A DNA stretch of 64,000 bases, taken from NCBI GenBank assembly GCA_002437725.1, contig DJRF01000024.1:53205-117204 (forward strand). The letters are read 5' to 3'. Shown piece by piece: positions 1 through 64,000 of this stretch. The notes under the pieces are model-generated. The model was given only the letters and a program-made list of their open reading frames with translations. It did no database searches and was not told the origin of the DNA. The position numbers and the translations under genes are program-made. Source of the stretch: Treponema sp. UBA6367 (lineage in GTDB: Bacteria; Spirochaetota; Spirochaetia; Treponematales; Treponemataceae). The number at the start of each line of letters is the position of its first letter. Position 1 is the first letter of the stretch.

Positions 1-51
1 TTTAAGGCTGCTCAAAAAGCATTATCTTTCCCTTTTGAACAGCCTGAAAAA

Positions 52-1533
52 TTACCTATCTGCACGAACTACAGGCTTGTAGTTTTTAATTGCATCAACA
101 AGGAAAGCGTGCAGTTTGTCTAAAGCAACACGTTCCTGCTTCATGCTATCGCGATAGCGAACCGTAACTGTATTGTAATCAGGATTTTCACTTCCGTCAT
201 CTTTTTTCTGATTGATTGTATCGTAGTCAACCGTAACACAGAAAGGAGTTCCCACTTCGTCTTGACGGCGGTAACGTTTTCCTACAGTTCCAGAAACATC
301 GTAATCAGTTACAAAATCTTCTTTTAAAAGATGCTGAATTTCTTTTGCCTTTTCTGCAAGACCATCTTTTTTCATAAGAGGAAGAACCGCAACTGTAATA
401 GGTGCAAGACGAGGATCGAGGTGAAGCACAGTTCTGAAATCTTCTTTGCCTTCTTCTGTTGAAACATTTTCTTCTTCGTAAGCTTCGCAAAGGAACATTA
501 AAAAGTTTCTGTTCAAACCTGCAGAAGTTTCAATTACATAAGGAATGTACTTTTTGTTGCCATCTTCCTGATCCATGTAACTCATATCTTTTTTAGAATA
601 TTTCATGTGCTGCGAAAGGTCAAAGTCAGTTCGCGAATGGATACCTTCTATTTCTTCAAAACCGATTGGAAAATTATAGGTAATGTCATAAGCGTCTTTT
701 GCGTAATGAGCAAGTTTGTCGTGGTGATGCCATTTTAATTGATTTTCAGGAATACCGTATTTTAAATAGAAATTCCATCTCTCTTTTCGCCAGTAATCAA
801 AAGTTTCGTCTTCTGTGCCTGGTTTGCAAAAGTATTCCATTTCCATCTGTTCAAATTCGCAAGTTCGGAAAATAAAATTCTTGAAGATAATTTCATTTCT
901 AAAAGATTTTCCATACTGTGCAACTCCAAAAGGAATTTTCATTCTATTTGACTGAACAATGTTTTTAAAATCAACAAAAATTGACTGGCAAGTTTCTGGT
1001 CTAAGATAAACAAGGGAAGAATCGTTAGCCACAGGACCTAAATGAGTTTTAAACATAAGATTAAACTCGCGGACATCTGTCCAGGAATGTTTGCCGCAAG
1101 TAGGGCAATTTATTTTTCCGTCTATAAAAGCCTTCATTTCGTCGTGGCTCATTGTATCAACAGGCTTTTCAGTTTTTTCATCATGCGCAGAACAAAAATC
1201 TTCTATAAGCTGATCAGCACGGAATCTCGCTTTACATTCACAGCAGTCAATCATAGGATCAGAAAAGTGTCCTACGTGACCAGAAGCTTCCCATGTTGTG
1301 TGGTGCATAAAAATTGCCCCGTCAAGACCTACAACATCATCGTGCATCTGCGTCATGTACTTCCACCAAGCATTTTGAATATTGCGCTTTAATTCAACGC
1401 CTAACGGACCGTAATCCCAAGCACCGGCTTGTCCGCCATAAATTTCTGAAGACTGGTATACAAAACCTCGTCTTTTACACAGGCTGATAATTTTGTCCAA
1501 CGTACATGCGTGTGTGTCTTTTGAATTTGCCAT
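52..1533 (-). CDS. glyQS: glycine--tRNA ligase, dimeric class II type
   Basis: ORF 52..1563 has the typical alpha2 GlyRS layout: RRGFVYQSSEIYGG near the N-terminus, GKSFRNEI (class II motif 2) and YIPYVIETSAGLNRNFL. I moved the start to ATG 1533 (MANSKD...), which has AGGAG 5 nt upstream. Confidence 0.9.
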   Translation of the reverse strand: MANSKDTHACTLDKIISLCKRRGFVYQSSEIYGGQAGAWDYGPLGVELKRNIQNAWWKYMTQMHDDVVGLDGAIFMHHTTWEASGHVGHFSDPMIDCCECKARFRADQLIEDFCSAHDEKTEKPVDTMSHDEMKAFIDGKINCPTCGKHSWTDVREFNLMFKTHLGPVANDSSLVYLRPETCQSIFVDFKNIVQSNRMKIPFGVAQYGKSFRNEIIFKNFIFRTCEFEQMEMEYFCKPGTEDETFDYWRKERWNFYLKYGIPENQLKWHHHDKLAHYAKDAYDITYNFPIGFEEIEGIHSRTDFDLSQHMKYSKKDMSYMDQEDGNKKYIPYVIETSAGLNRNFLMFLCEAYEEENVSTEEGKEDFRTVLHLDPRLAPITVAVLPLMKKDGLAEKAKEIQHLLKEDFVTDYDVSGTVGKRYRRQDEVGTPFCVTVDYDTINQKKDDGSENPDYNTVTVRYRDSMKQERVALDKLHAFLVDAIKNYKPVVRADR

Positions 1534-1713
1534 AATAACTCCTATAAGAACTCTGTTGACCACTATTATTTATAAAATAGCGTCCACAGCACAAACTTTG
1601 TGACTCTGGCATGAGCAGTTCAATTTTTTACATTCTGCAGCCACTGGCTTGCACTGTTTGAATGCTTTTGAACAACATAACATAAATATTTAATAATGAA
1701 AAGAAATAAATAA

Positions 1714-1886
1714 AGAAAAAAGCTTTCAGCGAATTTACACTTTGCTCAGACGGTTGCGCTCGCACTTCGTTTGAATGGATTTGGGTTGCTACGCAACTTT
1801 AATTGTTCTAATCGCACAAAGTCTTCACAAATTGTAACTTCGCTTACGCTTTTGTTTATTTTTCTGAAAACTCGAAGTTATGGCTA
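1714..1886 (+). repeat. intergenic nested-palindrome element, long form, copy A (left terminal repeat missing)
   Basis: Near-identical to 16380..16560: GCTTTCAGCGAATTT...TTTGCTCAGACGGTTGCGCTCGCACTTCGTTTGAATGG...GGTTGCTACGCAAC...ATCGCACAAAGTCTTCACAAATTG...GAAAACTCGAAGTTATGGCTA. Confidence 0.85.
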
Positions 1887-1911
1887 ATAAACTAAATCTA
1901 CAAAATAAGAC

Positions 1912-2550
1912 CTAAACTTTTTCTTCTATAATTTTAGAAAGGATGCAAGCGCCCTCTACAATTGCTTCATGCTCTTGTGGAGCAATGCGTTCATAAAGTG
2001 AATCTGGAGAGTCTTCTGGAAGAACAGGAACTTTCTTTTGCACAAGAATTTTTCCAGTGTCGCAACCAGAATCTACAATGTGAACTGTGCACCCGCTTTC
2101 TTTTTCGCCAGCGGCAAGAACTGCTTCGTGAACGTGATGCCCCCACATTCCAACTCCGCCAAATTTTGGCAAAAGAGCTGGATGCAAGTTTATCATCCGG
2201 CCATAAAAAGCATTTATCAGATTTCCAGAATTTACAGTAAGCCAACCTGCCAGAACAATTCCCTGAACGCCATATTTTTTGCAATTTTCAAGAACTTTAT
2301 TGCTAACGGCCTCTCGTTTTTCTTCACGAGAAGCACTTTTTGCAACATCCGCTCCCATAACTGCATAAGGACTTACAATTTCGGTTGGAATTGAAGCATT
2401 TTGAGCACGAACTAAAGCGTAAGCGTCTTTATGGTCGCTCATAACCACCGCAATATGATATGGGCAGTCTTTTTCAGACTTTTCATAATCTATAAGGGCT
2501 TGAAGATTTGTTCCGCCGCCACTCACAAGGACCGCAAGTTTTGCAACCAT
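1912..2550 (-). CDS. purN: phosphoribosylglycinamide formyltransferase
   Basis: LAVLVSGGGTNLQALID N-terminus, INLHPALLPKFGG and GCTVHIVDSGCDTGKIL motifs. 212 aa. Sits directly upstream of purM. Confidence 0.9.
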   Translation of the reverse strand: MVAKLAVLVSGGGTNLQALIDYEKSEKDCPYHIAVVMSDHKDAYALVRAQNASIPTEIVSPYAVMGADVAKSASREEKREAVSNKVLENCKKYGVQGIVLAGWLTVNSGNLINAFYGRMINLHPALLPKFGGVGMWGHHVHEAVLAAGEKESGCTVHIVDSGCDTGKILVQKKVPVLPEDSPDSLYERIAPQEHEAIVEGACILSKIIEEKV

Positions 2551-2552
2551 TT

Positions 2553-3650
2553 TTACTCAGCCTCAAACAAAACCGCGTCTTTTTGGCTTTCAACCTTGCC
2601 TTCCGCATAAGCAACGCGACCGATTTTATAGGCTTTCATGTCAGGAACATCTGGACGGCTGTATTTCGAAGCGTTTTTGTTAAACATTTCTAAAATGGCG
2701 TCTGAATCCTTTTCTTTTACAGCAAGAACAAATCCTATTCCCATGTTGAAAGTGTTGTAAATGGAATTAAGGTCTGCGCCTTTTTTTATAAGCTCTCCAA
2801 AAATAGGCGGAATATCCCAGCTAGAACGCTTAATAATAGAAACAAGCTGTTTTTTACCCTCTTTTGCTTTTGGATACATTCTAGGAATATTTTCGTAAAA
2901 TCCACCGCCTGTTACGTGAACCATTCCGTGAACAGATTTTCTATATTTTTTAAGAACTTCCATAACTGGACGAACATAAATTCGTGTAGGTGTAAGAAGA
3001 ACGTCTCCTATTGTCTTGCCGGTTTCCTTTCCATCGATAAGGAAAGGCTCATTAAAATCTTTTACCAAGCGGCGAACAAGACTAAAGCCGTTTGAATGAA
3101 CACCAGTTGAACTTAAGCCAATAAGAACGTCACCTTCTGCAATTTCCGCGCCGGTTATCATTTCCTTTTTTTCACCAACACCAACGGCAAAGCCTGCAAG
3201 GTCATACTTGCCATCATCGTAAAAATCTGGCATTTCGGCAGTCTCGCCACCTAAAAGAGCGCAGCCTGAATCAACACAACCGTCTGCAACACCTTTTACA
3301 AGGTCAGCGGCAACGTTGGCATCAAGTTTTCCGCAGGCAACGTAATCAAGGAAAAACAAGGGTTGAGTTCCAGAACACAAAATGTCATTAACACTCATAG
3401 CAACGCAGTCAATACCAACAGTATCGTATTTTTTCATTTTAAAAGCTATGTCGAGTTTTGTTCCAACTCCATCGGTTCCGCTAACCATAACAGGTTCTTT
3501 TATTCCCTTAGGAACTGCAAACATTCCGTTAAAACTTCCCAAATCTGTAAGTAAACCAGGAATTCGTGTGCGAGCAGCCTGCTCTTTATACTTGTTTACG
3601 GCGCGGTAGCCTTCTTCAACATCAACACCAGCTTCTTTGTAACTTGCCAT
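2553..3650 (-). CDS. purM: phosphoribosylformylglycinamidine cyclo-ligase (AIR synthetase)
   Basis: YKEAGVDVE, SGTDGVGTKL, LLGGETAEMP and GVHSNGFSL motifs. 365 aa. Confidence 0.92.
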   Translation of the reverse strand: MASYKEAGVDVEEGYRAVNKYKEQAARTRIPGLLTDLGSFNGMFAVPKGIKEPVMVSGTDGVGTKLDIAFKMKKYDTVGIDCVAMSVNDILCSGTQPLFFLDYVACGKLDANVAADLVKGVADGCVDSGCALLGGETAEMPDFYDDGKYDLAGFAVGVGEKKEMITGAEIAEGDVLIGLSSTGVHSNGFSLVRRLVKDFNEPFLIDGKETGKTIGDVLLTPTRIYVRPVMEVLKKYRKSVHGMVHVTGGGFYENIPRMYPKAKEGKKQLVSIIKRSSWDIPPIFGELIKKGADLNSIYNTFNMGIGFVLAVKEKDSDAILEMFNKNASKYSRPDVPDMKAYKIGRVAYAEGKVESQKDAVLFEAE

Positions 3651-3753
3651 TTTATGGACCTCAACCTATTATTTTTTGTTGTCTTTATAACTTTATTTTA
3701 GACAACAATGTTTTTCTATTATAGAGATTTCAAAAGAGTTTGAAAACACTTGT

Positions 3754-3836
3754 TGGCTTAAATATCGAATTTTTAGAAACTTCCCAAAAAACGCTTTCAG
3801 CGAATTTATTTTTTTCCAAAAACTCGACATTTAAAC
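3754..3836 (+). repeat. intergenic palindromic element, degenerate short form
   Basis: TGGCTTAAATATCGAATTTTTAGAAA...AAAAAACGCTTTCAGCGAATTTATTTTTTTCCAAAAACTCGACATTTAAAC resembles the short copies at 33765 and 58867 in reverse-complement orientation. Confidence 0.55.
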
Positions 3837-3850
3837 TTGCTAATTAATTT

Positions 3851-4348
3851 CTAAAAGATTACGCCTTCTTTTATGCCTGCGCTAGCTTGATCCGCAAGTT
3901 TTTTTCTGAATTCTAAAAGTTTTTCCTTTAATTCAGGATATTTAATAGAAAGAATTTGAACGGCAAGGTAACCTGCGTTTTTCGCGTTTCCAATTCCAAC
4001 CGTTGCGACTGGTATTTGAGGAGGCATTTGAACAATCGAAAGGAGCGCGTCCATTCCGGCAAGACCGTTTGTAGAACCGCTTACACATTCTAAAGGAACT
4101 CCAATAACAGGAAGGGTCGTAATGCCGGCGATAACGCCTGGCAGAGCGGCAGCAAGCCCCGCGCCAGCAATAATTACTTCAAAACCGTCTTTTTCGCATT
4201 GGCGAACAGTTTCATGAAGCAATTCCCCTGCTCTATGCGCGCTTATTACAAACGCTTTGTATTCCACGCCAAATTCAGCAAGCACATCAGCAGTTTTTTT
4301 CATTTTTTCTGTATCAGACTTAGAACCAAAAAAAATAGCAACTTTCAT
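3851..4348 (-). CDS. purE: PurE (AIR carboxylase / N5-CAIR mutase family), possibly class II
   Basis: KVAIFFGSKSD, VISAHRAGE and IIAGAGLAAALPGVIAG motifs. I moved the start to ATG 4348 (MKVAIFF), which has GGAGG upstream. The longer ORF start at 4381 is unlikely. Confidence 0.88.
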   Translation of the reverse strand: MKVAIFFGSKSDTEKMKKTADVLAEFGVEYKAFVISAHRAGELLHETVRQCEKDGFEVIIAGAGLAAALPGVIAGITTLPVIGVPLECVSGSTNGLAGMDALLSIVQMPPQIPVATVGIGNAKNAGYLAVQILSIKYPELKEKLLEFRKKLADQASAGIKEGVIF

Positions 4349-4395
4349 ATATCCTCCATAATAAGCAAGTTTGAAACGCAAACTTTATGCCTATA

Positions 4396-4599
4396 AGGTC
4401 AAAAGTCGAGTTTTTTTTATAAATGTAAAAAATGCCTTAAGCGAATTTTCAATTTGTTCAGATGCTTGTGTTCGCACTTCGTTTGAAAAGGTTTAGGTTG
4501 CTGCGCAAGCCCTAAATTGTTCTTATCGCACAAAATCTTAACAAATTGCAACTTCTCTTACGCTTTATTCTGTTTTTCTAAAAACTCGACTTTCGTCCT
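4396..4599 (+). repeat. intergenic nested-palindrome element, long form, copy B (AGGTCAAAAGTCGAG terminal variant)
   Basis: Termini are AGGTCAAAAGTCGAGTTTTTTTT ... AAAAACTCGACTTTCGTCCT. The core is collinear with copies A, C, D and E. The right end overlaps the stop codon of the GH13 gene. Confidence 0.8.
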
Positions 4600-6401
4600 C
4601 ATAGACTATAAATTACAAAACCATCAAGGTCTAAAACACCTTCATTAAAGCCAGAGCTTAAAAGCACATTTTTGCTTAAAACCTCTGTTTTGAATGGCTT
4701 TTTGCCGCAATTTACAATAATTCCAGCCTTAGTCTTTTTGTCTTCAGAAGTTTTTACAATATGCACAACACGGTTTTCGCCATTTTTATCGCAAGAATCA
4801 TGAACAAAGTCCATTTGAGTCCCCAAAAGCGCAGAATTGGACTTTCGCAGCGAAATTAATTTTTTTGTAAACTCTTGCTGCTCTTCAAAAAGACCTGAAT
4901 CAATCTGTTTCCAAGGCATGCATCGCCTGTTGTCAGGATCATGACCGCCTTCAAGAGCAATTTCTGTTCCATAGTAAATGCATACGCTTCCTGGCATACA
5001 GAACATTAACGCTAGCGCAATGTTAGAACGTCTTTTGTTGCCAGAGCAGCGATTTAAGATTCTTATAGTATCATGGCTATCCATCTGATTAAAAAGAACC
5101 CTATTAGTCTGCCTGTAGTACATTGAAAAACATCTATTTAAAGCCCATTCGAACTGCTTAGAATTCCATTCATCCTTGCAGCAAAAATCAGCAATGGCGT
5201 TTTGAAGAGGATAGTTCATCACAGAATCAAACTCGTTGCCCCGCAACCACGGCATTGAATTATGCCATATTTCGCCAACAATATAAAAATCAGGCTTTAA
5301 TGATTTCATCTTCTTGTTGAGTTCCTGGCAAAAAACGTGGCTTATTTCATTTGCAACATCAAGCCTAATTCCATCGATGTCGTATTTTTTTACCCATTTT
5401 TCGCAAACATTAAGAAGATAATTTCTAAGTTCAGGATTGTTGGTGTTTAGTTTCGGCATAAAATCTACAAATGCAAAGGAATACATTTTTCCCTTGCGAG
5501 AATTGCTGTGTTCACCAAAGCCCATTTTATCAAGGTTGTAATCGTTTACCATGAACCAGTCGGCATACTTCGACTTGCGGCCATTTTTTACAGCATCCAG
5601 CCATTGTGGAAACTGGCTTCCGCAGTGATTGAAAACACCATCAAAAATAACTCTGATTCCATGCTCGTGAGCTTTTTTTACCATTTTAACAACATCGTCT
5701 TCAGAGCCAAATTCAGGATCAATTTGCTCATAGTCATCAGTATTATACTTATGCTGTGAAGTAGAAAGATTTATTGGAGTTAAATAAATTCCAGTTATTC
5801 CAAGATTTTGAAGATAGTCCAAACGGTCTATTATTCCGCGAATATTTCCTCCGTAAACCGGCTCTTTCCATCCGTGTTTTATAGGCTCGCCAAATTCTGC
5901 CCAAGGCAAAAGATTTTCAGGGGTTACGGAACATTCCCCTTTTGAAAATCTTGCAGGAAAAATCTGATACCAAACAGTGTTTTCCGCCCATTTAGGAACT
6001 TTATTTGTATCTGCAGGATTCATCCACGGAAAAATAAAAGCTCCTTGCATATTTGTAGTAGCAAGCTGCTCTTCGGTAACAAAACCCGTTTCCAAAAAGA
6101 ACATTTTTTCGTCGCCACTTTCTAATTTAAAATAATAGCGCAGGCGTTTAAATTCTGGCTTTATTTGAGTCGTCCACAAAAAATGAGTTTGAAGTTCTTT
6201 TTTTTGAAAAATTTCATTTTCACGGCCTTTCCAATTCCAATTGCCACCCATAATTCCGCCTTCAAAAGGGTCGCCATAGATAATTGAAACCTTTTCGACA
6301 TCTTTTCCTGTAAAAAGATTAATTTCAAGAGTGTCATCGTCTAAGGGATAACAAAAATTATCGTATGCACGATGTTGTACTGCAGCTAAATCCATAAGCA
6401 A
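4599..6401 (-). CDS. GH13 alpha-glycosidase (neopullulanase/cyclomaltodextrinase-like)
   Basis: The four GH13 conserved regions are present: DGVFNHCG, DGIRLDVANE, IVGEIWH and FNQMDSHD. 600 aa with an N-terminal extension. No signal peptide. Confidence 0.85.
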   Translation of the reverse strand: MLMDLAAVQHRAYDNFCYPLDDDTLEINLFTGKDVEKVSIIYGDPFEGGIMGGNWNWKGRENEIFQKKELQTHFLWTTQIKPEFKRLRYYFKLESGDEKMFFLETGFVTEEQLATTNMQGAFIFPWMNPADTNKVPKWAENTVWYQIFPARFSKGECSVTPENLLPWAEFGEPIKHGWKEPVYGGNIRGIIDRLDYLQNLGITGIYLTPINLSTSQHKYNTDDYEQIDPEFGSEDDVVKMVKKAHEHGIRVIFDGVFNHCGSQFPQWLDAVKNGRKSKYADWFMVNDYNLDKMGFGEHSNSRKGKMYSFAFVDFMPKLNTNNPELRNYLLNVCEKWVKKYDIDGIRLDVANEISHVFCQELNKKMKSLKPDFYIVGEIWHNSMPWLRGNEFDSVMNYPLQNAIADFCCKDEWNSKQFEWALNRCFSMYYRQTNRVLFNQMDSHDTIRILNRCSGNKRRSNIALALMFCMPGSVCIYYGTEIALEGGHDPDNRRCMPWKQIDSGLFEEQQEFTKKLISLRKSNSALLGTQMDFVHDSCDKNGENRVVHIVKTSEDKKTKAGIIVNCGKKPFKTEVLSKNVLLSSGFNEGVLDLDGFVIYSL

Positions 6402-6510
6402 GATTTTACAATAAAAGACTTATTTTGGGAATAAGATTTCTTCCATAGATAAAAACACAGTTTTCTACTAAACACTACAAAAAATATTCTAAATCGATTA
6501 AAATAAATAT

Positions 6511-7308
6511 ATGAACGAAAATAAAAAAAATTGGTGGAACTATGTAGACTTTTTTAAACTCACAGGGCTTTTATTAATTTGGGTTTCCGCATGGCTTTTT
6601 ATGCTGCCTTCTAAAATGAAGATAAATGAGCCATATTTCGAAAATATTTGGGGAAACATTTTTGCCTTTTTAGGATTTTCCAAAATCAAAACCGTAAAAG
6701 TTTGGCAGCTTCCAGATTTGCTAAGTTCTGTGTTTGCGCTTATCTTAATGACGATTTTACAACTGCGAGGAATTTTTTCTTTTGTGCCAAAACTTTCAAA
6801 ACAAAAAGAAAGCAAATCTATTGAAATAACTTTGAATACCCTGAGCATAATTGTTCACACATTGTTCTTTACCATGCTGGTGAAAGTATTTATTTTTCCA
6901 AATACAGAAACTTCAAATTTCATGCAGCAACTAAAAAACGATATGTTTATGACGATTTTTTGCACAATCTGCATAACAGGAATGATTTTAGGGGCAAGAG
7001 CAATTTCTAGACTTTTGCTTGTAATTTTTTCATTCTATGCGATTTTTAAAAACATAAACTTTATGAGCACCAGCTTAGGAATATGGGGATTTGCAGCAAT
7101 TGTTTGCGCGGTCGTTGGTTTCTATTTAGAATTCTGCACCGATGGATTTGATAAAACAAGACTTTTAATGGATTTGCACTTTTTAGCAGGAAATTACGAC
7201 TCTTTAGTTTTAAAAGAAAACGAAAAAGAAAGTCCTGTTGAAAAAAAAGATTCTTTGCCTTTAAAAAGCGTGAACAATTCTATAAATAAAACAAAAGTAA
7301 AATTATAA
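6511..7308 (+). CDS. hypothetical polytopic membrane protein
   Basis: 265-aa ORF with several hydrophobic segments. I recognise no family. Confidence 0.5.
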   Translation: MNENKKNWWNYVDFFKLTGLLLIWVSAWLFMLPSKMKINEPYFENIWGNIFAFLGFSKIKTVKVWQLPDLLSSVFALILMTILQLRGIFSFVPKLSKQKESKSIEITLNTLSIIVHTLFFTMLVKVFIFPNTETSNFMQQLKNDMFMTIFCTICITGMILGARAISRLLLVIFSFYAIFKNINFMSTSLGIWGFAAIVCAVVGFYLEFCTDGFDKTRLLMDLHFLAGNYDSLVLKENEKESPVEKKDSLPLKSVNNSINKTKVKL

Positions 7309-7324
7309 ATCGTAGGATTCTAAA

Positions 7325-7945
7325 ATGACAAAAACAAAAGCAACAATTTATTTGGTTTTATTTTTACTGATTTTTATAGGAATTCCATTTTTTGTAATAG
7401 AAAAAAATATCTTAATTTCCGGAGGCTGGAACGGACTTCCCTGGGGAGCAACCGAAAGCCAAGCAAAGGAATGGGTTCAAAAAAACAACACAAATGCGAT
7501 TTGGAACAAATGCAAGCAAAATCACTTTGGAGTTTCTTGCTATAAAGTTACTTGGAAAGACAATGCAAACGTTCCATTTGAATCCATTGAATTTCAATTC
7601 AAAAATGGTGAGCTTTGCGCCGTAAAAGAAACTAAGCTTCAAACTCAAATTGACCCATCAATTTCTATGAAGCTTGGAAATCCAACAAGCGGCAAAGACC
7701 TTGCAAATGACATTTACAAGGAAAAAGGAATAAAATATAAACTTACAGATAGAATTTTTTTCTACAAACCTGAACGGCAGCCGAAAAATGTAAAAGTCAC
7801 TTATAGCGTTGAACGCCTTGTAAGGACTAACCTTTCTGATTTGGATATGCCAGATTTAACGCTTTTTTATCAGCTTTCAATTTTTTATACATCGCCAGAA
7901 TATAGTTCTCAAGAGCAAGAAAACGCTTTGCCGAATTTTTTATAA
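7325..7945 (+). CDS. hypothetical protein with N-terminal membrane anchor
   Basis: 206-aa ORF with one N-terminal hydrophobic helix (IYLVLFLLIFIGIPFFVI). Lies 17 nt after the previous gene. Confidence 0.5.
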   Translation: MTKTKATIYLVLFLLIFIGIPFFVIEKNILISGGWNGLPWGATESQAKEWVQKNNTNAIWNKCKQNHFGVSCYKVTWKDNANVPFESIEFQFKNGELCAVKETKLQTQIDPSISMKLGNPTSGKDLANDIYKEKGIKYKLTDRIFFYKPERQPKNVKVTYSVERLVRTNLSDLDMPDLTLFYQLSIFYTSPEYSSQEQENALPNFL

Positions 7946-8040
7946 GTTTTTATGATTTTGACAAAATGCATTAAGGAAGATAAAACAAAAATGCAAAATC
8001 AAAGTTGAATCGTTCGATTTGCATATTTAAGGAAACAAAA

Positions 8041-8850
8041 ATGTTCAATAAAAAAAATATTTTTTCAATCGTTTTAGCCGCAGCTTTTTCTTTTTTGCTT
8101 TTTTCATGCCGCACAACTGCCTTAGTCAAAGACAACTTGCACGAAAATGTTTTTTACGTTCAGATTGGAAACGGAATTTACTTAAAAAACGTAACCGAAA
8201 ACGCAAAAACATCATATTCGATAGTAAAAATAGATTTAAAAAATCCAGAGCTAAAACTGAACTGGACTTCTTTAAAAGAAGGATGGATTTTGCCAGAAAA
8301 CACAAAAAATTTTGCAAAAAGAACAAAAAGTCTTGCAGCAATAAATACTACACCTTTTGAAATCAAAAAAAGTTTTCCCAAAAACAAAACTTTACCAGTC
8401 GGAATAATTTGTGAAAACGGAAAAGTTAAATCAAATCCGCAAAAAAAATACGGAGCTTTAGTCTTTTACAAAGCAAACAGCGAACTTTTTTGCAAAATTA
8501 TTGAAGACCAAACAGAGATAAACAAATTTTCGCAAAAAATAGTTTATGCCTGCGGTGGATTTTGGCAGAGTTTAAAAGAAGGCAAAGATTTCAATTCATT
8601 TAAGGATATAAAAAATTGCCGCACCGCAGTAGGAACTTCGCAAGATGAATCAACACTTTTTATTCTTGTAGGAAAAAATCTTTCCTATAGCGACTGCAAC
8701 AAAATCTTTCAAAAAGAAAGCGTTTTCAACGCATTGCAATTAGACGGCGGTCGCTCCTCGCAACTGGTAATCAAAGACAAAAAAATTGCAGGACACTTTT
8801 TTAATCGAAAAGTCTGTTCATCCTTAGGATTTACAGTCGAGGCTCAATAA
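8041..8850 (+). CDS. phosphodiester glycosidase family (DUF2233-like) lipoprotein
   Basis: Start at ATG 8041 (MFNKKNIFS...LLFSC lipobox) with AAGGA upstream. The C-terminal ALQLDGGRSSQLV motif is typical of this family. Confidence 0.6.
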   Translation: MFNKKNIFSIVLAAAFSFLLFSCRTTALVKDNLHENVFYVQIGNGIYLKNVTENAKTSYSIVKIDLKNPELKLNWTSLKEGWILPENTKNFAKRTKSLAAINTTPFEIKKSFPKNKTLPVGIICENGKVKSNPQKKYGALVFYKANSELFCKIIEDQTEINKFSQKIVYACGGFWQSLKEGKDFNSFKDIKNCRTAVGTSQDESTLFILVGKNLSYSDCNKIFQKESVFNALQLDGGRSSQLVIKDKKIAGHFFNRKVCSSLGFTVEAQ

Positions 8851-9421
8851 TTACTTCTCCATCAAAAATACCTACAAAAAAACTTTGAATTTGGATTTTA
8901 GAGCCTGTTGCCTTTATAAAATCAGAATTTTCTGATGATTTATAAAAATATATGTTTTCCTCATCATCAGAAGTTATAAAAAATTGGTGGATATTATCTT
9001 TTTTAGTATCCTTATCATTAAAAAACAAAATTTTATTTTCATTCAATAAAAAACTACTGTTCTTGCCAAAGCCAAGATAATATTTTTCATCCACTTTTAG
9101 CAAAAACGAAACATATACGTCATTTGCAAGTCCTTCTCCATAATTTTCCACTTGAAAAGTTTTGTTTTCATTTTCTTTTAGACTTTCCGAAATAAAAGTA
9201 TTAGAAGAAAAACTTATAAGACTTTCACTCCAAGATTTTCTGTCATAGGAAAAGACCGAATAGACTTCGATATTAACAGAATTCATCGATTTATTAGAAA
9301 TTTCAAAAGAAAAGCCGCAATTGTAAAAAGGTTCTGTAGCAACTTCATTATTTTTACAAGAAACAAAAAATTGAAATGTTATAAAAAATAAAAAACATAC
9401 AAAAATTGAACTTTTTTTCAT
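8831..9421 (-). CDS. hypothetical lipoprotein
   Basis: Signal peptide plus lipobox (FQFFVSC). 196 aa. Start overlaps the stop of the astacin gene by 4 nt. Confidence 0.6.
   Translation of the reverse strand: MKKSSIFVCFLFFITFQFFVSCKNNEVATEPFYNCGFSFEISNKSMNSVNIEVYSVFSYDRKSWSESLISFSSNTFISESLKENENKTFQVENYGEGLANDVYVSFLLKVDEKYYLGFGKNSSFLLNENKILFFNDKDTKKDNIHQFFITSDDEENIYFYKSSENSDFIKATGSKIQIQSFFVGIFDGEVIIEPRL
8845..8892. repeat. 48-bp perfect direct repeat, copy 1
   Basis: CAATAATTACTTCTCCATCAAAAATACCTACAAAAAAACTTTGAATTT is identical to 10782..10829. It overlaps the convergent 3' ends of 8041..8850 and 8831..9421. Confidence 0.95.
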
Positions 9422-10737
9422 TGATATATCTCTTTTACCATTGCAATATCATTAGCAGACAAAACTGTGTTATATCTTGTGTAAAAAGAATTATTAAACT
9501 TATATCCGTTATTTAAGTTATTATATGGAATTTTTATTTTTATGTCAGGATAAAGCATTATCGAATTAAAATCAAAATCCCCATATACCATACTGTTTTT
9601 TTGAGAAGTCCAACAAGGATACCAAATTGTTATTGTCCACAGCCATACTTTTATTTGTTTTTTTTGCCAACACCAACCAAAAAAATCTTTTTCTATTTTC
9701 GAATAATCATTATTTGAATTCTCCACAAAAATATAAGAATCACGATCATAACGCTGGTGTTCATGCTTCAATCCCAACACATGTCCTAATTCATGTAAAC
9801 AAGTTCTAGAAAGAGCTTGCCCAGAAATTCCTGCACGAAGTTTTAAATATCCGAATGGACCAGATACATAACCTATAGTTGCACGACCATTCCAATTATC
9901 TGTGTTTTCATCATAAATTTTTATACAACCAACTACACATAAACCTAACTGAAATTCATTCCAACCACTATAGGAAAACTCTTTGAAACTAATTTTTTTA
10001 TCAGTTTTTTTTGTCCAAATTTCCATTGCATTAATAACAGCTTGTCTATGCTCATTAGTTATATTACCCCATCGATAATTTATTCTTCCATTTATCCAAC
10101 AGGAAGTTGTTCTTATTTGAAATAACGCACGAGAGTCTTTTTCCATTGCTTCTGATAATTCATTTACAAGTTGCTGTGCATTATAACCATCTGCTACAGC
10201 ATTAAGCAATTCCACAGTTACTATTCCTTCAATAGAGTTGAAAGGAATTTCAACATCATCCGCAATTAATATACCAGTTTCTGTTCCGTTTATATAATCA
10301 AGAGAAAGTGCTTTTGAAGGATTCGGTATAAGTTGACTAAGCCCTTCATTAAACTCTTCTACAATTTCATCAAGTTCCTCTCTTAGTGTTATCTCTTCTG
10401 TTTCACCAATTACAAATCTTCCATTTTTAATTTTTTCCTTATTCCTTTTTAATAAAGACAGATCACTTGGAAGAAGTAAATTTATGTCATCCAAACTATA
10501 TGAAGTTATTAGACTTCTATTCGGACTGCAGTCTATATCTATATACTTTGAAACTGTTTCTATTCCTTTCAATACAGATTCGTTTTGAAGTTCCAAAACC
10601 GTAAGATATTTCTTCGTAAAATTTGAATAATCTTTTGCATTTGCTTCTATTTCAGTTTTTTCTATACCTTGATTACAACCAAATAACAAAAAGAAAATTG
10701 ATACTAATAAAAATGTGCAATTAAACTTTTTTAACAT
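9418..10737 (-). CDS. astacin-family (M12A) zinc metalloprotease lipoprotein
   Basis: Full astacin signature HELGHVLGLKHEHQRYDRD and Met-turn NSIMLYP. N-terminal signal with lipobox LLFGC. 439 aa. Confidence 0.8.
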   Translation of the reverse strand: MLKKFNCTFLLVSIFFLLFGCNQGIEKTEIEANAKDYSNFTKKYLTVLELQNESVLKGIETVSKYIDIDCSPNRSLITSYSLDDINLLLPSDLSLLKRNKEKIKNGRFVIGETEEITLREELDEIVEEFNEGLSQLIPNPSKALSLDYINGTETGILIADDVEIPFNSIEGIVTVELLNAVADGYNAQQLVNELSEAMEKDSRALFQIRTTSCWINGRINYRWGNITNEHRQAVINAMEIWTKKTDKKISFKEFSYSGWNEFQLGLCVVGCIKIYDENTDNWNGRATIGYVSGPFGYLKLRAGISGQALSRTCLHELGHVLGLKHEHQRYDRDSYIFVENSNNDYSKIEKDFFGWCWQKKQIKVWLWTITIWYPCWTSQKNSMVYGDFDFNSIMLYPDIKIKIPYNNLNNGYKFNNSFYTRYNTVLSANDIAMVKEIYQ

Positions 10738-10781
10738 ATAAACCCCTGATATTTAGAAAATATAGCAAATTTAAAAAAAAG

Positions 10782-10829
10782 CAATAATTACTTCTCCATC
10801 AAAAATACCTACAAAAAAACTTTGAATTT
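10782..10829. repeat. 48-bp perfect direct repeat, copy 2
   Basis: Identical to 8845..8892. Lies just upstream of the astacin start codon. Confidence 0.95.
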
Positions 10830-10884
10830 TATCTAATATTCAAATTGACGAACGCATATTTATAAACTAAAATTATATATCTGT

Positions 10885-11790
10885 ATGAGTTTTGCATTAG
10901 CTACCAATCAGCAAATTAATAACTATTACGACACTTACAGGGATAACGAAATCGTCTTTACTAAAGACATTCTTAAGACCCTTAGGCTAGATCCTCGCCA
11001 AGTATATGTAAAATGCGGCGGAGGCCAATGGCCTTGCATAATAAATTCTACATCATTTCAGTTTGCAAAAATAATAATAGGAACTACAGGCGGAGCCTAC
11101 GCGCAAATAACAAAAAAAGATGCGCCGACTGTAAACTTAAGATACTGCTTTTTAGAGCAAGACAACACGCCTCTTCACTTTTTTGTTTCTTGCCATGTAA
11201 CAGAAGTTACACCTTACATGAATTCAAAAGATTTAGCGGTAGTTACACTGACATTTACGCAGCGTCCGCCTGATGATTTAATTTTAAAACTAGGCTCCTT
11301 AATCGATGCAAACTACAGTTTTACCAGAAGGCGAGAAGAGCGCATCATTCTAAACAAGGACTCTTTAAGAAAATTAGGTTTAGATAAAAAAGAAACCATA
11401 ATATTCATTCAAGAAGTGCCAAGACGTTGCATTTTAGTAAATATTTCGTTTTCCGGCGCAAGAGTTGTTTTTATTGGCCGCCCTCAGTTTTTAAAAGGAA
11501 AAAACGTTGTAATCAGACTCATGTTTTCAGATCCTAACGAAACAATCGACGTAAAAGGAACAATTATGTCGCTAGAAGAGTTGCCAGACAGAAAAGAACT
11601 TGTTCAAGCTGGTATTCAATTTGACGAAAGCCAGGTTCCTCTTGCTTACAAAATGCGAATAAATGACTATTTAGCTTCAAACCGAAAACTTTTCCTTGAA
11701 AGAAACGAAAAAAAATTGCCTACCGATGAAACTGGCTCTGGTTTAGAAGCGACAGAAACTACTTTAGAAGATACAAAAAATCAAGAATAA
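10885..11790 (+). CDS. PilZ-domain c-di-GMP receptor with N-terminal extension
   Basis: RRREER (RxxxR) is followed about 30 aa later by NISFSGARVVF (D/NxSxxG), which is the PilZ binding signature. The N-terminal half of about 140 aa precedes it, as in spirochaetal Plz proteins. Confidence 0.7.
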   Translation: MSFALATNQQINNYYDTYRDNEIVFTKDILKTLRLDPRQVYVKCGGGQWPCIINSTSFQFAKIIIGTTGGAYAQITKKDAPTVNLRYCFLEQDNTPLHFFVSCHVTEVTPYMNSKDLAVVTLTFTQRPPDDLILKLGSLIDANYSFTRRREERIILNKDSLRKLGLDKKETIIFIQEVPRRCILVNISFSGARVVFIGRPQFLKGKNVVIRLMFSDPNETIDVKGTIMSLEELPDRKELVQAGIQFDESQVPLAYKMRINDYLASNRKLFLERNEKKLPTDETGSGLEATETTLEDTKNQE

Positions 11791-11805
11791 TAAAAAGGGC
11801 TAAAT

Positions 11806-12951
11806 ATGAACCAAAAAAATCCTTTAGACTCAATTTACTTTATAAACCTGCCTGAAAATTTCAAATTTTCACAGGCAGCAATGCAGATAGACTCTACGAT
11901 TCCGTTGCCTGTTCAAAAGAAAATCGACGGCGATCCAGACAGTTTTAATATGAACGACATTTCAAGCGAGCAAGTTCTTGCAGGAATTCTTACTGTTCTT
12001 GCTTACGACTTGCACAATCCGCACCTTGAATACTACCGTTCAATTATCAAAAAAGCCCGCCCAAATCTTTTTAAGGAACTTACTGAGGCTGCTGTTCTTA
12101 AAACAAAAAATGAAGACTGGGATTTGGCAGAAGAACTTTTTATGAGCGTAAAAGGCTTGGATCCTGAAAACCCTGCAACAATCTTAAATCTAGCTTTGTT
12201 TTTGGATCAAAGAGCAGAAAATTACAGGCATTTAGGCCTAAATGAAGATGCAGATGCCTACGACAGCGACGCTTTGCAATATTACAAAGAAGCCATGGAT
12301 GCTGAGCCTCCGATTCCAGACGCCTTTTTTAATGCAGGCTTTTTTTTCTTAAAGCAGCACAATTACCAAGAAGCAAAGGGAGCTTTTGAAACATTTCTTG
12401 CGCTAACTTGCGACACAAAGGATGAAGAGCTTGATGAAAATTTGCAATACAAACAGCAAAGAGCGCAAGAAATTGTTGACCACATAACAAATGATAATAT
12501 GGACGATGAAATTTTCTCTGCCGCATACAAATTGATTTCTTCCGGACAGGAAGAAAAAGGCTTAGAGGAAATCCGAAAATTTATTGCAGACAATCCTAAA
12601 GTTTGGAACGCCTGGTTTCTGCTAGGCTGGGGACTTAGAAAACTTGGCCGCTACAAAGATGCTCAAACTGCTTTTAGTCAGGCGCTTGAATGTGGCGGTG
12701 ATTCCAATTCGGACACGTACAACGAGCTTGCGATTTGCTATCTGGAACTTGGAAACCTTAAAGAAGCAGAGAAAAGCCTTTTAAAAGCATTTGCGCTTTC
12801 TCCAGAAGATACAAAGATAATTTCAAATCTTGGATACTTAAAACTTAAGCAAGGCGACAAAGAGCAGGCTCAAAAATATTTTTCTACAGTCTTGGAATTC
12901 GCTCCTAACGACGCAATTGCCGCCAGCGAGCTTGCAAAACTTGAAAGTTAA
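11806..12951 (+). CDS. TPR-repeat protein
   Basis: Repeated A/Y/L-rich 34-aa helical repeats (e.g. WFLLGWGLRKLGRYKDAQTAFSQALE and YNELAICYLELGNLKEAEKSLLKAF). 381 aa. Confidence 0.7.
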   Translation: MNQKNPLDSIYFINLPENFKFSQAAMQIDSTIPLPVQKKIDGDPDSFNMNDISSEQVLAGILTVLAYDLHNPHLEYYRSIIKKARPNLFKELTEAAVLKTKNEDWDLAEELFMSVKGLDPENPATILNLALFLDQRAENYRHLGLNEDADAYDSDALQYYKEAMDAEPPIPDAFFNAGFFFLKQHNYQEAKGAFETFLALTCDTKDEELDENLQYKQQRAQEIVDHITNDNMDDEIFSAAYKLISSGQEEKGLEEIRKFIADNPKVWNAWFLLGWGLRKLGRYKDAQTAFSQALECGGDSNSDTYNELAICYLELGNLKEAEKSLLKAFALSPEDTKIISNLGYLKLKQGDKEQAQKYFSTVLEFAPNDAIAASELAKLES

Positions 12952-13001
12952 AAGCAGCTTTTTATTCGTTAATAGGACAATTGGAAATTTCGTGCCAATA
13001 G

Positions 13002-13460
13002 TTATTTTAGCTGCAAAAAATCTCCGCAATCAATTGAATTGCGGGCAAACCAGCCTTGCGGAACTTCAAGCGCATAGCGTACATAGCCTGTGCTGACAAT
13101 AGATTCCAAACTAAAAGGCTTCATATCAAAAATATCTTTTATTCGGCCGTCAGAAGTTATATACGCAATAGACAAAGGATGCGGCGTGTTTTTCATCCAA
13201 AAAGAAAGAATTTGGTCGCTTTCAAATACAAAAAGCATTCCTGTACCTTCGGGAATAATTTTTCTGCCCATATATCCATGCATGCGCTGTTCTTCTGTTT
13301 GAGCAAGCTCTACCTTTATAGGAACAAGGATACCGTCATGCGTTTTTATAGAAATTTCGGTTTTCTTTAATGAACTTTTACAAGAAAAACACATAAAAGC
13401 AAACAAAGCAAGAAAGAAATATGTGAAAAATCCATCTTTTTTAAACTCACTTCTAATCAT
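13002..13460 (-). CDS. DUF192-family secreted protein
   Basis: Signal/lipobox (MCFSC) and the core GMLFVFESDQILSFWMKNTPHPLSIAYI..DG.I typical of DUF192. Confidence 0.6.
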   Translation of the reverse strand: MIRSEFKKDGFFTYFFLALFAFMCFSCKSSLKKTEISIKTHDGILVPIKVELAQTEEQRMHGYMGRKIIPEGTGMLFVFESDQILSFWMKNTPHPLSIAYITSDGRIKDIFDMKPFSLESIVSTGYVRYALEVPQGWFARNSIDCGDFLQLK

Positions 13461-13463
13461 AAA

Positions 13464-14021
13464 CTAAAGCCCTTCCAAAAACATTTCTCTAGTCATTTCT
13501 GTGGCAGAAGGTCCGACTCTTGAGTTTCCTTGCAATTCATTAAATGTCTTCTTATCAACATATTTTAATGTCAACGGACGCTCTAAGCTCATTGTTACAG
13601 AATCATTTTCCCAAACAGATTTTTCCGGAGAAACAGACTTTGGATTTCCATACTTTTTGCAAAGTTCAGTAAACACACTGTAGTGATCCATTTTTTCTTG
13701 ATTTATGTTTATTGTAATTGTGTAGAGCTTGTCATTGTAGAACTGAAACCAGCATCTTTCCAAAAAAGAAAAATCTTTTCCAGCATCAGTTTCTATTAGA
13801 ACTCTATTTTCGCCAGGCAAAAGGGAAACATCTCTATCTCCGTGATAGCCAAAATCAATATTATTTTTCAAAGCTCTTTTGGTCTGTTCAAGGTTCATTC
13901 CCAGTTTTATTCCACCGTAACCTTCTGGAATTTGGGAACTAGAATTTTGAGAAAAAATCATATGGGGGAAAAAAAATAATAGAAAAAGACAAAAAATTTC
14001 TACAAGCAAATTCTTTTTCAT
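13464..14021 (-). CDS. hypothetical secreted protein
   Basis: ATG 14021 (MKKNLLVEIFCLFLLFFF signal). The start overlaps the stop of the upstream gene as TGATG. Confidence 0.55.
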   Translation of the reverse strand: MKKNLLVEIFCLFLLFFFPHMIFSQNSSSQIPEGYGGIKLGMNLEQTKRALKNNIDFGYHGDRDVSLLPGENRVLIETDAGKDFSFLERCWFQFYNDKLYTITININQEKMDHYSVFTELCKKYGNPKSVSPEKSVWENDSVTMSLERPLTLKYVDKKTFNELQGNSRVGPSATEMTREMFLEGL

Positions 14022-15202
14022 CACGCACCCTTTCCACACTTTTTTCTATAAAATGCTGCCTGCTTAATCAGCTCATTGCAATCTGGAACAAGAATTTTTC
14101 CTTCCGCAAATTTCAAGGAAGGCTCCGATTGCAATTGATATTTTACAAACGGCTGCTGATTTTCAGGAATTGCGCACATATTTATGACATCTTGAACCGT
14201 AAGCTCGGTTTGAAACGAGCCTGTATACTTGTGGTTTTTTTCAATTTGAAGAGCAAGCATATCGATGATTTTATGCATTGGATCAGAAAGGCAGGCATTG
14301 TCCAACTGCCGGTACATTGACCAAAGCCGTTCTGCCAAAGTTGTTGTAAGCCTTGAAATAAGCTGAGGCTGAGTTCCTACCATTTGATCAAAGTTTTGCC
14401 TATTTATAACCATAAGCTTGCAGTCAGACCGCGCGATTGCACTTGCAGAACGAGGCTTGTTCTCTAGCAAAGCCATTTCGCCAAACATATCGCCTTTTCC
14501 TAGAACGGCAAGAACGACTTCAGCCCCGTTTACAACTTTTGAAATTTCAACTTTTCCGTCCTGAATTACAAACATATCAGAACCTTTTTGACTTTCAGAA
14601 AAAATCATTGTTCCTTCAGGATAAGAGCGAAAAAGCTCTGCAGTAGGCTCAAAATAAATCGCCTTTGAACTAGGCTTGTATTTTAAAAAGCGTTGTTTTG
14701 CAATCTGAGCATCTTCGCCAGAAGGACATTCCTTTAAATACTGGTAGTAAGCAAAAGTTGCAATAGAGTATTCCATTTTGCTGTCATAAAATTTCGCGAC
14801 ATTAAAAATCTGCTCTGGAGAATCTGAAGAAACCTTGCTCAAAGTTAGTTTTGTAAGCTCTTCATTCATCGTTCTCATGCGGTTTGCAAAAGTTCTGATT
14901 ATTTTTAACGCAATTGGAGTATTCTTTCTTATAAGTTCGGGATATTGATCCTTCATAACAGAAATTACGCGGACATCTGTTACAGCAATTGCATTTTCAA
15001 TCTGGCTATGTCCAGACATACATGGAATTACGCCAATAAAATCGCCAGGTCCTAAATATTTTACAGAAGAACCATTCGTGTCGTTGTTTTTATGGCAACG
15101 AACTTTTCCGCTTTGGATAATAAAAAAACGGTCGTTCAGCTCTTTTTCTTCCACAAGAATATATGAATTTGGAGTGAAATTTATTATTGATAACTGTAAC
15201 AC
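14021..15202 (-). CDS. protein with two cyclic-nucleotide-binding domains
   Basis: Two cNMP-binding-like beta-barrel segments are present. The second contains GDMFGEMALLENKPRSASAIA. Apparent GTG start at 15202. Confidence 0.7.
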   Translation of the reverse strand: MLQLSIINFTPNSYILVEEKELNDRFFIIQSGKVRCHKNNDTNGSSVKYLGPGDFIGVIPCMSGHSQIENAIAVTDVRVISVMKDQYPELIRKNTPIALKIIRTFANRMRTMNEELTKLTLSKVSSDSPEQIFNVAKFYDSKMEYSIATFAYYQYLKECPSGEDAQIAKQRFLKYKPSSKAIYFEPTAELFRSYPEGTMIFSESQKGSDMFVIQDGKVEISKVVNGAEVVLAVLGKGDMFGEMALLENKPRSASAIARSDCKLMVINRQNFDQMVGTQPQLISRLTTTLAERLWSMYRQLDNACLSDPMHKIIDMLALQIEKNHKYTGSFQTELTVQDVINMCAIPENQQPFVKYQLQSEPSLKFAEGKILVPDCNELIKQAAFYRKKCGKGA

Positions 15203-15248
15203 GCCTCACCGCCTTTTTTTGTTGTTTTAAAGTATAGATTTTCAGTTA

Positions 15249-16193
15249 TTATTTGTCAACGAAGATAATTTCCGTTTCCAACTCAAAACCAGTTTTATTT
15301 CTTACTTCATTAACGACAGATTCAACAAGAGATTTTACATCTTTTTGAGTTGCAGCACCTAGATTTATAATAAAATTTCCATGGAAAGGAGCAACTTGAG
15401 CATCTCCGCGCCTCATGCCGCGCAAACCGCAATCATCGATTATTTTTCCGCTAGGAAGACCAAAATTTCTGTTGTTTTTAAAAACGCTTCCTGCGCTAGG
15501 ATATTTAAAATGACCTTTTTGTTTTCGCTGATTTATAAAATCGTGACATATTTTTTTTAGTTCTTCGTGTTCATCCAAGCCATGTTTTTCTAATCGAAAT
15601 TGAGCAGAAAGCACTAACTTGTTTTTATTACAAAAAGGAGAGCTTTTATATCCCCAGTCAGACTGATTAAAAAAATATTCTTCAACAGACTTTTTATTTA
15701 AATCAATGCATACGGCGCTTACAAGCAAATCGCTTATAGATTTTTCAAAGCAACGGGCATTCATAAACAAAGCTCCACCGACTGTTCCTGGAAGACCTGA
15801 AAATTCTTGAATTCCCCATAAATCATTAGAAATGCAAAAACGAACCAACGAAGAAATTGGCACGCCGCATCCACATTTTACATAAACAATAGAATCTTCG
15901 CCTTCCGCCATCGAGATTGAATTTAATTTTGAAGTTGAAATTACAAGCCCGTTATAAGTTGAATCTGTAAAAACGATATTGCTTCCCCCGCCCAAAATAA
16001 AAAACGGAACAGAATATTTTTTAGTCCAAAGCAACAGGTCTAAAATCTGCAAGACGTCTTCTGGCTCTACAAAAACAAGCGCATTTCCACCAATTTTAAA
16101 CGTCGTTTTGCTTGCTATTGGTTCATTAAAGCTAAACTTAGCACAAAACCCCGTTTTTAAAGCAAATTCTTTGAACTTAGAAACAATATCCAT
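15249..16193 (-). CDS. murB: UDP-N-acetylenolpyruvoylglucosamine reductase
   Basis: FKIGGNA, ILGGGSNIV and PSAGSVFKN motifs. 314 aa. Confidence 0.88.
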   Translation of the reverse strand: MDIVSKFKEFALKTGFCAKFSFNEPIASKTTFKIGGNALVFVEPEDVLQILDLLLWTKKYSVPFFILGGGSNIVFTDSTYNGLVISTSKLNSISMAEGEDSIVYVKCGCGVPISSLVRFCISNDLWGIQEFSGLPGTVGGALFMNARCFEKSISDLLVSAVCIDLNKKSVEEYFFNQSDWGYKSSPFCNKNKLVLSAQFRLEKHGLDEHEELKKICHDFINQRKQKGHFKYPSAGSVFKNNRNFGLPSGKIIDDCGLRGMRRGDAQVAPFHGNFIINLGAATQKDVKSLVESVVNEVRNKTGFELETEIIFVDK

Positions 16194-16354
16194 AACATTC
16201 CCATAAAAAGTCGACTTTCAACCTATTATATAGTAAGAAAGTATAAGGCTCAATCATATACATCATGCGAATTGAAATGAATAAAAAATTGATGTAAAAT
16301 CTTATCGAATGAGTTAAAACTTACTAATCAAATTTTATCTTTAAAATTTGTATT

Positions 16355-16560
16355 TAGCCAAAACTTCGAGTTTTTTATAACAGTTAGAAAAAAGGCTTTC
16401 AGCGAATTTTCAATTTGTTCAGACGGTTGTGCTCGCACTTCGTTTGAATGGAGCTGGGTTGCTACGCAACTTTAATTGTTCTAATCGCACAAAGTCTTCA
16501 CAAATTGCAACTTCGCTTACGCTTTTTGTTTATTTTTCTGAAAACGCTAAGTTTAGGCTA
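16355..16560 (+). repeat. intergenic nested-palindrome element, long form, copy C
   Basis: TAGCCAAAACTTCGAGTTTTTT ... core ... GAAAACGCTAAGTTTAGGCTA. It ends 32 nt before the cysS start. The ORF-track N-terminal extension of cysS is a read-through of this element. Confidence 0.85.
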
Positions 16561-16591
16561 TTTAAAACTTGTTTATCTATTTGGAGGACTT

Positions 16592-18121
16592 ATGCCGTTA
16601 AAATTTTTTAATACGATGGGACACAAAATTGAGGAATTTAAGCCGGTTCATGAAGGTTTTGTCGGTTTTTACGGTTGCGGTCCGACTGTCTATAATTATG
16701 CGCACATCGGAAACCTTCGCGCTTACGTTTTTCTGGATATTCTTGATAAAACTTTGACTTTTTTGGGTTACGACATAAAGCACGTTATGAACATCACTGA
16801 TGTTGGACACTTGACCGGTGACAACGATGATGGTGATGACAAAATGGTAAAAACAGCGGAGGAACGTCATCAGTCTGTTCTTGAAGTTGCAAAATTTTAC
16901 ACGGATGCTTTTATGCAGGACATTGACGACCTGAACATACGTCATCCTGATGTAATCTGCAAGGCGACTGAACACATTCCGGAAATGATTGAGCTTATAA
17001 AAAAGATTGAGGCGAACGGGCACACTTACATGGCGGGCGGAAATCTTTACTACGACATTTCAACTTATCCAGATTACGGAAAACTTGCGAACCTGAATCT
17101 TGACGAACTTAAGGAAGGAGCCGGCCGCCGCAAGGAAGTCGTAATCGACGGAAACAAGCGAAATCCAGGCGACTTTGTGCTTTGGTTCACAAAATCAAAG
17201 TTTGAAAACCAGGCGATGACTTGGGATTCTCCTTGGGGACGCGGTTATCCTGGCTGGCACATTGAATGTTCTGCCATGAGCATGAAATATCTGGGAAAGC
17301 ACATCGACATCCACACTGGCGGAATTGACCACGTTCCGGTTCACCACACAAACGAAATCGCACAGTCGGAAGGTTCGTTCACGCCGGAAGAAAGAGCGGA
17401 AGGTCCGTGGGTAAGATATTGGCTTCACAACGAGTTTTTGGTTGTTGAAGGCGGAAATAAAATGTCCAAGTCAAAAGGAAACTTTTTGCGTCTTCAGACT
17501 TTAAAGGATAAAGGCTACAGCGCGCTTGACTACAGATTTTTCCTTTTGGGCGGACATTACCGCAAGCAGATTTTCTTTAGCTGGGACGCAATGGATTCCG
17601 CTAAGAACGGAAGGGCAAGCCTTGTTCAAAAAATCGCAAAACTGGCGCAGAAAGCCGGCGTAAAACTTGAAAAAGGAAAATCATATAAAAAAGGCGAAGC
17701 CGACAACCACGAAGGGCTTTCTGAAAAAGCCGTTCAATATCTTGACGCATTCAAGGCGGCTCTGGAAAACGATCTTTTGGTTCCGGTTGCGCTCAGTCAG
17801 GTGAATAAAGTTTTAAAAGACAGTTCGCTGGACGCAAAAGAGGCTCTGAATCTTATTGACAGAATGGACAGCGTTCTTGGCCTTAAAATGATTGAAACCG
17901 CAGGAATTGCGCAAAAAGAAGCGGAAAAAAATGCGGCGGCAAATATAATTGACCATTCTGATGACCCGGAAGCCGCGGAAATTGACACACTTGTCGCAGA
18001 AAGAACGGCAGCCAAGAAAAACAAGAATTTTTCCAAAGCCGACGAAATCCGCGACGCTCTAGCAAAACGCGGAATCACAATAATCGACACGCCGGCAGGC
18101 CCGACCTGGAAGCGAAATTAA
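16592..18121 (+). CDS. cysS: cysteine--tRNA ligase
   Basis: HIGH-type motif AHIGNLRAY and KMSKS are present. I moved the start to ATG 16592 (MPLKFFNT), which has GGAGG upstream. Confidence 0.92.
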
Positions 18122-18158
18122 TTATTGTTTTTATGTAACCAATCAAAAGGAGCGTTGT

Positions 18159-18722
18159 TTGCTAAATATGGACGGTCAGACAGAACAAATCAAGCCTCTT
18201 AATGCAGCAGATTCTGTTGACTTTAAAACGATTTATAGCGCAACAATGCAGATGCTGTTCAAAATCTCTTACAGAATTGTAAACGACGAAGAAGCAGCGG
18301 AAGATTTAGCACATGATTCGCTTATTAAAGCCAACGAAAAGCAACTGTCTTTTCCTACTATGAATGACGCAAAATTCTGGTTGATTCGAGTTGTAAAGAA
18401 CGCATCGCTGAATTACGTTAAACGAAAAAATCGCGAAAAAAAAGCTTTTCAAAAAGCTCTTTACGAAGATTACCGCACTGCTCAGTCAGGAGAAACAGAA
18501 TACCTTGCAGCGGAGTCTATAAAAAATGCTCAAAAAGCATTAGATATGTTGCCGGCCAAACTAAAAGAAGCCCTTGTACTTGCAGAATATGCAGACTTAA
18601 ATTACAAGGAAATAGGAAGAGTGCTTGGAATATCCGAAGGAAACGTAAAAGTCCGTATTTTTCGAGCACGCAAGCAATTGGAACAAATTTTAGGAGTTGA
18701 AAATGTATTCTTGCCCAACTGA
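18159..18722 (+). CDS. ECF-type RNA polymerase sigma-70 family factor
   Basis: Region 2 (EEAAEDLAHDSLIKA) and region 4 HTH (YKEIGRVLGISEGNVKVRIFRARKQL). The start is TTG 18159 (8 nt after AAGGAG) or ATG 18168. Confidence 0.8.
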   Translation: MLNMDGQTEQIKPLNAADSVDFKTIYSATMQMLFKISYRIVNDEEAAEDLAHDSLIKANEKQLSFPTMNDAKFWLIRVVKNASLNYVKRKNREKKAFQKALYEDYRTAQSGETEYLAAESIKNAQKALDMLPAKLKEALVLAEYADLNYKEIGRVLGISEGNVKVRIFRARKQLEQILGVENVFLPN

Positions 18723-19365
18723 TGACATTCATTCAATCTACTTAGATAAGGAATTACCTTCAACATATCTAGCTGAATACGAACAGCATTTAAAAAACTG
18801 TCCAAAGTGCCAAAAGAAGTTAGATTCCTTAAAAAGAATTCATGAAATCTTCCAAAAAGATAAAATTCAAATAGCTCCAGATTCTATTTACCTGGAGCAA
18901 AGCTTTGAAAGAATTCAGACTAAACTAAAATATTCTAAAAATGTAAAGCAATCTGAAAGTTTCATGCTTTCAGCATTTTCAAATCCTCAAAATCAAAAAG
19001 TTTATGGATTTGCAAAATACGCACTAGTCGCAGCGGCAGCCGTGGCATTAGTTATTGTTCCTGTAAAACTTTTAAATATCCAATCAAATCCTACGCAGGC
19101 AGTAAATTTTTCTGAAGTTGCAATGACGCAGGATTTACCCGTAGTTAATGAAAACGTTGTTATAAATGGAAATATATCGCAACCATTTGCAGTTTCTATG
19201 AATAATGGTAAAATGACTATTCCAGAGCGAGATGTTTTCCGTCCAAATTTTAGAAATATAAATAAAATTTCTGTAGAAATGACCGTTCCTGGATTAGACA
19301 AACAAAATTACAGCGAAGTTCAAATCAGACTTCCTGTAAATTCAAATACTGGGATTTTACCGTGA
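18703..19365 (+). CDS. anti-sigma factor (zf-HC2 type), single-pass membrane
   Basis: The H-x3-C-x2-C motif (HLKNCPKC) lies about 30 aa from the N-terminus. There is a central TM helix (YALVAAAAVALVIVPV). The start overlaps the end of the sigma gene, with TAGGAG upstream. Confidence 0.7.
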   Translation: MYSCPTDDIHSIYLDKELPSTYLAEYEQHLKNCPKCQKKLDSLKRIHEIFQKDKIQIAPDSIYLEQSFERIQTKLKYSKNVKQSESFMLSAFSNPQNQKVYGFAKYALVAAAAVALVIVPVKLLNIQSNPTQAVNFSEVAMTQDLPVVNENVVINGNISQPFAVSMNNGKMTIPERDVFRPNFRNINKISVEMTVPGLDKQNYSEVQIRLPVNSNTGILP

Positions 19366-21071
19366 ACGAATCAAATTCAACAATTTATACTCTTAGAAAG
19401 TCGCCAATAATTCGAACACTTATTTGGATAGCGATTGGAATTATTACTGTGGGACTTTCTGTCGCTTTTACTTTGCGCATTGCCAACAAGCCTGAAATAA
19501 TATCGCTAAATCCTCCTGTGGGTTCTCCAGGAGATTTGGTCGTAATCAAAGGCAAATATTTTGGACTAGAAAAAGGCGACAGCTATGTAGAGTTTGGAGG
19601 CAGCAGGCTTACTTCAAGTTCTTATATTTCCTGGACAGACACTGAAATAAAAGTTGTTCTTCCTGCAAACGTTCAAGAAGGTCTTGTTTTTGTTGGAACA
19701 AAAAAAGCTAAGTCTAAACCATCTTTTTTTGCAAACAAGATTGCGGCGCCCATTGCTGTTTCTACAAATCCAATAGACTTAATTCCTGTAATAACAGTAG
19801 TTTCCCCTTCAAAAGTTTATACAGGAACGTTGCTTACAATTTCTGGAAACAACTTTGGCACAACCAGGGACCGCTCGCAAATATTCTTTTCCGTTGACCG
19901 TGAAAAAAACGCGAACGTTGACGACTCTACAAGAAAATTAAACAGCAGCGAGGATTTTTCGTTCATCGAAGCAAGCGAATCAGACTTTGACTACGAATAC
20001 TGGAGCGACAACGAAATTAGAGTCAGAGTTCCAGACGGAGCTTCTTCTGGAAATATTTTTATAAAAACTTCAAAAGGCTCTTCTCCTGCAAGAAATTTAA
20101 ACATAGACACAAAGGCTGGCAAGAAAAGCTATATTTCTCCAAAAACGTATGTAGTTCAAGTTTCAGTTGACGTAGAAGAATCTTCTGGCGACAAAGACTC
20201 TTCTATTATCCTAAGATGTCCACGCCCTGTAATATCTTCTAGCCAACCGTCTGTTCAATTAACAGAGTATTCTCCTGAGCCTGTAATCGCAGATTTTCAG
20301 AATACAGTAATTCACCAAATGCAAGGCGCAAAAAACTCTTTTGGAAAAAAACGTTTTATTCAAAACTACGCCGTAACTGTTTATGAAACTAGAACAAATG
20401 TTTCTATATCAAGGCTTAATCCAAAGGCTGAAAGCAGTCCTATGCTTAAATTAAAAACAACACAACCAGACAACTGCGTTCCTTCAAATGACAAAACCGT
20501 TATTGACCTTGCAAAAAAAATCATAAAAGATGAAAAAAATGTTTATAATATTGCAGCTTTAATTTACAATTATATGGTAAAAGAATTTGTTGTTCTAAAA
20601 GATGTAAGAAAGGGCAATATAAGTCCAGTTGATTTAATAAGAACCAAAAAAGGCGACGCTTATGATTTTGCAATTATTTACACAGCCTTGCTCCGCTCTT
20701 GCGGAATTTCTGCATTGCCAGATAGTGGAATTATTGTAGGCACTGATTTAAAAGCCCTAAACCATTGGTGGTGCGAATTTTATTTACCAGGATTTGGCTG
20801 GATTCCTGTGGACCCGGCTCTAGGAGCTGGACTAGAATACCACTCTTGGCAAAAAGGTATTGAACCAGAAATTTACTATTTTGGCAATTTAGATTCGCAG
20901 CACATTTTGTTTAGCAGAGGCTGGAACGAAATAAAACCTACTGCCCCGAACAATAAGTCGGTACAAAGACCTAGAAGTTATTCTTTACAGTCAATTTGGG
21001 AAGAAGCTTCTGGTGAAAAAATAAAATACAGTTCATATTGGGCTGATCCAATAATCATAGGAGTATATTAA
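19362..21071 (+). CDS. membrane-anchored protein with two IPT/TIG-like domains and a C-terminal transglutaminase-like domain (nucleophile Cys replaced)
   Basis: IISLNPPVGSPGDLVVIKGKYFG and VVSPSKVYTGTLLTISGNNFG (IPT/TIG-like). The C-terminal GDAYDFAIIYTALLRSCGISALP...NHWWCEFYLPGFGWIPVDPA matches the transglutaminase core, with Ala where the Cys is expected. The GTG start overlaps the anti-sigma stop (GTGA). Confidence 0.65.
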   Translation: MNESNSTIYTLRKSPIIRTLIWIAIGIITVGLSVAFTLRIANKPEIISLNPPVGSPGDLVVIKGKYFGLEKGDSYVEFGGSRLTSSSYISWTDTEIKVVLPANVQEGLVFVGTKKAKSKPSFFANKIAAPIAVSTNPIDLIPVITVVSPSKVYTGTLLTISGNNFGTTRDRSQIFFSVDREKNANVDDSTRKLNSSEDFSFIEASESDFDYEYWSDNEIRVRVPDGASSGNIFIKTSKGSSPARNLNIDTKAGKKSYISPKTYVVQVSVDVEESSGDKDSSIILRCPRPVISSSQPSVQLTEYSPEPVIADFQNTVIHQMQGAKNSFGKKRFIQNYAVTVYETRTNVSISRLNPKAESSPMLKLKTTQPDNCVPSNDKTVIDLAKKIIKDEKNVYNIAALIYNYMVKEFVVLKDVRKGNISPVDLIRTKKGDAYDFAIIYTALLRSCGISALPDSGIIVGTDLKALNHWWCEFYLPGFGWIPVDPALGAGLEYHSWQKGIEPEIYYFGNLDSQHILFSRGWNEIKPTAPNNKSVQRPRSYSLQSIWEEASGEKIKYSSYWADPIIIGVY

Positions 21072-21072
21072 T

Positions 21073-21768
21073 ATGACAAAAGTTCTTTCCGTAGGTGGCT
21101 CAATCGTAGTTCCAGAAAAACCTGACACAGAATTTTTAGGAAAATTTATTAATCTTGTAAAAGAATGGCTTGAAGAGGACGAAAGTCGAAAACTAATTCT
21201 TGTTGTTGGCGGCGGAGCGCCTGCTCGCATTTATCAAAACGCATATTCTGAAGTTTCTAAATGCGTAAACACAAACTCCGCAAGCGATGCTGCCGACTGG
21301 ATTGGAATTATGGCAACAAGGCTTAATGCCCAGCTCGTAAAAGCTTGCTTCGGAGAGCTTTGCAAAAATGACGTAGTCTATAATCCTACAGAACCAATAG
21401 ATTTCAAAGGAAGAGTTCTTCTTGCCGCTGGTTGGCATCCAGGATTTTCTACAGACAATGACGCCGTTCTTCTTGCAGAACAGCACGGCGCAAAAACAGT
21501 TGTAAATCTTTCAAATATCGAAAAAGTTTACACTGATGATCCAAGAAAGAATCCTGATGCAAAACCTATTGACAGCATAAGCTGGGCTGATTTCCGCAAA
21601 ATGGTTGGCGACAGCTGGGTTCCTGGCAAAAACTGTCCATTCGATCCGATTGCTTCAAAAAAGGCAGACGAATGTGGAATGACCGTTATTTGCGCAGGCG
21701 GAAAAAACATAGAAAACATCCGTGCAATCCTGAACGACCAGGAATTTTTAGGAACAAAAATAGGCTAA
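21073..21768 (+). CDS. pyrH: UMP kinase, archaeal-like amino-acid-kinase family
   Basis: VLSVGGSIV, LVVGGGAPARIY and GWHPGFSTDNDAVLLAE...VYTDDPRKNPDAK motifs. 231 aa. Confidence 0.65.
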   Translation: MTKVLSVGGSIVVPEKPDTEFLGKFINLVKEWLEEDESRKLILVVGGGAPARIYQNAYSEVSKCVNTNSASDAADWIGIMATRLNAQLVKACFGELCKNDVVYNPTEPIDFKGRVLLAAGWHPGFSTDNDAVLLAEQHGAKTVVNLSNIEKVYTDDPRKNPDAKPIDSISWADFRKMVGDSWVPGKNCPFDPIASKKADECGMTVICAGGKNIENIRAILNDQEFLGTKIG

Positions 21769-21779
21769 AATTAGTTATC

Positions 21780-21984
21780 TAGCCCGAACTTCGAGTTTTT
21801 AGAAAGAGAATAAAAGCGTAAACGAATTTATAATTTGTGAAGATTTTGTGCGATAAGACCAGTTAAGGTTGCATAGCAATTCAAATCAACCCAAACGAAG
21901 TGCGAGCACAACCATCGGCAACAAATTGTAAATTCGTTGAGAGCGTTTTTTTCACAATTTATAAAAAACTCGAAGTTCGGGCTA
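21780..21984 (-). repeat. intergenic nested-palindrome element, long form, copy D (complete, near-perfect termini)
   Basis: TAGCCCGAACTTCGAGTTTTTAGAAA ... TATAAAAAACTCGAAGTTCGGGCTA. It lies between convergent genes. Its right terminus supplies the TAG stop of 21982..22596. Confidence 0.9.
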
Positions 21985-22596
21985 TCTATTTTTATATTTA
22001 GACGCAACCGACTGTTCCATGAACAAAAGGATTGCGTCTATTTTTTTGCCATACAGTTTATCGGCAGCCCAAACTCCTGCAAGAGCATAAATATCTTTTG
22101 CAAACTTAGTTTTATGAACCCAATTATAGCGCGGATCAACTAGCGGAAGATTTAATTTTTCGTTTTCGTTTGTAGCGTATGCCTGAAGATGTTGAATATG
22201 AGCCCTGACTCCAATCTGTTCTGTCTCAAACCATTCACCTGGATGCTGGGCATCAATTGCCCCTAGCCCACAATAATTGTGCATTTCTGGAACGACTAGA
22301 TTTCCAAATTTTAAGTAACCAGTTTCAAGACACATCTGTGCAAAAGCCACATCAGAATTTATCCCCTCTACACCAGCTTCTTCAATATAGAATTTTGCAA
22401 GCCTTTGAACCAAAGATTTATCTGCATTTGGATTTTTTTGCATAAAACAATAAACAAGCTCATCTGAAGAAAAAACAGGTTTTCCTTTTAGCTCTCTTGA
22501 TGCCTCAATTCTTTTTTGCGGTACAGAAACACAAGAAAAAAATAAAAAACTAAAAACAAAAGCAAAAACTATAAAATGTAAAGTCGTTTTTTTCAT
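21982..22596 (-). CDS. glucosaminidase-domain (mannosyl-glycoprotein endo-beta-N-acetylglucosaminidase-like) lipoprotein
   Basis: Signal plus lipobox (FLFFSC). AFAQMCLETGYLKFG...NYCGLGA is typical of the glucosaminidase domain. Confidence 0.7.
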   Translation of the reverse strand: MKKTTLHFIVFAFVFSFLFFSCVSVPQKRIEASRELKGKPVFSSDELVYCFMQKNPNADKSLVQRLAKFYIEEAGVEGINSDVAFAQMCLETGYLKFGNLVVPEMHNYCGLGAIDAQHPGEWFETEQIGVRAHIQHLQAYATNENEKLNLPLVDPRYNWVHKTKFAKDIYALAGVWAADKLYGKKIDAILLFMEQSVASKYKNR

Positions 22597-22702
22597 AAAA
22601 TCCCCTAAAATAGTTTTGTCTTATTATTTTCGGCACTTATAAAAAAAACTCGATATTGAGACTTACTCAAAAATGTAAAAAAAATGCCGATTCTGCCACA
22701 GC

Positions 22703-23386
22703 TTGAACTATATAATATATGTGAAACAGTACAAAAACTATAAACCGGAAATCAGAGAACTTACAATAAAACATGGTCTTTCATATCCTACAGATGAAGA
22801 ACTTGTTATGATGATACTTGGTTCAGGAACAAGAAATATTCCTGTTGCAAAACTTTCTGAAAAAATCGTGGAGATTTTAGATTCGGTTTCGCAAGAAGAC
22901 TTGCCTCAAAAACTTACCGAAATAAAAGGAATAGGCATAAGCAAATCGCTTGCAGTCCTTGCAGGACTTGAACTTGGACGCAGGCGTTTTTGCCATAAAA
23001 ATGCCGTTATAAAAAGCCCTTCCGATTTAATTCCTTTTATTAGAAACTATTCAATTCAGCCGAAAGAGCATTTTTTATGTATAACGCTAAACGGAAGCCA
23101 TGAAATTATTCAAATACGGGTTGCCGCAATAGGAACGGTTGACAGAGCCATAATTCACCCGCGAGAAATATTTTCAGAGGCTTTAAAAGAAAATGCAAAT
23201 TCCATAATAGTTTGCCACAATCACCCATCTGGAAACTGCTCGCCTTCCGAAGAGGATATAAAAACTACAAAAATTTTAATAAAAGCTTCCATGATTTTAG
23301 GAATTCAACTATTAGACCACATCATATTTGGAACGGAAAACTATTTTAGTTTTTTGGAAAACAAACTTTTATTTGAAGAACAATAG
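22703..23386 (+). CDS. radC: RadC-family JAB-domain protein
   Basis: The JAMM motif HNHPSGNCSPSEEDI is present, along with an N-terminal HhH-like region. The start codon is uncertain (TTG 22703 or GTG 22721). Confidence 0.8.
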   Translation: MNYIIYVKQYKNYKPEIRELTIKHGLSYPTDEELVMMILGSGTRNIPVAKLSEKIVEILDSVSQEDLPQKLTEIKGIGISKSLAVLAGLELGRRRFCHKNAVIKSPSDLIPFIRNYSIQPKEHFLCITLNGSHEIIQIRVAAIGTVDRAIIHPREIFSEALKENANSIIVCHNHPSGNCSPSEEDIKTTKILIKASMILGIQLLDHIIFGTENYFSFLENKLLFEEQ

Positions 23387-23407
23387 TTTATGCAATATAA
23401 TCTAAAT

Positions 23408-24247
23408 ATGAAAAAAACTTATATTTTTATTTCTGTTTTTTTTATCTCCATTTGGACAGGATTTTCACAAAATTTATCAGAATCAAAAAATTCTGATTTT
23501 AATTATTTGCCTGTATATCCTCTAAACCAAATTACAACTTCTGGAACAGGAATTGCAAACATTCCGACTGCACAAAGCGTTCCAAAAGCTACAATGATTT
23601 TATCTCTTTTTACAGCGCAAACACTTTCATTGCAAAATTCTTATTCAAAAAATCAAACTCGCGCAGAAATCTGTCTTGCCGTAATACCTTTATTAGAGCT
23701 TTCTGGAACATTTGGTTTTGAAACAGGAGCAGAATCTTTAGCAACTGCGTTTTCATTTGCAGCAAAATCAACCACGGCACTTTCTCTTTCTGAAAAAGCA
23801 AGACTATGTCTTGGCGCAAGCTTTAGATATTCTGGATTAGCAAAAAAAGATAAAAATCAAATATATGTGCCATCAAACAACGAGAACGGACTTGGAATCG
23901 CTGTCCTTACTGGAATACAAACAAAAAATACATTTTCAGGCTTTACATCGCAGTGCATTTTCAGTCCAAAGGGAACAGACTCCTTTTCGGATTCTATTCT
24001 TCTAAAAAATTCGCTAGCGTTTGCTTTTACGCCTAAGGAAACCTCTTCTTTTAATCTTTTTGGAACTTTGAACAGTTTGCTAAAACCTAATGCCAAATGG
24101 CTAAAAAGCGCAGAAACAGGGATTGAAACTTCATTTTTAACTTCTAAAAAAACTTTAAGGACTACCTTAGGAGTTGCCGCCGTCTATTTTATAGAAGAAA
24201 GCACTATGAATCTTGAAGGACATATTAGCGTTGCATACCTTTTTTAA
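23408..24247 (+). CDS. hypothetical secreted protein, possible outer-membrane beta-barrel
   Basis: Start at ATG 23408 (MKKTYIFISVFFISIWTGFSQ signal). Alternating amphipathic segments, and the C-terminus ends in VAYLF (terminal Phe). Confidence 0.45.
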   Translation: MKKTYIFISVFFISIWTGFSQNLSESKNSDFNYLPVYPLNQITTSGTGIANIPTAQSVPKATMILSLFTAQTLSLQNSYSKNQTRAEICLAVIPLLELSGTFGFETGAESLATAFSFAAKSTTALSLSEKARLCLGASFRYSGLAKKDKNQIYVPSNNENGLGIAVLTGIQTKNTFSGFTSQCIFSPKGTDSFSDSILLKNSLAFAFTPKETSSFNLFGTLNSLLKPNAKWLKSAETGIETSFLTSKKTLRTTLGVAAVYFIEESTMNLEGHISVAYLF

Positions 24248-24265
24248 TTTCATTAATATATAAGC

Positions 24266-25516
24266 ATGAAACTTTATTCACGTTCACAAGTAATTTTTTC
24301 AGTTGTAATAACAATGGCTCTGACGGTTGGAATTACATCAGCTGTTTATGGAATAAAATCAAATAAGATTAAAAAACAGAATACAGATCAAACAAATACA
24401 AAAGTTCAATATCCTTCTGAAGAAGCAAATTCTCCTGCTGCTTCAATTGCAGAGGGCTCTGAAAAAATTGAATACAGCGATTACAAGCTTGTAAACCTTC
24501 CTTCCGAAAATTCTTACACACAGGAAGAATTGCAAAACATCAACGTATACAAAAAATGCAGTCCTGCTGTAGTAAATATAAATACGCAAATAACTGGAGT
24601 AAACTGGTTTCTAGAGCCTGTAGTCCAAGACGGCGGTTCTGGCTCTGGTTCCATAATAGACAAGAGCGGTTACGTTCTTACAAATGTACACGTAATTAAA
24701 GGCGCTTCAAAAATTTACGTATCGCTTTCAGATGGAACTCAGTACGAAGCAAAAGTTGTGGGGCAAGACGCAGATAGCGATTTGGCTGTTATAAAATTCA
24801 ATCCGCCAGAGGGAACTGTTTTGCAGACAATTTCGTTTGGAAATTCTTCAAGCCTTTGTGTAGGACAAAAAGTTATTGCCATAGGAAACCCTTTTGGATT
24901 TGAACGAACTATGACAACTGGCATTGTAAGCGCGCTCGGTCGCCCTATAAAAGATTCAAGCACAAACCGAATTATAAGAAACATGATTCAGACTGATACC
25001 GCAATAAATCCTGGCAACAGCGGAGGACCGCTCCTAGATACTTCTGGAAAAATGGTGGGCATAAACACGATGATTTATTCCTCTAGCGGAAGCAGCGCGG
25101 GAATTGGTTTTTCAGTTCCTTCAGAAACTGCGGTTCGTGTTGCCGCTGACCTTATGAAATACGGCAAAGTTAGAAGAGGTACGCTTGAACTTGAACTGGT
25201 TCAACTTACAAACTTAATTTCAAACTATGCAAACTTAGACATTTCAAAAGGACTTCTTGTTTCTAGAACAAAAAAAGGCGGAAATGCAGAAAAAGCCGGC
25301 ATTGTTCAAGGAAACCAAGCGGTTATTTACTACAATTCAAGAATTTTTCTAGGTGGCGATATAATCACAAAAATAGACAATATAGAAGTAAGCTCCATAG
25401 CTGATTACTATTCTGCGCTTGAAGCAAAAAGACCGGGCGATACTATAAAAGTTACCCTTCACAGAAACGGAAAAGACCGAACTGTTTCTATAGTTCTTGC
25501 AGAACCGGAGTTGTAA
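24266..25516 (+). CDS. HtrA/DegP-family serine protease with PDZ domain
   Basis: Catalytic triad contexts TNVHVI, DSDLAVIK and GNSGGPLLD. There is a C-terminal PDZ-like region and an N-terminal membrane anchor. Confidence 0.88.
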   Translation: MKLYSRSQVIFSVVITMALTVGITSAVYGIKSNKIKKQNTDQTNTKVQYPSEEANSPAASIAEGSEKIEYSDYKLVNLPSENSYTQEELQNINVYKKCSPAVVNINTQITGVNWFLEPVVQDGGSGSGSIIDKSGYVLTNVHVIKGASKIYVSLSDGTQYEAKVVGQDADSDLAVIKFNPPEGTVLQTISFGNSSSLCVGQKVIAIGNPFGFERTMTTGIVSALGRPIKDSSTNRIIRNMIQTDTAINPGNSGGPLLDTSGKMVGINTMIYSSSGSSAGIGFSVPSETAVRVAADLMKYGKVRRGTLELELVQLTNLISNYANLDISKGLLVSRTKKGGNAEKAGIVQGNQAVIYYNSRIFLGGDIITKIDNIEVSSIADYYSALEAKRPGDTIKVTLHRNGKDRTVSIVLAEPEL

Positions 25517-27525
25517 TGAGAAAATTCAAAGTCGTTTCCCCATTTCAGCCAGCAGGCGATCAGGAACAGGCAATTGAAAAATTAAGCGAAGGATTTCTTA
25601 GGGGAGACAAATACCAAACTTTAAAAGGCGTGACTGGCTCAGGAAAAACCTTTACGATGGCTAAAATCATAGAAAAAATCCAACGCCCAACTCTAATAAT
25701 AAGCCACAACAAAACACTTTCCGCCCAATTATACAGAGAGTTTAAATCTTTCTTCCCTGAAAATGCGGTCGAATATTTTGTTTCCTATTACGATTACTAT
25801 CAGCCGGAAGCCTACGTTCCAGCCCGAGACCTTTACATTGAAAAAGATTGTTCCATAAACGAAGAAATAGACAAACTTAGGCTCGCCGCAACATACAGTC
25901 TTATGGAAAGAAGAGACGTTATAGTTGTAGCAACGGTTTCTTGCATCTACGGCTTGGGAATGCCAGACCTATACAAGGAAATGAGAATTCATATTGAAAA
26001 AGGACAAACACTTGAAATCCATAAGTTTGCTCTAACTTTAGCCAGTCTTCAATACAGCCGAAATGACATGGTCTTAGACAGAGGAAATTTTAGAATCCGG
26101 GGCGACATTATTGAAGTTTTTCCTCCATACATGGAAACAGATGAAGCCTACAGAATTGAACTAGATTGGGATGAAATTGTAAGAATCCGAAGATTTAATG
26201 TAATTTCTGGAGCAACTGTTGAAGAACTTGACGAAACCGTTTTTTATCCTGCGAAACACTTTGTTGTTCCTAAAGATATTTTAATCAACGCAACCCAAAG
26301 GATTCAAGAAGAATTAGACTTCCGCGTTGAACAGTTAAGAAGCCAAGGAAAAATGCTTGAAGCAGAACGCTTAAAAACAAGAACAACTTACGACATCGAA
26401 ATGATGAAAGAAATGGGCTACTGCACAGGAATTGAAAACTATTCCGGACCAATCAGCGGACGCGCGCCTGGCCAGCCGCCAGCAACTTTATTGCATTACT
26501 TTCCAGATGACTTTTTATGCATGATAGACGAAGCACACGTTTCTGTGCCTCAAATAGGCGCAATGTACGAAGGAGACCGAAGCCGCAAACAAAACTTAAT
26601 TGACTTTGGATTTAGACTGCCAAGCGCTCTTGATAACCGTCCATTAAAGTTTGAAGAATTTTCAAAGAAAATGAACCAGGTGATTTACGTTACGGCAACT
26701 CCTCGCAAAGAAGAAATAAAACAGTCAACTCAAGTTGTAGAGCAGCTCATTCGTCCAACCGGACTTTTAGATCCAATTGTAGAAGTCAGGCCGACCGAAG
26801 GTCAAATGGAAGACATATACAAAGAAATTAAAGCGCGAATCGCAAAACACGAACGAAGCCTTGTCCTTACGCTAACAAAAAAAATGGCGGAAGATTTAAC
26901 TGACTACTTATCCGAGCTGGACTTAAAAGTTAAATACATTCACTCAGAAATAGACACCTTCGAGCGTGTTGAAATTTTAAAATCTTTACGCTCAGGCGAA
27001 ATCGACGTCCTAATCGGAATCAATCTTCTGCGAGAAGGAATCGACTTGCCAGAAGTTTCGTTTATCGCCCTGCTCGATGCGGATAAAATCGGTTTTTTGC
27101 GCTCAACAACTTCACTCATCCAGATTATTGGACGAGCCGCGCGCAACGCAGAAGGAAAGGTTGTTATGTATGCAGACCGCATGAGCGATGCCATGAAAGA
27201 AGCGATTGACGAGACAAAGCACCGCCGCCAGATTCAAGAAGCGTACAACAAAGAGCACGGAATTACTCCGCAGACAATTCAGAAAAAAGTTCAAGACATT
27301 CTAGAGCATCAGGAAAAAGACGCTGCCGAAAACGCAGAAATTGAAATTGAGATTTTAAAGAAAAACACAAACCTTTTTGATAAAAAACAAAGAGCAAAAC
27401 TGATAAAAGCCTTGCAAAAAGAAATGGAAGACTGCGCCGAACGCCTTGAATACGAACAAGCAGCCGCGCTTCGCGACCAAATAAAAGAACTAGAAGAAGG
27501 CGCTTTTAATACTAAACAAGCATAA
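25516..27525 (+). CDS. uvrB: excinuclease ABC subunit B
   Basis: GVTGSGKTFTMA (Walker A), DEAHV, helicase motifs, and the C-terminal UVR domain YEQAAALRDQIKELE. The start overlaps the htrA-like stop (TAATG). Confidence 0.95.
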   Translation: MRKFKVVSPFQPAGDQEQAIEKLSEGFLRGDKYQTLKGVTGSGKTFTMAKIIEKIQRPTLIISHNKTLSAQLYREFKSFFPENAVEYFVSYYDYYQPEAYVPARDLYIEKDCSINEEIDKLRLAATYSLMERRDVIVVATVSCIYGLGMPDLYKEMRIHIEKGQTLEIHKFALTLASLQYSRNDMVLDRGNFRIRGDIIEVFPPYMETDEAYRIELDWDEIVRIRRFNVISGATVEELDETVFYPAKHFVVPKDILINATQRIQEELDFRVEQLRSQGKMLEAERLKTRTTYDIEMMKEMGYCTGIENYSGPISGRAPGQPPATLLHYFPDDFLCMIDEAHVSVPQIGAMYEGDRSRKQNLIDFGFRLPSALDNRPLKFEEFSKKMNQVIYVTATPRKEEIKQSTQVVEQLIRPTGLLDPIVEVRPTEGQMEDIYKEIKARIAKHERSLVLTLTKKMAEDLTDYLSELDLKVKYIHSEIDTFERVEILKSLRSGEIDVLIGINLLREGIDLPEVSFIALLDADKIGFLRSTTSLIQIIGRAARNAEGKVVMYADRMSDAMKEAIDETKHRRQIQEAYNKEHGITPQTIQKKVQDILEHQEKDAAENAEIEIEILKKNTNLFDKKQRAKLIKALQKEMEDCAERLEYEQAAALRDQIKELEEGAFNTKQA

Positions 27526-27573
27526 ATAGTTGAAACAATGCAGATTGTGCTATAGACTTAAATTCTTGCTAAC

Positions 27574-27774
27574 AGGTCAAAAGTTGAGTTTTTAGAAAAA
27601 TAACAAAAGCGTAAGCGAATTTACAATTTGTGAAGATTTTGTGCGATAAGAACAACTAAGGTTGCATAGCAACCCAAACCAATTCAAACGAAGTTTGAGC
27701 ACAACCGTCTGAACAAAGTGTAAATCCGCTGAAAGCGTTTTTTTTGCAATTATAAAAAACTCGACTTTTAACCC
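27574..27774 (-). repeat. intergenic nested-palindrome element, long form, copy E (AGGTCAAAAGTTGAG terminal variant)
   Basis: AGGTCAAAAGTTGAGTTTTTAGAAAAA ... TATAAAAAACTCGACTTTTAACC. It ends about 22 nt before the CotH-lipoprotein start. ORF 27592..27891 (-) is a read-through of it. Confidence 0.85.
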
Positions 27775-27796
27775 AACAAATACTTTCGGAGGTTTT

Positions 27797-30361
27797 ATGA
27801 AAAAGAAAGTTTTAAGCCTATTTATGGCAACTGCGTTTATTCTGTTTGGAATAATGATTTTTGGCTGTGCAATAGACAGCGATTCGGACAATCCTAGGTC
27901 GGGGGGGGCGGCTCTTTAACCTATTCAGCTGTTAGAAATGTAAAATCTGCGGCGACAAATGAAAAAGTTATTCTGGCTTGGCAAAACCCGGAACAAAATT
28001 ATTACGGTGTAAAAATTGCAATGTCGCCGGCAGCTGGTAATCTTGCAGAACCGCAAGCTTGCCCAAAAGAAACAAACACTTTTACTGTAACAGGTTTAAG
28101 TGCGGATACTGAATATACATTCACCTTTACAAGTCTTGATTCAGAACAACAGGAAACATCAGAAAAAACTGAAATTAAAATAAAAACTGCGGAAAAAACA
28201 TCAGAAGAACCAGGCGACACAACATCGCCGGAAGATGTCACAGATTTTGCTGTAGAACTTGAAGATTTGGTTGCAACATTAAAATGGAAAGTTTCAAAGT
28301 CAGAAGATTTATTTGGATATTTGATTTCTTATGAAGAAGAAAAACTGAAATCCGGCACAATTGATACTTCCCGTTCTGTTTTGACAGAAGCAATGGCAAA
28401 AAATACAGTCTTTGTAAGCCCGGAAACTAAAAAATATTCAATCAGCGTAAAATCAGGTCGTTCCTATATATTCACTGTAAAAACTGTAGACACAAGCGGA
28501 AATGAAAGCGACGGTGTAAAATCAGAAAAAATAACGATTGCGGAAAACGTCGGGCCTGCGTTAGGCAGCCGTACCGAAAGCCTGAACTACATTTTTGGAA
28601 CAGATTCAGTTGCAGAAATAACTCTTACAATCAGCCGCGAGCAATGGGATGAACTTTGTGCAAATTACGACAAAAATCCTAAAAACGAAGACTGCGTTCA
28701 TGCCGACTTTGAGATGAAAAAAGGCAGCAACACTTGGCAAATCAGCGATATTGGAATGCGACTTCGAGGAAACACAAGCCGCCGCCGACCGCAACTTGGC
28801 GAGCAATACTATCAGGCGCATTTTAAGCTCGACTTTGAAGAATGGCTCGACGATTCAGGCGAAGAGCGAAAACTTGCCGGCTGCATGAAAGGCTTGAACC
28901 TTAAACGCTTTAAGGAAGACCCGACTTACGTGCGCGAAGTTTTTGGCTACAACTATTTCCGTAAAAACGGAATCTGGACAGCTCCACGCGCAGGCTATGC
29001 TCATCTTTTTATCAACATCAAGGAAAAAGACGGAACTACGAAACCGTTGGACTACGGTGTTTACGCAATGATTGAAGAAATCAAGAAGCCTTCGCTACGA
29101 CTACGACCTGAAAACAAACAAGGATGAGCTAAGCGATGCCCGAAACAATTTTATCGATTTTATAGAAGAATTGAACAGTCTTAATTCAGAAGAGGAGATA
29201 GAGACTTTCTACGAAAGCAAGATGGACGTGGATTTGTTCATAAAAACTTACGCCTGCAATGTTCTTTTAGGAATGGACGACGACTACTGGCGAAATCACA
29301 ACAACTATTACTTCTATTTTGACACAAAAGGCAAGGCATATTTTATTCCTTACGATTACGACAACATCTTGGGAACAAACTGCTTTACCGACACAGCCAC
29401 AAGAAATCCGCTTGACTGGGGCGAAGGCGTTTATGAGGCTCCGCTGATAGAGAAACTTCTTTCCGTTCCAGAATTTAAGCAGAAGTACGTGGACTATCTT
29501 CTTGCGTTGAGCGAATCGTCCGTTTTTGTTGAAGAAAGCCAGACTGAAATCACAAGATTGCAAAATCTGGTAACAGGGCTGATTGCAAGCAATGATATTG
29601 AATATGAAGATACATTTAAAGAAATTAAAGATGATGTGGCCTATTGGTGTTCAAATCGCGGAAAATATCAGCTTTTGAGTGGAGATGAAACTAGTAACTA
29701 CTTTAAAGCTAAGGCGAAATCCGTTCAAGTTTACTGCAAACCAAAATATGTAGATATTACGCTTGATTTGAATAAGGAAGATGCAAAGCTTCTGATAAAA
29801 AATGAATATTTTCAAGGAACGCGTACTTTTTCTAAAGCTATAGCAGAAACTGCTGTAAGCAATCTTTATAGCAAGATATTTATATTTGGAAACAATGATG
29901 AAGAATATAAGTTTGCCGGTTGGTATGATGCTGCAACAGATGGAGAATTAGTTACATATATACCTACAGAAAATTCCACTTTGTATGCACATTATGAAAA
30001 ACGAAACGCTCCAACCTATAAGCCATATAAGTATTGGGTAGACGAGAATGGTCCTCACATAACTTTTACTTTCAATCCACAAGATTTTTATATTCCTGAA
30101 GATTTTGTTATAGAATCTTGTGTTCCTGCTTGTGAACTCAATGATTGGGGACAGACATGGCCAAAAATGGAAAAACAGGAAAATGGGACATATACATATA
30201 CTTATTCTGATAAAAGAATATCATCGATTTATGCAGGTTATAAATTCGTTGCAAATGATAAGCTTTGGTTAGGATGGCCAGAATATGCAAAGGAACTTCC
30301 TGAAGAATATTATAAAAACCAACCTAACTATGATTTTATGATGCCAGAATTGAATGAATAA
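27797..30361 (+). pseudogene. CotH-domain surface lipoprotein (FN3-like repeats + CotH + C-terminal repeat/CBM-like region), interrupted by two frame breaks
   Basis: GGAGG is followed by ATG 27797, giving MKKKVLSLFMATAFILFGIMIFGC (lipobox). This frame stops at TAA 27917 just after a G8 run. The frame opening at 27898 continues as GGGGSLTYSAVRNVK... into ORF 28021..29127, which has FN3-like segments and then CotH motifs MRLRGNTSRRRP and KRFKEDPTYVREVFGYNYF. A second break near 29086..29096 leads into ORF 29072..30361 (YDYDLKTNKDELSD..., FAGWYDAATDGELV). Confidence 0.75.
27901..27908 (+). repeat. homopolymeric G8 tract inside the CotH-lipoprotein coding region
   Basis: Eight consecutive G at 27901..27908. 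The upstream frame is 27797 mod 3 = 2 and the downstream frame is 28021 mod 3 = 1. G9 or G6 would fuse them. Confidence 0.95.
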
Positions 30362-30491
30362 CTTTTTTTACTAGCTTATTCCCCTCGCTGCAAAAATTCT
30401 TGCCGCGGGGGATTTTTATTGCAATTTTAAATTTGATACGAAATTCTTCTATAATTTGAAAAATGCGGTGTTTTAAACTCTCATAAACACC

Positions 30492-30520
30492 TTGACACAA
30501 TCTAAACAAAAAGTTATATT
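30492..30520 (+). promoter_or_regulatory. sigma-70-like promoter for rpmB
   Basis: TTGACA (30492..30497), a 17-nt spacer, then TATATT (30515..30520). It lies 40 nt upstream of the rpmB ATG. Confidence 0.5.
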
Positions 30521-30560
30521 TTTAGAACTCACTTAGAAATTAATTAAGGTAGGTATAGAT

Positions 30561-30782
30561 ATGTCTAGAGAATGTGATATTTGTGGCAAAGGCGTAATGC
30601 ACGGAAACAAAGTTTCAAAGTCTTTCAATCATACAAAACGCACTTGGCGTCCTAATTTGATGACTGTCAAAGCTGACCTTGGTAACGGCGAAGTAAGAAC
30701 AATAAAAGTATGCACTCGTTGCTTCCGCAGCGATTTCCTTATTAAGAAAGTTCGCGTTCCAAAGACAGCAGAAACAAAATAG
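30561..30782 (+). CDS. rpmB: 50S ribosomal protein L28 (Cys-rich, zinc-ribbon form)
   Basis: MSRECDICGKGVMHGNKVSKSFNHTKRTWRPNL... with CxxC...CxxC. 73 aa. Confidence 0.92.
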   Translation: MSRECDICGKGVMHGNKVSKSFNHTKRTWRPNLMTVKADLGNGEVRTIKVCTRCFRSDFLIKKVRVPKTAETK

Positions 30783-30800
30783 TTTATTTTACTTGTTTAA

Positions 30801-30847
30801 AAAAGGCTGGTTTTTGAAAATTCCTTTTCTAAATCAGCCTTTTTTTA
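30801..30847 (+). terminator. rho-independent terminator after rpmB
   Basis: AAAAGGCTG(GTTT)...(AAAT)CAGCCTTTT stem followed by a T-run. Confidence 0.55.
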
Positions 30848-30901
30848 TGCGATTTTCATTTTTGCATTCAGTCCTGATTTTAAAATAAAGCGAACAAAAT
30901 T

Positions 30902-31864
30902 TTATGCTTCTAAAATCAATCCATCAAAAGCAGGTCCAACAGAACCTCCTTTTTTTACAATTTCACTAAGATTCGGATAATCTGCAAGCTGCTCTTTTGC
31001 ATATTCTTGAATTTCTACATGGCTCATCAAATGGCAAATATGAATAAACCAGGTATGAACAGGCTTTATCTGTTCTGCAACATCCATCGCTTGCCTAAAA
31101 CCAAAATGCGTTGAATGAGGTTTTACTCTAAGTCCGTCAATAACGCAGTGTTCAATAACGCCGCCTCTATCTTTTAAAATTTGAATGCTTTCTTCAGGAA
31201 TAAAATTAGTATCTGTAAGATATGCAATAGAATGAACTTTTCCATCATCTTTATTCTTGCAAGAAATAAGCCAGCCAGTGTCATCCAATTCGCCGTGTTT
31301 CAAAGGAATCGGGGTAACAGTCAAGTCTCCAAACTCTTTTGGCGGTTTTTTTTCAATTTCAGCGCAGTCAACCATAATTAATTTTGGTTTTCCGCCGCCA
31401 ATCTGAGTGTTTGTCTTAAAAATGTATTCAAACCGGCTCTTTACATCCTGAATCGTCTGGCGGTTAGCGTAAAGACAGATTCCTTTTTTATTTGCAGAAA
31501 TCTCAAGCATTTTTGGAGGAATTCCTGCGTTCTCAGGATTATTTTTCAGTTCTTCAATTTTATCGCTTCCAAGCGTATGACTGAAAACGCGTATATCATC
31601 AAGTCCGTGCAAATGATCGGCATGGGAATGAGTCAAAAGAACGGCATCTATAGCTTTTATTCCATATTTTATGCACTGCAATCTAAACTCAGGACCAGTA
31701 TCAATCTGCAGATGACTAACCGTTCCATTACTGTTTTGGTTCGTTACATAAGCGCTGCACCTAAAACGTTTATCTCGAGAATCTTCTGAAGTGCAAACAC
31801 GGCAATTGCAAGCAATGCAAGGAATTCCGTGGCTTGTGCCTGTTCCCAAAAGAACCATTTTCAT
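30902..31864 (-). CDS. MBL-fold metallo-hydrolase
   Basis: LLTHSHADHLHGLDD motif. 320 aa. The start overlaps the pyk stop (TAATG). Confidence 0.75.
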   Translation of the reverse strand: MKMVLLGTGTSHGIPCIACNCRVCTSEDSRDKRFRCSAYVTNQNSNGTVSHLQIDTGPEFRLQCIKYGIKAIDAVLLTHSHADHLHGLDDIRVFSHTLGSDKIEELKNNPENAGIPPKMLEISANKKGICLYANRQTIQDVKSRFEYIFKTNTQIGGGKPKLIMVDCAEIEKKPPKEFGDLTVTPIPLKHGELDDTGWLISCKNKDDGKVHSIAYLTDTNFIPEESIQILKDRGGVIEHCVIDGLRVKPHSTHFGFRQAMDVAEQIKPVHTWFIHICHLMSHVEIQEYAKEQLADYPNLSEIVKKGGSVGPAFDGLILEA

Positions 31865-33660
31865 TAGATTATGCCTTCGTAAACAAGCCCTTGCTCTCCG
31901 TCCATTGTAACGGAAAGATCGTTTTCAAGAATTTTTAAGGCATCCCTGACGTTCTGAATCCAAACCAAATCAGGATTTAAAAGCGCTAATTGTTCTACAG
32001 GAATATCGCTGCCAGATTCTGAAATAACGCCATTAACTACGCGCAACGCAGGAACCAAATCTTCAGTTATTCGCCAGCAAACTAAAATTGCCTTGCTATT
32101 CAGCCTAACTTGATTGCGAATTTCGTTCAAATCGTTTTCATGAACAATTCTTCCAGAAGTCCTTGGATTTTCCTTATCAGCAAAACCAAAAACAGTTCCA
32201 CGCGCAAGAATATTTCCGACAACTAGAACTTTTATGGTATTTATCATCATCGGACTTGAAATAGGAATTCCCGCGCACATCAAAACTTTATCGCCCTGCT
32301 TTACAGCCCCGCAACGCACACATTGAGTAATTGCGCTTTGAATCATCATTTCAGAATCATCTGCAACTTGGCATAAAACTGGCAAGACGCCCCATTGAAT
32401 CATAAGCTGCTGAGCAACTTTTTTATCCGGCGTTACTGCAAGAACCACTTGTTCTGGACGGTAGCTGCCAATAATGCGAGCAGTATTTCCGTGAAGAGTT
32501 GGAACAAGAATCGCCTTTACATTAATATTCCTTGCAAGTTTGTATGCGCTATGGGCAACCATGTGGCCAACTTCAATTCCAGGCTTATATTCAGAATCGA
32601 ACTTTCTCATCTGAAAAAGATATTCCTGGCTTTGTTCTGTAGTTCTAGTTATTAAAACCATTGCTTTTACAGATTCTACAGGATATTTTCCGCCGGCAGT
32701 CTCTCCGCTTAGCATAACCGCATCAGTTCCGTCAAAAACTGCGTTGGAAACATCTGTAAGCTCAGCGCGCGTAGGCCGAGGATTTACTATCATTGAATCG
32801 AGCATTTGAGTCGCCGTGATAACGGGTTTTCCAGCAGCACGGCAAACGCGGATAATCGCTTTTTGCGCCAAAGGAATCCGCTCTGGAGGAATCTGAACGC
32901 CCAAATCTCCGCGGGCAATCATAATTCCGTCAGCTTCTTTAACAATTTCTTCTATATTATTGAGTCCTTCTTCGTTTTCGATTTTTGCAATAACGCGGGC
33001 ATTTGCTCCGACTTCTTTTAAGAAAGTTTTTATCTGAACAACTTCTTCTGGAAAACTAACAAAACTTGCCGCGACAAAATCAATATCTTGCGTAGCCCCA
33101 AAACGCAAATCTTCCTTGTCCTTTTCAGACATTATCGGAAGCCCTGCGTGAAGCCCAATCAGATTTACATTTTTTTTGCTTCCAAAAGAACCAGAATTCT
33201 TCGCCTCGCAAATTATTTTCTTGCCTTGAATTTCAACAACATCAATTTCAATAAGACCGTCGGCAATTAAAACGCGAATTCCAGGCTTCATTTTTTCAGG
33301 AGCGTCTTTCCAAGATATGCTTATGTGGCAAGGAGTTTCTGCCGTTGCCGCAGTACAAAAACTGTCATCGGCAACAAGTTCAATCTTATCGCCAGTATTT
33401 ATAGTAATTTTTCCGTCATTTTCAACAATACCAGTACGGATTTCCGGACCTTTTGTATCAAGAAGAATCGCAACAGGAATTCTTAAAGCGCTAGCAACTC
33501 TTTTTACACGATCCATAGCTTGCTTATGCCATTCATAAGTTCCATGGCTAAAATTAAAACGGGCAATATTCATGCCTGCAAGAATCATTTTCTTTATAGT
33601 TTCATCGTTATCGCAAGCAGGTCCAATCGAACATACAATCTTTGTTTTTCTTGAATACAT
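31864..33660 (-). CDS. pyk: pyruvate kinase with extra C-terminal PEP-utiliser-like domain
   Basis: KTKIVCSIGPA, LLDTKGPEIR and MIARGDLGV motifs. The 598-aa length implies a C-terminal extension of about 110 aa, as in Bacillus-type enzymes. Confidence 0.9.
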   Translation of the reverse strand: MYSRKTKIVCSIGPACDNDETIKKMILAGMNIARFNFSHGTYEWHKQAMDRVKRVASALRIPVAILLDTKGPEIRTGIVENDGKITINTGDKIELVADDSFCTAATAETPCHISISWKDAPEKMKPGIRVLIADGLIEIDVVEIQGKKIICEAKNSGSFGSKKNVNLIGLHAGLPIMSEKDKEDLRFGATQDIDFVAASFVSFPEEVVQIKTFLKEVGANARVIAKIENEEGLNNIEEIVKEADGIMIARGDLGVQIPPERIPLAQKAIIRVCRAAGKPVITATQMLDSMIVNPRPTRAELTDVSNAVFDGTDAVMLSGETAGGKYPVESVKAMVLITRTTEQSQEYLFQMRKFDSEYKPGIEVGHMVAHSAYKLARNINVKAILVPTLHGNTARIIGSYRPEQVVLAVTPDKKVAQQLMIQWGVLPVLCQVADDSEMMIQSAITQCVRCGAVKQGDKVLMCAGIPISSPMMINTIKVLVVGNILARGTVFGFADKENPRTSGRIVHENDLNEIRNQVRLNSKAILVCWRITEDLVPALRVVNGVISESGSDIPVEQLALLNPDLVWIQNVRDALKILENDLSVTMDGEQGLVYEGII

Positions 33661-33764
33661 ATTTCTATTATACAGAAATTACTCAGATTTGTGAATTTTT
33701 TTCTTTCAGGATTTTTTATTTTACGCAATCAGACTAAAAATCCGGTTTTATAAAAAAACGTAAA

Positions 33765-33851
33765 TAGCCCGAACTTCGAGTTTTTAGAAAAAGAATAATT
33801 TCGTTGAGAGCGTTTTTTTCACAATTTATAAAAAACTCGAAGTTCGGGCTA
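33765..33851 (-). repeat. intergenic palindromic element, short form (S2)
   Basis: TAGCCCGAACTTCGAGTTTTTAGAAAAAGAATAATTTCGTTGAGAGCGTTTTTTTCACAATTTATAAAAAACTCGAAGTTCGGGCTA. This equals copy D minus its internal block of about 118 bp. Confidence 0.9.
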
Positions 33852-33992
33852 AATATTTTTCTTCAACATAAAAACTATCAAACAGTTGTTTTCTTTTTAA
33901 TTGAACTTAAACAAAAAAGATAGTATATTTAAAGGCAAATGATTTTTTGGGGAAACCCAGATTTCACAATGAAGTTTTTATAGGAGTTATAA

Positions 33993-35849
33993 ATGACAGT
34001 TGATGAAATTAAAAATTCCAAGATTAAAAATTGGATTGAAGAATGTGTTAAGATGTGCGAACCTGACAATGTAGTTGTATGCGATGGTTCTAAAGCTGAA
34101 TACGATCGTCTTATGCAGAAATGCGTTGATGCGGGTCTTGCAACTCCGCTTACAAAAAAGCCTAACAGCTTCCTTTTCCGCTCACTTCCAAGCGATGTTG
34201 CACGTGTTGAATCACGTACATTTATTTCTTCTGTAAAAGAAGAAGATGCTGGTCCTACAAACCACTGGATTGCACCAGCTGAACTTAAAGCTACAATGAA
34301 AGGTCTTTACAAAGGCTGTATGCACGGAAGAACAATGTATGTAATTCCATTCTGCATGGGACCACTTGGCTCACCAATCGCAAAATACGGAATTGAACTT
34401 ACAGATTCTGAATATGTAGTTCTCAACATGGACATCATGACTCGTGCCGGCGAAAAAGTTTGGGCTTACCTTGGAGACGACTTTGTTCCATGTCTTCACT
34501 CAGTTGGTAAACCGCTCAACAACGGCGAAAAAGACAACGGTGTTTGGCCTTGCGCAGATGTTGAACACAAATACATCAGCCAGTTCCCGGAAGAACGCCT
34601 TATCTGGTCTTACGGTTCTGGATACGGCGGAAACGCTCTTCTTGGAAAGAAATGTTTCGCTCTCCGCATTGCAACTGTAATCGCACGCGAAGAAGGCTGG
34701 CTTGCTGAGCACATGCTTATCCTTAAGCTCACAAACCCTGAAGGAGAAGTTAAATACGTTACCGGCGCATTCCCTTCTGCTTGTGGAAAAACAAACCTTG
34801 CAATGCTTATTCCTACAATTCCTGGCTGGAAAGTTGAAACAGTCGGCGATGATATTGCCTGGATGAAATTCGGAAAGGACGGTCGTCTTTACGCCATCAA
34901 CCCAGAAGCAGGATTCTTTGGAGTTGCTCCAGGAACATCTGCTGAATCTAACAAAAACGCTCTTGAAGCTGCCTCAAAGAACACAATCTTTACAAACTGC
35001 GCTCTTACAGAAGATGGAGACGTTTGGTGGGAAGGAATCGGTTATCCTGCAAAGGGCAAACTTGTTGACTGGAAAGGCAACACACGCGACGCACTTCCAA
35101 AAGACAAGTCTCCTAAGGGCGAAGAATTCGCTCATCCAAACGCACGCTTTACAGCGCCTGCAAAACAGTGTCCTTGTATCGCGTCTGACTGGGAATCTCC
35201 AGAAGGTGTACCAATCAGCGCAATCTTGTTCGGTGGCCGCCGTCCTTCAACAGTTCCGCTCGTACACCAGAGCCGCAACTGGAACCACGGTGTATTCCTT
35301 GGATCTATCGTAGGTTCAGAAATTACTGCCGCTTCTACAATCGACGCTAGCCAGGTTGGAAAAATCCGCCGCGACCCATTCGCAATTCTTCCATTCTGCG
35401 GATACAACATGGGCGACTACTTCCAGCACTGGATCGACGTTGGCGCAGCCGCTGCTAAACGTGGTGAAGAAGACAAACTTCCTAAGATTTTCTATGTTAA
35501 CTGGTTCCGCAAGGACGAAAACAACAAGGATCTTCCAGGTGGATTCATGTGGCCAGGATACGGCGACAACAGCCGCGTTCTTGCATGGATTTTCGACCGT
35601 TGCGACGGAAAAGACAACTACGTTGACACACCAATTGGATTTATGCCAAAAGAAGGCGCTCTCAACCTTGACGGTCTTGCTGACGTTTACAAAGCACAGA
35701 TTCCTGCAATCACAGCAGTTGACAAGGAAGGCTGGCTCAAGGAATGTAAAGACATCCGCGAGAACCACTATCCAAAGTTCGGCAAACACCTTCCAAAAGA
35801 ATTGTCTGCTTGCTTGGATGATTTGGAAAGCCGCTTGAATAAAGCTTAG
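33993..35849 (+). CDS. pckG: phosphoenolpyruvate carboxykinase (GTP)
   Basis: [18 protein letters not shown] and FPSACGKTN motifs. 618 aa. Confidence 0.93.
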
Positions 35850-35863
35850 TTTTCCGACTTGCA

Positions 35864-36003
35864 AGAAGGGGATGTCTAATAAGTTCTAAATGTCATTGTC
35901 GTACTTGATACGACAATCTCTAAATGATTGCAATATATGCATTTAGATTTTCGGGTCAAGCCCGAAAATGACAGAAAAGACACTTTTGGGACATCCCCTT
36001 TCT
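35864..36003. other. 140-nt multi-hairpin element between convergent pckG and res
   Basis: The closing stem AGAAGGGGATGTC / GACATCCCCTTTCT encloses three perfect hairpins. These are ATTGTCGTA-cttga-TACGACAAT (35895..35917), TCTAAATG-N13-CATTTAGA (35919..35947) and TTTTCGGG-tcaa-GCCCGAAAA (35948..35968). Confidence 0.6.
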
Positions 36004-36022
36004 ATTTTATTGTAGCATATTT

Positions 36023-38308
36023 TTACACTTTCATTACTTCTTCTAAAAGCCGCCAGTCGCTGCCGTCGATGTCATCGCTGAAGTGTTCTGTGCAAATGCA
36101 CAGACGACCTTTTTTATCAGTGCGCACAAATCCGCCTTTCAGCTTGTACTCGCTAAGATAATTTTTTAATACTTCAAATTTTCGTGGCGCAAAATCATCG
36201 ATGTTTTGGCTCTGCCCGCTCGCGGAAAAACCGCCTTTCGTTTCGATTATCCAAGTTCCGTCCGCAGTACCTAAAACATAGTCCGGATAGAAGAGCCGCA
36301 TTTTTCCGCTTCCGTCTTTGTACGCAACCGAGTAAAAGTCCGTTCCCTTGTCGCCGTTTTTATAAAACCAATGCACAAAGGGTGAATTTTCACAGAATTC
36401 TTCAAACTTTCGCTCCGGCATTGAACGGACTTCCGCAGATTCCCGGTAATCGGCATAGACATTTTTGCTATAGACTTTCTGAGCCTTGTCGCTTCCATCA
36501 AAGGTAAAAAGACAGACTTGTGGAATGTGAAAATCCTTTTCTATGATTTCTGACGGTTCAAAGGTAAGAGTCGCCTGCGTTGAATTTCCTAGTTCTGTTA
36601 TTGCCTCGTGAAAATCAGTTTTCAAAAGAGCGGCATTATTGATTACAAACGCATACAGTTCCCGCGTTTCAAGATTTAAAAGCGAATATTTTCTGCTGGC
36701 AACTTTTGGATTTTTGTAGAAAACCCGGCGGAAAACCGCGTTCATCTTTTCGTATTTCAAGCTTACTTCCGTACTCAAAATTCCTATTTCATGATGAAAC
36801 TGCCTTCCGTGCGTATGCGTGTTTAGCGGAATTGCAAAGTTGGAATCATACAGCTTATTCATTTTGCCTGCGTCCAGAGTTTCAGTCTGTCCTATTTTTG
36901 CTGAAACCACAATTTTATCGCTGAAAATGTAGCCGTTCTTTGCCAAAAGTTTTTGATTGCCTTCAAAATTTCTTCCGGCAGTCAGGGCGTATTTTTTTTC
37001 AAAATGATTCACGACATTTTTCATCGTTTCCTCGGCATCATTTTCGTCGATTACATCCGGGCGTTGCTGAGTTTTTAGAGTAACGTCCTTGTATTCATCT
37101 TTTAGCTGAATGTAAGCCGCATCCCATGCGCCGTGTTCAAGAAAAGCCTTCGCTCCTTCAGTAAATTTGTTGTCCCAGGTATACAGATAGCAGCTGTCCA
37201 GAGCGTTGTCGCCGTAATGATGCGCGTTAGGCATTCGGCGGATTCGCCCGAAAGTCTGAATTTCAAACTTTTCGCCTTCGTGGTCGCGGAGTTTTACAAG
37301 AATATGCGCACGAGGGCAATCCCAGCCGGTCGCAACCGCCATCTTAAAAATCAGAGCTTCCTGCCGCACATCATTTTTTTCGATTTCTTCAAGATTTTCG
37401 TGCCGGCTGAACTTGCTTTTTCCGTTTTCGCTCAGCCAGATTGCAAGCTTTCCGTTTTCAAAGGAAACACCGTGATTTTCAAACCAGACTTGAACTTCAT
37501 CCAGCAATGAATCGGACGAGTTCGGCATTTGAACCAGAATCAGCGGATTTACATTTTCGCCATTCTCAAGGAATTTGCCGCGCAAGAGCCGCTGTTTTTC
37601 CAAAGCCTTGTTCAAAAGGTAAGAAACCTGACTTTCTCCTTCAAGTTCCGTGATTTCGCTGCTCAAAACCGTAATCGGAAAACCTTCGTTTATAATCAGC
37701 ATTTTCTTGACAAGCCCTTCTTCGATTACATCTTTTTCAGGAACTTCGATAAATTCAACCTTTGGGTCGCTCTGATTGTAACCGTTCGGTGTGGCGCTTG
37801 CGCGGATAATCGGAAGCCTTGCGCCAGCGTCCTTAAAATAGTTGATTATCACCGCGGATTTTTTACTGTCGTTCATGTGGCTTTCGTCGATAATCAGAAT
37901 GAAATTCAAGCCGGAATCTCGGGCACAACGGATGTACTCGATAAAGTTTGTGTGTTCTCCGTCGCGAACGGCGATATTGTCGTTTTTATTCAGAAGCTCC
38001 CAGTTGATAAAGCAGCAGTCGTTTTCAGAAAAACCGCTGGTCATCACATCGGAAAGCAGTTTTGTCTGCGCTCCATGAATGTATGCGTCCATTTTCTTTT
38101 TGCTCTGCTCTTCAAGGTTGCCTTTTCCTGGCGTGAACCAGATGAAAACCGTATTTGCGTGGCACTTCAAGTATTCGTCCATAAAGTGCGTGAGCATGAT
38201 TGTCTTGCCGCTGCCCGTGCAGGACTTTAGGATGATTTCTTCCTTGCCTTTTTCGATTGCCGCTTGGATGCGAGAAATCGCCGTCCGCTGAAAATTCATT
38301 AAATCCAT
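36023..38308 (-). CDS. res: Type III-like restriction enzyme Res subunit (SF2 helicase + C-terminal PD-(D/E)xK-like nuclease)
   Basis: Walker A CTGSGKT, DExH box IIDESH, and the C-terminal YPDYVLGTADGTWIIETKGG. It lies 13 nt downstream of the methyltransferase gene. By eye it is GC-richer than its neighbours. Confidence 0.7.
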   Translation of the reverse strand: MDLMNFQRTAISRIQAAIEKGKEEIILKSCTGSGKTIMLTHFMDEYLKCHANTVFIWFTPGKGNLEEQSKKKMDAYIHGAQTKLLSDVMTSGFSENDCCFINWELLNKNDNIAVRDGEHTNFIEYIRCARDSGLNFILIIDESHMNDSKKSAVIINYFKDAGARLPIIRASATPNGYNQSDPKVEFIEVPEKDVIEEGLVKKMLIINEGFPITVLSSEITELEGESQVSYLLNKALEKQRLLRGKFLENGENVNPLILVQMPNSSDSLLDEVQVWFENHGVSFENGKLAIWLSENGKSKFSRHENLEEIEKNDVRQEALIFKMAVATGWDCPRAHILVKLRDHEGEKFEIQTFGRIRRMPNAHHYGDNALDSCYLYTWDNKFTEGAKAFLEHGAWDAAYIQLKDEYKDVTLKTQQRPDVIDENDAEETMKNVVNHFEKKYALTAGRNFEGNQKLLAKNGYIFSDKIVVSAKIGQTETLDAGKMNKLYDSNFAIPLNTHTHGRQFHHEIGILSTEVSLKYEKMNAVFRRVFYKNPKVASRKYSLLNLETRELYAFVINNAALLKTDFHEAITELGNSTQATLTFEPSEIIEKDFHIPQVCLFTFDGSDKAQKVYSKNVYADYRESAEVRSMPERKFEEFCENSPFVHWFYKNGDKGTDFYSVAYKDGSGKMRLFYPDYVLGTADGTWIIETKGGFSASGQSQNIDDFAPRKFEVLKNYLSEYKLKGGFVRTDKKGRLCICTEHFSDDIDGSDWRLLEEVMKV

Positions 38309-38321
38309 AAGTCCTCCGCCG

Positions 38322-40097
38322 CTACAGCGCCAGGTCGCGGTAGTAATAGTCTGGAATCACATTGACGCTGATGTTGCGAGCTTTTAGGATTTGCTCCTGT
38401 CTTGAAGAAAGGAGGACGTCGTGCCCGACATAGAGAACTTTTGCGGAGGTTGAGCCTGCCGAAACCACAGCAGCTATAAATTCTTCCAGCTCATCGTCAT
38501 CAAGCACGATTGCCACTGTTTTGTCCTTGTCGAAATTGACGGCGTTTTCCAGTTCCACCAGTTCCCGAACATGCAGAAGAAGCTCGTCGGCATATTCGTA
38601 GTACATTTTTTCGCTGATTGGGATAAAGCCGGTTTTGAAGTATTTTAGAGAGCCGGGGAGAGCGTCGGAATAATTTGAACCGTCTTTGCGTTTTCCAGTG
38701 ATTACGGTTTTTAGCCGCTGATATGTGATGTCGCGGCAGATGCTGTTTTCGTTATTGGTGCAGAGGATGAATTTCCGGTGGCCGCCATCTTCTGCATTTA
38801 GTGCAAGTGTTGCATGACCTGCAGAGCCAGAACCTGCGAAGAAATCTAAAACAGTTATGTCTTTCTTTTTATGATAGTTGATAAATTGCTTAAGCATTTT
38901 TACAGGTTTTTTACCACTGCCGAAAGGAACTCCCCCTTCGTGGCGGATATTTCCAAAATCTGGCGAAAAATCGTATGCCGTAAGAATCGGGAGTTCTCTA
39001 GTAGGAGCATTTCCTGTTTCAAAGATTTTTCGTTTTTCCAAAGGAATTCCACTAAACATTTTTCCTTTAGTTGCATTTGCTTTAGCCGGTCCCGTATAAT
39101 ATCTGTATCCTAAGCCGTCATCACCACGACCTAAAACTTTGTATAAACATCCAAGTCCATCTTCTTCAATACGAGGTTCAACAATACTTTGAAAAACTTT
39201 TCCATAACTCATTGTTGTATATATACTTCCTGTAATCCAAGTCTCTTTTAAACCATCAATATTTCCTTGAACTTTTTCGATTTTCCAATCACCTTTTTTA
39301 AATACAACAACTTCTTGATTTTTTACAAATATATGCTCTCCGTCTTTTAATTCTGTAATCTTAAAACAAAAACCATCCAATCCATAATCAATTTTTTCCC
39401 GATTTGGATTAAAAAATAGATTATTTTTTGCATAGAATAAAACATATTCCATAAGAGGTTTAAAGGGTTTTTCTTCATTTATACTTTTTTCAGCATATCG
39501 GACTTGAATATGAAATGTTGCCAAATAGTTACCTACACCAAATATTTCATCACACAAAAACTTCATCGCAGAATATTCATTGTCATCAATAGAAATTGCA
39601 ATAAATCCATTTTGGGCAAGTAAATCTCTAGCAATTCTTAATCGTTTTGAAATAAAACTGCACCATTTAGAATGTCTAAAAGAATCATCTGCATCCACAT
39701 AATCATCATCGTAAATAAAATCTTTATTTCCCGTATTATACGGTGGATCAATGTAAATCACGTCAATCTTTCCGCGGTGAGTTTTTTCCAGGAGTTTTAG
39801 GCTGGCAAGATTGTCGCCTTCAAGCAGAAAGTTCAGTTCGCCGCCGTTGTCTACGAACAAATCTTTTTCTTCGGTAAAAATAGGCGCGTACTGTTCTAAA
39901 GTCTCATCGATTTTTTCGCGATGCTCTTCAAATACAAGTCCGTACTTTTTGCCGTTCACTTCCCTGCTAAGTTCTCCAAGATAGCCAAGCAGCTGCGAGG
40001 CATTTTTGTCGTTTGCGTTCTGTTCTATAAATGCTTTTATTTCTGCAATTTTTGAAAGCAAATCCTGTCGTTTTTCGCCTGAAATATTGGTAGACAT
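38322..40097 (-). CDS. mod: DNA methyltransferase, beta-class N6A/N4C (Type III Mod-like)
   Basis: Motif IV DVIYIDPPYNTG precedes motif I VLDFFAGSGSAGHA (beta permutation), with a long variable region between them. 591 aa. Confidence 0.8.
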   Translation of the reverse strand: MSTNISGEKRQDLLSKIAEIKAFIEQNANDKNASQLLGYLGELSREVNGKKYGLVFEEHREKIDETLEQYAPIFTEEKDLFVDNGGELNFLLEGDNLASLKLLEKTHRGKIDVIYIDPPYNTGNKDFIYDDDYVDADDSFRHSKWCSFISKRLRIARDLLAQNGFIAISIDDNEYSAMKFLCDEIFGVGNYLATFHIQVRYAEKSINEEKPFKPLMEYVLFYAKNNLFFNPNREKIDYGLDGFCFKITELKDGEHIFVKNQEVVVFKKGDWKIEKVQGNIDGLKETWITGSIYTTMSYGKVFQSIVEPRIEEDGLGCLYKVLGRGDDGLGYRYYTGPAKANATKGKMFSGIPLEKRKIFETGNAPTRELPILTAYDFSPDFGNIRHEGGVPFGSGKKPVKMLKQFINYHKKKDITVLDFFAGSGSAGHATLALNAEDGGHRKFILCTNNENSICRDITYQRLKTVITGKRKDGSNYSDALPGSLKYFKTGFIPISEKMYYEYADELLLHVRELVELENAVNFDKDKTVAIVLDDDELEEFIAAVVSAGSTSAKVLYVGHDVLLSSRQEQILKARNISVNVIPDYYYRDLAL

Positions 40098-40193
40098 GTT
40101 TACCCCTTATAATATGGAGAATATTTATTTAAAACTCCACAAAACAAAGTATAACACCAAAATTACTCCGTATAAATAGAAATATTTAATTTT

Positions 40194-40212
40194 TACTCAA
40201 TTATTATGAGTA
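40194..40212. promoter_or_regulatory. perfect palindrome TACTCA-N7-TGAGTA abutting the XRE start codon (C-box-like operator candidate)
   Basis: TACTCAATTATTATGAGTA ends 1 nt before ATG 40214. There is no Shine-Dalgarno between it and the ATG. Confidence 0.4.
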
Positions 40213-40213
40213 T

Positions 40214-40510
40214 ATGGAAGATTTTTACGATTCTTTTCGTCTTAATATAAAATTTTATCGAGAGAGAATGGGATTCAGCCAATCAGAACTTGCAATTCAG
40301 GCTAACAGTTCAAATGGCATGATTGGAAATATTGAATCAGGAAAGGCGAAACCATCATTTGATAATATATTAAAAATCGCCGCCGCCTTAAAAATTCACC
40401 CTGCAGACCTTTTTCTGCGCAATGCTTCATCGACTGTGTCAAACACTAAAAATCTTATGAAAACAAAACTGATTCCTCAAATAGAAGAATTTATTGAAAA
40501 GGAACTATAA
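40214..40510 (+). CDS. XRE-family HTH transcriptional regulator
   Basis: MGFSQSELAIQANSSNGMIGNIESGKAKPSFDNILKIAAAL is a classic XRE/Cro-C1 HTH. 98 aa. It is divergent from mod. Confidence 0.8.
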   Translation: MEDFYDSFRLNIKFYRERMGFSQSELAIQANSSNGMIGNIESGKAKPSFDNILKIAAALKIHPADLFLRNASSTVSNTKNLMKTKLIPQIEEFIEKEL

Positions 40511-40538
40511 AACAAGAAAAAAGTCCTTATAATTTAAT

Positions 40539-40627
40539 TAGCCCCAACTTCAAGTTTTTTATAACTGTAAAAAATACTTTCAACGAGTTTACAATTTGTT
40601 CAGACGGTTGTACTCGAACTTCGTTTT
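40539..40627 (+). repeat. truncated left half of the intergenic nested-palindrome element
   Basis: TAGCCCCAACTTCAAGTTTTTTATAA...TTTGTTCAGACGGTTGTACTCGAACTTCGTTTT is collinear with the left half of copy C and then stops abruptly at the start of the cassette arm. Confidence 0.75.
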
Positions 40628-40653
40628 ATCACTTTTCCTAGTTTTAATCATAG

Positions 40654-40748
40654 GTAACCAAGTTACTATAAAGGGTAACTCGGTTACTAACAAAGGTAAC
40701 TTAGTTACTAAAAAAATAACTTGGTTATTTTTTTGCGAACTTGGTTAT
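40654..40748. promoter_or_regulatory. array of five phased 13-bp palindromes (left)
   Basis: GTAACCAAGTTAC 40654, GTAACTCGGTTAC 40675, GTAACTTAGTTAC 40696, ATAACTTGGTTAT 40716, CGAACTTGGTTAT 40736. Start-to-start spacing is 21, 21, 20, 20. Confidence 0.85.
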
Positions 40749-40892
40749 TTCGTATTAAAACGCCTTTACAGAAGAAAAAATCTTGTTTACAGTTTTATTT
40801 AGGGTTTGTCAAAATCCTAAAAACGGCTGAGTCAATGTCTTGAGCGTAAGCGTACCTTGACCAAACGTATTATTAAAAAAGTTTTTGAGTGC

Positions 40893-40933
40893 GTAAGATA
40901 AAATCTGCTTATAAGTCGGCAATTTTATCTTAC
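40893..40933. promoter_or_regulatory. AAGATAAAA hairpin/palindrome, copy 1
   Basis: GTAAGATAAAAT - 17 nt - ATTTTATCTTAC (12-bp perfect stem). Its 3' end overlaps CTTACA, with TATCAT 17 nt downstream. Confidence 0.7.
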
Positions 40934-40992
40934 AACTCTACAAAAAACTTCTATCATTTCAACATTTCAAAAAAAACAAGATGAGGTTACTT

Positions 40993-41604
40993 ATGAAAAA
41001 AACATTTTTGCTATTAAGTCTTATTTTTGTTGAACTTTTTCTCACAGGATGTATCGCTGACAACACTATAGTAGAAGAACCAGGATTTTTATATAAAGTA
41101 GAAGTAAACATACACAATGAAAGTTCTTCAGAAAAAACTATTAGTACAGAAACTTATTCTCTTTGCGAAAATGACTGTCATAAATCAGCTGATGATGACA
41201 GTGAAAAAACAATCATTGCATCAAAAATGTTTGAGCGATATGAACATATTATTTCTTTCGATCTATACCCCCCTCCTCACCTTTCTCACATTTTTAAGAT
41301 TGATGGCAAAAACTTTGCAGGATTTAATCCAGAAAAATATACTTCTTTTCGAGACATCCATACAGGTAAGAAGATAGAAAAGATTACAGCTGTAAAAACA
41401 GATATTGGTTCTGTCGACTGGTCTCAAGATGAAAAACTTATAATAAATTATGAAGGAAAATCTTTTTACGAAAATACAGATTCAATTATAAAACTAATTT
41501 ATACAATAATTATAAAAGATGATGCAGATATTGCAGATTCAGAAAAATCTGAATATACAGAAGGAGTAAAAATTTCAATAACGCATAAGGTGGAAAAAGA
41601 TTAA
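40993..41604 (+). CDS. hypothetical lipoprotein
   Basis: ATG 40993 (MKKTFLLLSLIFVELFLTGC lipobox) is preceded by GAGGT. I recognise no family. Confidence 0.6.
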   Translation: MKKTFLLLSLIFVELFLTGCIADNTIVEEPGFLYKVEVNIHNESSSEKTISTETYSLCENDCHKSADDDSEKTIIASKMFERYEHIISFDLYPPPHLSHIFKIDGKNFAGFNPEKYTSFRDIHTGKKIEKITAVKTDIGSVDWSQDEKLIINYEGKSFYENTDSIIKLIYTIIIKDDADIADSEKSEYTEGVKISITHKVEKD

Positions 41605-41703
41605 ATCTTAACTATTTTTAAGGTAAATAAAATATTTTTTAATTTGTTACAATTTTAGTTTCTTAGTATTTTCAGATTAAAAAAAGTTTTGTATACTAAC
41701 TTT

Positions 41704-42465
41704 ATGAATGTAAAAAAAAGTTTTTTATACGAACGATTGATGATTCTTTTCGCAGCAATCGTTCAGTCTGTTGGTTTTGTAATTAGTATCACAGTAGAAA
41801 GCTATTCAAATTCCTTTTTGCCATATTGTAGAATTGTTGTACCCATTGCAAACATTTCATGTGCGGCTATTTGTTTTTTCTTAGTGGCTTTTCCTAAATT
41901 TAGATTTATGCAATCTGTTGTTTCATTTATTCAAGGGATAGTAATGACTTTGAATAATCTGATGTTCTTAGGGATTTTCCTTTACTTCTTTGGAATCGCG
42001 CTTCTTTTTTGCTATGGCTATTTAAATACTAAAAGGCAAGTAAAATACGTGCTTTCACTGCTTCCATTAATGCTGTCTTTTTTTATAATTCTACCTAAAA
42101 GCCTTCCCAAATTTTTTATGGCTTTTTCATATTCCTTGTTTCTAACATTCGCTTTTCTACACTTATATTTCACCGTAAAAAATTCATTACTTGACTTATT
42201 TCCTTTCTTATCTGATAAAATTTCTACAGCAAAGCTTCCTAAACATGGAGAAACCTTAAATTTAAAAAATTATGAACTTTCTGAAAGACAAATCGAGATT
42301 ACAAAAGAATTCTTAAAAGGTACTACAAATTATAAAAAACTTGCAGAATGTTTTGTAACAAGTGAATCAACTGTAAAAAAAGAAATGAGCAATGTTTGTA
42401 AAAAGTTCGGAGTAGACAATTCTACTGTTCTATTACTTTTACTAAAGCAGTATGAAATAATTTAA
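41704..42465 (+). CDS. polytopic membrane protein with C-terminal LuxR/GerE-type HTH
   Basis: About five hydrophobic helices, followed by LSERQIEITKEFLKGTTNYKKLAECFVTSESTVKKEMSNVCKKFGV. The start is ATG 41704 or TTG 41689. Confidence 0.6.
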   Translation: MNVKKSFLYERLMILFAAIVQSVGFVISITVESYSNSFLPYCRIVVPIANISCAAICFFLVAFPKFRFMQSVVSFIQGIVMTLNNLMFLGIFLYFFGIALLFCYGYLNTKRQVKYVLSLLPLMLSFFIILPKSLPKFFMAFSYSLFLTFAFLHLYFTVKNSLLDLFPFLSDKISTAKLPKHGETLNLKNYELSERQIEITKEFLKGTTNYKKLAECFVTSESTVKKEMSNVCKKFGVDNSTVLLLLLKQYEII

Positions 42466-42471
42466 TGACAT

Positions 42472-43719
42472 TTAAGAATTATGCTTACAAAATGCAATTA
42501 AAAATTCATCCCACAGTGAATTTTCATAAAAGCTCAAAATCTCATAATCTGAATTATTCTTAAAATAATAAGACTTTTCTTCTTTTGTATGAGGAAAATT
42601 AATTCCACAACCTCCAAACAATTTTTTATACAAACTTGAACTTCTGCAATTTGGAACAAGACTTTTAAAAGCATTTTTTAATTCAGTATTATCAAAGAAA
42701 AAACTTGCAGAATTAACAAACTCAAATAAATCAACAAACTCCGAATAAGATTCATCTGTGCAAGCAAGGTTCGCTCTTATATCTTTTATAATTTCAAACT
42801 TATCTTCCACATACAAAATAAGATTTTTACAAAAGGAATTAAACAGCGGCATAAAACTGTTAAAAGATTTTGTATTTACAAGTGAATAAGAAAAATCACT
42901 AGAAAAATTATTTTGATATTCATAAAAAGTTTCAACTAAATATTCTGCAAATTCTTTTGAATTGAAATCCTGAACACAACTTAAATAAGAAGCGATATTT
43001 TTATAATCACTACCAATTCCTAAAATTTGAGTTTCTGCACCAACAACATAATCAGTAAGATTTTTTAATTCATAACTTACTTCAATCATTTGCATATCGC
43101 AACAGTCAAATTGAATTATATCAATATATTTTTTATAATTCTCTTCGTATTCTTTTATATTTCTTGCCAACTTATAAATTGGCATAGCTTTATTTGCCCC
43201 ATACCCTGTTGAATAATCTTCAATAACACTGCGTAAATTGTTAGAAATAATTCCATCAGGATAAACTCCTCTTCCGTGACTCCAAATATTTAAAACCGTA
43301 TGCCTTGCCGGAAAATATTTATTAACTTTTGAAAGAAAATTGTAAAGAGTTTCAGAATTTGTCATATCAAGTTCATCATATTCAAAAATTATGTCGTCAT
43401 TCATTTTGTTTGGCGCTTTTGTGATATAAAACAAATCTGTACCTTTTCGATTATCTTCCGATTTATCATATCCTGGACTTCTGTCAAAAAGAACAATTAT
43501 ATTTGAACTGCTGCTAGACCCGATTTCTTGCAAAGATTTTATATTTTTGATTCCAAACCTTTCAAGATTATTGTCTGCGGCCATGTATATCAAGTAATTT
43601 ACTTCTTTTTCTTCATGAATTTTTAGAACTTTATTATTAGAGTTAATGTCATGATTGCAGGAAATGAATTCAAAAATAATAAAAAAAGGAACAATCTTAA
43701 ATACATTCAAATATTTCAT
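42472..43719 (-). CDS. clostripain-family (C11) cysteine peptidase lipoprotein
   Basis: YLIYMAADNNLE, WSHGRG (catalytic His context) and QFDCCDMQM (catalytic Cys context). Signal with FISC lipobox. Confidence 0.7.
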   Translation of the reverse strand: MKYLNVFKIVPFFIIFEFISCNHDINSNNKVLKIHEEKEVNYLIYMAADNNLERFGIKNIKSLQEIGSSSSSNIIVLFDRSPGYDKSEDNRKGTDLFYITKAPNKMNDDIIFEYDELDMTNSETLYNFLSKVNKYFPARHTVLNIWSHGRGVYPDGIISNNLRSVIEDYSTGYGANKAMPIYKLARNIKEYEENYKKYIDIIQFDCCDMQMIEVSYELKNLTDYVVGAETQILGIGSDYKNIASYLSCVQDFNSKEFAEYLVETFYEYQNNFSSDFSYSLVNTKSFNSFMPLFNSFCKNLILYVEDKFEIIKDIRANLACTDESYSEFVDLFEFVNSASFFFDNTELKNAFKSLVPNCRSSSLYKKLFGGCGINFPHTKEEKSYYFKNNSDYEILSFYENSLWDEFLIAFCKHNS

Positions 43720-44875
43720 ACATTAAACTGTCTATATTTGGAGTTTTATCTTTTTTCATATTTGAAGAAGTTAATATTACAATGCAAACATCTTTATTTT
43801 TGTTGTAAAACATTAAATTTTCATCACCAATGCTCCGTCCATAGGAACCTAAAAATTCAAAGTCTTTATAAAAAAGATTTCGTATTCCATAGCCATAAGC
43901 AATCTGCCCAGTATTTTTATCAGTAAATAACGAAACAGAGTTTTTTATTTCTTCGCGAAGTTCTTTTTCAATACTTCCATTAAAACTTAGCAAATTGTAT
44001 CCCCATTTTGATATTTCTTCTGCAGTTGAAACAATTCCACCTGCCGTCCAACCACACTTTCCTAACAGTTCTAGAACGTTGGGAATTATACCTGCAATAT
44101 CAATTGGCGTTTTTCCATCTCCAGAAAGTTCCATAAATGTATTTGGATAACAATGCGGATGAGCAACTTTGTTTAAGTTCACACTATCTTGTGGATAAAG
44201 CAAGACCGAAATATTCATAGGCGACAAGAGGTTTTGATTTACATATACGTTTGCTGCTTCATTTGTAATTTTTTCGATTATCATTCCTAGCAAAATGTAA
44301 TTCGTTGAAGAATATAAAAAATTACCACTAGACTCTGAAGGTTTTTCAATAAAAGATAAAATACTTTGAGCATTCCAATCATTTGTTTTTGAAAATGGAT
44401 TGTTATAAATCAATGCAGGATTTTCTGTATAATCGCTTATTCCAGAACGATGCGATAAAAGCTCTTTTATTGTTGCATTTGGGTTAATATAAATTGTGTT
44501 TATATTTTGAATGTATTTTGAAATGCTATCCTCTAAAGAAAGTTTGCCTTCATTTTTAAGCTTTAAAATAGCAGTTGCAACAAAACTTTTTGTTATGCTA
44601 TAAACAAAGTGAGGAGTCTGAATTTCATTTTTTGTTTTGCAAGATATAGAGGAATAACCATTTGCGTAATTATAATTTAACTTCTGTGATTTACTAAAAA
44701 CAGATACAGAAATCGCAGGTTTATAATCCCATTTTTCTATATAATTACAAATAACTTGTTCAATTTTTTCAAAAGTTGATTTATTACAGTTGTATTCAAC
44801 ATTTTTACATGCCGTAAAAAACACAAGGGCGCAAACTATTAAAAGATTTATAAAAAGCGACTTCATCTGATTCAT
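43697..44875 (-). CDS. beta-lactamase-fold serine hydrolase lipoprotein
   Basis: SxxK motif in VYSITKSF. The signal LIVCALVFFTAC is shared with the two upstream paralogues. The start is ATG 44875 or 44878. Confidence 0.7.
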   Translation of the reverse strand: MNQMKSLFINLLIVCALVFFTACKNVEYNCNKSTFEKIEQVICNYIEKWDYKPAISVSVFSKSQKLNYNYANGYSSISCKTKNEIQTPHFVYSITKSFVATAILKLKNEGKLSLEDSISKYIQNINTIYINPNATIKELLSHRSGISDYTENPALIYNNPFSKTNDWNAQSILSFIEKPSESSGNFLYSSTNYILLGMIIEKITNEAANVYVNQNLLSPMNISVLLYPQDSVNLNKVAHPHCYPNTFMELSGDGKTPIDIAGIIPNVLELLGKCGWTAGGIVSTAEEISKWGYNLLSFNGSIEKELREEIKNSVSLFTDKNTGQIAYGYGIRNLFYKDFEFLGSYGRSIGDENLMFYNKNKDVCIVILTSSNMKKDKTPNIDSLMYEIFECI

Positions 44876-44884
44876 CATTCTACC

Positions 44885-45832
44885 TCAATAATGGACTGCA
44901 ATATAATCACTACATTCAAGATTTTCATCACATCTTACAAATTTTACTTTATTGTTTTCTATTTTATAATAAGTTATAGAGGCAGTTTTTAAGCCATCTG
45001 CTACCTTTAGAGTAAAATAATCTGCAAACTCACTTTGCTTTGCATCAAGAAGATTAAAAGACACTGTTTTGTTTTCATCATCTATTTTTCCTCGTAAAGA
45101 AATTCCTTCATAGCAAGCGGTTTTCCTTGTTCCACAACCATAATAATATAAATCTAATTCAAGAGTTCCTTTATCATTATCTCGTCTTATATAATTTCTT
45201 ACATTTGGAATCCAAGAATATTTTGAGTAATCTATATAAACTTTTTTTGTAGACATATTATTTTTTAGATTTATATTAATAATTTCTTTATTTTTTATTT
45301 TTAGATTATAATTAAACTCATTTATAGTTGCCGTTTTGTCTGAAAGTCTAGTTAAAACTACAACTGCTTTATTTTCATCAGTTTCACCATCATACAAAGA
45401 TTTTTTTACATAGCAGTCGTATTCAAATTTGTTTTCTATATCTTTTTGTGGAATATCTATTCCGTTTGCACAACTCTTTGCTTCTTCAATCCAATGATAT
45501 AAAATAACGAGTCCGCTTTCATTTGAGTCATTAAAATCTAGTATAGTGCCTTGTCCAGATAATCTTAATCTAAATTTACCTTCATAATTACTGCTTATAA
45601 CTGATTCCGGCACATAGCTATGTAATTTTTTTCCTTGCTCACTTTGCCAATCTAACCACTCTGAAATACCGATGCACTGCGTATATTGAAAAGGATCTAA
45701 CCATTCAGGATAGTTTGAAATTTCTTTTCCGCGCAAATAGAATTCGTTGTCCGGGTTAAATGGGCATGCCGTAAAAAACACAAGGGCGCAAACTGTTAAA
45801 AGATTTATAAAAAGCGACTTTGTTTGATACAT
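44885..45832 (-). CDS. hypothetical lipoprotein, paralogue 2
   Basis: ATG 45832 (MYQTKSLFINLLTVCALVFFTAC) with GAGGT upstream. The N- and C-terminal thirds are near-identical to 45840..46790, and the centre has diverged. Confidence 0.65.
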   Translation of the reverse strand: MYQTKSLFINLLTVCALVFFTACPFNPDNEFYLRGKEISNYPEWLDPFQYTQCIGISEWLDWQSEQGKKLHSYVPESVISSNYEGKFRLRLSGQGTILDFNDSNESGLVILYHWIEEAKSCANGIDIPQKDIENKFEYDCYVKKSLYDGETDENKAVVVLTRLSDKTATINEFNYNLKIKNKEIININLKNNMSTKKVYIDYSKYSWIPNVRNYIRRDNDKGTLELDLYYYGCGTRKTACYEGISLRGKIDDENKTVSFNLLDAKQSEFADYFTLKVADGLKTASITYYKIENNKVKFVRCDENLECSDYIAVHY

Positions 45833-45839
45833 TTTTACC

Positions 45840-46790
45840 TCAATAATAATATGGACTATAATCCCTGCACTCAAGGTTTTCATTGCATCTTATAATTTTA
45901 GCTTTACTATTTTCTATTTTATAATAAGTTATAGAGGCAGTTTTTAAGTCATCTGCTACCTTTAGAGTAAAGTAATCTGCAAAGTCACTTTGTTTTGCGT
46001 CTAGAAGATTAAAAGAAATTGTTTTTTTTGCATCATCTATTTCGCCATGTAAAGAAATTCCTTCATAGCAATCTACACAGTTTTCCCATGTTTTTAAATC
46101 TTTTCCCATAAAAGCATGATACCCTTTTGCAAAATTTATAGCAGTTTTCGTCTCATTTACCTTTAGTCTATCAACTGAACATGGGAACCAAGAATGCTTT
46201 TTCATATCAATTGGCACTTCTTCTGAAATAAAGTTATTTTTCATATTGCAGTCTATAACAAGATTTCCAGCTATTTTTAGTTTGTAATTAAATCTGTTTT
46301 CTGTTGTTGAACTTTCTAATCTAGTAAGTACAACCTGCGCTTTATTTTCATCAGTTTCTTCATCATACAAAGATTTTTTTGCATAGCAGCCATATTCAAA
46401 TTTGTTTTCTATATCTTTTTGAGGAATATCTATTCCGTTTGCACAACTTTTGACTTCTGCAACCCAGTTATATAAAATAACGATTGCAGTTGATTTTGAA
46501 TCATTGAAAACGATGAATGTATCCTGATTTCCAAGATGCAATCTAAACTTTCCATTAAAATCTTTGCTTATTATATTTTCTGGAACATAATCATGCAAAC
46601 TTTTTCCTTGTTCACCTTGCCAATCAAGCCAATCAGATACTCCGACTCCGCCTCTTAACCATTCAGGATAGTTTGAAATTTCTTTTCCGCGCAAATAGAA
46701 TTCGTTGTCCGGGTTAAATGGGCATGCCGTAAAAAACACAAGGGCGCAAACTGTTAAAAGATTTATAAAAAGCAACTTTGTCTGTTTCAT
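45840..46790 (-). CDS. hypothetical lipoprotein, paralogue 1
   Basis: M(M)KQTKLLFINLLTVCALVFFTACPFNPDNEFYLRGKEISNYPEWL. The start is ATG 46790 (aligned with its paralogue) or 46793. Confidence 0.65.
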   Translation of the reverse strand: MKQTKLLFINLLTVCALVFFTACPFNPDNEFYLRGKEISNYPEWLRGGVGVSDWLDWQGEQGKSLHDYVPENIISKDFNGKFRLHLGNQDTFIVFNDSKSTAIVILYNWVAEVKSCANGIDIPQKDIENKFEYGCYAKKSLYDEETDENKAQVVLTRLESSTTENRFNYKLKIAGNLVIDCNMKNNFISEEVPIDMKKHSWFPCSVDRLKVNETKTAINFAKGYHAFMGKDLKTWENCVDCYEGISLHGEIDDAKKTISFNLLDAKQSDFADYFTLKVADDLKTASITYYKIENSKAKIIRCNENLECRDYSPYYY

Positions 46791-46808
46791 CATTCTACCT
46801 CAAGAATT

Positions 46809-48176
46809 CTATTTTCTAACAACATCCCAGTTTTTATAATGATAAACAGGTATGTAAGTTTCCCAGCTGCCATTTATTTTATCTGTGCAGTCCGCTAAGT
46901 CTAAAATTTTAAAAGATGGCCAGCAAAAAGGTCCCCAGCCGTTTCTTTTATAGCCGATTACAGGCCTATAGTGGCAACCTCCGTCACCAAAAACTCTTAA
47001 ACTAATGCCAGGCAAGTTGTCATTTATAGATTTTTTCGGATAAACAAACTGACTTGCTTTAAGAGTATATCTGCTATAATAATTAATTGCTCCAGCAAGA
47101 TTGTTTGGCATTGTTACAGAGCCACCGTCTTGACCACATAACCTTACAACACCAGCGATCAAACCTTTGCCAGTTCTCATTTTAGAATACAATTCTGCTT
47201 CTTTTTGAGACTCAGAAAGCTTGCTCCATAAGGATACATCAGAAATACTGTTTTTTTGAATATAGTCAAGCACAAAGCCTGCCGCAACAGGACCACAGGC
47301 TTTGTAATTGAAAATATGAATTTCATCTTCTCTCTTAAACAAAGTTTCATCTATAAAATTCCTATCAAGTTCAGTTCTTTCAGACTTGGCTTTGCCTCTT
47401 GCTGCAAAATCTGCAATATGACCTTTTTTCTCAACTGCCATTTGCCAAAAAACTTCCGCATTTTTTTCATAATCGCTTATTAATGCTCGCATTTTTTCAT
47501 CATCAGTATCGTCTAAAAAGTATTCTGAATATTTTTTAGAAACTTCTTCATAACCAGCAATCGAAGTTATATCACTTTCTTCTATATAATTTCCATCCGT
47601 TGTTAAATATGAACTAAATTCGTTTGCAGCACCTTTTGTTTCTTTTATAACTCCAAAAACAACATTCGGGTAGCCATCATCAACAATTCTTGGAAGCTCA
47701 TCTTCTAAAAGCTTGCCCTTATTGTATAAACTGGTAATTTCATCTGCATAGCCATCACATTTTGACTCATAGACTATCGGGCAACCATAAGATTTTTCCG
47801 CAGCTCCCACAATGACACCAACTATTTGCCATTCTGAAACAATTCTAAACTCATAAAACTTAATTTTTCCATTTGTTCCATAAATTGCCACAGGTATATT
47901 CCATAGCTCTGAATCTTGAGGATATTCATCAGCTTCTATAGAATCTTCCAGCCATAATTGCGCAAACTCTTTTGAAAGCTGCCAGTCTACAGAATTGTCA
48001 TCACCTCGCAAGGAATATTGATCTAATTCGCTTTCGCTTGTCAGTTTGGACATTTCCCATTCGATTTTGCCAGTATTTTTTGCTTTTGAAAAATTATCTT
48101 CTAATTCATTTGAATTACATGAACTAAAGATAAAAATTGGCAGGATAAAAAAGAAAAGAATAAAACTTTTTTTCAT
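46809..48176 (-). CDS. lipoprotein with C-terminal papain-fold (C39-like) cysteine peptidase features
   Basis: Signal plus lipobox (IFIFSSC). NYKACGPVAAGFVLDY (candidate nucleophile Cys) and GGCHYRPVIGY (candidate His). The family assignment is tentative. Confidence 0.45.
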   Translation of the reverse strand: MKKSFILFFFILPIFIFSSCNSNELEDNFSKAKNTGKIEWEMSKLTSESELDQYSLRGDDNSVDWQLSKEFAQLWLEDSIEADEYPQDSELWNIPVAIYGTNGKIKFYEFRIVSEWQIVGVIVGAAEKSYGCPIVYESKCDGYADEITSLYNKGKLLEDELPRIVDDGYPNVVFGVIKETKGAANEFSSYLTTDGNYIEESDITSIAGYEEVSKKYSEYFLDDTDDEKMRALISDYEKNAEVFWQMAVEKKGHIADFAARGKAKSERTELDRNFIDETLFKREDEIHIFNYKACGPVAAGFVLDYIQKNSISDVSLWSKLSESQKEAELYSKMRTGKGLIAGVVRLCGQDGGSVTMPNNLAGAINYYSRYTLKASQFVYPKKSINDNLPGISLRVFGDGGCHYRPVIGYKRNGWGPFCWPSFKILDLADCTDKINGSWETYIPVYHYKNWDVVRK

Positions 48177-48207
48177 ATCTATGAAAATCTCCCGTATAAA
48201 AGTGTTA

Positions 48208-48247
48208 TAAGATAAAAACCACCTAAATATAAGCAGTTTTTATCTTA
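48208..48247. promoter_or_regulatory. AAGATAAAA hairpin/palindrome, copy 2
   Basis: TAAGATAAAAAC - 16 nt - GTTTTTATCTTA (12-bp perfect stem). It lies 32 nt upstream of the start at 48176 on the minus strand. Confidence 0.7.
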
Positions 48248-48319
48248 CACGCGCAAAACTTTTTTAATAATAAAACTGTAAACAAGAATTTTTATTCTGT
48301 AAACCCATTTAGATACGAA

Positions 48320-48415
48320 ATAACCGAGTTCGCAAAAAAATAACCGAGTTACCTTTTAAGGTAACCAAGTTACCCTGTTTAGTAACCGAGTTCGCAAAAA
48401 AAATAACTTGGTTAT
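48320..48415. promoter_or_regulatory. array of five phased 13-bp palindromes (right)
   Basis: ATAACCGAGTTCG 48320, ATAACCGAGTTAC 48340, GTAACCAAGTTAC 48361, GTAACCGAGTTCG 48382, ATAACTTGGTTAT 48403. Spacing is 20, 21, 21, 21. Confidence 0.85.
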
Positions 48416-48445
48416 TAACAAGGAAATTTGCAACGCAAACTTTTA

Positions 48446-48484
48446 AAGATAAAAACTGACGTCATATCCGGCAGTTTTTATCTT
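48446..48484. promoter_or_regulatory. AAGATAAAA hairpin/palindrome, copy 3
   Basis: AAGATAAAAACTG - 13 nt - CAGTTTTTATCTT (13-bp perfect stem). Its 3' end overlaps CTTACC, with TATAAT (48504..48509) 16 nt downstream. It is upstream of the Na/Pi transporter gene. Confidence 0.7.
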
Positions 48485-48528
48485 ACCTCCTTGTTTTTAT
48501 CAATATAATCCACTAATATGTTAAAATC

Positions 48529-50178
48529 ATGACAGTAATATCATCAATTCTGCTTCTTGTGGGAAGCCTTGGTTTTCTTCTTTATGGAATGAGGCTCATG
48601 AGTGCAGGCGTACAAAAAAGCGCAGGAGAACGCCTTCAGCGAGCATTAGGCATGCTCACTGGAAACAGTTTTATGGGGCTTCTTACGGGTCTTTTAATAA
48701 CAATGATAATTCAGTCATCGGGCGCAACCACCGCAATGGTTGTCACTTTTATAAACGCAGAACTTCTTTCGCTTTCCCAGTCTGTAGGCGTTATTTTTGG
48801 CGCAAACATAGGAACTACAATCACCGCCTGGATAGTTTCACTTTTTGGATTCAACTTTCAAATTTCAACATTCGCCATTCCTATTTTTGGATTCGGCTTT
48901 TTTATGACTCTCTTTAAGAATCACAATGTCCGAAACATTGGCGAAGCCATAATGGGATTCGGATTGCTTTTCATGGGATTAAGCGGTCTTTCCGATGTTT
49001 TTAGTTTTGACGCTTCAAGCTTAACCTTTCTTACAAAGTTCCAGCAGTGGGGAGCACTTTCTGTAATAATTAGTTTTGTAATAGGAATTGTAATCACAGC
49101 CCTAATGCATTCTTCAAGCGCATTTACGGCAATCGTAATCACAATGGCCTATAACAACATAATAACCTGGGAAACGGCCTGCGCCATGACCTTAGGCAGC
49201 AACATCGGCTCAACAATTGATGCAATTCTAGCCGCCATTGGAACAAGCGCAGATGCAAAGCGTTCTGCCGTAATTCACGTTCTTTTCAATTTTATAGGAA
49301 CGATTCTTGCCTTAATTTTCTTCAAGCCTTTTATAACATTCGTAAAATGGATTACTCCAGGAAATAATATCGCGATTCAAATTTCCATGCTTCACACAGT
49401 ATTTAAAACTATAAATACTGCGATTTTACTGCCATTTAAGAACCAGCTTATAAAACTTTCGCAAATAATCGTTAAAGATTCAAAAGAAAACAGCCTAAAA
49501 CACTACCATTTGGATTTTCAAGAAGCCACTTTTGGAAAAGAAAGTTCTGCCATGCACATAATCCGCATTGAAAAAGAAATTGCAAACATGACCGATGTGG
49601 TAACTTCAATGTTCGACCAATTGCAAATCGGTTTTACAAATCGCTATAAATCTTTTACAGAAGAATACCACGAACAACTTGAAAACGAAGAAAATTACTG
49701 CGACCAAATGCACGAACAGCTGATTCGCTACATAATAAACTGCCAGCACTTGCCAGTGACAGACGTTCAGCGGAACAATCTTTCCATAATGATAACAATT
49801 ATTGAAGAGCTTGAAGGCATGAGCGACCAATGTTTTTCTGCGGCAATGCTGATTGAGCGAAGCATTGAAAAAAAGATGAAATTTCCACAGGAAGACATGG
49901 AACGCCTTATTCCTTACGTAGAACTTGCCCGCCAATTCTTACAGTTTATTCGAATCAACATAAACAAACACTTAGATGAAAAAAAACTTGAGCTTGCCAC
50001 AGAACTTGAAGACCAAATAGACCAGTATCGAAAAAATCTAAAAAAGATTGCAAAAAAACGGCTTGAAAATGGAGCAGACGTAAAAGCAGAACTTTTGTAC
50101 CTTGATCTTGTACGTCAAATAGAAAAAATCGGCGACCACGCGTTTAGCATTTCAGAGCTTCTTGCGCAAACCAAATAG
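48529..50178 (+). CDS. Na/Pi cotransporter family protein with C-terminal PhoU-like repeats
   Basis: Duplicated GANIGTTITAW / GSNIGSTIDA membrane repeats and a helical C-terminal domain. 549 aa. Confidence 0.8.
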   Translation: MTVISSILLLVGSLGFLLYGMRLMSAGVQKSAGERLQRALGMLTGNSFMGLLTGLLITMIIQSSGATTAMVVTFINAELLSLSQSVGVIFGANIGTTITAWIVSLFGFNFQISTFAIPIFGFGFFMTLFKNHNVRNIGEAIMGFGLLFMGLSGLSDVFSFDASSLTFLTKFQQWGALSVIISFVIGIVITALMHSSSAFTAIVITMAYNNIITWETACAMTLGSNIGSTIDAILAAIGTSADAKRSAVIHVLFNFIGTILALIFFKPFITFVKWITPGNNIAIQISMLHTVFKTINTAILLPFKNQLIKLSQIIVKDSKENSLKHYHLDFQEATFGKESSAMHIIRIEKEIANMTDVVTSMFDQLQIGFTNRYKSFTEEYHEQLENEENYCDQMHEQLIRYIINCQHLPVTDVQRNNLSIMITIIEELEGMSDQCFSAAMLIERSIEKKMKFPQEDMERLIPYVELARQFLQFIRININKHLDEKKLELATELEDQIDQYRKNLKKIAKKRLENGADVKAELLYLDLVRQIEKIGDHAFSISELLAQTK

Positions 50179-50199
50179 AGCAATAGCCAAAAATGCAAT

Positions 50200-50682
50200 C
50201 TATAAAGTCAAATCTAAAACTGTCGCATCGCATGCTTTTACAAGGTCTTGTGGATTTATAACCAGTTGTTCGCCGCGCACTCCTGCGCTGATGTGAACTT
50301 TATCGCACAAAAGAATTGTCTCATCAAAAAAAGTTCTGTACTTCCGCCTCATTCCCAAAGGGCTGCAACCGCCGCGAACGTAACCTGTAAGCGAAAGCAG
50401 CTCATCTGGCTTTACAGGAGCAATTTCCTTGCAACCAGCGGCATTTCTAGCCTTCTTTAAATTTATTTCATTCATTGCAGACTGCAGAAAAACGCAAATT
50501 TCTTTTGTGTCAGTACGCATGACAATTGTTTTAAAAACAGTTTGCGGGTCAATTCCAAGTTTTTCAGCAGTTTTTTCAGCAGCCCCTCGCGAAAGTTCAT
50601 GTTCACCGTCATCGTCGTAAGAAACCGTTTCGTAAGGAATTTTCAAATTATCTAAAATCCGCATCGCATTCGTCTTTTTCAT
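50200..50682 (-). CDS. ybaK: YbaK/EbsC-family aminoacyl-tRNA deacylase
   Basis: MKKTNAMRILD start at ATG 50682. GYVRGGCSPLG motif. The longer ORF start at 50751 is unlikely. Confidence 0.75.
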   Translation of the reverse strand: MKKTNAMRILDNLKIPYETVSYDDDGEHELSRGAAEKTAEKLGIDPQTVFKTIVMRTDTKEICVFLQSAMNEINLKKARNAAGCKEIAPVKPDELLSLTGYVRGGCSPLGMRRKYRTFFDETILLCDKVHISAGVRGEQLVINPQDLVKACDATVLDLTL

Positions 50683-50744
50683 ACCCCAATAATACAAAAA
50701 TGCACACATTTTCGCAATTATTTCATAATTTTTGCTAATTTTAC

Positions 50745-50771
50745 TTGACAAAATACGGGGGGGGGTACAAT
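50745..50771 (+). promoter_or_regulatory. sigma-70-like promoter whose spacer is mostly a G9 homopolymer
   Basis: TTGACA (50745..50750), then AAATAC plus G9 (50757..50765), then TACAAT (50766..50771). The spacer is 15 nt. Confidence 0.6.
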
Positions 50772-50951
50772 GAAAGGTAAGATTGGCTTAGCCGCAAGCA
50801 ATTTGGTACCGTTGCAAAAGTTTTAGCCATTTGGATGGAGAATGAAACTAAATTTACAAGCATTCTCCAAAAACAATCTAAAAACTCAAATCGAAAACTG
50901 ATAAAGCAATTTTTTGCTTCTTTTCTTTTTGACTTTTTATGGGAGATTTAT

Positions 50952-51956
50952 ATGAAAATTTTAAAAAAAATTTCAATCTTGGCAACCGCTCTTCTTTCAC
51001 TTGCTCTTATATCTTGTAAAACCGACTCTTCTGAAACAAGCGGGTCTTCTGAACCAAATCCAACCTTGCCGGGAACAAAAGGCGGAAAGGATAACGAGAA
51101 AGACATTTTTAAAGGACTAACCTTTTATGATTCAAGTAAAAAAGAACAGGCAGAATACGGCTACACTAAATACACTTTTTCAGAAAATGGAACTGTAGCA
51201 ATAACATATACAAAAAAAGATGATGAAAAAGAAAAGACATACGAAGAAGCAATAATCAACTATTCTCTTAGCGAAGACGGCAAAATCGTTTACATGACTT
51301 ATAATAAGATTAGAAACCCAATCGGTTCGACTGGCTCATTATTTACATACAAAGAACTTGAACAGTACCTTTATAATGACTATGCAAAAGACGCTTTGGA
51401 TAATCTCAACAAAGAAGAGCCTGAACAGAGCAAGTTTTATAAAGAAGCCATTGCTAAAGAAGTTGGACTGGAATCATACACCACCGATGAAGAGCTTCTT
51501 GCAGCAATGCAAAAATATTCAACTGAGCATGCCGAAGAAATGCTATCTCCATTGCACAAAATGTTTAACACGGTTTTCCAGTATGACCTTTCTAAAGATG
51601 AAGAAGATAGCCACCCTATTCTTACAGAAAAAAATACTTGGGGCAAAGACCTTTCAAAATTTATTTCTTTAACTGACTCTCATTACCAATCTCATTACCA
51701 ATCTGATTATCTATATTTAAATTATAATAATGGCGAAATTCATGTTAGTTATACTGATAATGATACTCATTACAAGTCACAAAATATAGACAGTTCAAAA
51801 ATCTACTTTGAATCATCAGAAGACGAAGATGGCAATACAACAAAACTAGAAGCGCCTTACACCATATCTGATGACGGCAACACTCTTACTGTAACTATTG
51901 GCGAAAAAACAATTGAAGCTAAATTAACTTTAGACGAAATGCACCTGTATAACTAA
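50952..51956 (+). CDS. hypothetical lipoprotein
   Basis: ATG 50952 (MKILKKISILATALLSLALISC lipobox) with GGGAG upstream. I reject the 39-codon upstream extension in the ORF track. Confidence 0.65.
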   Translation: MKILKKISILATALLSLALISCKTDSSETSGSSEPNPTLPGTKGGKDNEKDIFKGLTFYDSSKKEQAEYGYTKYTFSENGTVAITYTKKDDEKEKTYEEAIINYSLSEDGKIVYMTYNKIRNPIGSTGSLFTYKELEQYLYNDYAKDALDNLNKEEPEQSKFYKEAIAKEVGLESYTTDEELLAAMQKYSTEHAEEMLSPLHKMFNTVFQYDLSKDEEDSHPILTEKNTWGKDLSKFISLTDSHYQSHYQSDYLYLNYNNGEIHVSYTDNDTHYKSQNIDSSKIYFESSEDEDGNTTKLEAPYTISDDGNTLTVTIGEKTIEAKLTLDEMHLYN

Positions 51957-51985
51957 AAAGTTTAGCTCAGCATTTCAACAATTTT

Positions 51986-52033
51986 ACTGCCAGCTGCGAA
52001 AGTAATTCTGCTTTCACAGCTGGCAGTTTTTTG
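51986..52033 (+). terminator. rho-independent terminator
   Basis: ACTGCCAGCTG...CAGCTGGCAGT (11-bp perfect stem with an inner GAAAG/CTTTC extension), followed by TTTTTT. Confidence 0.75.
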
Positions 52034-52067
52034 TTATGTAGAAAACCAAGCATTTCTATAAACCTTG

Positions 52068-52096
52068 TTCACAATTTTTGCAATTTTCGTTATAAT
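52068..52096 (+). promoter_or_regulatory. candidate promoter giving a leaderless purB mRNA
   Basis: TTCACA, a 17-nt spacer, then TATAAT (52091..52096). The ATG at 52103 is only 6 nt downstream and there is no Shine-Dalgarno. Confidence 0.4.
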
Positions 52097-52102
52097 CTTT
52101 TT

Positions 52103-53524
52103 ATGGAAACACGTAATATTTTTGAAAATCTTTCTTGTATCGATCATCGATATTCTTTGTCGGAAGCTGACGCATTTGCAGGGCTTTCTAAGTATATTTC
52201 TGAAGAAGCCAGCATTCGCTCTTGCGCAAAATGCGAGGCGGCTCTTGTAAAGGCCCACTTAAAACTTAGAGGCGAGCTTGATGAGCAGACTGCTAAAAAA
52301 CTTGATGATGTGGCGGCGGCGATTGACCCTCAGGAAGTTTACGCCGAAGAGGAAAAAACAAAACATAATATCCGCGCGCTTGTAAATGTTATGAAAACTA
52401 AGGTTGACTCGAAAATAGGGCCGCTGATTCACTTGGGCGCGACTTCGGTTGACATTTTAGACACAGCTCTTTCTTGCCGTATGCGCGATGTTACTCAAAA
52501 CGTTGTTCTTCCGGAACTTAAAAAGCTTGAAAATTATCTTTGCGATATTGCTGAGCGCGAATGTGCAACTCCTCAGGTTGGCAGAACTCACGGTCAGCAC
52601 GCGGTTCCAATTACTTTTGGCTGGTCAATCGCGGAATTTGTTAGCCGTCTGGGAAAATCAATTTTGCGTATTGAAGAGCTTTCCAATCAGCTTGTTGGAA
52701 AACTTGCTGGTCCTGTTGGTTCTTACAATGGTCCTTCCATGATTGTAAAAGACCCGGAAGAGCTTGAAAGCACTTATGTTGAATTTTTGGCTCTTCATCC
52801 TTCTGAATATTCAAACCAGCTTGTTGAGCCGGAATATGTTCTTCGCCTTTTGCTTGAGATGAATGTTGCCTTTGGAATTATCGCGAACTTGGCAGACGAC
52901 TTGCGAAACTTGCAGCGTTCTGAAATCGGCGAGGTTTTTGAATATTTTGCTTCGACTCAGGTTGGCTCTTCAACCATGCCGCAGAAACGAAATCCTTGGA
53001 ACAGCGAGCACGTAAAATCTTTGTGGAAGGCGATGTGTCCTCGCGTAATTACGTTCTATATGGACCAGATTTCTGAGCATCAGCGTGATTTGACAAATTC
53101 TGCAAGCCAGCGTTTTATTGCCGACTACGTCAGCGGATTTACAATGGCTGTTGCAAGAATGAACAGCGTTGTGAAAGGACTTCAGGCTGACCGCGAAAAT
53201 ATGGCTAAAAATCTTGAGAATGCCGGTGGAAAGGTAAAGGGCGGGGTTTTGGCTGAACCAGCTTACATTCTTTTGGGAGAAGCCGGCGTGAACGATGGCC
53301 ACGAAGTTATCCGCAAGATTACGCTTGAAGCAGAACAGACTGGAAAAACGTTCTTTGAAGTTCTGAAAGCCCACAAGGAAGCGTATGAAAAAATTACTGC
53401 ACAGCTTGAAAAACTTGGCGTTGCAGACCCGGCAAAATTCTTTGAGCACCCTTCTAATTACTGCGGACTTGCGGCTGTAAAATCAAAACGGCTTGCGCAA
53501 AAATACCGCGAACTGATGAAATAA
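52103..53524 (+). CDS. purB: adenylosuccinate lyase
   Basis: HLGATSVDILDTA and the signature GSSTMPQKRNP. I moved the start to ATG 52103 (METRNIFENLSCIDHRY). Confidence 0.9.
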   Translation: METRNIFENLSCIDHRYSLSEADAFAGLSKYISEEASIRSCAKCEAALVKAHLKLRGELDEQTAKKLDDVAAAIDPQEVYAEEEKTKHNIRALVNVMKTKVDSKIGPLIHLGATSVDILDTALSCRMRDVTQNVVLPELKKLENYLCDIAERECATPQVGRTHGQHAVPITFGWSIAEFVSRLGKSILRIEELSNQLVGKLAGPVGSYNGPSMIVKDPEELESTYVEFLALHPSEYSNQLVEPEYVLRLLLEMNVAFGIIANLADDLRNLQRSEIGEVFEYFASTQVGSSTMPQKRNPWNSEHVKSLWKAMCPRVITFYMDQISEHQRDLTNSASQRFIADYVSGFTMAVARMNSVVKGLQADRENMAKNLENAGGKVKGGVLAEPAYILLGEAGVNDGHEVIRKITLEAEQTGKTFFEVLKAHKEAYEKITAQLEKLGVADPAKFFEHPSNYCGLAAVKSKRLAQKYRELMK

Positions 53525-53554
53525 AGAAGAATTGACTTTTTACGGAGGCAAAAT

Positions 53555-54973
53555 ATGGGCGGATTTTTTGGAGTCGCTTCAAAGCAAGATTGTTCTTTAG
53601 ATTTATTTTTCGGCGTTGATTATCATTCTCATTTGGGAACAAGGCGAGGCGGACTTGCAGTTCTTGGCGATGACGGCAAATTTCAGCGTTCTATTCACAA
53701 TATTCAAAATTCTCCATTCAGAACAAAGTTTGAAACAGACATCGGCGAAATGCACGGAAAAATTGGAATCGGCTGCATAAGCGACTTTGAAGCCCAGCCT
53801 CTTTTAGTAAATTCTCACTTGGGAACTTTTGCCGTAACAACAGTTGGAATAGTTCAAAACAAAAAAGAACTTGTAAAAGAAATTCTAGACGGCGGATATA
53901 CGCATTTTCTAGAAATGAGCGGCGGCGAAATCAACCAAACAGAACTGATTATCGCTCTTATAAACCACAAAAAAACAATTCTTGAAGGAATAAAATACGT
54001 TCAAGAAAAAATAAAAGGTTCTATAACAATTCTTGTAATGACGCCAGAAGGAATTTACGGAGCAAGAGACAAGTTTGGCCGCACGCCTTTGCAAATCGGC
54101 CATAAAGAAGGCTCGTTCTGCCTTTCGTTTGAAAGCCACGCTTACATCAATCTTGGCTACAAGGACTACAAAGAGCTTGGACCTGGAGAAATTGTTTTTG
54201 TAAACAGCGACAAAGTTGAAGTCTTGCAGGAAAGGCAAAAAAAGATGAAAATCTGCACTTTCTTGTGGATTTATTACGGCTATCCAACCGCCTGCTACGA
54301 AGGCGTAAACGTTGAGCAAATGCGCTACAACTGCGGGAAATACCTTGCCATGCGCGACAAAGAAAGCGACGTTCACCCAGATGCGGTCGCAGGCGTTCCA
54401 GACAGCGGAACTGCCCACGCAATAGGATATGCAAACGCAAGCGGAGTCCCATTTACCCGCCCATTTATAAAATACACGCCTACCTGGCCGCGTTCTTTTA
54501 TGCCAACTAGCCAGGAACAAAGAAATCTTATTGCCCACATGAAGCTCATTCCTGTGGAAACGCTTATAAAAGGCAAAAAACTTCTTCTTATTGACGATTC
54601 AATTGTCCGGGGAACACAACTCCGCGAAACAACAGATTTTCTTTATCAAAGCGGAGCAAAAGAAGTTCACGTTCGGCCGGCTTGCCCTCCAATCATGTTT
54701 GGCTGCAAATACTTGAACTTCAGCCGCTCAAAATCCGAGATGGACTTAATAACCCGCCGCGTAATAGAACAGCTTGAAGGCAAAAATGTTTCGAAAGAAG
54801 TTCTAAAAGAATATTCCAACCCAGACAGCCCTAAATACGCTGCCATGCTTGAAGAAATACGCAAGCAGCTGCATTTTACAACCTTGCGTTACCACCGCCT
54901 AGACGACATGCTTGCAAGCACAGGGCTAGCCCCAGAAAACCTTTGCACCTACTGTTGGAACGGCGAAGAATAA
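53555..54973 (+). CDS. purF: amidophosphoribosyltransferase-like protein lacking the N-terminal nucleophile Cys
   Basis: PRTase motif LLLIDDSIVRGTQ and overall PurF length (472 aa). The N-terminus reads MGGFFGVAS instead of MCG..., with a strong GGAGG upstream of this ATG. Confidence 0.75.
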   Translation: MGGFFGVASKQDCSLDLFFGVDYHSHLGTRRGGLAVLGDDGKFQRSIHNIQNSPFRTKFETDIGEMHGKIGIGCISDFEAQPLLVNSHLGTFAVTTVGIVQNKKELVKEILDGGYTHFLEMSGGEINQTELIIALINHKKTILEGIKYVQEKIKGSITILVMTPEGIYGARDKFGRTPLQIGHKEGSFCLSFESHAYINLGYKDYKELGPGEIVFVNSDKVEVLQERQKKMKICTFLWIYYGYPTACYEGVNVEQMRYNCGKYLAMRDKESDVHPDAVAGVPDSGTAHAIGYANASGVPFTRPFIKYTPTWPRSFMPTSQEQRNLIAHMKLIPVETLIKGKKLLLIDDSIVRGTQLRETTDFLYQSGAKEVHVRPACPPIMFGCKYLNFSRSKSEMDLITRRVIEQLEGKNVSKEVLKEYSNPDSPKYAAMLEEIRKQLHFTTLRYHRLDDMLASTGLAPENLCTYCWNGEE

Positions 54974-54995
54974 AACAAACGAACCATTGCTTAGA

Positions 54996-55045
54996 TTTTT
55001 ACTGTAGAATTTGTTTTAAAGTTACAATAGATTCTACAGTAAAAA
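54996..55045. terminator. bidirectional rho-independent terminator
   Basis: TTTTTACTGTAGAAT - 20 nt - ATTCTACAGTAAAAA (15-bp perfect stem). It lies between convergent purF and 55059..55541. Confidence 0.75.
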
Positions 55046-55058
55046 TTCATAATGCAAT

Positions 55059-55541
55059 CTAATTACAGCAAAAATCAACAAATTCTAATTTCCCTTTTTT
55101 TCTACGTTTTATAGAATCAATTTTTTGAGGATTTTTTAATTCATTACCTTTTAAAAGAGTATTAGGTCTACATTTTGGAGTTGCAACAAAACCAAGTGTA
55201 AAAGAATTTTCAGAAACTGCAAACGTACAAGAAACTCGATTTTTTATAAAATTTTCTTCTACTAAAGTTGAGTTTTTTAAAATCTTATCAAGATATGGTA
55301 AAAAACAAATTTTACGACGTACAGAACCTTTTACCATTTTTTCTGGTTGACCTTTTTTATAAAAATCAAAATCCTGTTCTGTAAGAGTTTTATTTAATGC
55401 TTTGTCAAAAAACTGATTTGCAGAAAGATTTGTATTAACCCCTGTTAGATGCAAAAAATTAGATTTGTTAGCAGAAATGATATAATACTTGTTCATTTTA
55501 AATGAACTTGAAAAAATTTGATATTCATAATCCAAAAACAC
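55059..55541 (-). CDS. hypothetical protein (weak resemblance to PBECR4-type nuclease-fold proteins; unverified)
   Basis: The ORF has a GTG start at 55541, or alternatively ATG 55496 (MNKYYIISANKSNFLHLTGV). There is no signal peptide. The family guess rests only on the FLHLTG-type motif. Confidence 0.4.
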   Translation of the reverse strand: MFLDYEYQIFSSSFKMNKYYIISANKSNFLHLTGVNTNLSANQFFDKALNKTLTEQDFDFYKKGQPEKMVKGSVRRKICFLPYLDKILKNSTLVEENFIKNRVSCTFAVSENSFTLGFVATPKCRPNTLLKGNELKNPQKIDSIKRRKKGKLEFVDFCCN

Positions 55542-55613
55542 GGACTTATAAACTTGTACACCATTAAAAATTGAAAAAAGAACTTTTTGTTTAAATGAAG
55601 TTTTTTGCTTATT

Positions 55614-55706
55614 TATAAAATAAGCCGACTATTTAAGTCGGCTGTGTTGCAGTTTTTAGGTCTCTGCAAAGACCAATGGAATAGGGTTTTACGTCTCCTA
55701 TCCGAC
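55614..55706 (-). ncRNA. candidate small RNA or terminated leader (about 93 nt)
   Basis: All on the minus strand. TTGACT (55740..55735), a 16-nt spacer, then TATATT (55718..55713). Three hairpins follow: GGATAGG/CCTATTCC, GGTCT-ttgcag-AGACC, and AGCCGACT-taaat-AGTCGGCT followed by TATTTTAT. Confidence 0.45.
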
Positions 55707-55761
55707 AGTTCTAATATAACAAAAAATAATAAAAAGTCAATAGTTATTTTATTTTCTTGCA

Positions 55762-55852
55762 AAACAAAAAGGGGCTGTTTAATAAGTTCAAATTGCATGG
55801 CAACTTTAACAAAACTAACCAATGCAAGCCTTACTTACTAAACAGTCCCTTT
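55762..55852 (-). terminator. long-stem terminator after the OMP gene
   Basis: On the minus strand, AAGGGACTGTTTAG...TTAAACAGCCCCTT (one mismatch) with an inner TTGCATTGG/CCATGCAA, followed by TTTTTTG. Confidence 0.5.
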
Positions 55853-55874
55853 TTATAGAAACAAAAGTTATAAA

Positions 55875-56420
55875 TTAGAACCAGTAGCGGAAACCTACGT
55901 TTACAGGAATACCCCAGCTTAACTTGAAGCCTTCAGCATATTCGCCCAAACCAATCATTAATGGCAATTGGAAAGCTGCCTGACCGTATATTTCCCAGTT
56001 ACCTGTAAGGAAGTAGTTTGTACCGATAACAGCACGTGGAGCAACTGAAATATAAATTGCATTACCAGTCTTCCAACCTTCATTATCAAACCACTTAGAA
56101 GTTTCAATTGATGTAAAACTTGCTGCTACACCAGCTGCATAGAACCAGCGCCACTTGCCGTTAGCACCTTTTACATTGATTTTAGGATTGCCAATCCACC
56201 AGTCTGCTGTTCCACCAATGTTAAAATATCCAGAAGACAAACCTACATCAACTGCAAAAACACATGGAAGCTGCTGAACTTTGAATGTTACTGACAATGG
56301 CAAACTAGAATATCCACCAGCAGTATAACCAGTCTGCAAACCAATACCTGTTACAGCAAATGTGCTAGCTGTTCCAAGTCCTAAAAGCATTGCCAAAACT
56401 GCAATAATTTTTTTGTTCAT
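55875..56420 (-). CDS. small outer-membrane beta-barrel protein (OmpW/OmpA-like size class)
   Basis: Signal peptide (MNKKIIAVLAMLLGLGTASTFA). Alternating aromatic/glycine-rich strands. The C-terminus ends in GFRYWF. 181 aa. Confidence 0.6.
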   Translation of the reverse strand: MNKKIIAVLAMLLGLGTASTFAVTGIGLQTGYTAGGYSSLPLSVTFKVQQLPCVFAVDVGLSSGYFNIGGTADWWIGNPKINVKGANGKWRWFYAAGVAASFTSIETSKWFDNEGWKTGNAIYISVAPRAVIGTNYFLTGNWEIYGQAAFQLPLMIGLGEYAEGFKLSWGIPVNVGFRYWF

Positions 56421-56495
56421 AATTTTTTTCTCCTTTGAAAATAAAAAACTATGTTTATAGTTTAAACATTTTTACATAAAGGTCAATAGAAACAG

Positions 56496-56518
56496 CCCCC
56501 CCCCCCGATTTTTTTTTT
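56496..56518. repeat. C11 homopolymer followed by GA and T10 in a divergent promoter region
   Basis: C run 56496..56506 and T run 56509..56518. On the minus strand this reads A10-TC-G11, 9 nt upstream of TTGACC (56486..56481). A 16-nt spacer then leads to TAAACT (56464..56459) ahead of the OMP gene. Confidence 0.9.
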
Positions 56519-56581
56519 GAATTTTTTCTTTTTGTTTCATTTTATTTGAAACATTTTGCCAGTTTGATTATTTTAATATAT

Positions 56582-57250
56582 ATGACAGACACAGAACTTC
56601 CAGTTGTAAAAAAGAACGAACTTATCAATCCAAACGATTTTTATAAAATTGCCTTTCAGTTTCAGGAAATCATGATGGTTTACGAAAGCGCAATCAAACA
56701 GGTTGAAACTAAACTTGAAATTTTAAACAAAGAGTATAAAGTTACGGGCCGGCGCAATCCTATCGAGACCATAAAAACTAGAATAAAATCTCCGGAAAGC
56801 ATTGCAAAAAAACTTAAAAAGAAGAATCTTCCAGTGACATTTGAATCCATGACAGAAAACTTAAACGACATTGCAGGCGTCCGCGTAATTTGCCCCTACA
56901 TTTCAGATATTTACACCATAAAAGACATTTTGCTGAAACAGCCTGACATTGAGCCAATTTATATAAAAGACTATATAGAAAATCCTAAGGAATCTGGCTA
57001 CAGGAGCATGCATCTTGTTATTAGAATTCCTGTATACCTTTCTGAGGCACAGCACAACGTAAAGGTGGAAATTCAACTTAGAACCATTGCGATGGACTTT
57101 TGGGCCAGCCTTGAGCACGAATTGCGTTATAAAACAACTTCAAAAGTTCCGCAAGGAATCAGAAGAGAATTAAAGCGATGTGCCGACACAATCGCCATGA
57201 CCGACCGCGAAATGGAAGAAATCGCAATAGAATTGCAAGCGTTAGATTAA
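56582..57250 (+). CDS. small alarmone synthetase (RelA/SpoT-domain GTP pyrophosphokinase)
   Basis: DIAGVRVIC, GYRSMHLVI and VEIQLRTIAMDFWASLEH motifs. I moved the start to ATG 56582 (MTDTELPV). Confidence 0.85.
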   Translation: MTDTELPVVKKNELINPNDFYKIAFQFQEIMMVYESAIKQVETKLEILNKEYKVTGRRNPIETIKTRIKSPESIAKKLKKKNLPVTFESMTENLNDIAGVRVICPYISDIYTIKDILLKQPDIEPIYIKDYIENPKESGYRSMHLVIRIPVYLSEAQHNVKVEIQLRTIAMDFWASLEHELRYKTTSKVPQGIRRELKRCADTIAMTDREMEEIAIELQALD

Positions 57251-57312
57251 TTTTGTTTCTTTTTGCACGTTTTAGTGTTACTTTATAGTGAGTTAAAACT
57301 TTTTATAGAGAT

Positions 57313-57349
57313 AAGATAAAACAGTCAAAAAGCTATCTGTTTTAATCTT
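57313..57349. promoter_or_regulatory. AAGATAAAA hairpin/palindrome, copy 4
   Basis: AAGATAAAACAG - 12 nt - CTGTTTTAATCTT (one bulged A), extendable by the outer AGAT/GTCT pairs. It ends about 20 nt upstream of the dfx ATG. Confidence 0.6.
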
Positions 57350-57370
57350 GTCTTTTTATAGGGGGCAAAT

Positions 57371-57754
57371 ATGAGTAATTTAAAATTTTATTTTTGCAAG
57401 CACTGCGGAAAAATTATCTTTCTTTTAAAAGATTCTGGAGTTCCAACAGTATGCTGCGGAGAAGAAATGCTTGAACTAAAAGCGGGCGTAACAGACGCTT
57501 CTAGCGAAAAGCACGTTCCTGCTGTAAAAATTGAAGAAAACAAAGTTAGCGTTACAATTGGCTCTGTAGAACATCCTATGGAAGAAAAGCACCACATTGA
57601 ATGGATTTTGCTTGAAACAAATCAAGGATTCTATCAAAAAAATCTTTCTCCTCAAATGACACCTAAAGCAGAATTCTTGCTTTCAGAAGGAGAAAAACCA
57701 AAGGCTGTATACGAATTCTGCAATCTGCACAAACTTTGGAAAGCAGAACTGTAA
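57371..57754 (+). CDS. dfx: desulfoferrodoxin (2Fe superoxide reductase)
   Basis: N-terminal desulforedoxin-like CKHCG...CCGEEM. Centre II ligand contexts EKHVPAV, HPMEEKHHIEW and CNLHKLW. 127 aa. Confidence 0.88.
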   Translation: MSNLKFYFCKHCGKIIFLLKDSGVPTVCCGEEMLELKAGVTDASSEKHVPAVKIEENKVSVTIGSVEHPMEEKHHIEWILLETNQGFYQKNLSPQMTPKAEFLLSEGEKPKAVYEFCNLHKLWKAEL

Positions 57755-57804
57755 TGCAAGCTTTAAGCGGAGAGAGTCTTAAATTTGTTTTTATAGTTTT
57801 TAAC

Positions 57805-58482
57805 CTATTCGTCTTTTTTTGAATCTAAAGAATGTTCTTTTCTATAAAGTTCTATCAATTCATTTTTTGAAATATTGCCGTTTCGCTCGCGAGCGGCTTT
57901 TAATTTTCGGTACACGGTATTTTCGCTAAAACCTTCGACTTCCTTTTGGTAAACCTTTCCAGAACACAATTGTATTATTATTTTTTCTTCATCTTCGTAA
58001 AGCACAAGTTTTTTCCGATTAAACCTATTGCTTAGCACATAGAATACAATTTCCAAAAACCAAAGGCTTCTTGCTATATGAATCAAAAAATGGAAAACCG
58101 ATTCGCCATTTATAGAAAAAGCAATGCAAACCGCCACAAAATACAGAGCAATTGCAATTCCAGCTTTCTTTGAATCAAACATTATAACAATGCAGACTAT
58201 AAAGAGCGCTGTAAAATTATTAAAAAGGCAAGTTTTTTCAAAGGCTATTAAAAAAACTAGAATTACAGAATAAACCAAGTAAAAATATGGAAAACACTTT
58301 TCCTTAAAAATCAAGGCAACCGGGATATAAAGAAAATTTATGCTTGCGATAATCAAGCTTACTTCAACAGAATCTTCTGTAAAAACTCTTACTGTATACA
58401 ATATGCAAAGTATACCTGAAAGAATGCAAGTATAAAGCAAAAAGTATTTTCTTATAAACAATAATATTGACTCTTGCTTCAT
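57805..58482 (-). CDS. polytopic membrane protein with C-terminal HTH
   Basis: ATG 58482 (MKQESILL) lies 5 nt after GGAGG. About five hydrophobic helices, then FSENTVYRKLKAARERNGNISKNELIELY. Confidence 0.5.
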   Translation of the reverse strand: MKQESILLFIRKYFLLYTCILSGILCILYTVRVFTEDSVEVSLIIASINFLYIPVALIFKEKCFPYFYLVYSVILVFLIAFEKTCLFNNFTALFIVCIVIMFDSKKAGIAIALYFVAVCIAFSINGESVFHFLIHIARSLWFLEIVFYVLSNRFNRKKLVLYEDEEKIIIQLCSGKVYQKEVEGFSENTVYRKLKAARERNGNISKNELIELYRKEHSLDSKKDE

Positions 58483-58504
58483 AAACACCTCCGAAAAAGG
58501 TCAG

Positions 58505-58828
58505 CTAATGATTCAAAGAATTTAAAGCTTCTCTAAAGGCGCTGTTTTCTTTTTGAAGTTCCTTTGAACCGCGCGTAATTTTACACAACGACATATTATA
58601 CTTTTTTGCAATATCGCGTTGAGTAACACCATTATTAAGTTCTTTTACTAGAAGCCAGCGTTCTGCAAAATCCTTCCGTTCGCTAGGAGTAAAAATACAA
58701 CCAAAAAAATTAGAAATAAATTCTTTATCTGTAGATTTTGTAATTATATCAAGCAATTCTGAATAACTTTTTTTTAATACTTCATTATCATCAAAAGAAA
58801 CGTTCATTTGTTTTCTATTATATATCAT
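58505..58828 (-). CDS. TrpR-like YerC/YecD-family protein
   Basis: FAERWLLVKELNNGVTQRDIAKKYNMSLCKITRGSKEL. 107 aa. Confidence 0.7.
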   Translation of the reverse strand: MIYNRKQMNVSFDDNEVLKKSYSELLDIITKSTDKEFISNFFGCIFTPSERKDFAERWLLVKELNNGVTQRDIAKKYNMSLCKITRGSKELQKENSAFREALNSLNH

Positions 58829-58866
58829 TATTTTAAAAAAGCAAATTTTGCAATCAAAAATCTATA

Positions 58867-58954
58867 TAGCCCGAACTTCGAGTTTTTAGAAAGAGAATAA
58901 ATTCGTTGAGAGCGTTTTTTTTCACAATTTATAAAAAACTCGAAGTTCGGGCTA
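58867..58954 (-). repeat. intergenic palindromic element, short form (S3)
   Basis: Near-identical to 33765..33851. It is itself embedded between AATCAAAAATCTATA (58850..58864) and TATAGATTTTTGATT (about 58990..59004). Confidence 0.9.
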
Positions 58955-59031
58955 TATACGCTGCAATTAAAAAAGAATTTCTGCTGTATAGATTTTTGAT
59001 TTTATCACACTTTAATAATTAGCCTAGTTTT

Positions 59032-59817
59032 CTACCCTAGAACCATTTTATCGTTTACTTCGCCGTTTACACTGAATTTTAAAAGCAAGTCTTCAACTGT
59101 AAGATTTTTCTTTTCTTCACCACGAACGTCATAAACAACTTTTCCGTCCATCATCATAATAAGACGATTTCCATAGCGGATTGCATCTTTCATATTGTGA
59201 GTAACCATGAATGCCGTTAAATTATCTCGCATAATAAATTCTTCTGTGAGTTCAAGAACTTTTTTGGCAGTTTTTGGATCAAGAGCGGCTGTGTGTTCAT
59301 CTAGCAAAAGCAGTTCTGGTTTTCGCAAAGTTGACATCAACAAAGTCAAGGCCTGCCTTTGACCTCCAGAAAGCAGCCCCACCTTTGCAGAAAGGCGGTT
59401 TTCCAAGCCTAAATCGAGCAAAGCTAATTTTTCTTTATAAACCTGACGCTCAGAAGGTTGAATATACCAAGAAAGACCTCTTTTTTTTCCACGCCGCATT
59501 GCCATTGCAAGATTTTCTTCTATAGACATATTTGCGGCGGTTCCCATCATTGGATCTTGAAAAACCCGGCCAAGATATTTTGCCCTTATGTATTCAGGTT
59601 TGCCTGTAAGATTCATTCCATCTAGTTCTATAGAACCTGTATCTGCATAGTGAACGCCTGCGATTAAATTCAAAAGTGTTGATTTTCCAGCACCGTTTCC
59701 ACCAATAACAGTAACAAAATCACCGTCTTCTAAAGTTAAATCTATTCCTTTTAATGCTTTTTTTTCTGTTATTGTGCCGGGATTAAAAGTCTTTTTAATA
59801 TTTGTAAGTTTTAACAT
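59032..59817 (-). CDS. ABC transporter ATP-binding protein
   Basis: GGNGAGKST (Walker A), LSGGQRQ (signature) and LLLDEHTAALD (Walker B). Confidence 0.88.
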   Translation of the reverse strand: MLKLTNIKKTFNPGTITEKKALKGIDLTLEDGDFVTVIGGNGAGKSTLLNLIAGVHYADTGSIELDGMNLTGKPEYIRAKYLGRVFQDPMMGTAANMSIEENLAMAMRRGKKRGLSWYIQPSERQVYKEKLALLDLGLENRLSAKVGLLSGGQRQALTLLMSTLRKPELLLLDEHTAALDPKTAKKVLELTEEFIMRDNLTAFMVTHNMKDAIRYGNRLIMMMDGKVVYDVRGEEKKNLTVEDLLLKFSVNGEVNDKMVLG

Positions 59818-59840
59818 AATCTTCCCCAGTTTTTAAAAAT

Positions 59841-60872
59841 TTAATCGTTTGGGACGTGCTTAAAATTGTCATCTGCATGACGAGTGTTGCGTTCATTTTC
59901 TGGTCCTTTGTAAGAAAGCCTTCGCTTATCAATTTTTTTCTTTATAACAGGAACAGAAAGAGCTATCGCCACGATTAGAGCCGTTAAAAGTTTTAAATCG
60001 GTTGATTTTAATCCCATCTGCAAAACCAAAGCAATAATAATTCTATAAATGATAGAGCCAAAAACAACTGAAATCAGCGTGTACCAAAATCCAAATCTTG
60101 AACCAAAAATAACTTCGCCAATAATAATCGATGCCAATCCAATTACGATTGTTCCAGTTCCCATTCCTACATCTGCGTAACCTTGACTTTGGGCGACCAG
60201 CGCACCAGAAACAGCAACCATTCCGTTAGAAATCATCAGGCCAACAATTTTAGTTGTATCTGTATTAACGCCTAAAGCGCGAACCATATTTTCGTTGCTT
60301 CCAGTAGCACGAATTGCGCTTCCGTATTCAGTTCCAAAGAACCAGTACATCAAAGCGATAATAATTGCAATTACAATAACTCCAATAATCAACGAACAAG
60401 TAGTGGTGCTAAGCGCAAGACCTTTTTGCAAAAAGGCTGAATCTGAATCCTTTATAAAAAATTTAGCAATCCACTTTGAAAAAGAACAAACTCCACTTTT
60501 TAGATTAGACATCATAGTAGAACTGCCTAAAAGCGGAGTATTTGCCCTGCCCATAATTCGAATATTAATAGAATAGAGTGCAATTTGTGTCAAAATACTT
60601 GCAAGAAGAATATTGATTTTAAGTTTTGTATTCATAAAACCAGTTACAAGTCCACAAACAGTTCCTAAAATAAAGGCGAATAATAGAGAAAGCAATGGAT
60701 CAAAGCCATTAATAATAAGAACTGCAGAAATTGCTCCACCAGAAGCAAAACTTCCATCAACTGTCATATCGGCTACATTTAAAATTCTAAAAGTCAGATA
60801 AACTCCAAGAGTCATCAGACCCCATAAAATTCCTTGCGATATAGCTCCTTCAATTGCAAATAAAAATGCCAT
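59841..60872 (-). CDS. ABC transporter permease
   Basis: 343-aa polytopic protein between the ATPase and the binding protein. Confidence 0.8.
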   Translation of the reverse strand: MAFLFAIEGAISQGILWGLMTLGVYLTFRILNVADMTVDGSFASGGAISAVLIINGFDPLLSLLFAFILGTVCGLVTGFMNTKLKINILLASILTQIALYSINIRIMGRANTPLLGSSTMMSNLKSGVCSFSKWIAKFFIKDSDSAFLQKGLALSTTTCSLIIGVIVIAIIIALMYWFFGTEYGSAIRATGSNENMVRALGVNTDTTKIVGLMISNGMVAVSGALVAQSQGYADVGMGTGTIVIGLASIIIGEVIFGSRFGFWYTLISVVFGSIIYRIIIALVLQMGLKSTDLKLLTALIVAIALSVPVIKKKIDKRRLSYKGPENERNTRHADDNFKHVPND

Positions 60873-60946
60873 TTTTTACCTCAAAAAAACAAAAACCACG
60901 CCAAAATAAACCCGTTGAGAAAGTTTTTATTTAGACGTGGCAATTT

Positions 60947-61894
60947 TTATAGATTTTCTGGAATTGCAATTCCTAATTTTTTTGCAGTTTCTTCATTAAT
61001 TGATAAATTACAAGTTTTTAAATACTGAATTGGCATTTCTGCAGGAGTTTTTTCTCCTTTTAAAATTTCTACAGCCATTTTTGCAGTCTGTTTTCCAAGT
61101 TCATAGTAGTTAATTCCATATGTTGCAAGACCGCCAGCATGAACCATTCCTTCCTCGCCACAGATTGTAGGAATTCCGCTATCAGTTGCAATTTGAGAAA
61201 CCAAAGACATTCCTGCAGCAATCATGTTGTCAGTTGGTGTATAAATAGCGTCTACTTTTCCACACAAATTTGTTACTACCTGCTGAATCTCATTTGAATT
61301 TGAAACAGTTCCTTCTATATATTTTAATCCCAGTTTATCGCAAGCCTGCTCTGCAAGTTTTACCTGAAAATGAGAATTTTGCTCGCTTGAACAGTACAAC
61401 ATTCCTACAGTCTTTGCATTTGGAACCAATTTTTTAAGCAAATCCATTTGAGCGGCACAAGGCGTCAAATCAGATGTTCCAGAAACATTTCCGCCAGGAG
61501 CGGCATTGTCTGCAACAAGTTTCGCAGATGCTGGATCTGTTACAGAAGAAATCAGTATTGGAATATCTTTTGTAAGATTTGCAACCGCCTGAGCTGCAGG
61601 AGTTGCTATAGCGAAAATCAAATCATCTCTATCATTAATAAGTTTTTCCGCAATTGTAACACAATTGGCCTGTTCGCCCTGTGCATTTTGATAGTCAATT
61701 TTTATGTTTTTTCCGTCAACATAGCCAGCTTCCGCAAGACCATCAACAAAGCCTTTGTAGTTAGCATCCAAAGCAGAATGTTCCACAAGCTGAATTATAC
61801 CAATTTTAATTTTCTTTTCAGACTTTGAACAACCAGTAACAGCCATAACTGCAGCACATACAACAGCAACTGCAAACATTAATGATTTTTTCAT
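60947..61894 (-). CDS. ABC transporter substrate-binding lipoprotein (ABC_sub_bind-like)
   Basis: ATG 61894 (MKKSLMFAVAVVCAAVMAVTGC lipobox). IGIIQLVEHSALD is typical of this binding-protein family. I reject the upstream 31-codon extension. Confidence 0.75.
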   Translation of the reverse strand: MKKSLMFAVAVVCAAVMAVTGCSKSEKKIKIGIIQLVEHSALDANYKGFVDGLAEAGYVDGKNIKIDYQNAQGEQANCVTIAEKLINDRDDLIFAIATPAAQAVANLTKDIPILISSVTDPASAKLVADNAAPGGNVSGTSDLTPCAAQMDLLKKLVPNAKTVGMLYCSSEQNSHFQVKLAEQACDKLGLKYIEGTVSNSNEIQQVVTNLCGKVDAIYTPTDNMIAAGMSLVSQIATDSGIPTICGEEGMVHAGGLATYGINYYELGKQTAKMAVEILKGEKTPAEMPIQYLKTCNLSINEETAKKLGIAIPENL

Positions 61895-62009
61895 TTTAGT
61901 TCCTCGTAATTTTCTTTCTCCGCTAGTAGTATAAAGTTTTTCTTTATTTTCTGCTATCCTTTTGCAATATTTTTGCCAATTTTGCAAAGCATTTTTTAGA
62001 TTTTTAGGA

Positions 62010-62627
62010 TTACAAATTGTAGATAAAACCTGAAGAAGAATCTGTTTCCTTTTGCAGCTGCGAAAACCATTTCACAGGTTTCGGATTTTCACTGTGTTCT
62101 CCTAAAAATTTTTCCATCCAAATCATGCTATACCATTTTCCAAACTTGTAACCACAGTTATGAAATTTTCCTACCATAGAATATCCAGATTTTTCGTGAA
62201 AAAGCACGCTATCATTTTTCAAAAAATCATCTTCAACATCTGCAAATGCAATGCAAGCATTTAGATTCAAAATATTTTGTTTTTTTAGAATTTCTTCCAA
62301 AACCGAATACAATTTTTTTCCAATTCCCATGCGTTTTAATTTTTTATCTATATAAATAGAAGTTTCAACAGCCCAAACATAAGCTGCACGTTCCTTAAAA
62401 GAGCTTGCATAAGCATAGCCCGCAATTTTGCCGTCAAATTCTGCAACCAAATACGGATATTTTTTCAAAGTTTTTTCAATTCTTTTTTCAAATTCTTGCA
62501 AAGAAGGAACATCATATTCAAAAGTGATTGCGGTCTTTTCAACGTAAGGAGCATAAATTTTTAAAATAGATTTTGCATCACTTTTAGTTGCAAGCCGAAT
62601 TTTTAATTTTTCATTCTTTAAATTCAT
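62010..62627 (-). CDS. GNAT-family N-acetyltransferase (phosphinothricin acetyltransferase-like)
   Basis: IRLATKSDAKSILKIY...KRMGIGKKLYSVLEEILKK (acetyl-CoA binding Q/RxxGxG/A-like). Confidence 0.7.
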   Translation of the reverse strand: MNLKNEKLKIRLATKSDAKSILKIYAPYVEKTAITFEYDVPSLQEFEKRIEKTLKKYPYLVAEFDGKIAGYAYASSFKERAAYVWAVETSIYIDKKLKRMGIGKKLYSVLEEILKKQNILNLNACIAFADVEDDFLKNDSVLFHEKSGYSMVGKFHNCGYKFGKWYSMIWMEKFLGEHSENPKPVKWFSQLQKETDSSSGFIYNL

Positions 62628-62692
62628 ATTCTATCCCAAAACAAAAAGATTCGCATATTTTTTTCATAATTAACGATAGCTTGTCGCACGAA

Positions 62693-63463
62693 CTAATTAT
62701 GGCAAAATCCTTTTTCTATTTTCTTTCTTTTTTGCAAATATTCAGAATATTCTTTTCCTACGTTTTCGTTTTTCCAATGGCAAACAGTTTTATAGCCGAA
62801 ACCAGAAAAAACAATTTCGCATAAAAGCTCAAAAATTGCGGCAATGGAAGAGCATACTGCTACTTGAGTCCAAGTCCATCCAAAAAAAACTTTTGAAACC
62901 ACCGTTGCAAACACAAAATTGTCAACTAATTGACCAATCGCTGTAGAAATATATGAACGAATTGCAAAACTTCCAAAATTATCAGATTTTAAAAGGCTTC
63001 CTATAAAGGCATTTAGCAAAGAATTTACAATCGAAGATATTAAAAATGCAAGCGCCGAACCAAAAACAACATACCAGGAACTTGAAAAAGTGGAATTTAT
63101 AACTTCATTAGCAAAAGGAGTTTCAAAATCGTAAAAAGCAGCCCAGTTTCCTGGAGTTTTAGCCAACAAATCAAAAATCAAGCAAAGCACAAGATTTATA
63201 AAAAGAGCCAAAATAGAAACTTTTATGGAAGCACGAGCTCCCCACATCTTGCAAATTACGTCCATGCATAAAAACATAATCCAACTAAAAGCAAAGCCAC
63301 AATCGAGCGCAATGAATTTGCAAGTAAAAAGTTCTTTATTTGCGAAAAGATTTGCACAAACAACTGAAAGAATAAAAATCGAAATTGTAAGAGAAGGAAT
63401 GTTTCTTAGAATAAGTTTATATTCAACCAATTCTTTAGAAAGCCATGAATAAAGTTTTTTCAT
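62693..63463 (-). CDS. yhhQ: VUT/YhhQ-family queuosine-precursor transporter
   Basis: Polytopic membrane protein with the conserved IGQLVDNFVF segment. 256 aa. Confidence 0.6.
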   Translation of the reverse strand: MKKLYSWLSKELVEYKLILRNIPSLTISIFILSVVCANLFANKELFTCKFIALDCGFAFSWIMFLCMDVICKMWGARASIKVSILALFINLVLCLIFDLLAKTPGNWAAFYDFETPFANEVINSTFSSSWYVVFGSALAFLISSIVNSLLNAFIGSLLKSDNFGSFAIRSYISTAIGQLVDNFVFATVVSKVFFGWTWTQVAVCSSIAAIFELLCEIVFSGFGYKTVCHWKNENVGKEYSEYLQKRKKIEKGFCHN

Positions 63464-63755
63464 AATTTTTGACAGGATTTCCCTATCTACCTCCGTAAGA
63501 ATTTTAATTTATAATGCGCAGTAGAATTATGAGGAATCATAAACTGCGCTATTCAAATGAAAATTAAGTTTTACAAACGAACCTTTCAAAACGATTCATA
63601 TAAAACTAGAAACATACATTATTACTTTTCCAAAAAAAACACAAGAGAAACTATTAGTACAAAGTCAAGTTTTAGAAAGACAAGAAAAACAATTTCGTTG
63701 CTCCGAATCTATTTCAATGTTATAATTCTAAAAAATTAAGACTGAAGAGGTTTGT

Positions 63756-63977
63756 ATGCCACACATAACTATTCAAATGTTTCCAGGAAGAGATGAAGAA
63801 ACTAAAAAACGCCTTGCCCAAGCGATTTTAAAAACCGCATCGCAAGAATTAAATCGCGAACCAAAACACTTTTCTGTCAGCATTGAAGACATTCCCCAAG
63901 AAGAATGGAACGATAAAGTGTATAAAAAAATAACTGATCCACAAAATAAGACTGTATACATAAAACCAGGATATTAA
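63756..63977 (+). CDS. 4-oxalocrotonate tautomerase family enzyme
   Basis: MPHITIQMFPGRDEETKKRLAQAI, with catalytic Pro1 after Met removal. 73 aa. Confidence 0.75.
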   Translation: MPHITIQMFPGRDEETKKRLAQAILKTASQELNREPKHFSVSIEDIPQEEWNDKVYKKITDPQNKTVYIKPGY

Positions 63978-64000
63978 CTATTTATAGGCAGGTTATTATG

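Follow-up and report, generated by a model that had tools for sequence, protein, structure and literature searches.

A probable duplicated operator–promoter–leader module in the mirrored arms of a Treponema lipoprotein and peptidase cassette

In a stretch of 64,000 nucleotides from Treponema sp. UBA6367 (here called the window), a 7.8-kb cassette of seven genes lies between two mirrored, inverted arms, an arrangement that raises the question of whether the arms are regulatory DNA present in two copies or the ends of an element that can move or invert. The initial annotation of this DNA had left both readings standing, and comparative data now separate them: the arms are probably a duplicated operator–promoter–leader module, an ordinary kind of feature, and the locus reveals no new kind of genetic element. 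To our knowledge, almost no transcription factors of gut Treponema have been tied to their sites, and the locus provides a testable regulon prediction for these bacteria, consisting of a regulator, a 15-bp operator motif, promoters and target genes. As a method, it also illustrates how the gene arrangement in more distant relatives can distinguish mirrored repeats from mobile-element ends.

Anatomy of the arms and of the enclosed genes

The mirrored arms, first recognised by eye, are borne out by formal alignment as two collinear blocks, positions 40655-40799 matching the reverse complement of 48269-48414 (82.9% identity over 146 nt, E 1.8e-35 in a window-sized search) and positions 40868-40939 matching 48201-48272 (80.8% over 73 nt, E 5.9e-10). 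The order of elements described for both arms is likewise complete and identical, i.e., five palindromic sites followed by TTTCGTAT, CTTGTTTACAGTTTTATT, ATTAAAAAAGTTTT and a hairpin with a stem of at least 12 bp. Within the 64 kb the palindromes are confined to the arms, with a phasing of 20-21 bp in both, and all seven occurrences of TAACNNNGTTA fall inside them (0.96 expected; seven reached in none of 100 shuffles).

The left operator array (40653..40749, assigned to neither strand) consists of five 15-bp palindromes of the motif (G)GTAAC-YNR-GTTAC(Y), with cores starting at 40655, 40676, 40697, 40717 and 40737 (spacings of 21, 21, 20 and 20 bp) and centres at about -140, -119, -98, -78 and -58 relative to the predicted transcription start. 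The right array (48319..48416, likewise unstranded) has its five core starts at 48321, 48341, 48362, 48383 and 48404, and the similarity of its outer pair of sites to the inner pair suggests that a unit of two sites was duplicated. The TTTCGTAT block follows the proximal site, ahead of the -35 hexamer (40748..40755, plus strand, on the left; 48313..48320, minus strand, on the right), and is kept as TTCGTAT in seven lineages. Each arm then carries an identical predicted sigma-70-type promoter, TTTACA-17 nt-TACAGT, reading inward (40765..40793 on the plus strand and 48275..48303 leftward on the minus strand), from which transcription would start at ~40800 and ~48268, respectively; the position of TTTACA and a TAnnAT hexamer 16-18 nt downstream are conserved in the same number of lineages.

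Downstream of the left promoter, a 72-nt leader segment with ends resembling inverted repeats (40800..40871, plus strand) has no counterpart in the right arm. It is present in both arms of a related Treponema metagenome-assembled genome (MAG; right arm, L100), and is missing, besides the window right arm, from the right arm of L004 and, with the same boundaries, from the left arm of L129. Its presence in the orthologous right arm L100 and its absence from the L129 left arm indicate an ancestral leader segment that was recurrently deleted, so that the 68-bp insert originally described in the left arm is indeed an extra stretch there, of 72 nt, but reflects a deletion from the right arm rather than an insertion. 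Both leaders continue with a conserved A/T block, ATTATTAAAAAAGTTTTT on the left (40869..40886, plus strand), which is able to base-pair with sequence beyond the 3' end of the hairpin, and ATTATTAAAAAAGTTTT on the right (48255..48271, minus strand). The left hairpin, GTAAGATAAAAT...ATTTTATCTTAC (40893..40933, plus strand), folds at -20.4 kcal/mol over 56 nt (40885-40940; z = -7.0), and the hairpin of the right-operon leader (48206..48249, minus strand; 20 pairs including sense-strand G-U) at -21.5 kcal/mol over 48203-48255 (z = -6.5). A third hairpin copy (48445..48485, unstranded) lies just beyond the right arm, between that arm and a Na/Pi-cotransporter gene. The region adjoining the right arm is polymorphic among strains. 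Other strains carry a 701-aa gene, missing from the window strain, whose called start bears a further copy of the third hairpin; in L004 the hairpin at this start occurs without an array.

The left operon, on the plus strand, encodes a 203-aa predicted lipoprotein without a family match, found only in the lineage of the window (40993..41604), and then the candidate regulator (41689..42465). The right operon, on the minus strand, begins with a 455-aa predicted lipoprotein (46809..48176) and continues with two tandem paralogous lipoprotein genes (44885..46793; 44885-45883 and 45840-46793), neither with a family match, a lipoprotein of the beta-lactamase/PBP-fold serine hydrolase family (43697..44878) and, last, a clostripain-family (C11) cysteine peptidase lipoprotein (42472..43719). 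The translations of six of the seven genes begin with plausible signal peptides ending in Cys, in keeping with the six lipoproteins initially annotated. Of the three hydrolase classes proposed at the same time, the C11 and beta-lactamase/PBP-fold assignments stand; for the third, the 455-aa protein, neither a family nor a PDB match was found. The lower G+C content ascribed to the cassette is real (0.30 versus 0.37 for the remaining window), and since the module lies 7-9 points under its flanks in every species examined, it is no sign of recent arrival.

The candidate regulator and the module in related Treponema

The product of 41689-42465 (258 aa) combines six predicted transmembrane helices, each of 16-28 residues with a mean hydropathy of 1.3-2.5, with a C-terminal LuxR/GerE helix-turn-helix. 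The latter matches Pfam GerE (PF00196) over residues 197-249 with 26.3 bits, above the curated cut-off of 23.5, and several homologues fall below this threshold. An AlphaFold model (pLDDT 82) shows six hydrophobic helices followed by a domain of four helices (199-252), which superposes on the DNA-binding domains of LiaR, VraR, NarL, GerE and ComA (target TM-score about 0.8, range 0.7-0.86) with an rmsd of about 1.2 Å (~1-1.4 Å, or up to ~3 Å for GerE). A polytopic predicted membrane domain and a DNA-binding domain are thus joined in one polypeptide, as in membrane-bound one-component regulators. With matches to its membrane part in just 41 clusters among 1.84 billion representative proteins, the protein represents a small, undescribed regulator family.

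Both arms occur in the related MAG (L123, L100), and a comparison between the two species gives 93-97% identity for orthologous arms and 86-89% for paralogous ones, which points to an arm duplication older than their split, the two arms having stayed 86-89% alike ever since. The same MAG contains a third five-site array (L102), which is unpaired, has a promoter other than that of the arms and precedes an unrelated lipoprotein gene of 431 aa. More distantly, metagenome loci L137-L144 encode regulators 55-60% identical and operon proteins 27-46% identical to those of the window. In three of them (L138, L142 and L144) the full five-gene lipoprotein/beta-lactamase-fold/C11 operon directly adjoins the regulator gene on its upstream side, in divergent orientation; the version in L137 is shorter, and contig ends interrupt L139, L140 and L143. 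In these distant relatives the regulator and operon units have one common intergenic region and no bracketing arms. A single site in this region scores highly and is accompanied by two or three degenerate repeats that resemble it, after which come TTCGTAT, TTTACA and a TAnnAT hexamer 16-18 nt downstream, facing the operon.

When a weight matrix built from the sites of the window was scanned over 237 kb of homologue loci, all matches of at least 14 bits fell either in the 250 bp preceding the regulator gene or before its operon (L129), with no score above 13.3 bits elsewhere. Further out in the family, three phased TAAC-N3-GTTA sites precede a member with 23% identity (L062), four phased TAAC-N4-GTTA sites precede one with 30% identity in its transmembrane part (L157), and about three sites, one within one mismatch, are visible by eye upstream in L162. 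The lineage of L130-L135 has degenerate sites or sites with a 4-nt centre, and a recognisable upstream array was not found for the family members in L148, L158, L159/L160 and L161. Conservation of the module goes hand in hand with that of the regulator gene and the operon.

Taken together, the anatomy of the arms, the single intergenic module of the relatives and the presence of a candidate regulator inside the cassette support the view, already considered in the initial annotation, of a duplicated cis-regulatory module over both operons. In the proposed model, each arm would consist of five palindromic operators on one helix face, a sigma-70-type promoter and a 5' leader with strong secondary structure, and the module would drive two convergent operons, the left comprising a lipoprotein gene and then the regulator gene, the right five lipoprotein genes (two hydrolases and three of no assigned family). 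Judging by the co-occurrence of gene and array across lineages, the array-binding protein is most likely the product of 41689-42465, a putative one-component, membrane-anchored regulator that may bind the operators as dimers and cooperatively, controlling its own operon and the hydrolase operon jointly in answer to an envelope or extracellular signal. The ancestral state would have been that of the related Treponema, i.e., a divergent regulator and operon around one shared region; in the lineage of the window, this region would have been copied in inverted orientation before a new lipoprotein–regulator pair, and inverted copying of a promoter region would yield mirrored arms. As for the sign of regulation, the location of the sites ahead of the -35 hexamer slightly favours activation, but both predicted promoters are near consensus and fit poorly with a simple activator-dependent promoter, which makes cooperative repression almost as likely.

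Other readings of the arms

It is possible, though rather unlikely, that the arms are such a duplicated operator–promoter module but bind a regulator other than the membrane LuxR protein of the cassette, either the adjacent XRE-family protein (40214-40510) or an unlinked factor, e.g., of the TetR family. In the window, L123 and L129, the XRE gene immediately precedes the left arm; it is, however, missing from all more distant loci that keep an array, with no homologue in L130-L148, and the membrane LuxR gene is the only one constantly beside the array, down to 23-30% identity. The third array in L102, which has no adjacent regulator gene, would suit an unlinked factor. For a TetR-family binder speaks the fact that the 6-3-6 palindrome by itself does not point to a LuxR-type domain: at Treponema TetR loci, arrays of four GATAAC-N3-GTTATC sites, located between TetR and RND/MMPL genes, have the identical TAAC-N3-GTTA core, a phasing of ~20-21 bp and a similar divergent-promoter setting. 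Yet these arrays differ from the arms in the central triplet (RNY versus YNR) and the flanking base, and they always adjoin a TetR gene, never a membrane LuxR gene, with no TetR gene beside the arms.

More speculative is a view of the arm as a portable operator–promoter–leader unit that is copied before lipoprotein genes, coupled with a role of the regulator in tethering the locus to the membrane through both arms, a combination that we consider improbable. Copying would proceed via recombination promoted by the palindromic, phased repeats; the regulator, bound at both arms, would keep the 7.8-kb locus attached to the membrane by its two ends, and transcription of the lipoprotein genes would be coupled to lipoprotein export. 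The observations offered for a portable unit are the inverted copy before the 203-aa gene and two elements standing alone, an array in L102 and a hairpin before the 701-aa gene.

Returning to the duplicated regulatory module, its sites could in principle be a short tandem repeat with no binding function, carried in arms that arose by neutral local duplication or gene conversion. Array units are indeed gained and lost (the window has five sites, L123 and L129 have four, and the right-arm outer pair is like the inner pair), but inter-site spacers and central triplets vary around preserved half-sites and a preserved 20-21 bp phasing, and seven lineages with only 54-66% protein identity retain the proximal site, TTCGTAT and TTTACA. 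Considering also the likeness retained by the two arms since before the split from the related MAG, a neutral origin appears very unlikely.

Least probable, and strongly disfavoured, is the reading of the arms as ends of a non-autonomous mobile element or invertible cassette whose transposase or recombinase, provided in trans, would dock at the multiple sites, in the manner of Tn7 or Mu. The resemblance lies in two inverted arms of ~0.2-0.28 kb, each with several protein-binding sites, around a block of low-G+C genes, in the strain polymorphism beside the right arm and in a truncated half copy of an intergenic repeat by the left arm, which is present as initially annotated (40539-40626). Unlike Tn7 or Mu ends, the arms have palindromic rather than directional sites, no conserved terminal sequence and no target-site duplication, the outer flanks (...TTTTAATCATAG on the left and TTAACAAGGAAA... 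on the right) having no common direct repeat, and the 54 non-overlapping ORFs of at least 130 aa in the window contain no recombinase or transposase domain, in agreement with the first inspection. Among ~22 same-species contigs and the related MAG, all close relatives, the cassette was found in one place and one orientation, with no empty site or inversion; inversion would in any case leave expression unchanged, both promoters lying in the arms and reading inward. A search for arms bracketing other cargo found only the unpaired array in L102, an arm had no match in plasmid and phage records, and none of six viral contigs matching the array pattern encodes a cassette protein. Finally, synteny with a DUF4954 gene is retained across species, the G+C deficit recurs in every one examined, and the homologous module of the distant relatives is single and intergenic, with the same genes and no bracket.

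Relation to known regulators and RNA motifs

The C-terminal domain of the candidate regulator has the same fold as the DNA-binding domains of NarL, GerE, LiaR and VraR. Domains of the NarL/GerE type usually bind as a dimer to a short palindrome, and the half-site distance of ~9 bp in the NarL 7-2-7 site is common to the 6-3-6 site described here. Unlike NarL-, LiaR- or VraR-type systems, the candidate has no receiver domain and thus does not belong to a two-component system, and its predicted array of five sites on one face upstream of the -35 hexamer is longer than usual for these regulators.

The leader hairpins recall the TD-1/TD-2 RNA motifs of Treponema denticola, which are long, AT-rich hairpins repeated near gene starts (Rfam RF03162; PMC1950547). 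The hairpin described here is likewise AT-rich, long and repeated near gene starts in a Treponema, but it is restricted to this locus. The third hairpin scores 33.0 bits against TD-2 (RF03162), matching only the 3' hairpin of the model, and identity with TD-2 was rejected as this score is below the gathering threshold of 48.7.

In domain layout, the candidate resembles the membrane-bound LuxR-type one-component regulators of Eggerthellaceae, which combine a polytopic N-terminal membrane domain with a C-terminal LuxR-type domain, are encoded beside catechol dehydroxylase and other reductase genes and have been reported to induce these neighbouring genes on specific substrates (PMC11585353). Both are encoded beside their target genes, which are predicted in the case of Treponema. 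The Eggerthellaceae regulators have 10-12 transmembrane helices as opposed to six in the 258-aa Treponema candidate, and reductases as targets as opposed to spirochaete lipoproteins and peptidases; in a further difference, the Treponema locus comes with a predicted operator motif and array.

Architecture of the arms and of the operons behind them

The two arms of the cassette (40651-48418) are mirrored and collinear, as the initial annotation had proposed: in blastn, 40655-40799 aligns with the reverse complement of 48269-48414 at 82.9% identity over 146 nt (E = 1.8e-35), and a second block, 40868-40939 versus 48201-48272, at 80.8% over 73 nt (E = 5.9e-10). The only stronger blastn matches within the window are copies of an unrelated intergenic repeat family, and all the arm elements previously listed were found, in unchanged order in both arms. 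The left operator array is a series of five palindromes of 15 bp, (G)GTAAC-YNR-GTTAC(Y) (cores 40655, 40676, 40697, 40717 and 40737; spacings 21, 21, 20 and 20 bp), and the right array is its mirror image (site cores 48404, 48383, 48362, 48341 and 48321). Because 20-21 bp corresponds to two helical turns, the predicted sites would all face one side of the helix. Within the 64 kb, TAACNNNGTTA is found seven times, always inside the arms, against an expectation of 0.96, and none of 100 shuffles reaches seven. The left arm further contains TTTCGTAT (40748-40755) and, on the plus strand, a promoter-like pair, TTTACA (40765-40770) and TACAGT (40788-40793), separated by 17 nt; the predicted right promoter lies at 48303-48275 on the minus strand. 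Assuming a start about 7 nt past the -10 hexamer, the site centres fall near -58, -78, -98, -119 and -140 in both arms.

The left leader, of about 190 nt on the plus strand, contains the 72-nt segment at 40800-40871, an A/T block and, at 40893-40933, a hairpin; then come a Shine-Dalgarno sequence and, at 40993, the ATG. The right leader, on the minus strand, has its hairpin at 48249-48206 and its ATG at 48176 and lacks the 72-nt segment. All three hairpin copies fold far more stably than shuffled sequence (z = -7.0, -6.5 and -4.6), and the right hairpin grows to 20 pairs through G-U pairs that exist on the sense strand only, a small hint of action in RNA. The leader hairpin probably acts on RNA (stability or translation), independently of the array. 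An Rfam search of the leader gave nothing above threshold, the sole match being to the Treponema denticola TD-2 RNA motif at 48396-48486 (plus strand), with 33 bits versus a threshold of 48.7, mostly contributed by the third hairpin; TD-2 is itself a motif of unassigned function (PMC1950547).

The 72-nt segment had been described as an insert in the left arm. The extra stretch is real, but it was not inserted, as the right arm of a related metagenome-assembled genome (MAG; locus L100) carries it too. Because it is present there and gone from the left arm of a further locus, L129, with boundaries identical to those of the window case, the segment is an ancestral part of the leader lost more than once, likely via slippage between the TATT repeats on either side. 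Its ends resemble an inverted repeat (TAGGGTTTGTCAA...TTGACCAAACGT), and its presence or absence at identical boundaries across arms and genomes (window, L100, L123, L129 and L004) suggests that it was deleted precisely and repeatedly. The idea that it is a copy of the intergenic repeat family of the window was discarded, since its best local alignment elsewhere in the window scores 35 versus at most 32 for shuffled sequence.

The left operon encodes a 203-aa lipoprotein without family match and, at 41689-42465 (plus strand), a 258-aa protein with a C-terminal LuxR/GerE helix-turn-helix (Pfam, 26.3 bits versus a cut-off of 23.5). The right operon consists of five lipoprotein genes, encoding a 455-aa protein, two tandem paralogues, a serine hydrolase of beta-lactamase/PBP fold and a C11 clostripain-like cysteine peptidase. 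The last two account for two of the three hydrolases initially proposed; the third, the 455-aa lipoprotein, has no sequence match in Pfam, NCBIfam or PDB. Three adjacent genes of this operon have in common a 135-nt 5' signal-peptide segment (44741-44875, 45698-45832 and 46656-46790); in it the two paralogues are 97% identical, and the beta-lactamase-fold gene is 62% identical to them, a pattern suggestive of gene conversion or of a common signal-peptide module.

Two other kinds of repeat were noticed. In this Treponema genome, the intergenic repeat family (about 150-240 nt, at least eight copies in both orientations, 80-89% identity between copies; 1701-1900, 4413-4605, 16331-16565, 21756-22000, 27569-27787, 33746-33873 and 58843-58963) has the appearance of a REP- or MITE-like element. 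Beside the left arm, the half copy previously reported was located at 40539-40626; in the related MAG (L123) it is missing. A perfect 48-nt direct repeat (8845-8892 and 10782-10829, 1.9 kb apart) surrounds an astacin-like peptidase gene and its neighbour.

Distribution and history of the regulatory module

The related MAG, a Treponema from a human gut sample, was picked up when one genome per species was scanned by pattern. Its cassette proteins share 90-96% identity with those of the window, except for the tandem paralogues (74-90%), and both arms are present (L123, left; L100, right), their promoter and leader part being 86% identical over 185 nt with only five gapped columns. Orthologous arms are more alike (93-97%) than paralogous ones (86-89%), and so the arm duplication predates the split of these genomes. 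Another contig of the same MAG (L102) carries a third five-site array, unpaired and with a different promoter, upstream of an unrelated 431-aa lipoprotein gene, which looks like the pattern of a regulon, not of a transposon. A three-site pattern scan of genome contigs returned, among the matches listed, mostly unrelated ones, including Prevotella repeat elements, TetR arrays and a 21-bp coding repeat (L068).

A metagenome scan for homologues of the 258-aa protein yielded 22 loci. In L137-L144 the regulator is 55-60% identical, and homologues of the 455-aa lipoprotein, the paralogues, the beta-lactamase-fold protein and the C11 peptidase are 27-46% identical. The full operon lies divergently, directly upstream of the regulator gene, in L138, L142 and L144, with one intergenic region of some 245 bp in common; in L137 a shorter version is found, and L139, L140 and L143 end at contig edges. 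This intergenic region contains one high-scoring site amid degenerate site-like repeats, then TTCGTAT, TTTACA and, 16-18 nt past the latter, a good -10 hexamer facing the operon (TATAAT in L138, TATGAT in L137, TATCAT in L144, TAACAT in L145 and TAATAT in L146). Since the module lies between regulator gene and operon in distant loci, the arm is a conserved regulatory region, of which most of the family has, judged from these sequences, a single, shared copy. The window lineage has two copies because its regulator gene, preceded by a new lipoprotein gene, lies on the opposite side of the operon and has an inverted copy of the module to itself; passing from the divergent to the convergent layout would require at least copying of the module and relocation of the regulator gene. 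The single shared homologous module of L138, L142 and L144, together with the unpaired array of L102, upholds the earlier reading of the arms as a duplicated cis-regulatory module.

The association of array and regulator gene extends across 237 kb of homologue loci, where a weight matrix built from the ten sites of the window places all matches of at least 14 bits either within 250 bp upstream of a regulator gene or before the L129 operon, the best match elsewhere scoring 13.3. Three AATAACCAAGTTAC-type sites lie 116-167 bp upstream of a regulator homologue of only 23% identity and the same architecture (L062), four TAAC-N4-GTTA sites accompany a homologue with 30% identity in the membrane part (L157), and about three sites, one within one mismatch, were seen by eye in L162. 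No array was found upstream of the family members in L148, L158, L159/L160 and L161, and single downstream sites in L130-L135 were set aside as chance occurrences near an ammonium-transporter gene.

Four-site arrays of GATAAC-N3-GTTATC, with the same TAAC/GTTA core as the cassette arrays, form a second phased operator-array family found in many Treponema and Spirochaetaceae MAGs (L014, L018, L022, L030, L035, L038, L051, L092, L098, L101, L112, L113 and L122). By eye, they abut the start of an RND/MMPL-like transporter gene in all seven loci inspected, with a TetR-like gene on the opposite side in five.

Mobility of the cassette

The alternative, also raised by the initial annotation, that the arms are the ends of a mobile or invertible cassette is rejected. 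In Tn7- or Mu-type ends the transposase-binding sites are directional. The sites of the arms, by contrast, are palindromic. The outer flanks of the arms have no direct repeat in common that could be a target-site duplication; none of the 54 non-overlapping ORFs of at least 130 aa in the window carries a recombinase or transposase domain, in line with the absence of a recombinase noted earlier; and the arm has no match in plasmid and phage collections. Similar arrays occur on six unrelated viral contigs, none of which carries a cassette homologue. Moreover, both promoters lie inside the arms and face inward, so that inversion between the arms would leave expression unchanged. The cassette is indeed AT-rich (G+C 0.30 versus 0.37), but in every species examined the module has a G+C 7-9 points lower than that of its flanks, which argues for a trait of these genes rather than a recent arrival.

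Strains of the same species were compared for absence or inversion of the cassette, and neither was seen. An identical copy of the Na/Pi-cotransporter encoded by the right-hand neighbour was found on 23 contigs (10 displayed, 12 more reported with the same neighbours), all carrying the cassette at the same site and in the same orientation. In four of the 10 displayed contigs an extra 3.2 kb, with a 701-aa gene and a 224-aa DUF4954-gene fragment, separates the right arm from the transporter gene (about 6700-9900 in L004, L005, L007 and L010). The right arm there is still joined to the 455-aa lipoprotein gene, and it behaves as the promoter region of the right operon, not as a unit boundary. Hairpin copies lie at the called start of the 701-aa gene and next to the transporter gene; two locus-specific copies bound the DUF4954 fragment, the 701-aa gene lying between the second copy and the array, and the window strain retains one hairpin and a 16-codon remnant. 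As a full-length DUF4954 gene adjoins the module in the distant locus L142, and a decaying fragment does so in some strains, a conserved neighbourhood with local decay is indicated rather than transposition.

To the left of the cassette, an XRE-family helix-turn-helix gene (40214-40510, plus strand) is divergent from a type III restriction-modification pair (36023-40097, minus strand; Mod 38322-40097, Res 36023-38308), and it may encode the controller of that system instead of belonging to the cassette. In one strain (L008, 1-1563), a truncated type III methyltransferase gene lies beside a gene with HTH_38 and rve integrase-core (transposase-type) domains.

A candidate membrane-anchored regulator and its known counterparts

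For the 258-aa protein, AlphaFold (24-sequence alignment, mean pLDDT 82) predicts six hydrophobic helices and, after them, a four-helix domain, which in the model overlays the LiaR, VraR, NarL, GerE and ComA DNA-binding domains; the membrane part has no match in PDB. Searched alone against 1.84 billion representative proteins, the membrane part retrieves only 41 clusters, mostly of about 250-270 aa, and five of the 10 examined have sub-threshold LuxR-type C-terminal matches. Homologues of the whole protein form a narrow family of 36 clusters (46-99% identity). By sequence and model, the protein represents a small, undescribed family of putative membrane-anchored one-component regulators.

Such a protein would bind the phased palindromes as dimers, which would build a cooperative complex on one DNA face, upstream of the -35 hexamer, in both arms, and the regulator would thereby jointly control its own operon and the lipoprotein/peptidase operon. 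In L145-type relatives the array ends about 37 nt before the regulator start codon, so close that the regulator's own promoter must overlap it, which suggests autoregulation. The predicted position of the sites is consistent with an upstream activator, and the near-consensus promoters with a repressor needing relief; between the two, we lean slightly towards activation. The XRE protein is disfavoured as the array binder because its gene is missing from distant loci that retain the array. Elsewhere in the window, 18159-19365 (plus strand) carries an ECF-type sigma factor gene, an overlapping 222-aa ORF without family match, whose product may be an anti-sigma factor, and a gene for a TIG/transglutaminase-like protein.

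The genetic element itself is ordinary, i.e., a duplicated operator-promoter-leader region; the new aspect is that an uncharacterised regulator family can be paired, by prediction, with its operator and targets. The 6-3-6 geometry of the sites sets the half-sites at a distance of about 9 bp, like the 7-2-7 layout of the NarL site. The closest known class is the membrane-bound LuxR-type regulators of Eggerthellaceae, which have 10-12 transmembrane helices, lie beside reductase genes and whose induction by specific substrates has been reported (PMC11585353); the 258-aa protein is much smaller and is likened to them by design.

Follow-up and report, generated by a model that had tools for sequence, protein, structure and literature searches.

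Results

Two convergent transcription units lie between the arrays

The stretch of Treponema DNA analysed here (64 kb; hereafter the window) contains a 7.8-kb segment bracketed by two arrays of short palindromes and made up of two convergent transcription units (Table 1). The left unit opens with a gene for a 203-aa predicted lipoprotein, whose ATG at 40993 is preceded by a GAGG ribosome-binding site, and continues with a gene for a 253-aa protein that combines six predicted membrane helices with a C-terminal GerE/LuxR helix-turn-helix (HTH) domain; this second gene has no array of its own directly upstream, the nearest being 950 bp away. For the 203-aa lipoprotein there is no Pfam match and no homologue in the other lineages compared. 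The right unit is a five-gene operon (reading from 48176 to 42472) whose products all have lipoprotein-type signal peptides and are predicted lipoproteins: a 455-aa protein without assignment, two paralogues (317 and 332 aa), a protein with a beta-lactamase fold and a C11 clostripain-family peptidase. Pfam and NCBIfam scans give no assignment for the operon lipoproteins that lack one; for the 455-aa protein, a PDB sequence search found no match and the NCBIfam scan a single sub-threshold one.

The segment between the arrays has a G+C content of 27–34%, compared to 36–46% outside. Its upstream neighbors are type III restriction-modification genes and a gene for an XRE-family protein (40214–40510), which ends 144 bp before the left array; the downstream neighbor is a gene for a Na/Pi cotransporter.

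Table 1. Positions of genes, arrays and predicted regulatory features in the window.
Feature	Position	Strand	Remarks
Left arm of inverted duplication	40637..40935	+	array, ACGAA box, promoter, 65-bp insertion (about 40811-40875), hairpin (pairwise alignment)
Left array, five sites	40654-40666, 40675-40687, 40696-40708, 40716-40728, 40736-40748		promoter-proximal site 40736-40748; all match AACYNRGTT
TTCGTAT box (ATACGAA on other strand), left	40749..40755	+	between proximal site and -35 hexamer
Predicted sigma-70-type promoter, left (TTTACA-N17-TACAGT)	40765..40793	+	toward lipoprotein and luxR-type genes
Hairpin/palindrome TAAGATAAAA-N19-TTTTATCTTA	40894..40932	+	predicted 5' leader of left transcript; z = -4.2
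Gene for 203-aa predicted lipoprotein	40993..41604	+	first gene downstream of left unit
Gene for 253-aa candidate binder	41704..42465	+	six predicted membrane helices, C-terminal GerE/LuxR HTH
Five-gene operon	42472..48176	-	all products predicted lipoproteins
Right arm of inverted duplication	48207..48415	-	array, ACGAA box, promoter, hairpin (pairwise alignment)
Hairpin, right-arm counterpart	48208..48247	-	predicted 5' leader of right transcript; z = -6.2
Predicted sigma-70-type promoter, right (TTTACA-N17-TACAGT)	48275..48303	-	toward five-gene operon
ATACGAA box, right arm	48313..48319	-	counterpart of left-arm box
Right array, five sites	48320-48332, 48340-48352, 48361-48373, 48382-48394, 48403-48415		promoter-proximal site 48320-48332

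Ten palindromes form two phased arrays

A first-pass annotation of this DNA had listed ten copies of a 13-bp palindrome, and direct reading of the sequence bears out every one of them, in position and in sequence. Seven are exact copies of RTAACNNNGTTAY, and the window holds no further copy outside the two arrays; in dinucleotide-preserving shuffles the mean number of exact matches is 0.13 and the maximum two, and none of 100 shuffles reaches seven. The three imperfect sites (CGAACTTGGTTAT, ATAACCGAGTTCG and GTAACCGAGTTCG) deviate only at two outer positions. All ten sites fit the core AACYNRGTT, which has 12 matches in the window (4.9 expected), ten of them inside the arrays. A looser search of the window for TAACNNNGTTA with one mismatch gave chance-level numbers outside the arrays.

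Sites follow one another at start-to-start steps of 21, 21, 20 and 20 bp (left array) and 20, 21, 21 and 21 bp (right array), in agreement with the 20–21-bp phasing proposed earlier; Tandem Repeats Finder reports 20–21-bp periods at both arrays independently. The spacers had been described as A/T tracts. This is true of most (e.g., CAAAAAA and TTTTTTTA), but CCTGTTTA occurs as well. Taken together, the array sites are 13–14-bp near-palindromes of the form RTAAC-N3/4-GTTAY, with an information content of 1.8–2.0 bits at positions A4, C5, G9, T10 and T11.

The arrays abut predicted promoters

Each array is the reverse complement of the other, and the two belong to the arms of an inverted duplication of about 300 bp, a longer repeat that the first-pass annotation had missed. 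The arms are 87% complementary over 40708–40799 and 48269–48360, and 76% complementary over 40876–40926 and 48215–48265. In the pairwise alignment the homology extends inward beyond the arrays, takes in an ACGAA box, a pair of TTTACAG motifs and a long hairpin rich in A and U, and reaches nearly to the start codons.

A consensus scan places a sigma-70-type promoter at the homologous position of each arm, pointing into the flanked segment. The -10 hexamer of the window, TACAGT, is weak (4/6), and promoter-like matches in either arm region are no more numerous than in shuffled controls; it is positional conservation that points to promoters at these places. Given the predicted promoters, site centers fall at about -57.5, -77.5, -98, -119 and -140; the hairpin would fall within the leader of either transcript, which would measure about 95 nt on the right and about 195 nt on the left. 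The right array lies 144–239 bp from its start codon and the left array 245–339 bp from the ATG at 40993, close to the earlier estimate of roughly 145–340 bp upstream of the operon starts. That estimate had been read as unusually far for an operator, a reading we do not share: with a predicted -35/-10 pair abutting each array, the sites occupy ordinary upstream-activator positions, and the distance from array to gene is large because a long predicted 5' leader lies between promoter and gene. These same promoter-upstream positions make a repressor array, which had also been proposed, less likely than an activator array.

The hairpin itself appears to be local. Neither it nor a counterpart with the same TAAGATAAAA...TTTTATCTTA stem was found among 226 loci searched, and it lies outside the conserved unit described below. 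The palindrome was also considered as a target of the LuxR-type protein; this was dropped, the hairpin being without conservation.

Half-sites are conserved between strains

Variation within the species was examined in six contigs from other samples, all of which encode an identical regulator (the 253-aa LuxR-type protein). The left array is unchanged in all six. Five of the contigs span the right arm and each has five sites there, even though the right array of two (L235 and L237) is divergent: these retain the five sites and the 20, 21, 21, 21 spacing, and differ in the spacers and in the gene on the outer flank. Across the three array versions compared, half-site positions are 90–98% identical and spacers 42–61% (Fisher p = 0.003 to 7e-9). 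Because half-sites are conserved while spacers have diverged, the arrays are not a freely varying tandem repeat, an outcome against which the first-pass annotation had warned. The pattern supports the view that selection maintains the arrays as sites for a DNA-binding protein that is sequence-specific and probably dimeric; to this extent the dimeric binder suggested earlier stands.

The same data bear on whether the arrays need a dedicated protein at all. They could in principle be an extragenic repeat of no particular specificity, or DNA with an intrinsic curvature, comparable to the TD-type elements of Treponema: spacers are often in-phase A-tracts, and the outer end of the right array plus the adjacent hairpin gives a weak Rfam match (33.0 bits against a cutoff of 48.7) to TD-2 (RF03162), a repeated multi-hairpin element of Treponema denticola (PMC1950547). 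Yet that match is driven by the hairpin outside the array, with only the 3' hairpin aligning well, and nothing in the window reaches the Rfam gathering threshold (TD-2, csRNA and others are all sub-threshold). Moreover, conservation falls on the palindromic cores and not on the A-tract spacers, the number and spacing of sites are stable between strains, and the unit is confined to the surroundings of one gene family (see the profile search below). We regard this explanation as very unlikely.

A further observation from the strain comparison concerns L238, the only strain where a ParA-like gene is present, as part of an unrelated operon replacement.

Related arrays accompany a LuxR-type gene in other lineages

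Loci of the regulator family were compared using 23 metagenome loci plus further contigs for seven family members, and 185,579 species genomes were scanned for two adjacent sites (TAAC-N3-GTTAY, gap, RTAAC-N3-GTTAY). Among the matches listed in the genome scan most are unrelated TAACANTGTTA pairs (from actinomycetes, Psychrobacter and others) and one alone is informative: L045, a Spirochaetia metagenome-assembled genome with three sites, flanked by TGTAAACCCATTTnGATACGAA, directly upstream of a membrane LuxR-type homologue. The strict 13-mer misses most orthologous arrays, in which site 1 often has a 4-nt center and the distal sites are degenerate; these were found with the pattern AAC-Y-N1-2-R-GTT and a profile hidden Markov model (HMM).

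Eleven other Treponema/Spirochaetia lineages (L045/L219, L204-206, L210, L211-216/226, L217, L223, L227/228, L240, L241, L242) carry two to four phased AAC-Y-N1-2-R-GTT sites, spaced by about 20–21 bp, in the intergenic region directly upstream of a regulator homologue that is 52–66% identical. In every case the sites are preceded by ACGAA and, 8–10 bp further on, by TGTAAA, which is TTTACA on the opposite strand. The conserved unit consists of a -35 hexamer, the ACGAA box and two to four phased sites, and lies between the regulator homologue and a divergent operon. In 13 of 15 regions TTTACA is followed 16–18 bp on by a -10-like hexamer (TATAAT, TAAAAT, TATGAT, TATCAT or TAATAT), and the TTCGTAT/ATACGAA box is kept in 13 of 16 aligned regions. 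The center of the proximal site is 21–23 bp upstream of TTTACA (i.e., at -57 to -59), with the others following at steps of about 20–21 bp. The TGTAAA...ACGAA flank was also considered as a sigma-54 or ECF promoter, an idea that was dropped because the spacings are unsuitable.

No phased array of at least two sites was found elsewhere in about 400 kb of related loci. A 54-nt profile HMM (-35, ACGAA, site 1, A-tract, site 2) searched over 2.14 Mb gave, at E < 1e-5, matches beside regulator homologues only, including loci left out of its building; within the window it matched just the two arms.

What the unit faces varies. The divergent operon is homologous to the operon of the window in L211-217, L226, L227, L240 and L242 (455-aa protein, paralogous lipoproteins, beta-lactamase fold and usually C11), and in L210 it comprises the same set minus the 455-aa gene. 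L204-206 have a divergent S41 peptidase gene instead, and in L241 and L219 the divergent genes encode proteins without assignment. A second, direct copy of the unit stands at the 3' end of the operon in L240, which is an independent duplication of the unit. Four lineages (L207-209/L239, L229/230, L231 and L220/221) possess the regulator without an array, and in these the divergent operon is missing or replaced; leftovers are AAATACGAATTAA in L229/230 and one terminal site in L207-209/L239, with none in L231 and L220/221.

These comparisons separate the two binders that had been suggested, the LuxR-type protein and the XRE-family protein. Four gene families of the window are conserved across the related loci, and the regulator is the sole DNA-binding protein among them; with arrays beside its homologues in 11 other lineages it is the best candidate. 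That the arrays instead serve another transcription factor, be it the adjacent XRE-family protein or a regulator encoded elsewhere in the genome, we consider unlikely, if worth keeping in mind: XRE-type dimers likewise bind short palindromes, the XRE gene is close to the left array and its product possibly controls the neighboring type III restriction-modification genes, and the co-localization of the LuxR-type gene is circumstantial. Against XRE, no homologue was found by BLAST in the 24 other loci compared, most of which have the array, and the arrays lie downstream of the XRE gene – outside its promoter – with the right array 8 kb away. The narrower idea of an operator for an XRE-type controller (C-protein) was rejected on the same two grounds of placement and absence from other array-bearing lineages.

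A different possibility is a 7.8-kb element, mobile or invertible, of which the arrays would form the terminal inverted repeats; each end would then offer several sites to a recombinase or transposase, as in Tn7 or Mu. The inverted arrays do bracket a segment of low G+C content, and the array–regulator module occurs in differing chromosomal neighborhoods across lineages. However, genes for a transposase, integrase or invertase are absent both between the arrays and next to them, no direct repeat is common to the outer flanks (...aatcatag / taacaagg...), and arm homology extends inward through the promoters and not outward. In ten of the 11 other lineages there is a single array in a divergent promoter region, the exception being L240 with its direct copy. 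Nor do the strains point to inversion between the arms: gene order and orientation are the same in all five contigs that cover the complete segment. A mobile or invertible element is therefore a most improbable account of these arrays.

Least credible of all is a role of the arrays as iterons of a replication origin or as a centromere-like site for partition. Four or five palindromic repeats at intervals of two helical turns are certainly iteron-like in architecture, and a scan of viral contigs (IMG/VR L119, L184 and L127) turned up lambda-type origin iterons that resemble the window arrays closely: four near-identical 13-bp repeats of GTAACTCAGTTAC, 20–25 bp apart, with the core AACYNRGTT. 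Their context differs, however. In L119 and L184 the repeats sit inside a lambda O-type initiator gene (Phage_rep_O in L119) with a DnaC-like helicase-loader gene adjoining (L127 has a similar array, but the ORF has no Pfam match), whereas the window arrays are intergenic, abut predicted promoters and have no replication genes nearby. A Pfam scan of nine window proteins (40214–50178) detected no initiator, ParA/ParB, ParR or transposase domain, and the gene tables of the related loci list no initiator gene. The contigs of the orthologous arrays examined also carry chromosomal housekeeping genes (e.g., uvrB and htrA), and the 341-bp arm has no BLAST match in plasmid or phage record collections, a comparison of the kind that the first-pass annotation had recommended. 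With no such genes in the window segment or in the four conserved families, the iteron, centromere and transposase-end versions of the dimeric binder that it had offered fall away.

The candidate binder is a small membrane-embedded GerE protein

GerE-family domains bind as dimers, and their targets are inverted half-sites 7–10 bp apart; the half-site size and spacing of the array sites suit such a dimer. The match of the regulator to Pfam GerE is just above threshold (26.3 bits against a cutoff of 23.5) and NCBIfam gives only weak LuxR-family matches. In an AlphaFold2 model based on 31 family members (mean pLDDT 78), six long helices span residues 5–30, 42–62, 68–83, 87–103, 111–127 and 134–165, and a four-helix C-terminal domain follows. 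In Foldseek searches of the PDB the C-terminal domain alone finds matches, and the top ones are all of the GerE type (RhlR, GerE, NarL, VraR, LiaR and RcsB), with an rmsd of 1.2–1.8 Å over 55–62 residues and TM-scores of up to 0.86 against isolated domains; for the six-helix domain the same search found no structural relative. The N-terminus and every other loop carry basic residues, from which we infer an N-in, C-in topology.

The family is narrow: 36 clusters at 45–72% identity. Searched separately, the N-terminal 180 residues define 41 clusters among 1.84 billion representatives (63–324 aa, mostly about 250 aa). Of ten distant relatives of this domain that were scanned, six keep weak C-terminal matches of HTH type, four of them to GerE.

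Immediately upstream of the regulator gene a TATACT hexamer ends 6 nt before the ATG, and orthologues have TGTATAAT-N6-8-ATG at this place. The conservation of the TATACT-type hexamer suggests that the gene may also give rise to a leaderless basal transcript.

Discussion

Comparison with known regulators

A literature search for Treponema, LuxR and clostripain returned nothing relevant; the closest parallels are drawn from other systems. At the fha promoter (BvgA) and at NarL heptamer arrays, several dimers sit side by side on inverted half-sites, spaced by about two helical turns along a single DNA face, in rows that run from a distal position to just upstream of the -35 element, and cooperative occupancy activates RNA polymerase. 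The anatomy of the window – 13-mers, five to a row on one face, the row ending one step upstream of a predicted -35 hexamer – fits this pattern, by analogy, with five near-equal sites per promoter being at the high end for arrays of this type. The regulators differ: BvgA and NarL are soluble and controlled by phosphorylation, whereas the candidate is membrane-embedded and without a receiver domain.

Membrane-anchored one-component regulators that use several tandem sites upstream of -35 are known as well, namely ToxR, TcpP and CadC. These have an N-terminal winged-helix domain of the OmpR type, a single membrane helix and a periplasmic sensor; in the candidate the GerE domain is C-terminal and is preceded by a bundle of six helices joined by very short loops.

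Nearer in domain order are DadR, CadR and HcdR of Eggerthella lenta (Coriobacteriia), described in the main text of PMC9734109 as membrane-spanning LuxR-type activators of adjacent genes that respond to small molecules. Like the candidate they are one-component proteins in which a polytopic membrane domain at the N-terminus precedes a C-terminal LuxR/GerE HTH, and are encoded beside, and often divergently from, the genes they control (PMC9734109, main text). The likeness stops short of their defining feature, 10–12 helices in that account, compared to six in about 165 residues in the AlphaFold2 model here; at mostly about 250 aa, the N-terminal relatives of the candidate are also too short for such an architecture. 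According to the same text the Eggerthella targets are metabolic enzymes, as opposed to secreted lipoproteins and peptidases in the present case, which moreover concerns Spirochaetia and a very small family. A term search of the main text of PMC9734109 found no mention of inverted repeats, palindromes or a regulator-binding site.

A model for the arrays

Considering the evidence jointly, we think it probable that each array serves, from its upstream position, as a row of binding sites for the neighboring six-helix, membrane-embedded GerE/LuxR-type one-component regulator. Binding as such, the stoichiometry of dimers, activation as opposed to repression and the involvement of a signal are what we infer from the layout. 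According to this hypothesis one dimer of the C-terminal HTH domain would bind each 13-bp near-palindrome through the half-sites RTAAC and GTTAY, and neighboring dimers, separated by two helical turns and aligned on the same DNA face, would form a row that begins about 20 bp upstream of the TTTACA -35 hexamer. On receipt of a signal that switches the membrane domain on, the bound row would aid RNA polymerase at the adjacent promoter. Most relatives have a single unit of this kind, with the regulator gene on one side and a divergent lipoprotein/peptidase operon on the other. In the window the whole unit (array, promoter and leader) is duplicated in inverted orientation and would drive two convergent operons: the left copy the lipoprotein gene and then, by read-through, the regulator gene – creating positive feedback – and the right copy the five-gene operon.

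A more elaborate version, which we rate as a long shot, has the five-site arrays acting as polymerization platforms for the membrane regulator, whose occupancy of both inverted arrays would hold the 7.8-kb lipoprotein island at the cytoplasmic membrane by its two ends. If true, transcription of six lipoprotein genes would be physically coupled to export, and the multi-site array would lend a diffusion-limited membrane protein the avidity needed to capture its locus; the whole would be a compact, self-contained and apparently mobile cassette with an undescribed six-helix, intramembrane-sensing GerE family.

The simpler binding-site model overturns no current concept: the feature is a conventional kind of cis-regulatory element, tied to an undescribed small family of membrane-embedded GerE regulators. 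Its interest lies in linking a defined DNA motif to this unnamed family in gut Treponema (the host is a probable gut spirochaete), organisms that are genetically poorly tractable, and in assigning the family a probable regulon, a surface-lipoprotein operon with genes for a clostripain-family peptidase and a beta-lactamase-fold hydrolase among its members. Because it names the sites, their spacing, the promoter and the candidate binder, the prediction lends itself to direct testing. Confirmation would extend membrane-spanning LuxR activators beyond the Coriobacteriia, and to a much smaller sensor domain, and would provide a compact pair of inducible promoter and regulator for spirochaete genetics.

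A last point concerns the center of the sites. In 22 of 27 sites positions 6 and 8 break the palindrome, the central triplet being C-N-A or T-N-G, and because these pairs are not complementary the sites carry an orientation, something that a symmetric dimer does not require. The orientation is distributed unevenly: promoter-proximal sites tend to AACCRAGTT and distal sites to AACTYGGTT. This asymmetry may reflect growth of the arrays by duplication, or an asymmetric protein contact.

Site orientation and duplication of the regulatory unit

The near-palindromic sites of the arrays are oriented. Among the sites of the window arrays and their orthologues the central triplet reads C-N-A or T-N-G in 22 of 27 cases, and is palindromic (C-N-G or T-N-A) in only five of the 27; reverse sites are distal and forward sites lie closer to the promoter. 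The distant lineage L240 carries the unit – there a promoter plus two sites – twice, the second copy being direct: the regulatory unit has thus been duplicated in L240 independently of the inverted duplication found in the window.

Composition and context of the module

Between the arrays the G+C content is 0.27-0.34, markedly below the 0.36-0.46 of the flanks (window 40001-48000), and the chromosomal neighbourhood of the module – arrays, LuxR-type regulator gene and target operon – differs from lineage to lineage. Together these features suggest that the module moves as a cassette. Within the target operon two of the lipoprotein genes are tandem paralogues, and a signal-peptide-coding block of 135 nt is present in three copies, ~957 bp apart (window 44741-46790); both features indicate a recent tandem duplication inside the operon. 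In strain L238 (8769-13490) the target operon ends after a 126-aa fragment of the C11 peptidase; a ParA-like gene, accompanied by several small ORFs, has taken its place, and the right array is absent from the L238 stretch compared.

Genes and hairpins next to the arrays

Orthologues of the LuxR-type gene have TGTATAAT 6-8 nt ahead of the ATG, and a TATACT hexamer is similarly close to the start codon in the window: this arrangement suggests that the mRNA is leaderless, and that this property is conserved. The XRE-family gene lies on the far side of the left array; its product may have nothing to do with the arrays and instead serve as a controller protein for the adjacent restriction-modification genes. 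Of these, mod has different alleles in different strains (573 or 591 aa).

A long A/U-rich palindrome, TAAGATAAAA-N17-19-TTTTATCTTA, is predicted to form a hairpin and occurs three times in the window, where none is expected by chance; fold z-scores for the three copies range from -3.8 to -6.2. The predicted leaders of both operons carry one copy each. The third, together with a small adjacent hairpin, matches the Rfam TD-2 family at 33 bits, below the threshold of 48.7. The hairpin was not found in the orthologous loci, nor in strain L235. It may be a repeat element of Treponema, or else act as an operator or as a structure in the leader.

Features of the window and of compared loci (L numbers; window unless stated)
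Feature	Position	Strand or orientation	Remark
Type III res	36023-38308	-	
Type III mod	38322-40097	-	
XRE-family gene	40214-40510	divergent from res/mod	98 aa
TATACT hexamer preceded by TG	within 41690-41706		ends 6 nt 5' of LuxR-type gene ATG
Hairpin, copy 1	40894-40932		operon leader
Hairpin, copy 2	48208-48247		operon leader
Hairpin, copy 3	48446-48485		immediately outside right array, ahead of Na/Pi cotransporter gene
Paralogous lipoprotein genes	44885-45883; 45840-46793		~63% identical
Promoter and two-site unit	L240 3110-3190; 6860-6945	direct	second copy at 3' end of three-gene operon
Four GTAACTCAGTTAC or GTAACTGAGTTAC repeats	L119 5423-5500; L184 100-177; L127 2919-2996		phage contigs; spacing 20-25 bp

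Similar repeats elsewhere

The GTAACTCAGTTAC/GTAACTGAGTTAC repeats of three phage contigs sit within an ORF of ~340 aa, which in L119 encodes a Phage_rep_O initiator (E = 1.8e-20) and is followed by a DnaC/IstB-like loader. These repeats are lambda-type origin iterons that have the AACYNRGTT core in common with the window arrays. Many unrelated genomes and many viral contigs (L001-L203) – among the matches listed are Mycobacterium, Psychrobacter, Arenicella and other Treponema – contain TAACANTGTTA or TAACTTCGTTA palindromes in pairs with a spacing of exactly 21 bp; this motif is distinct from that of the window arrays. A Chitinophagaceae contig (L071 794-975) contains, close to a gene that encodes a giant fibronectin-type-III protein, nine near-perfect 21-bp tandem copies that include CAACCTAGTTATG: this array is a plain tandem repeat that matches the search pattern by coincidence.
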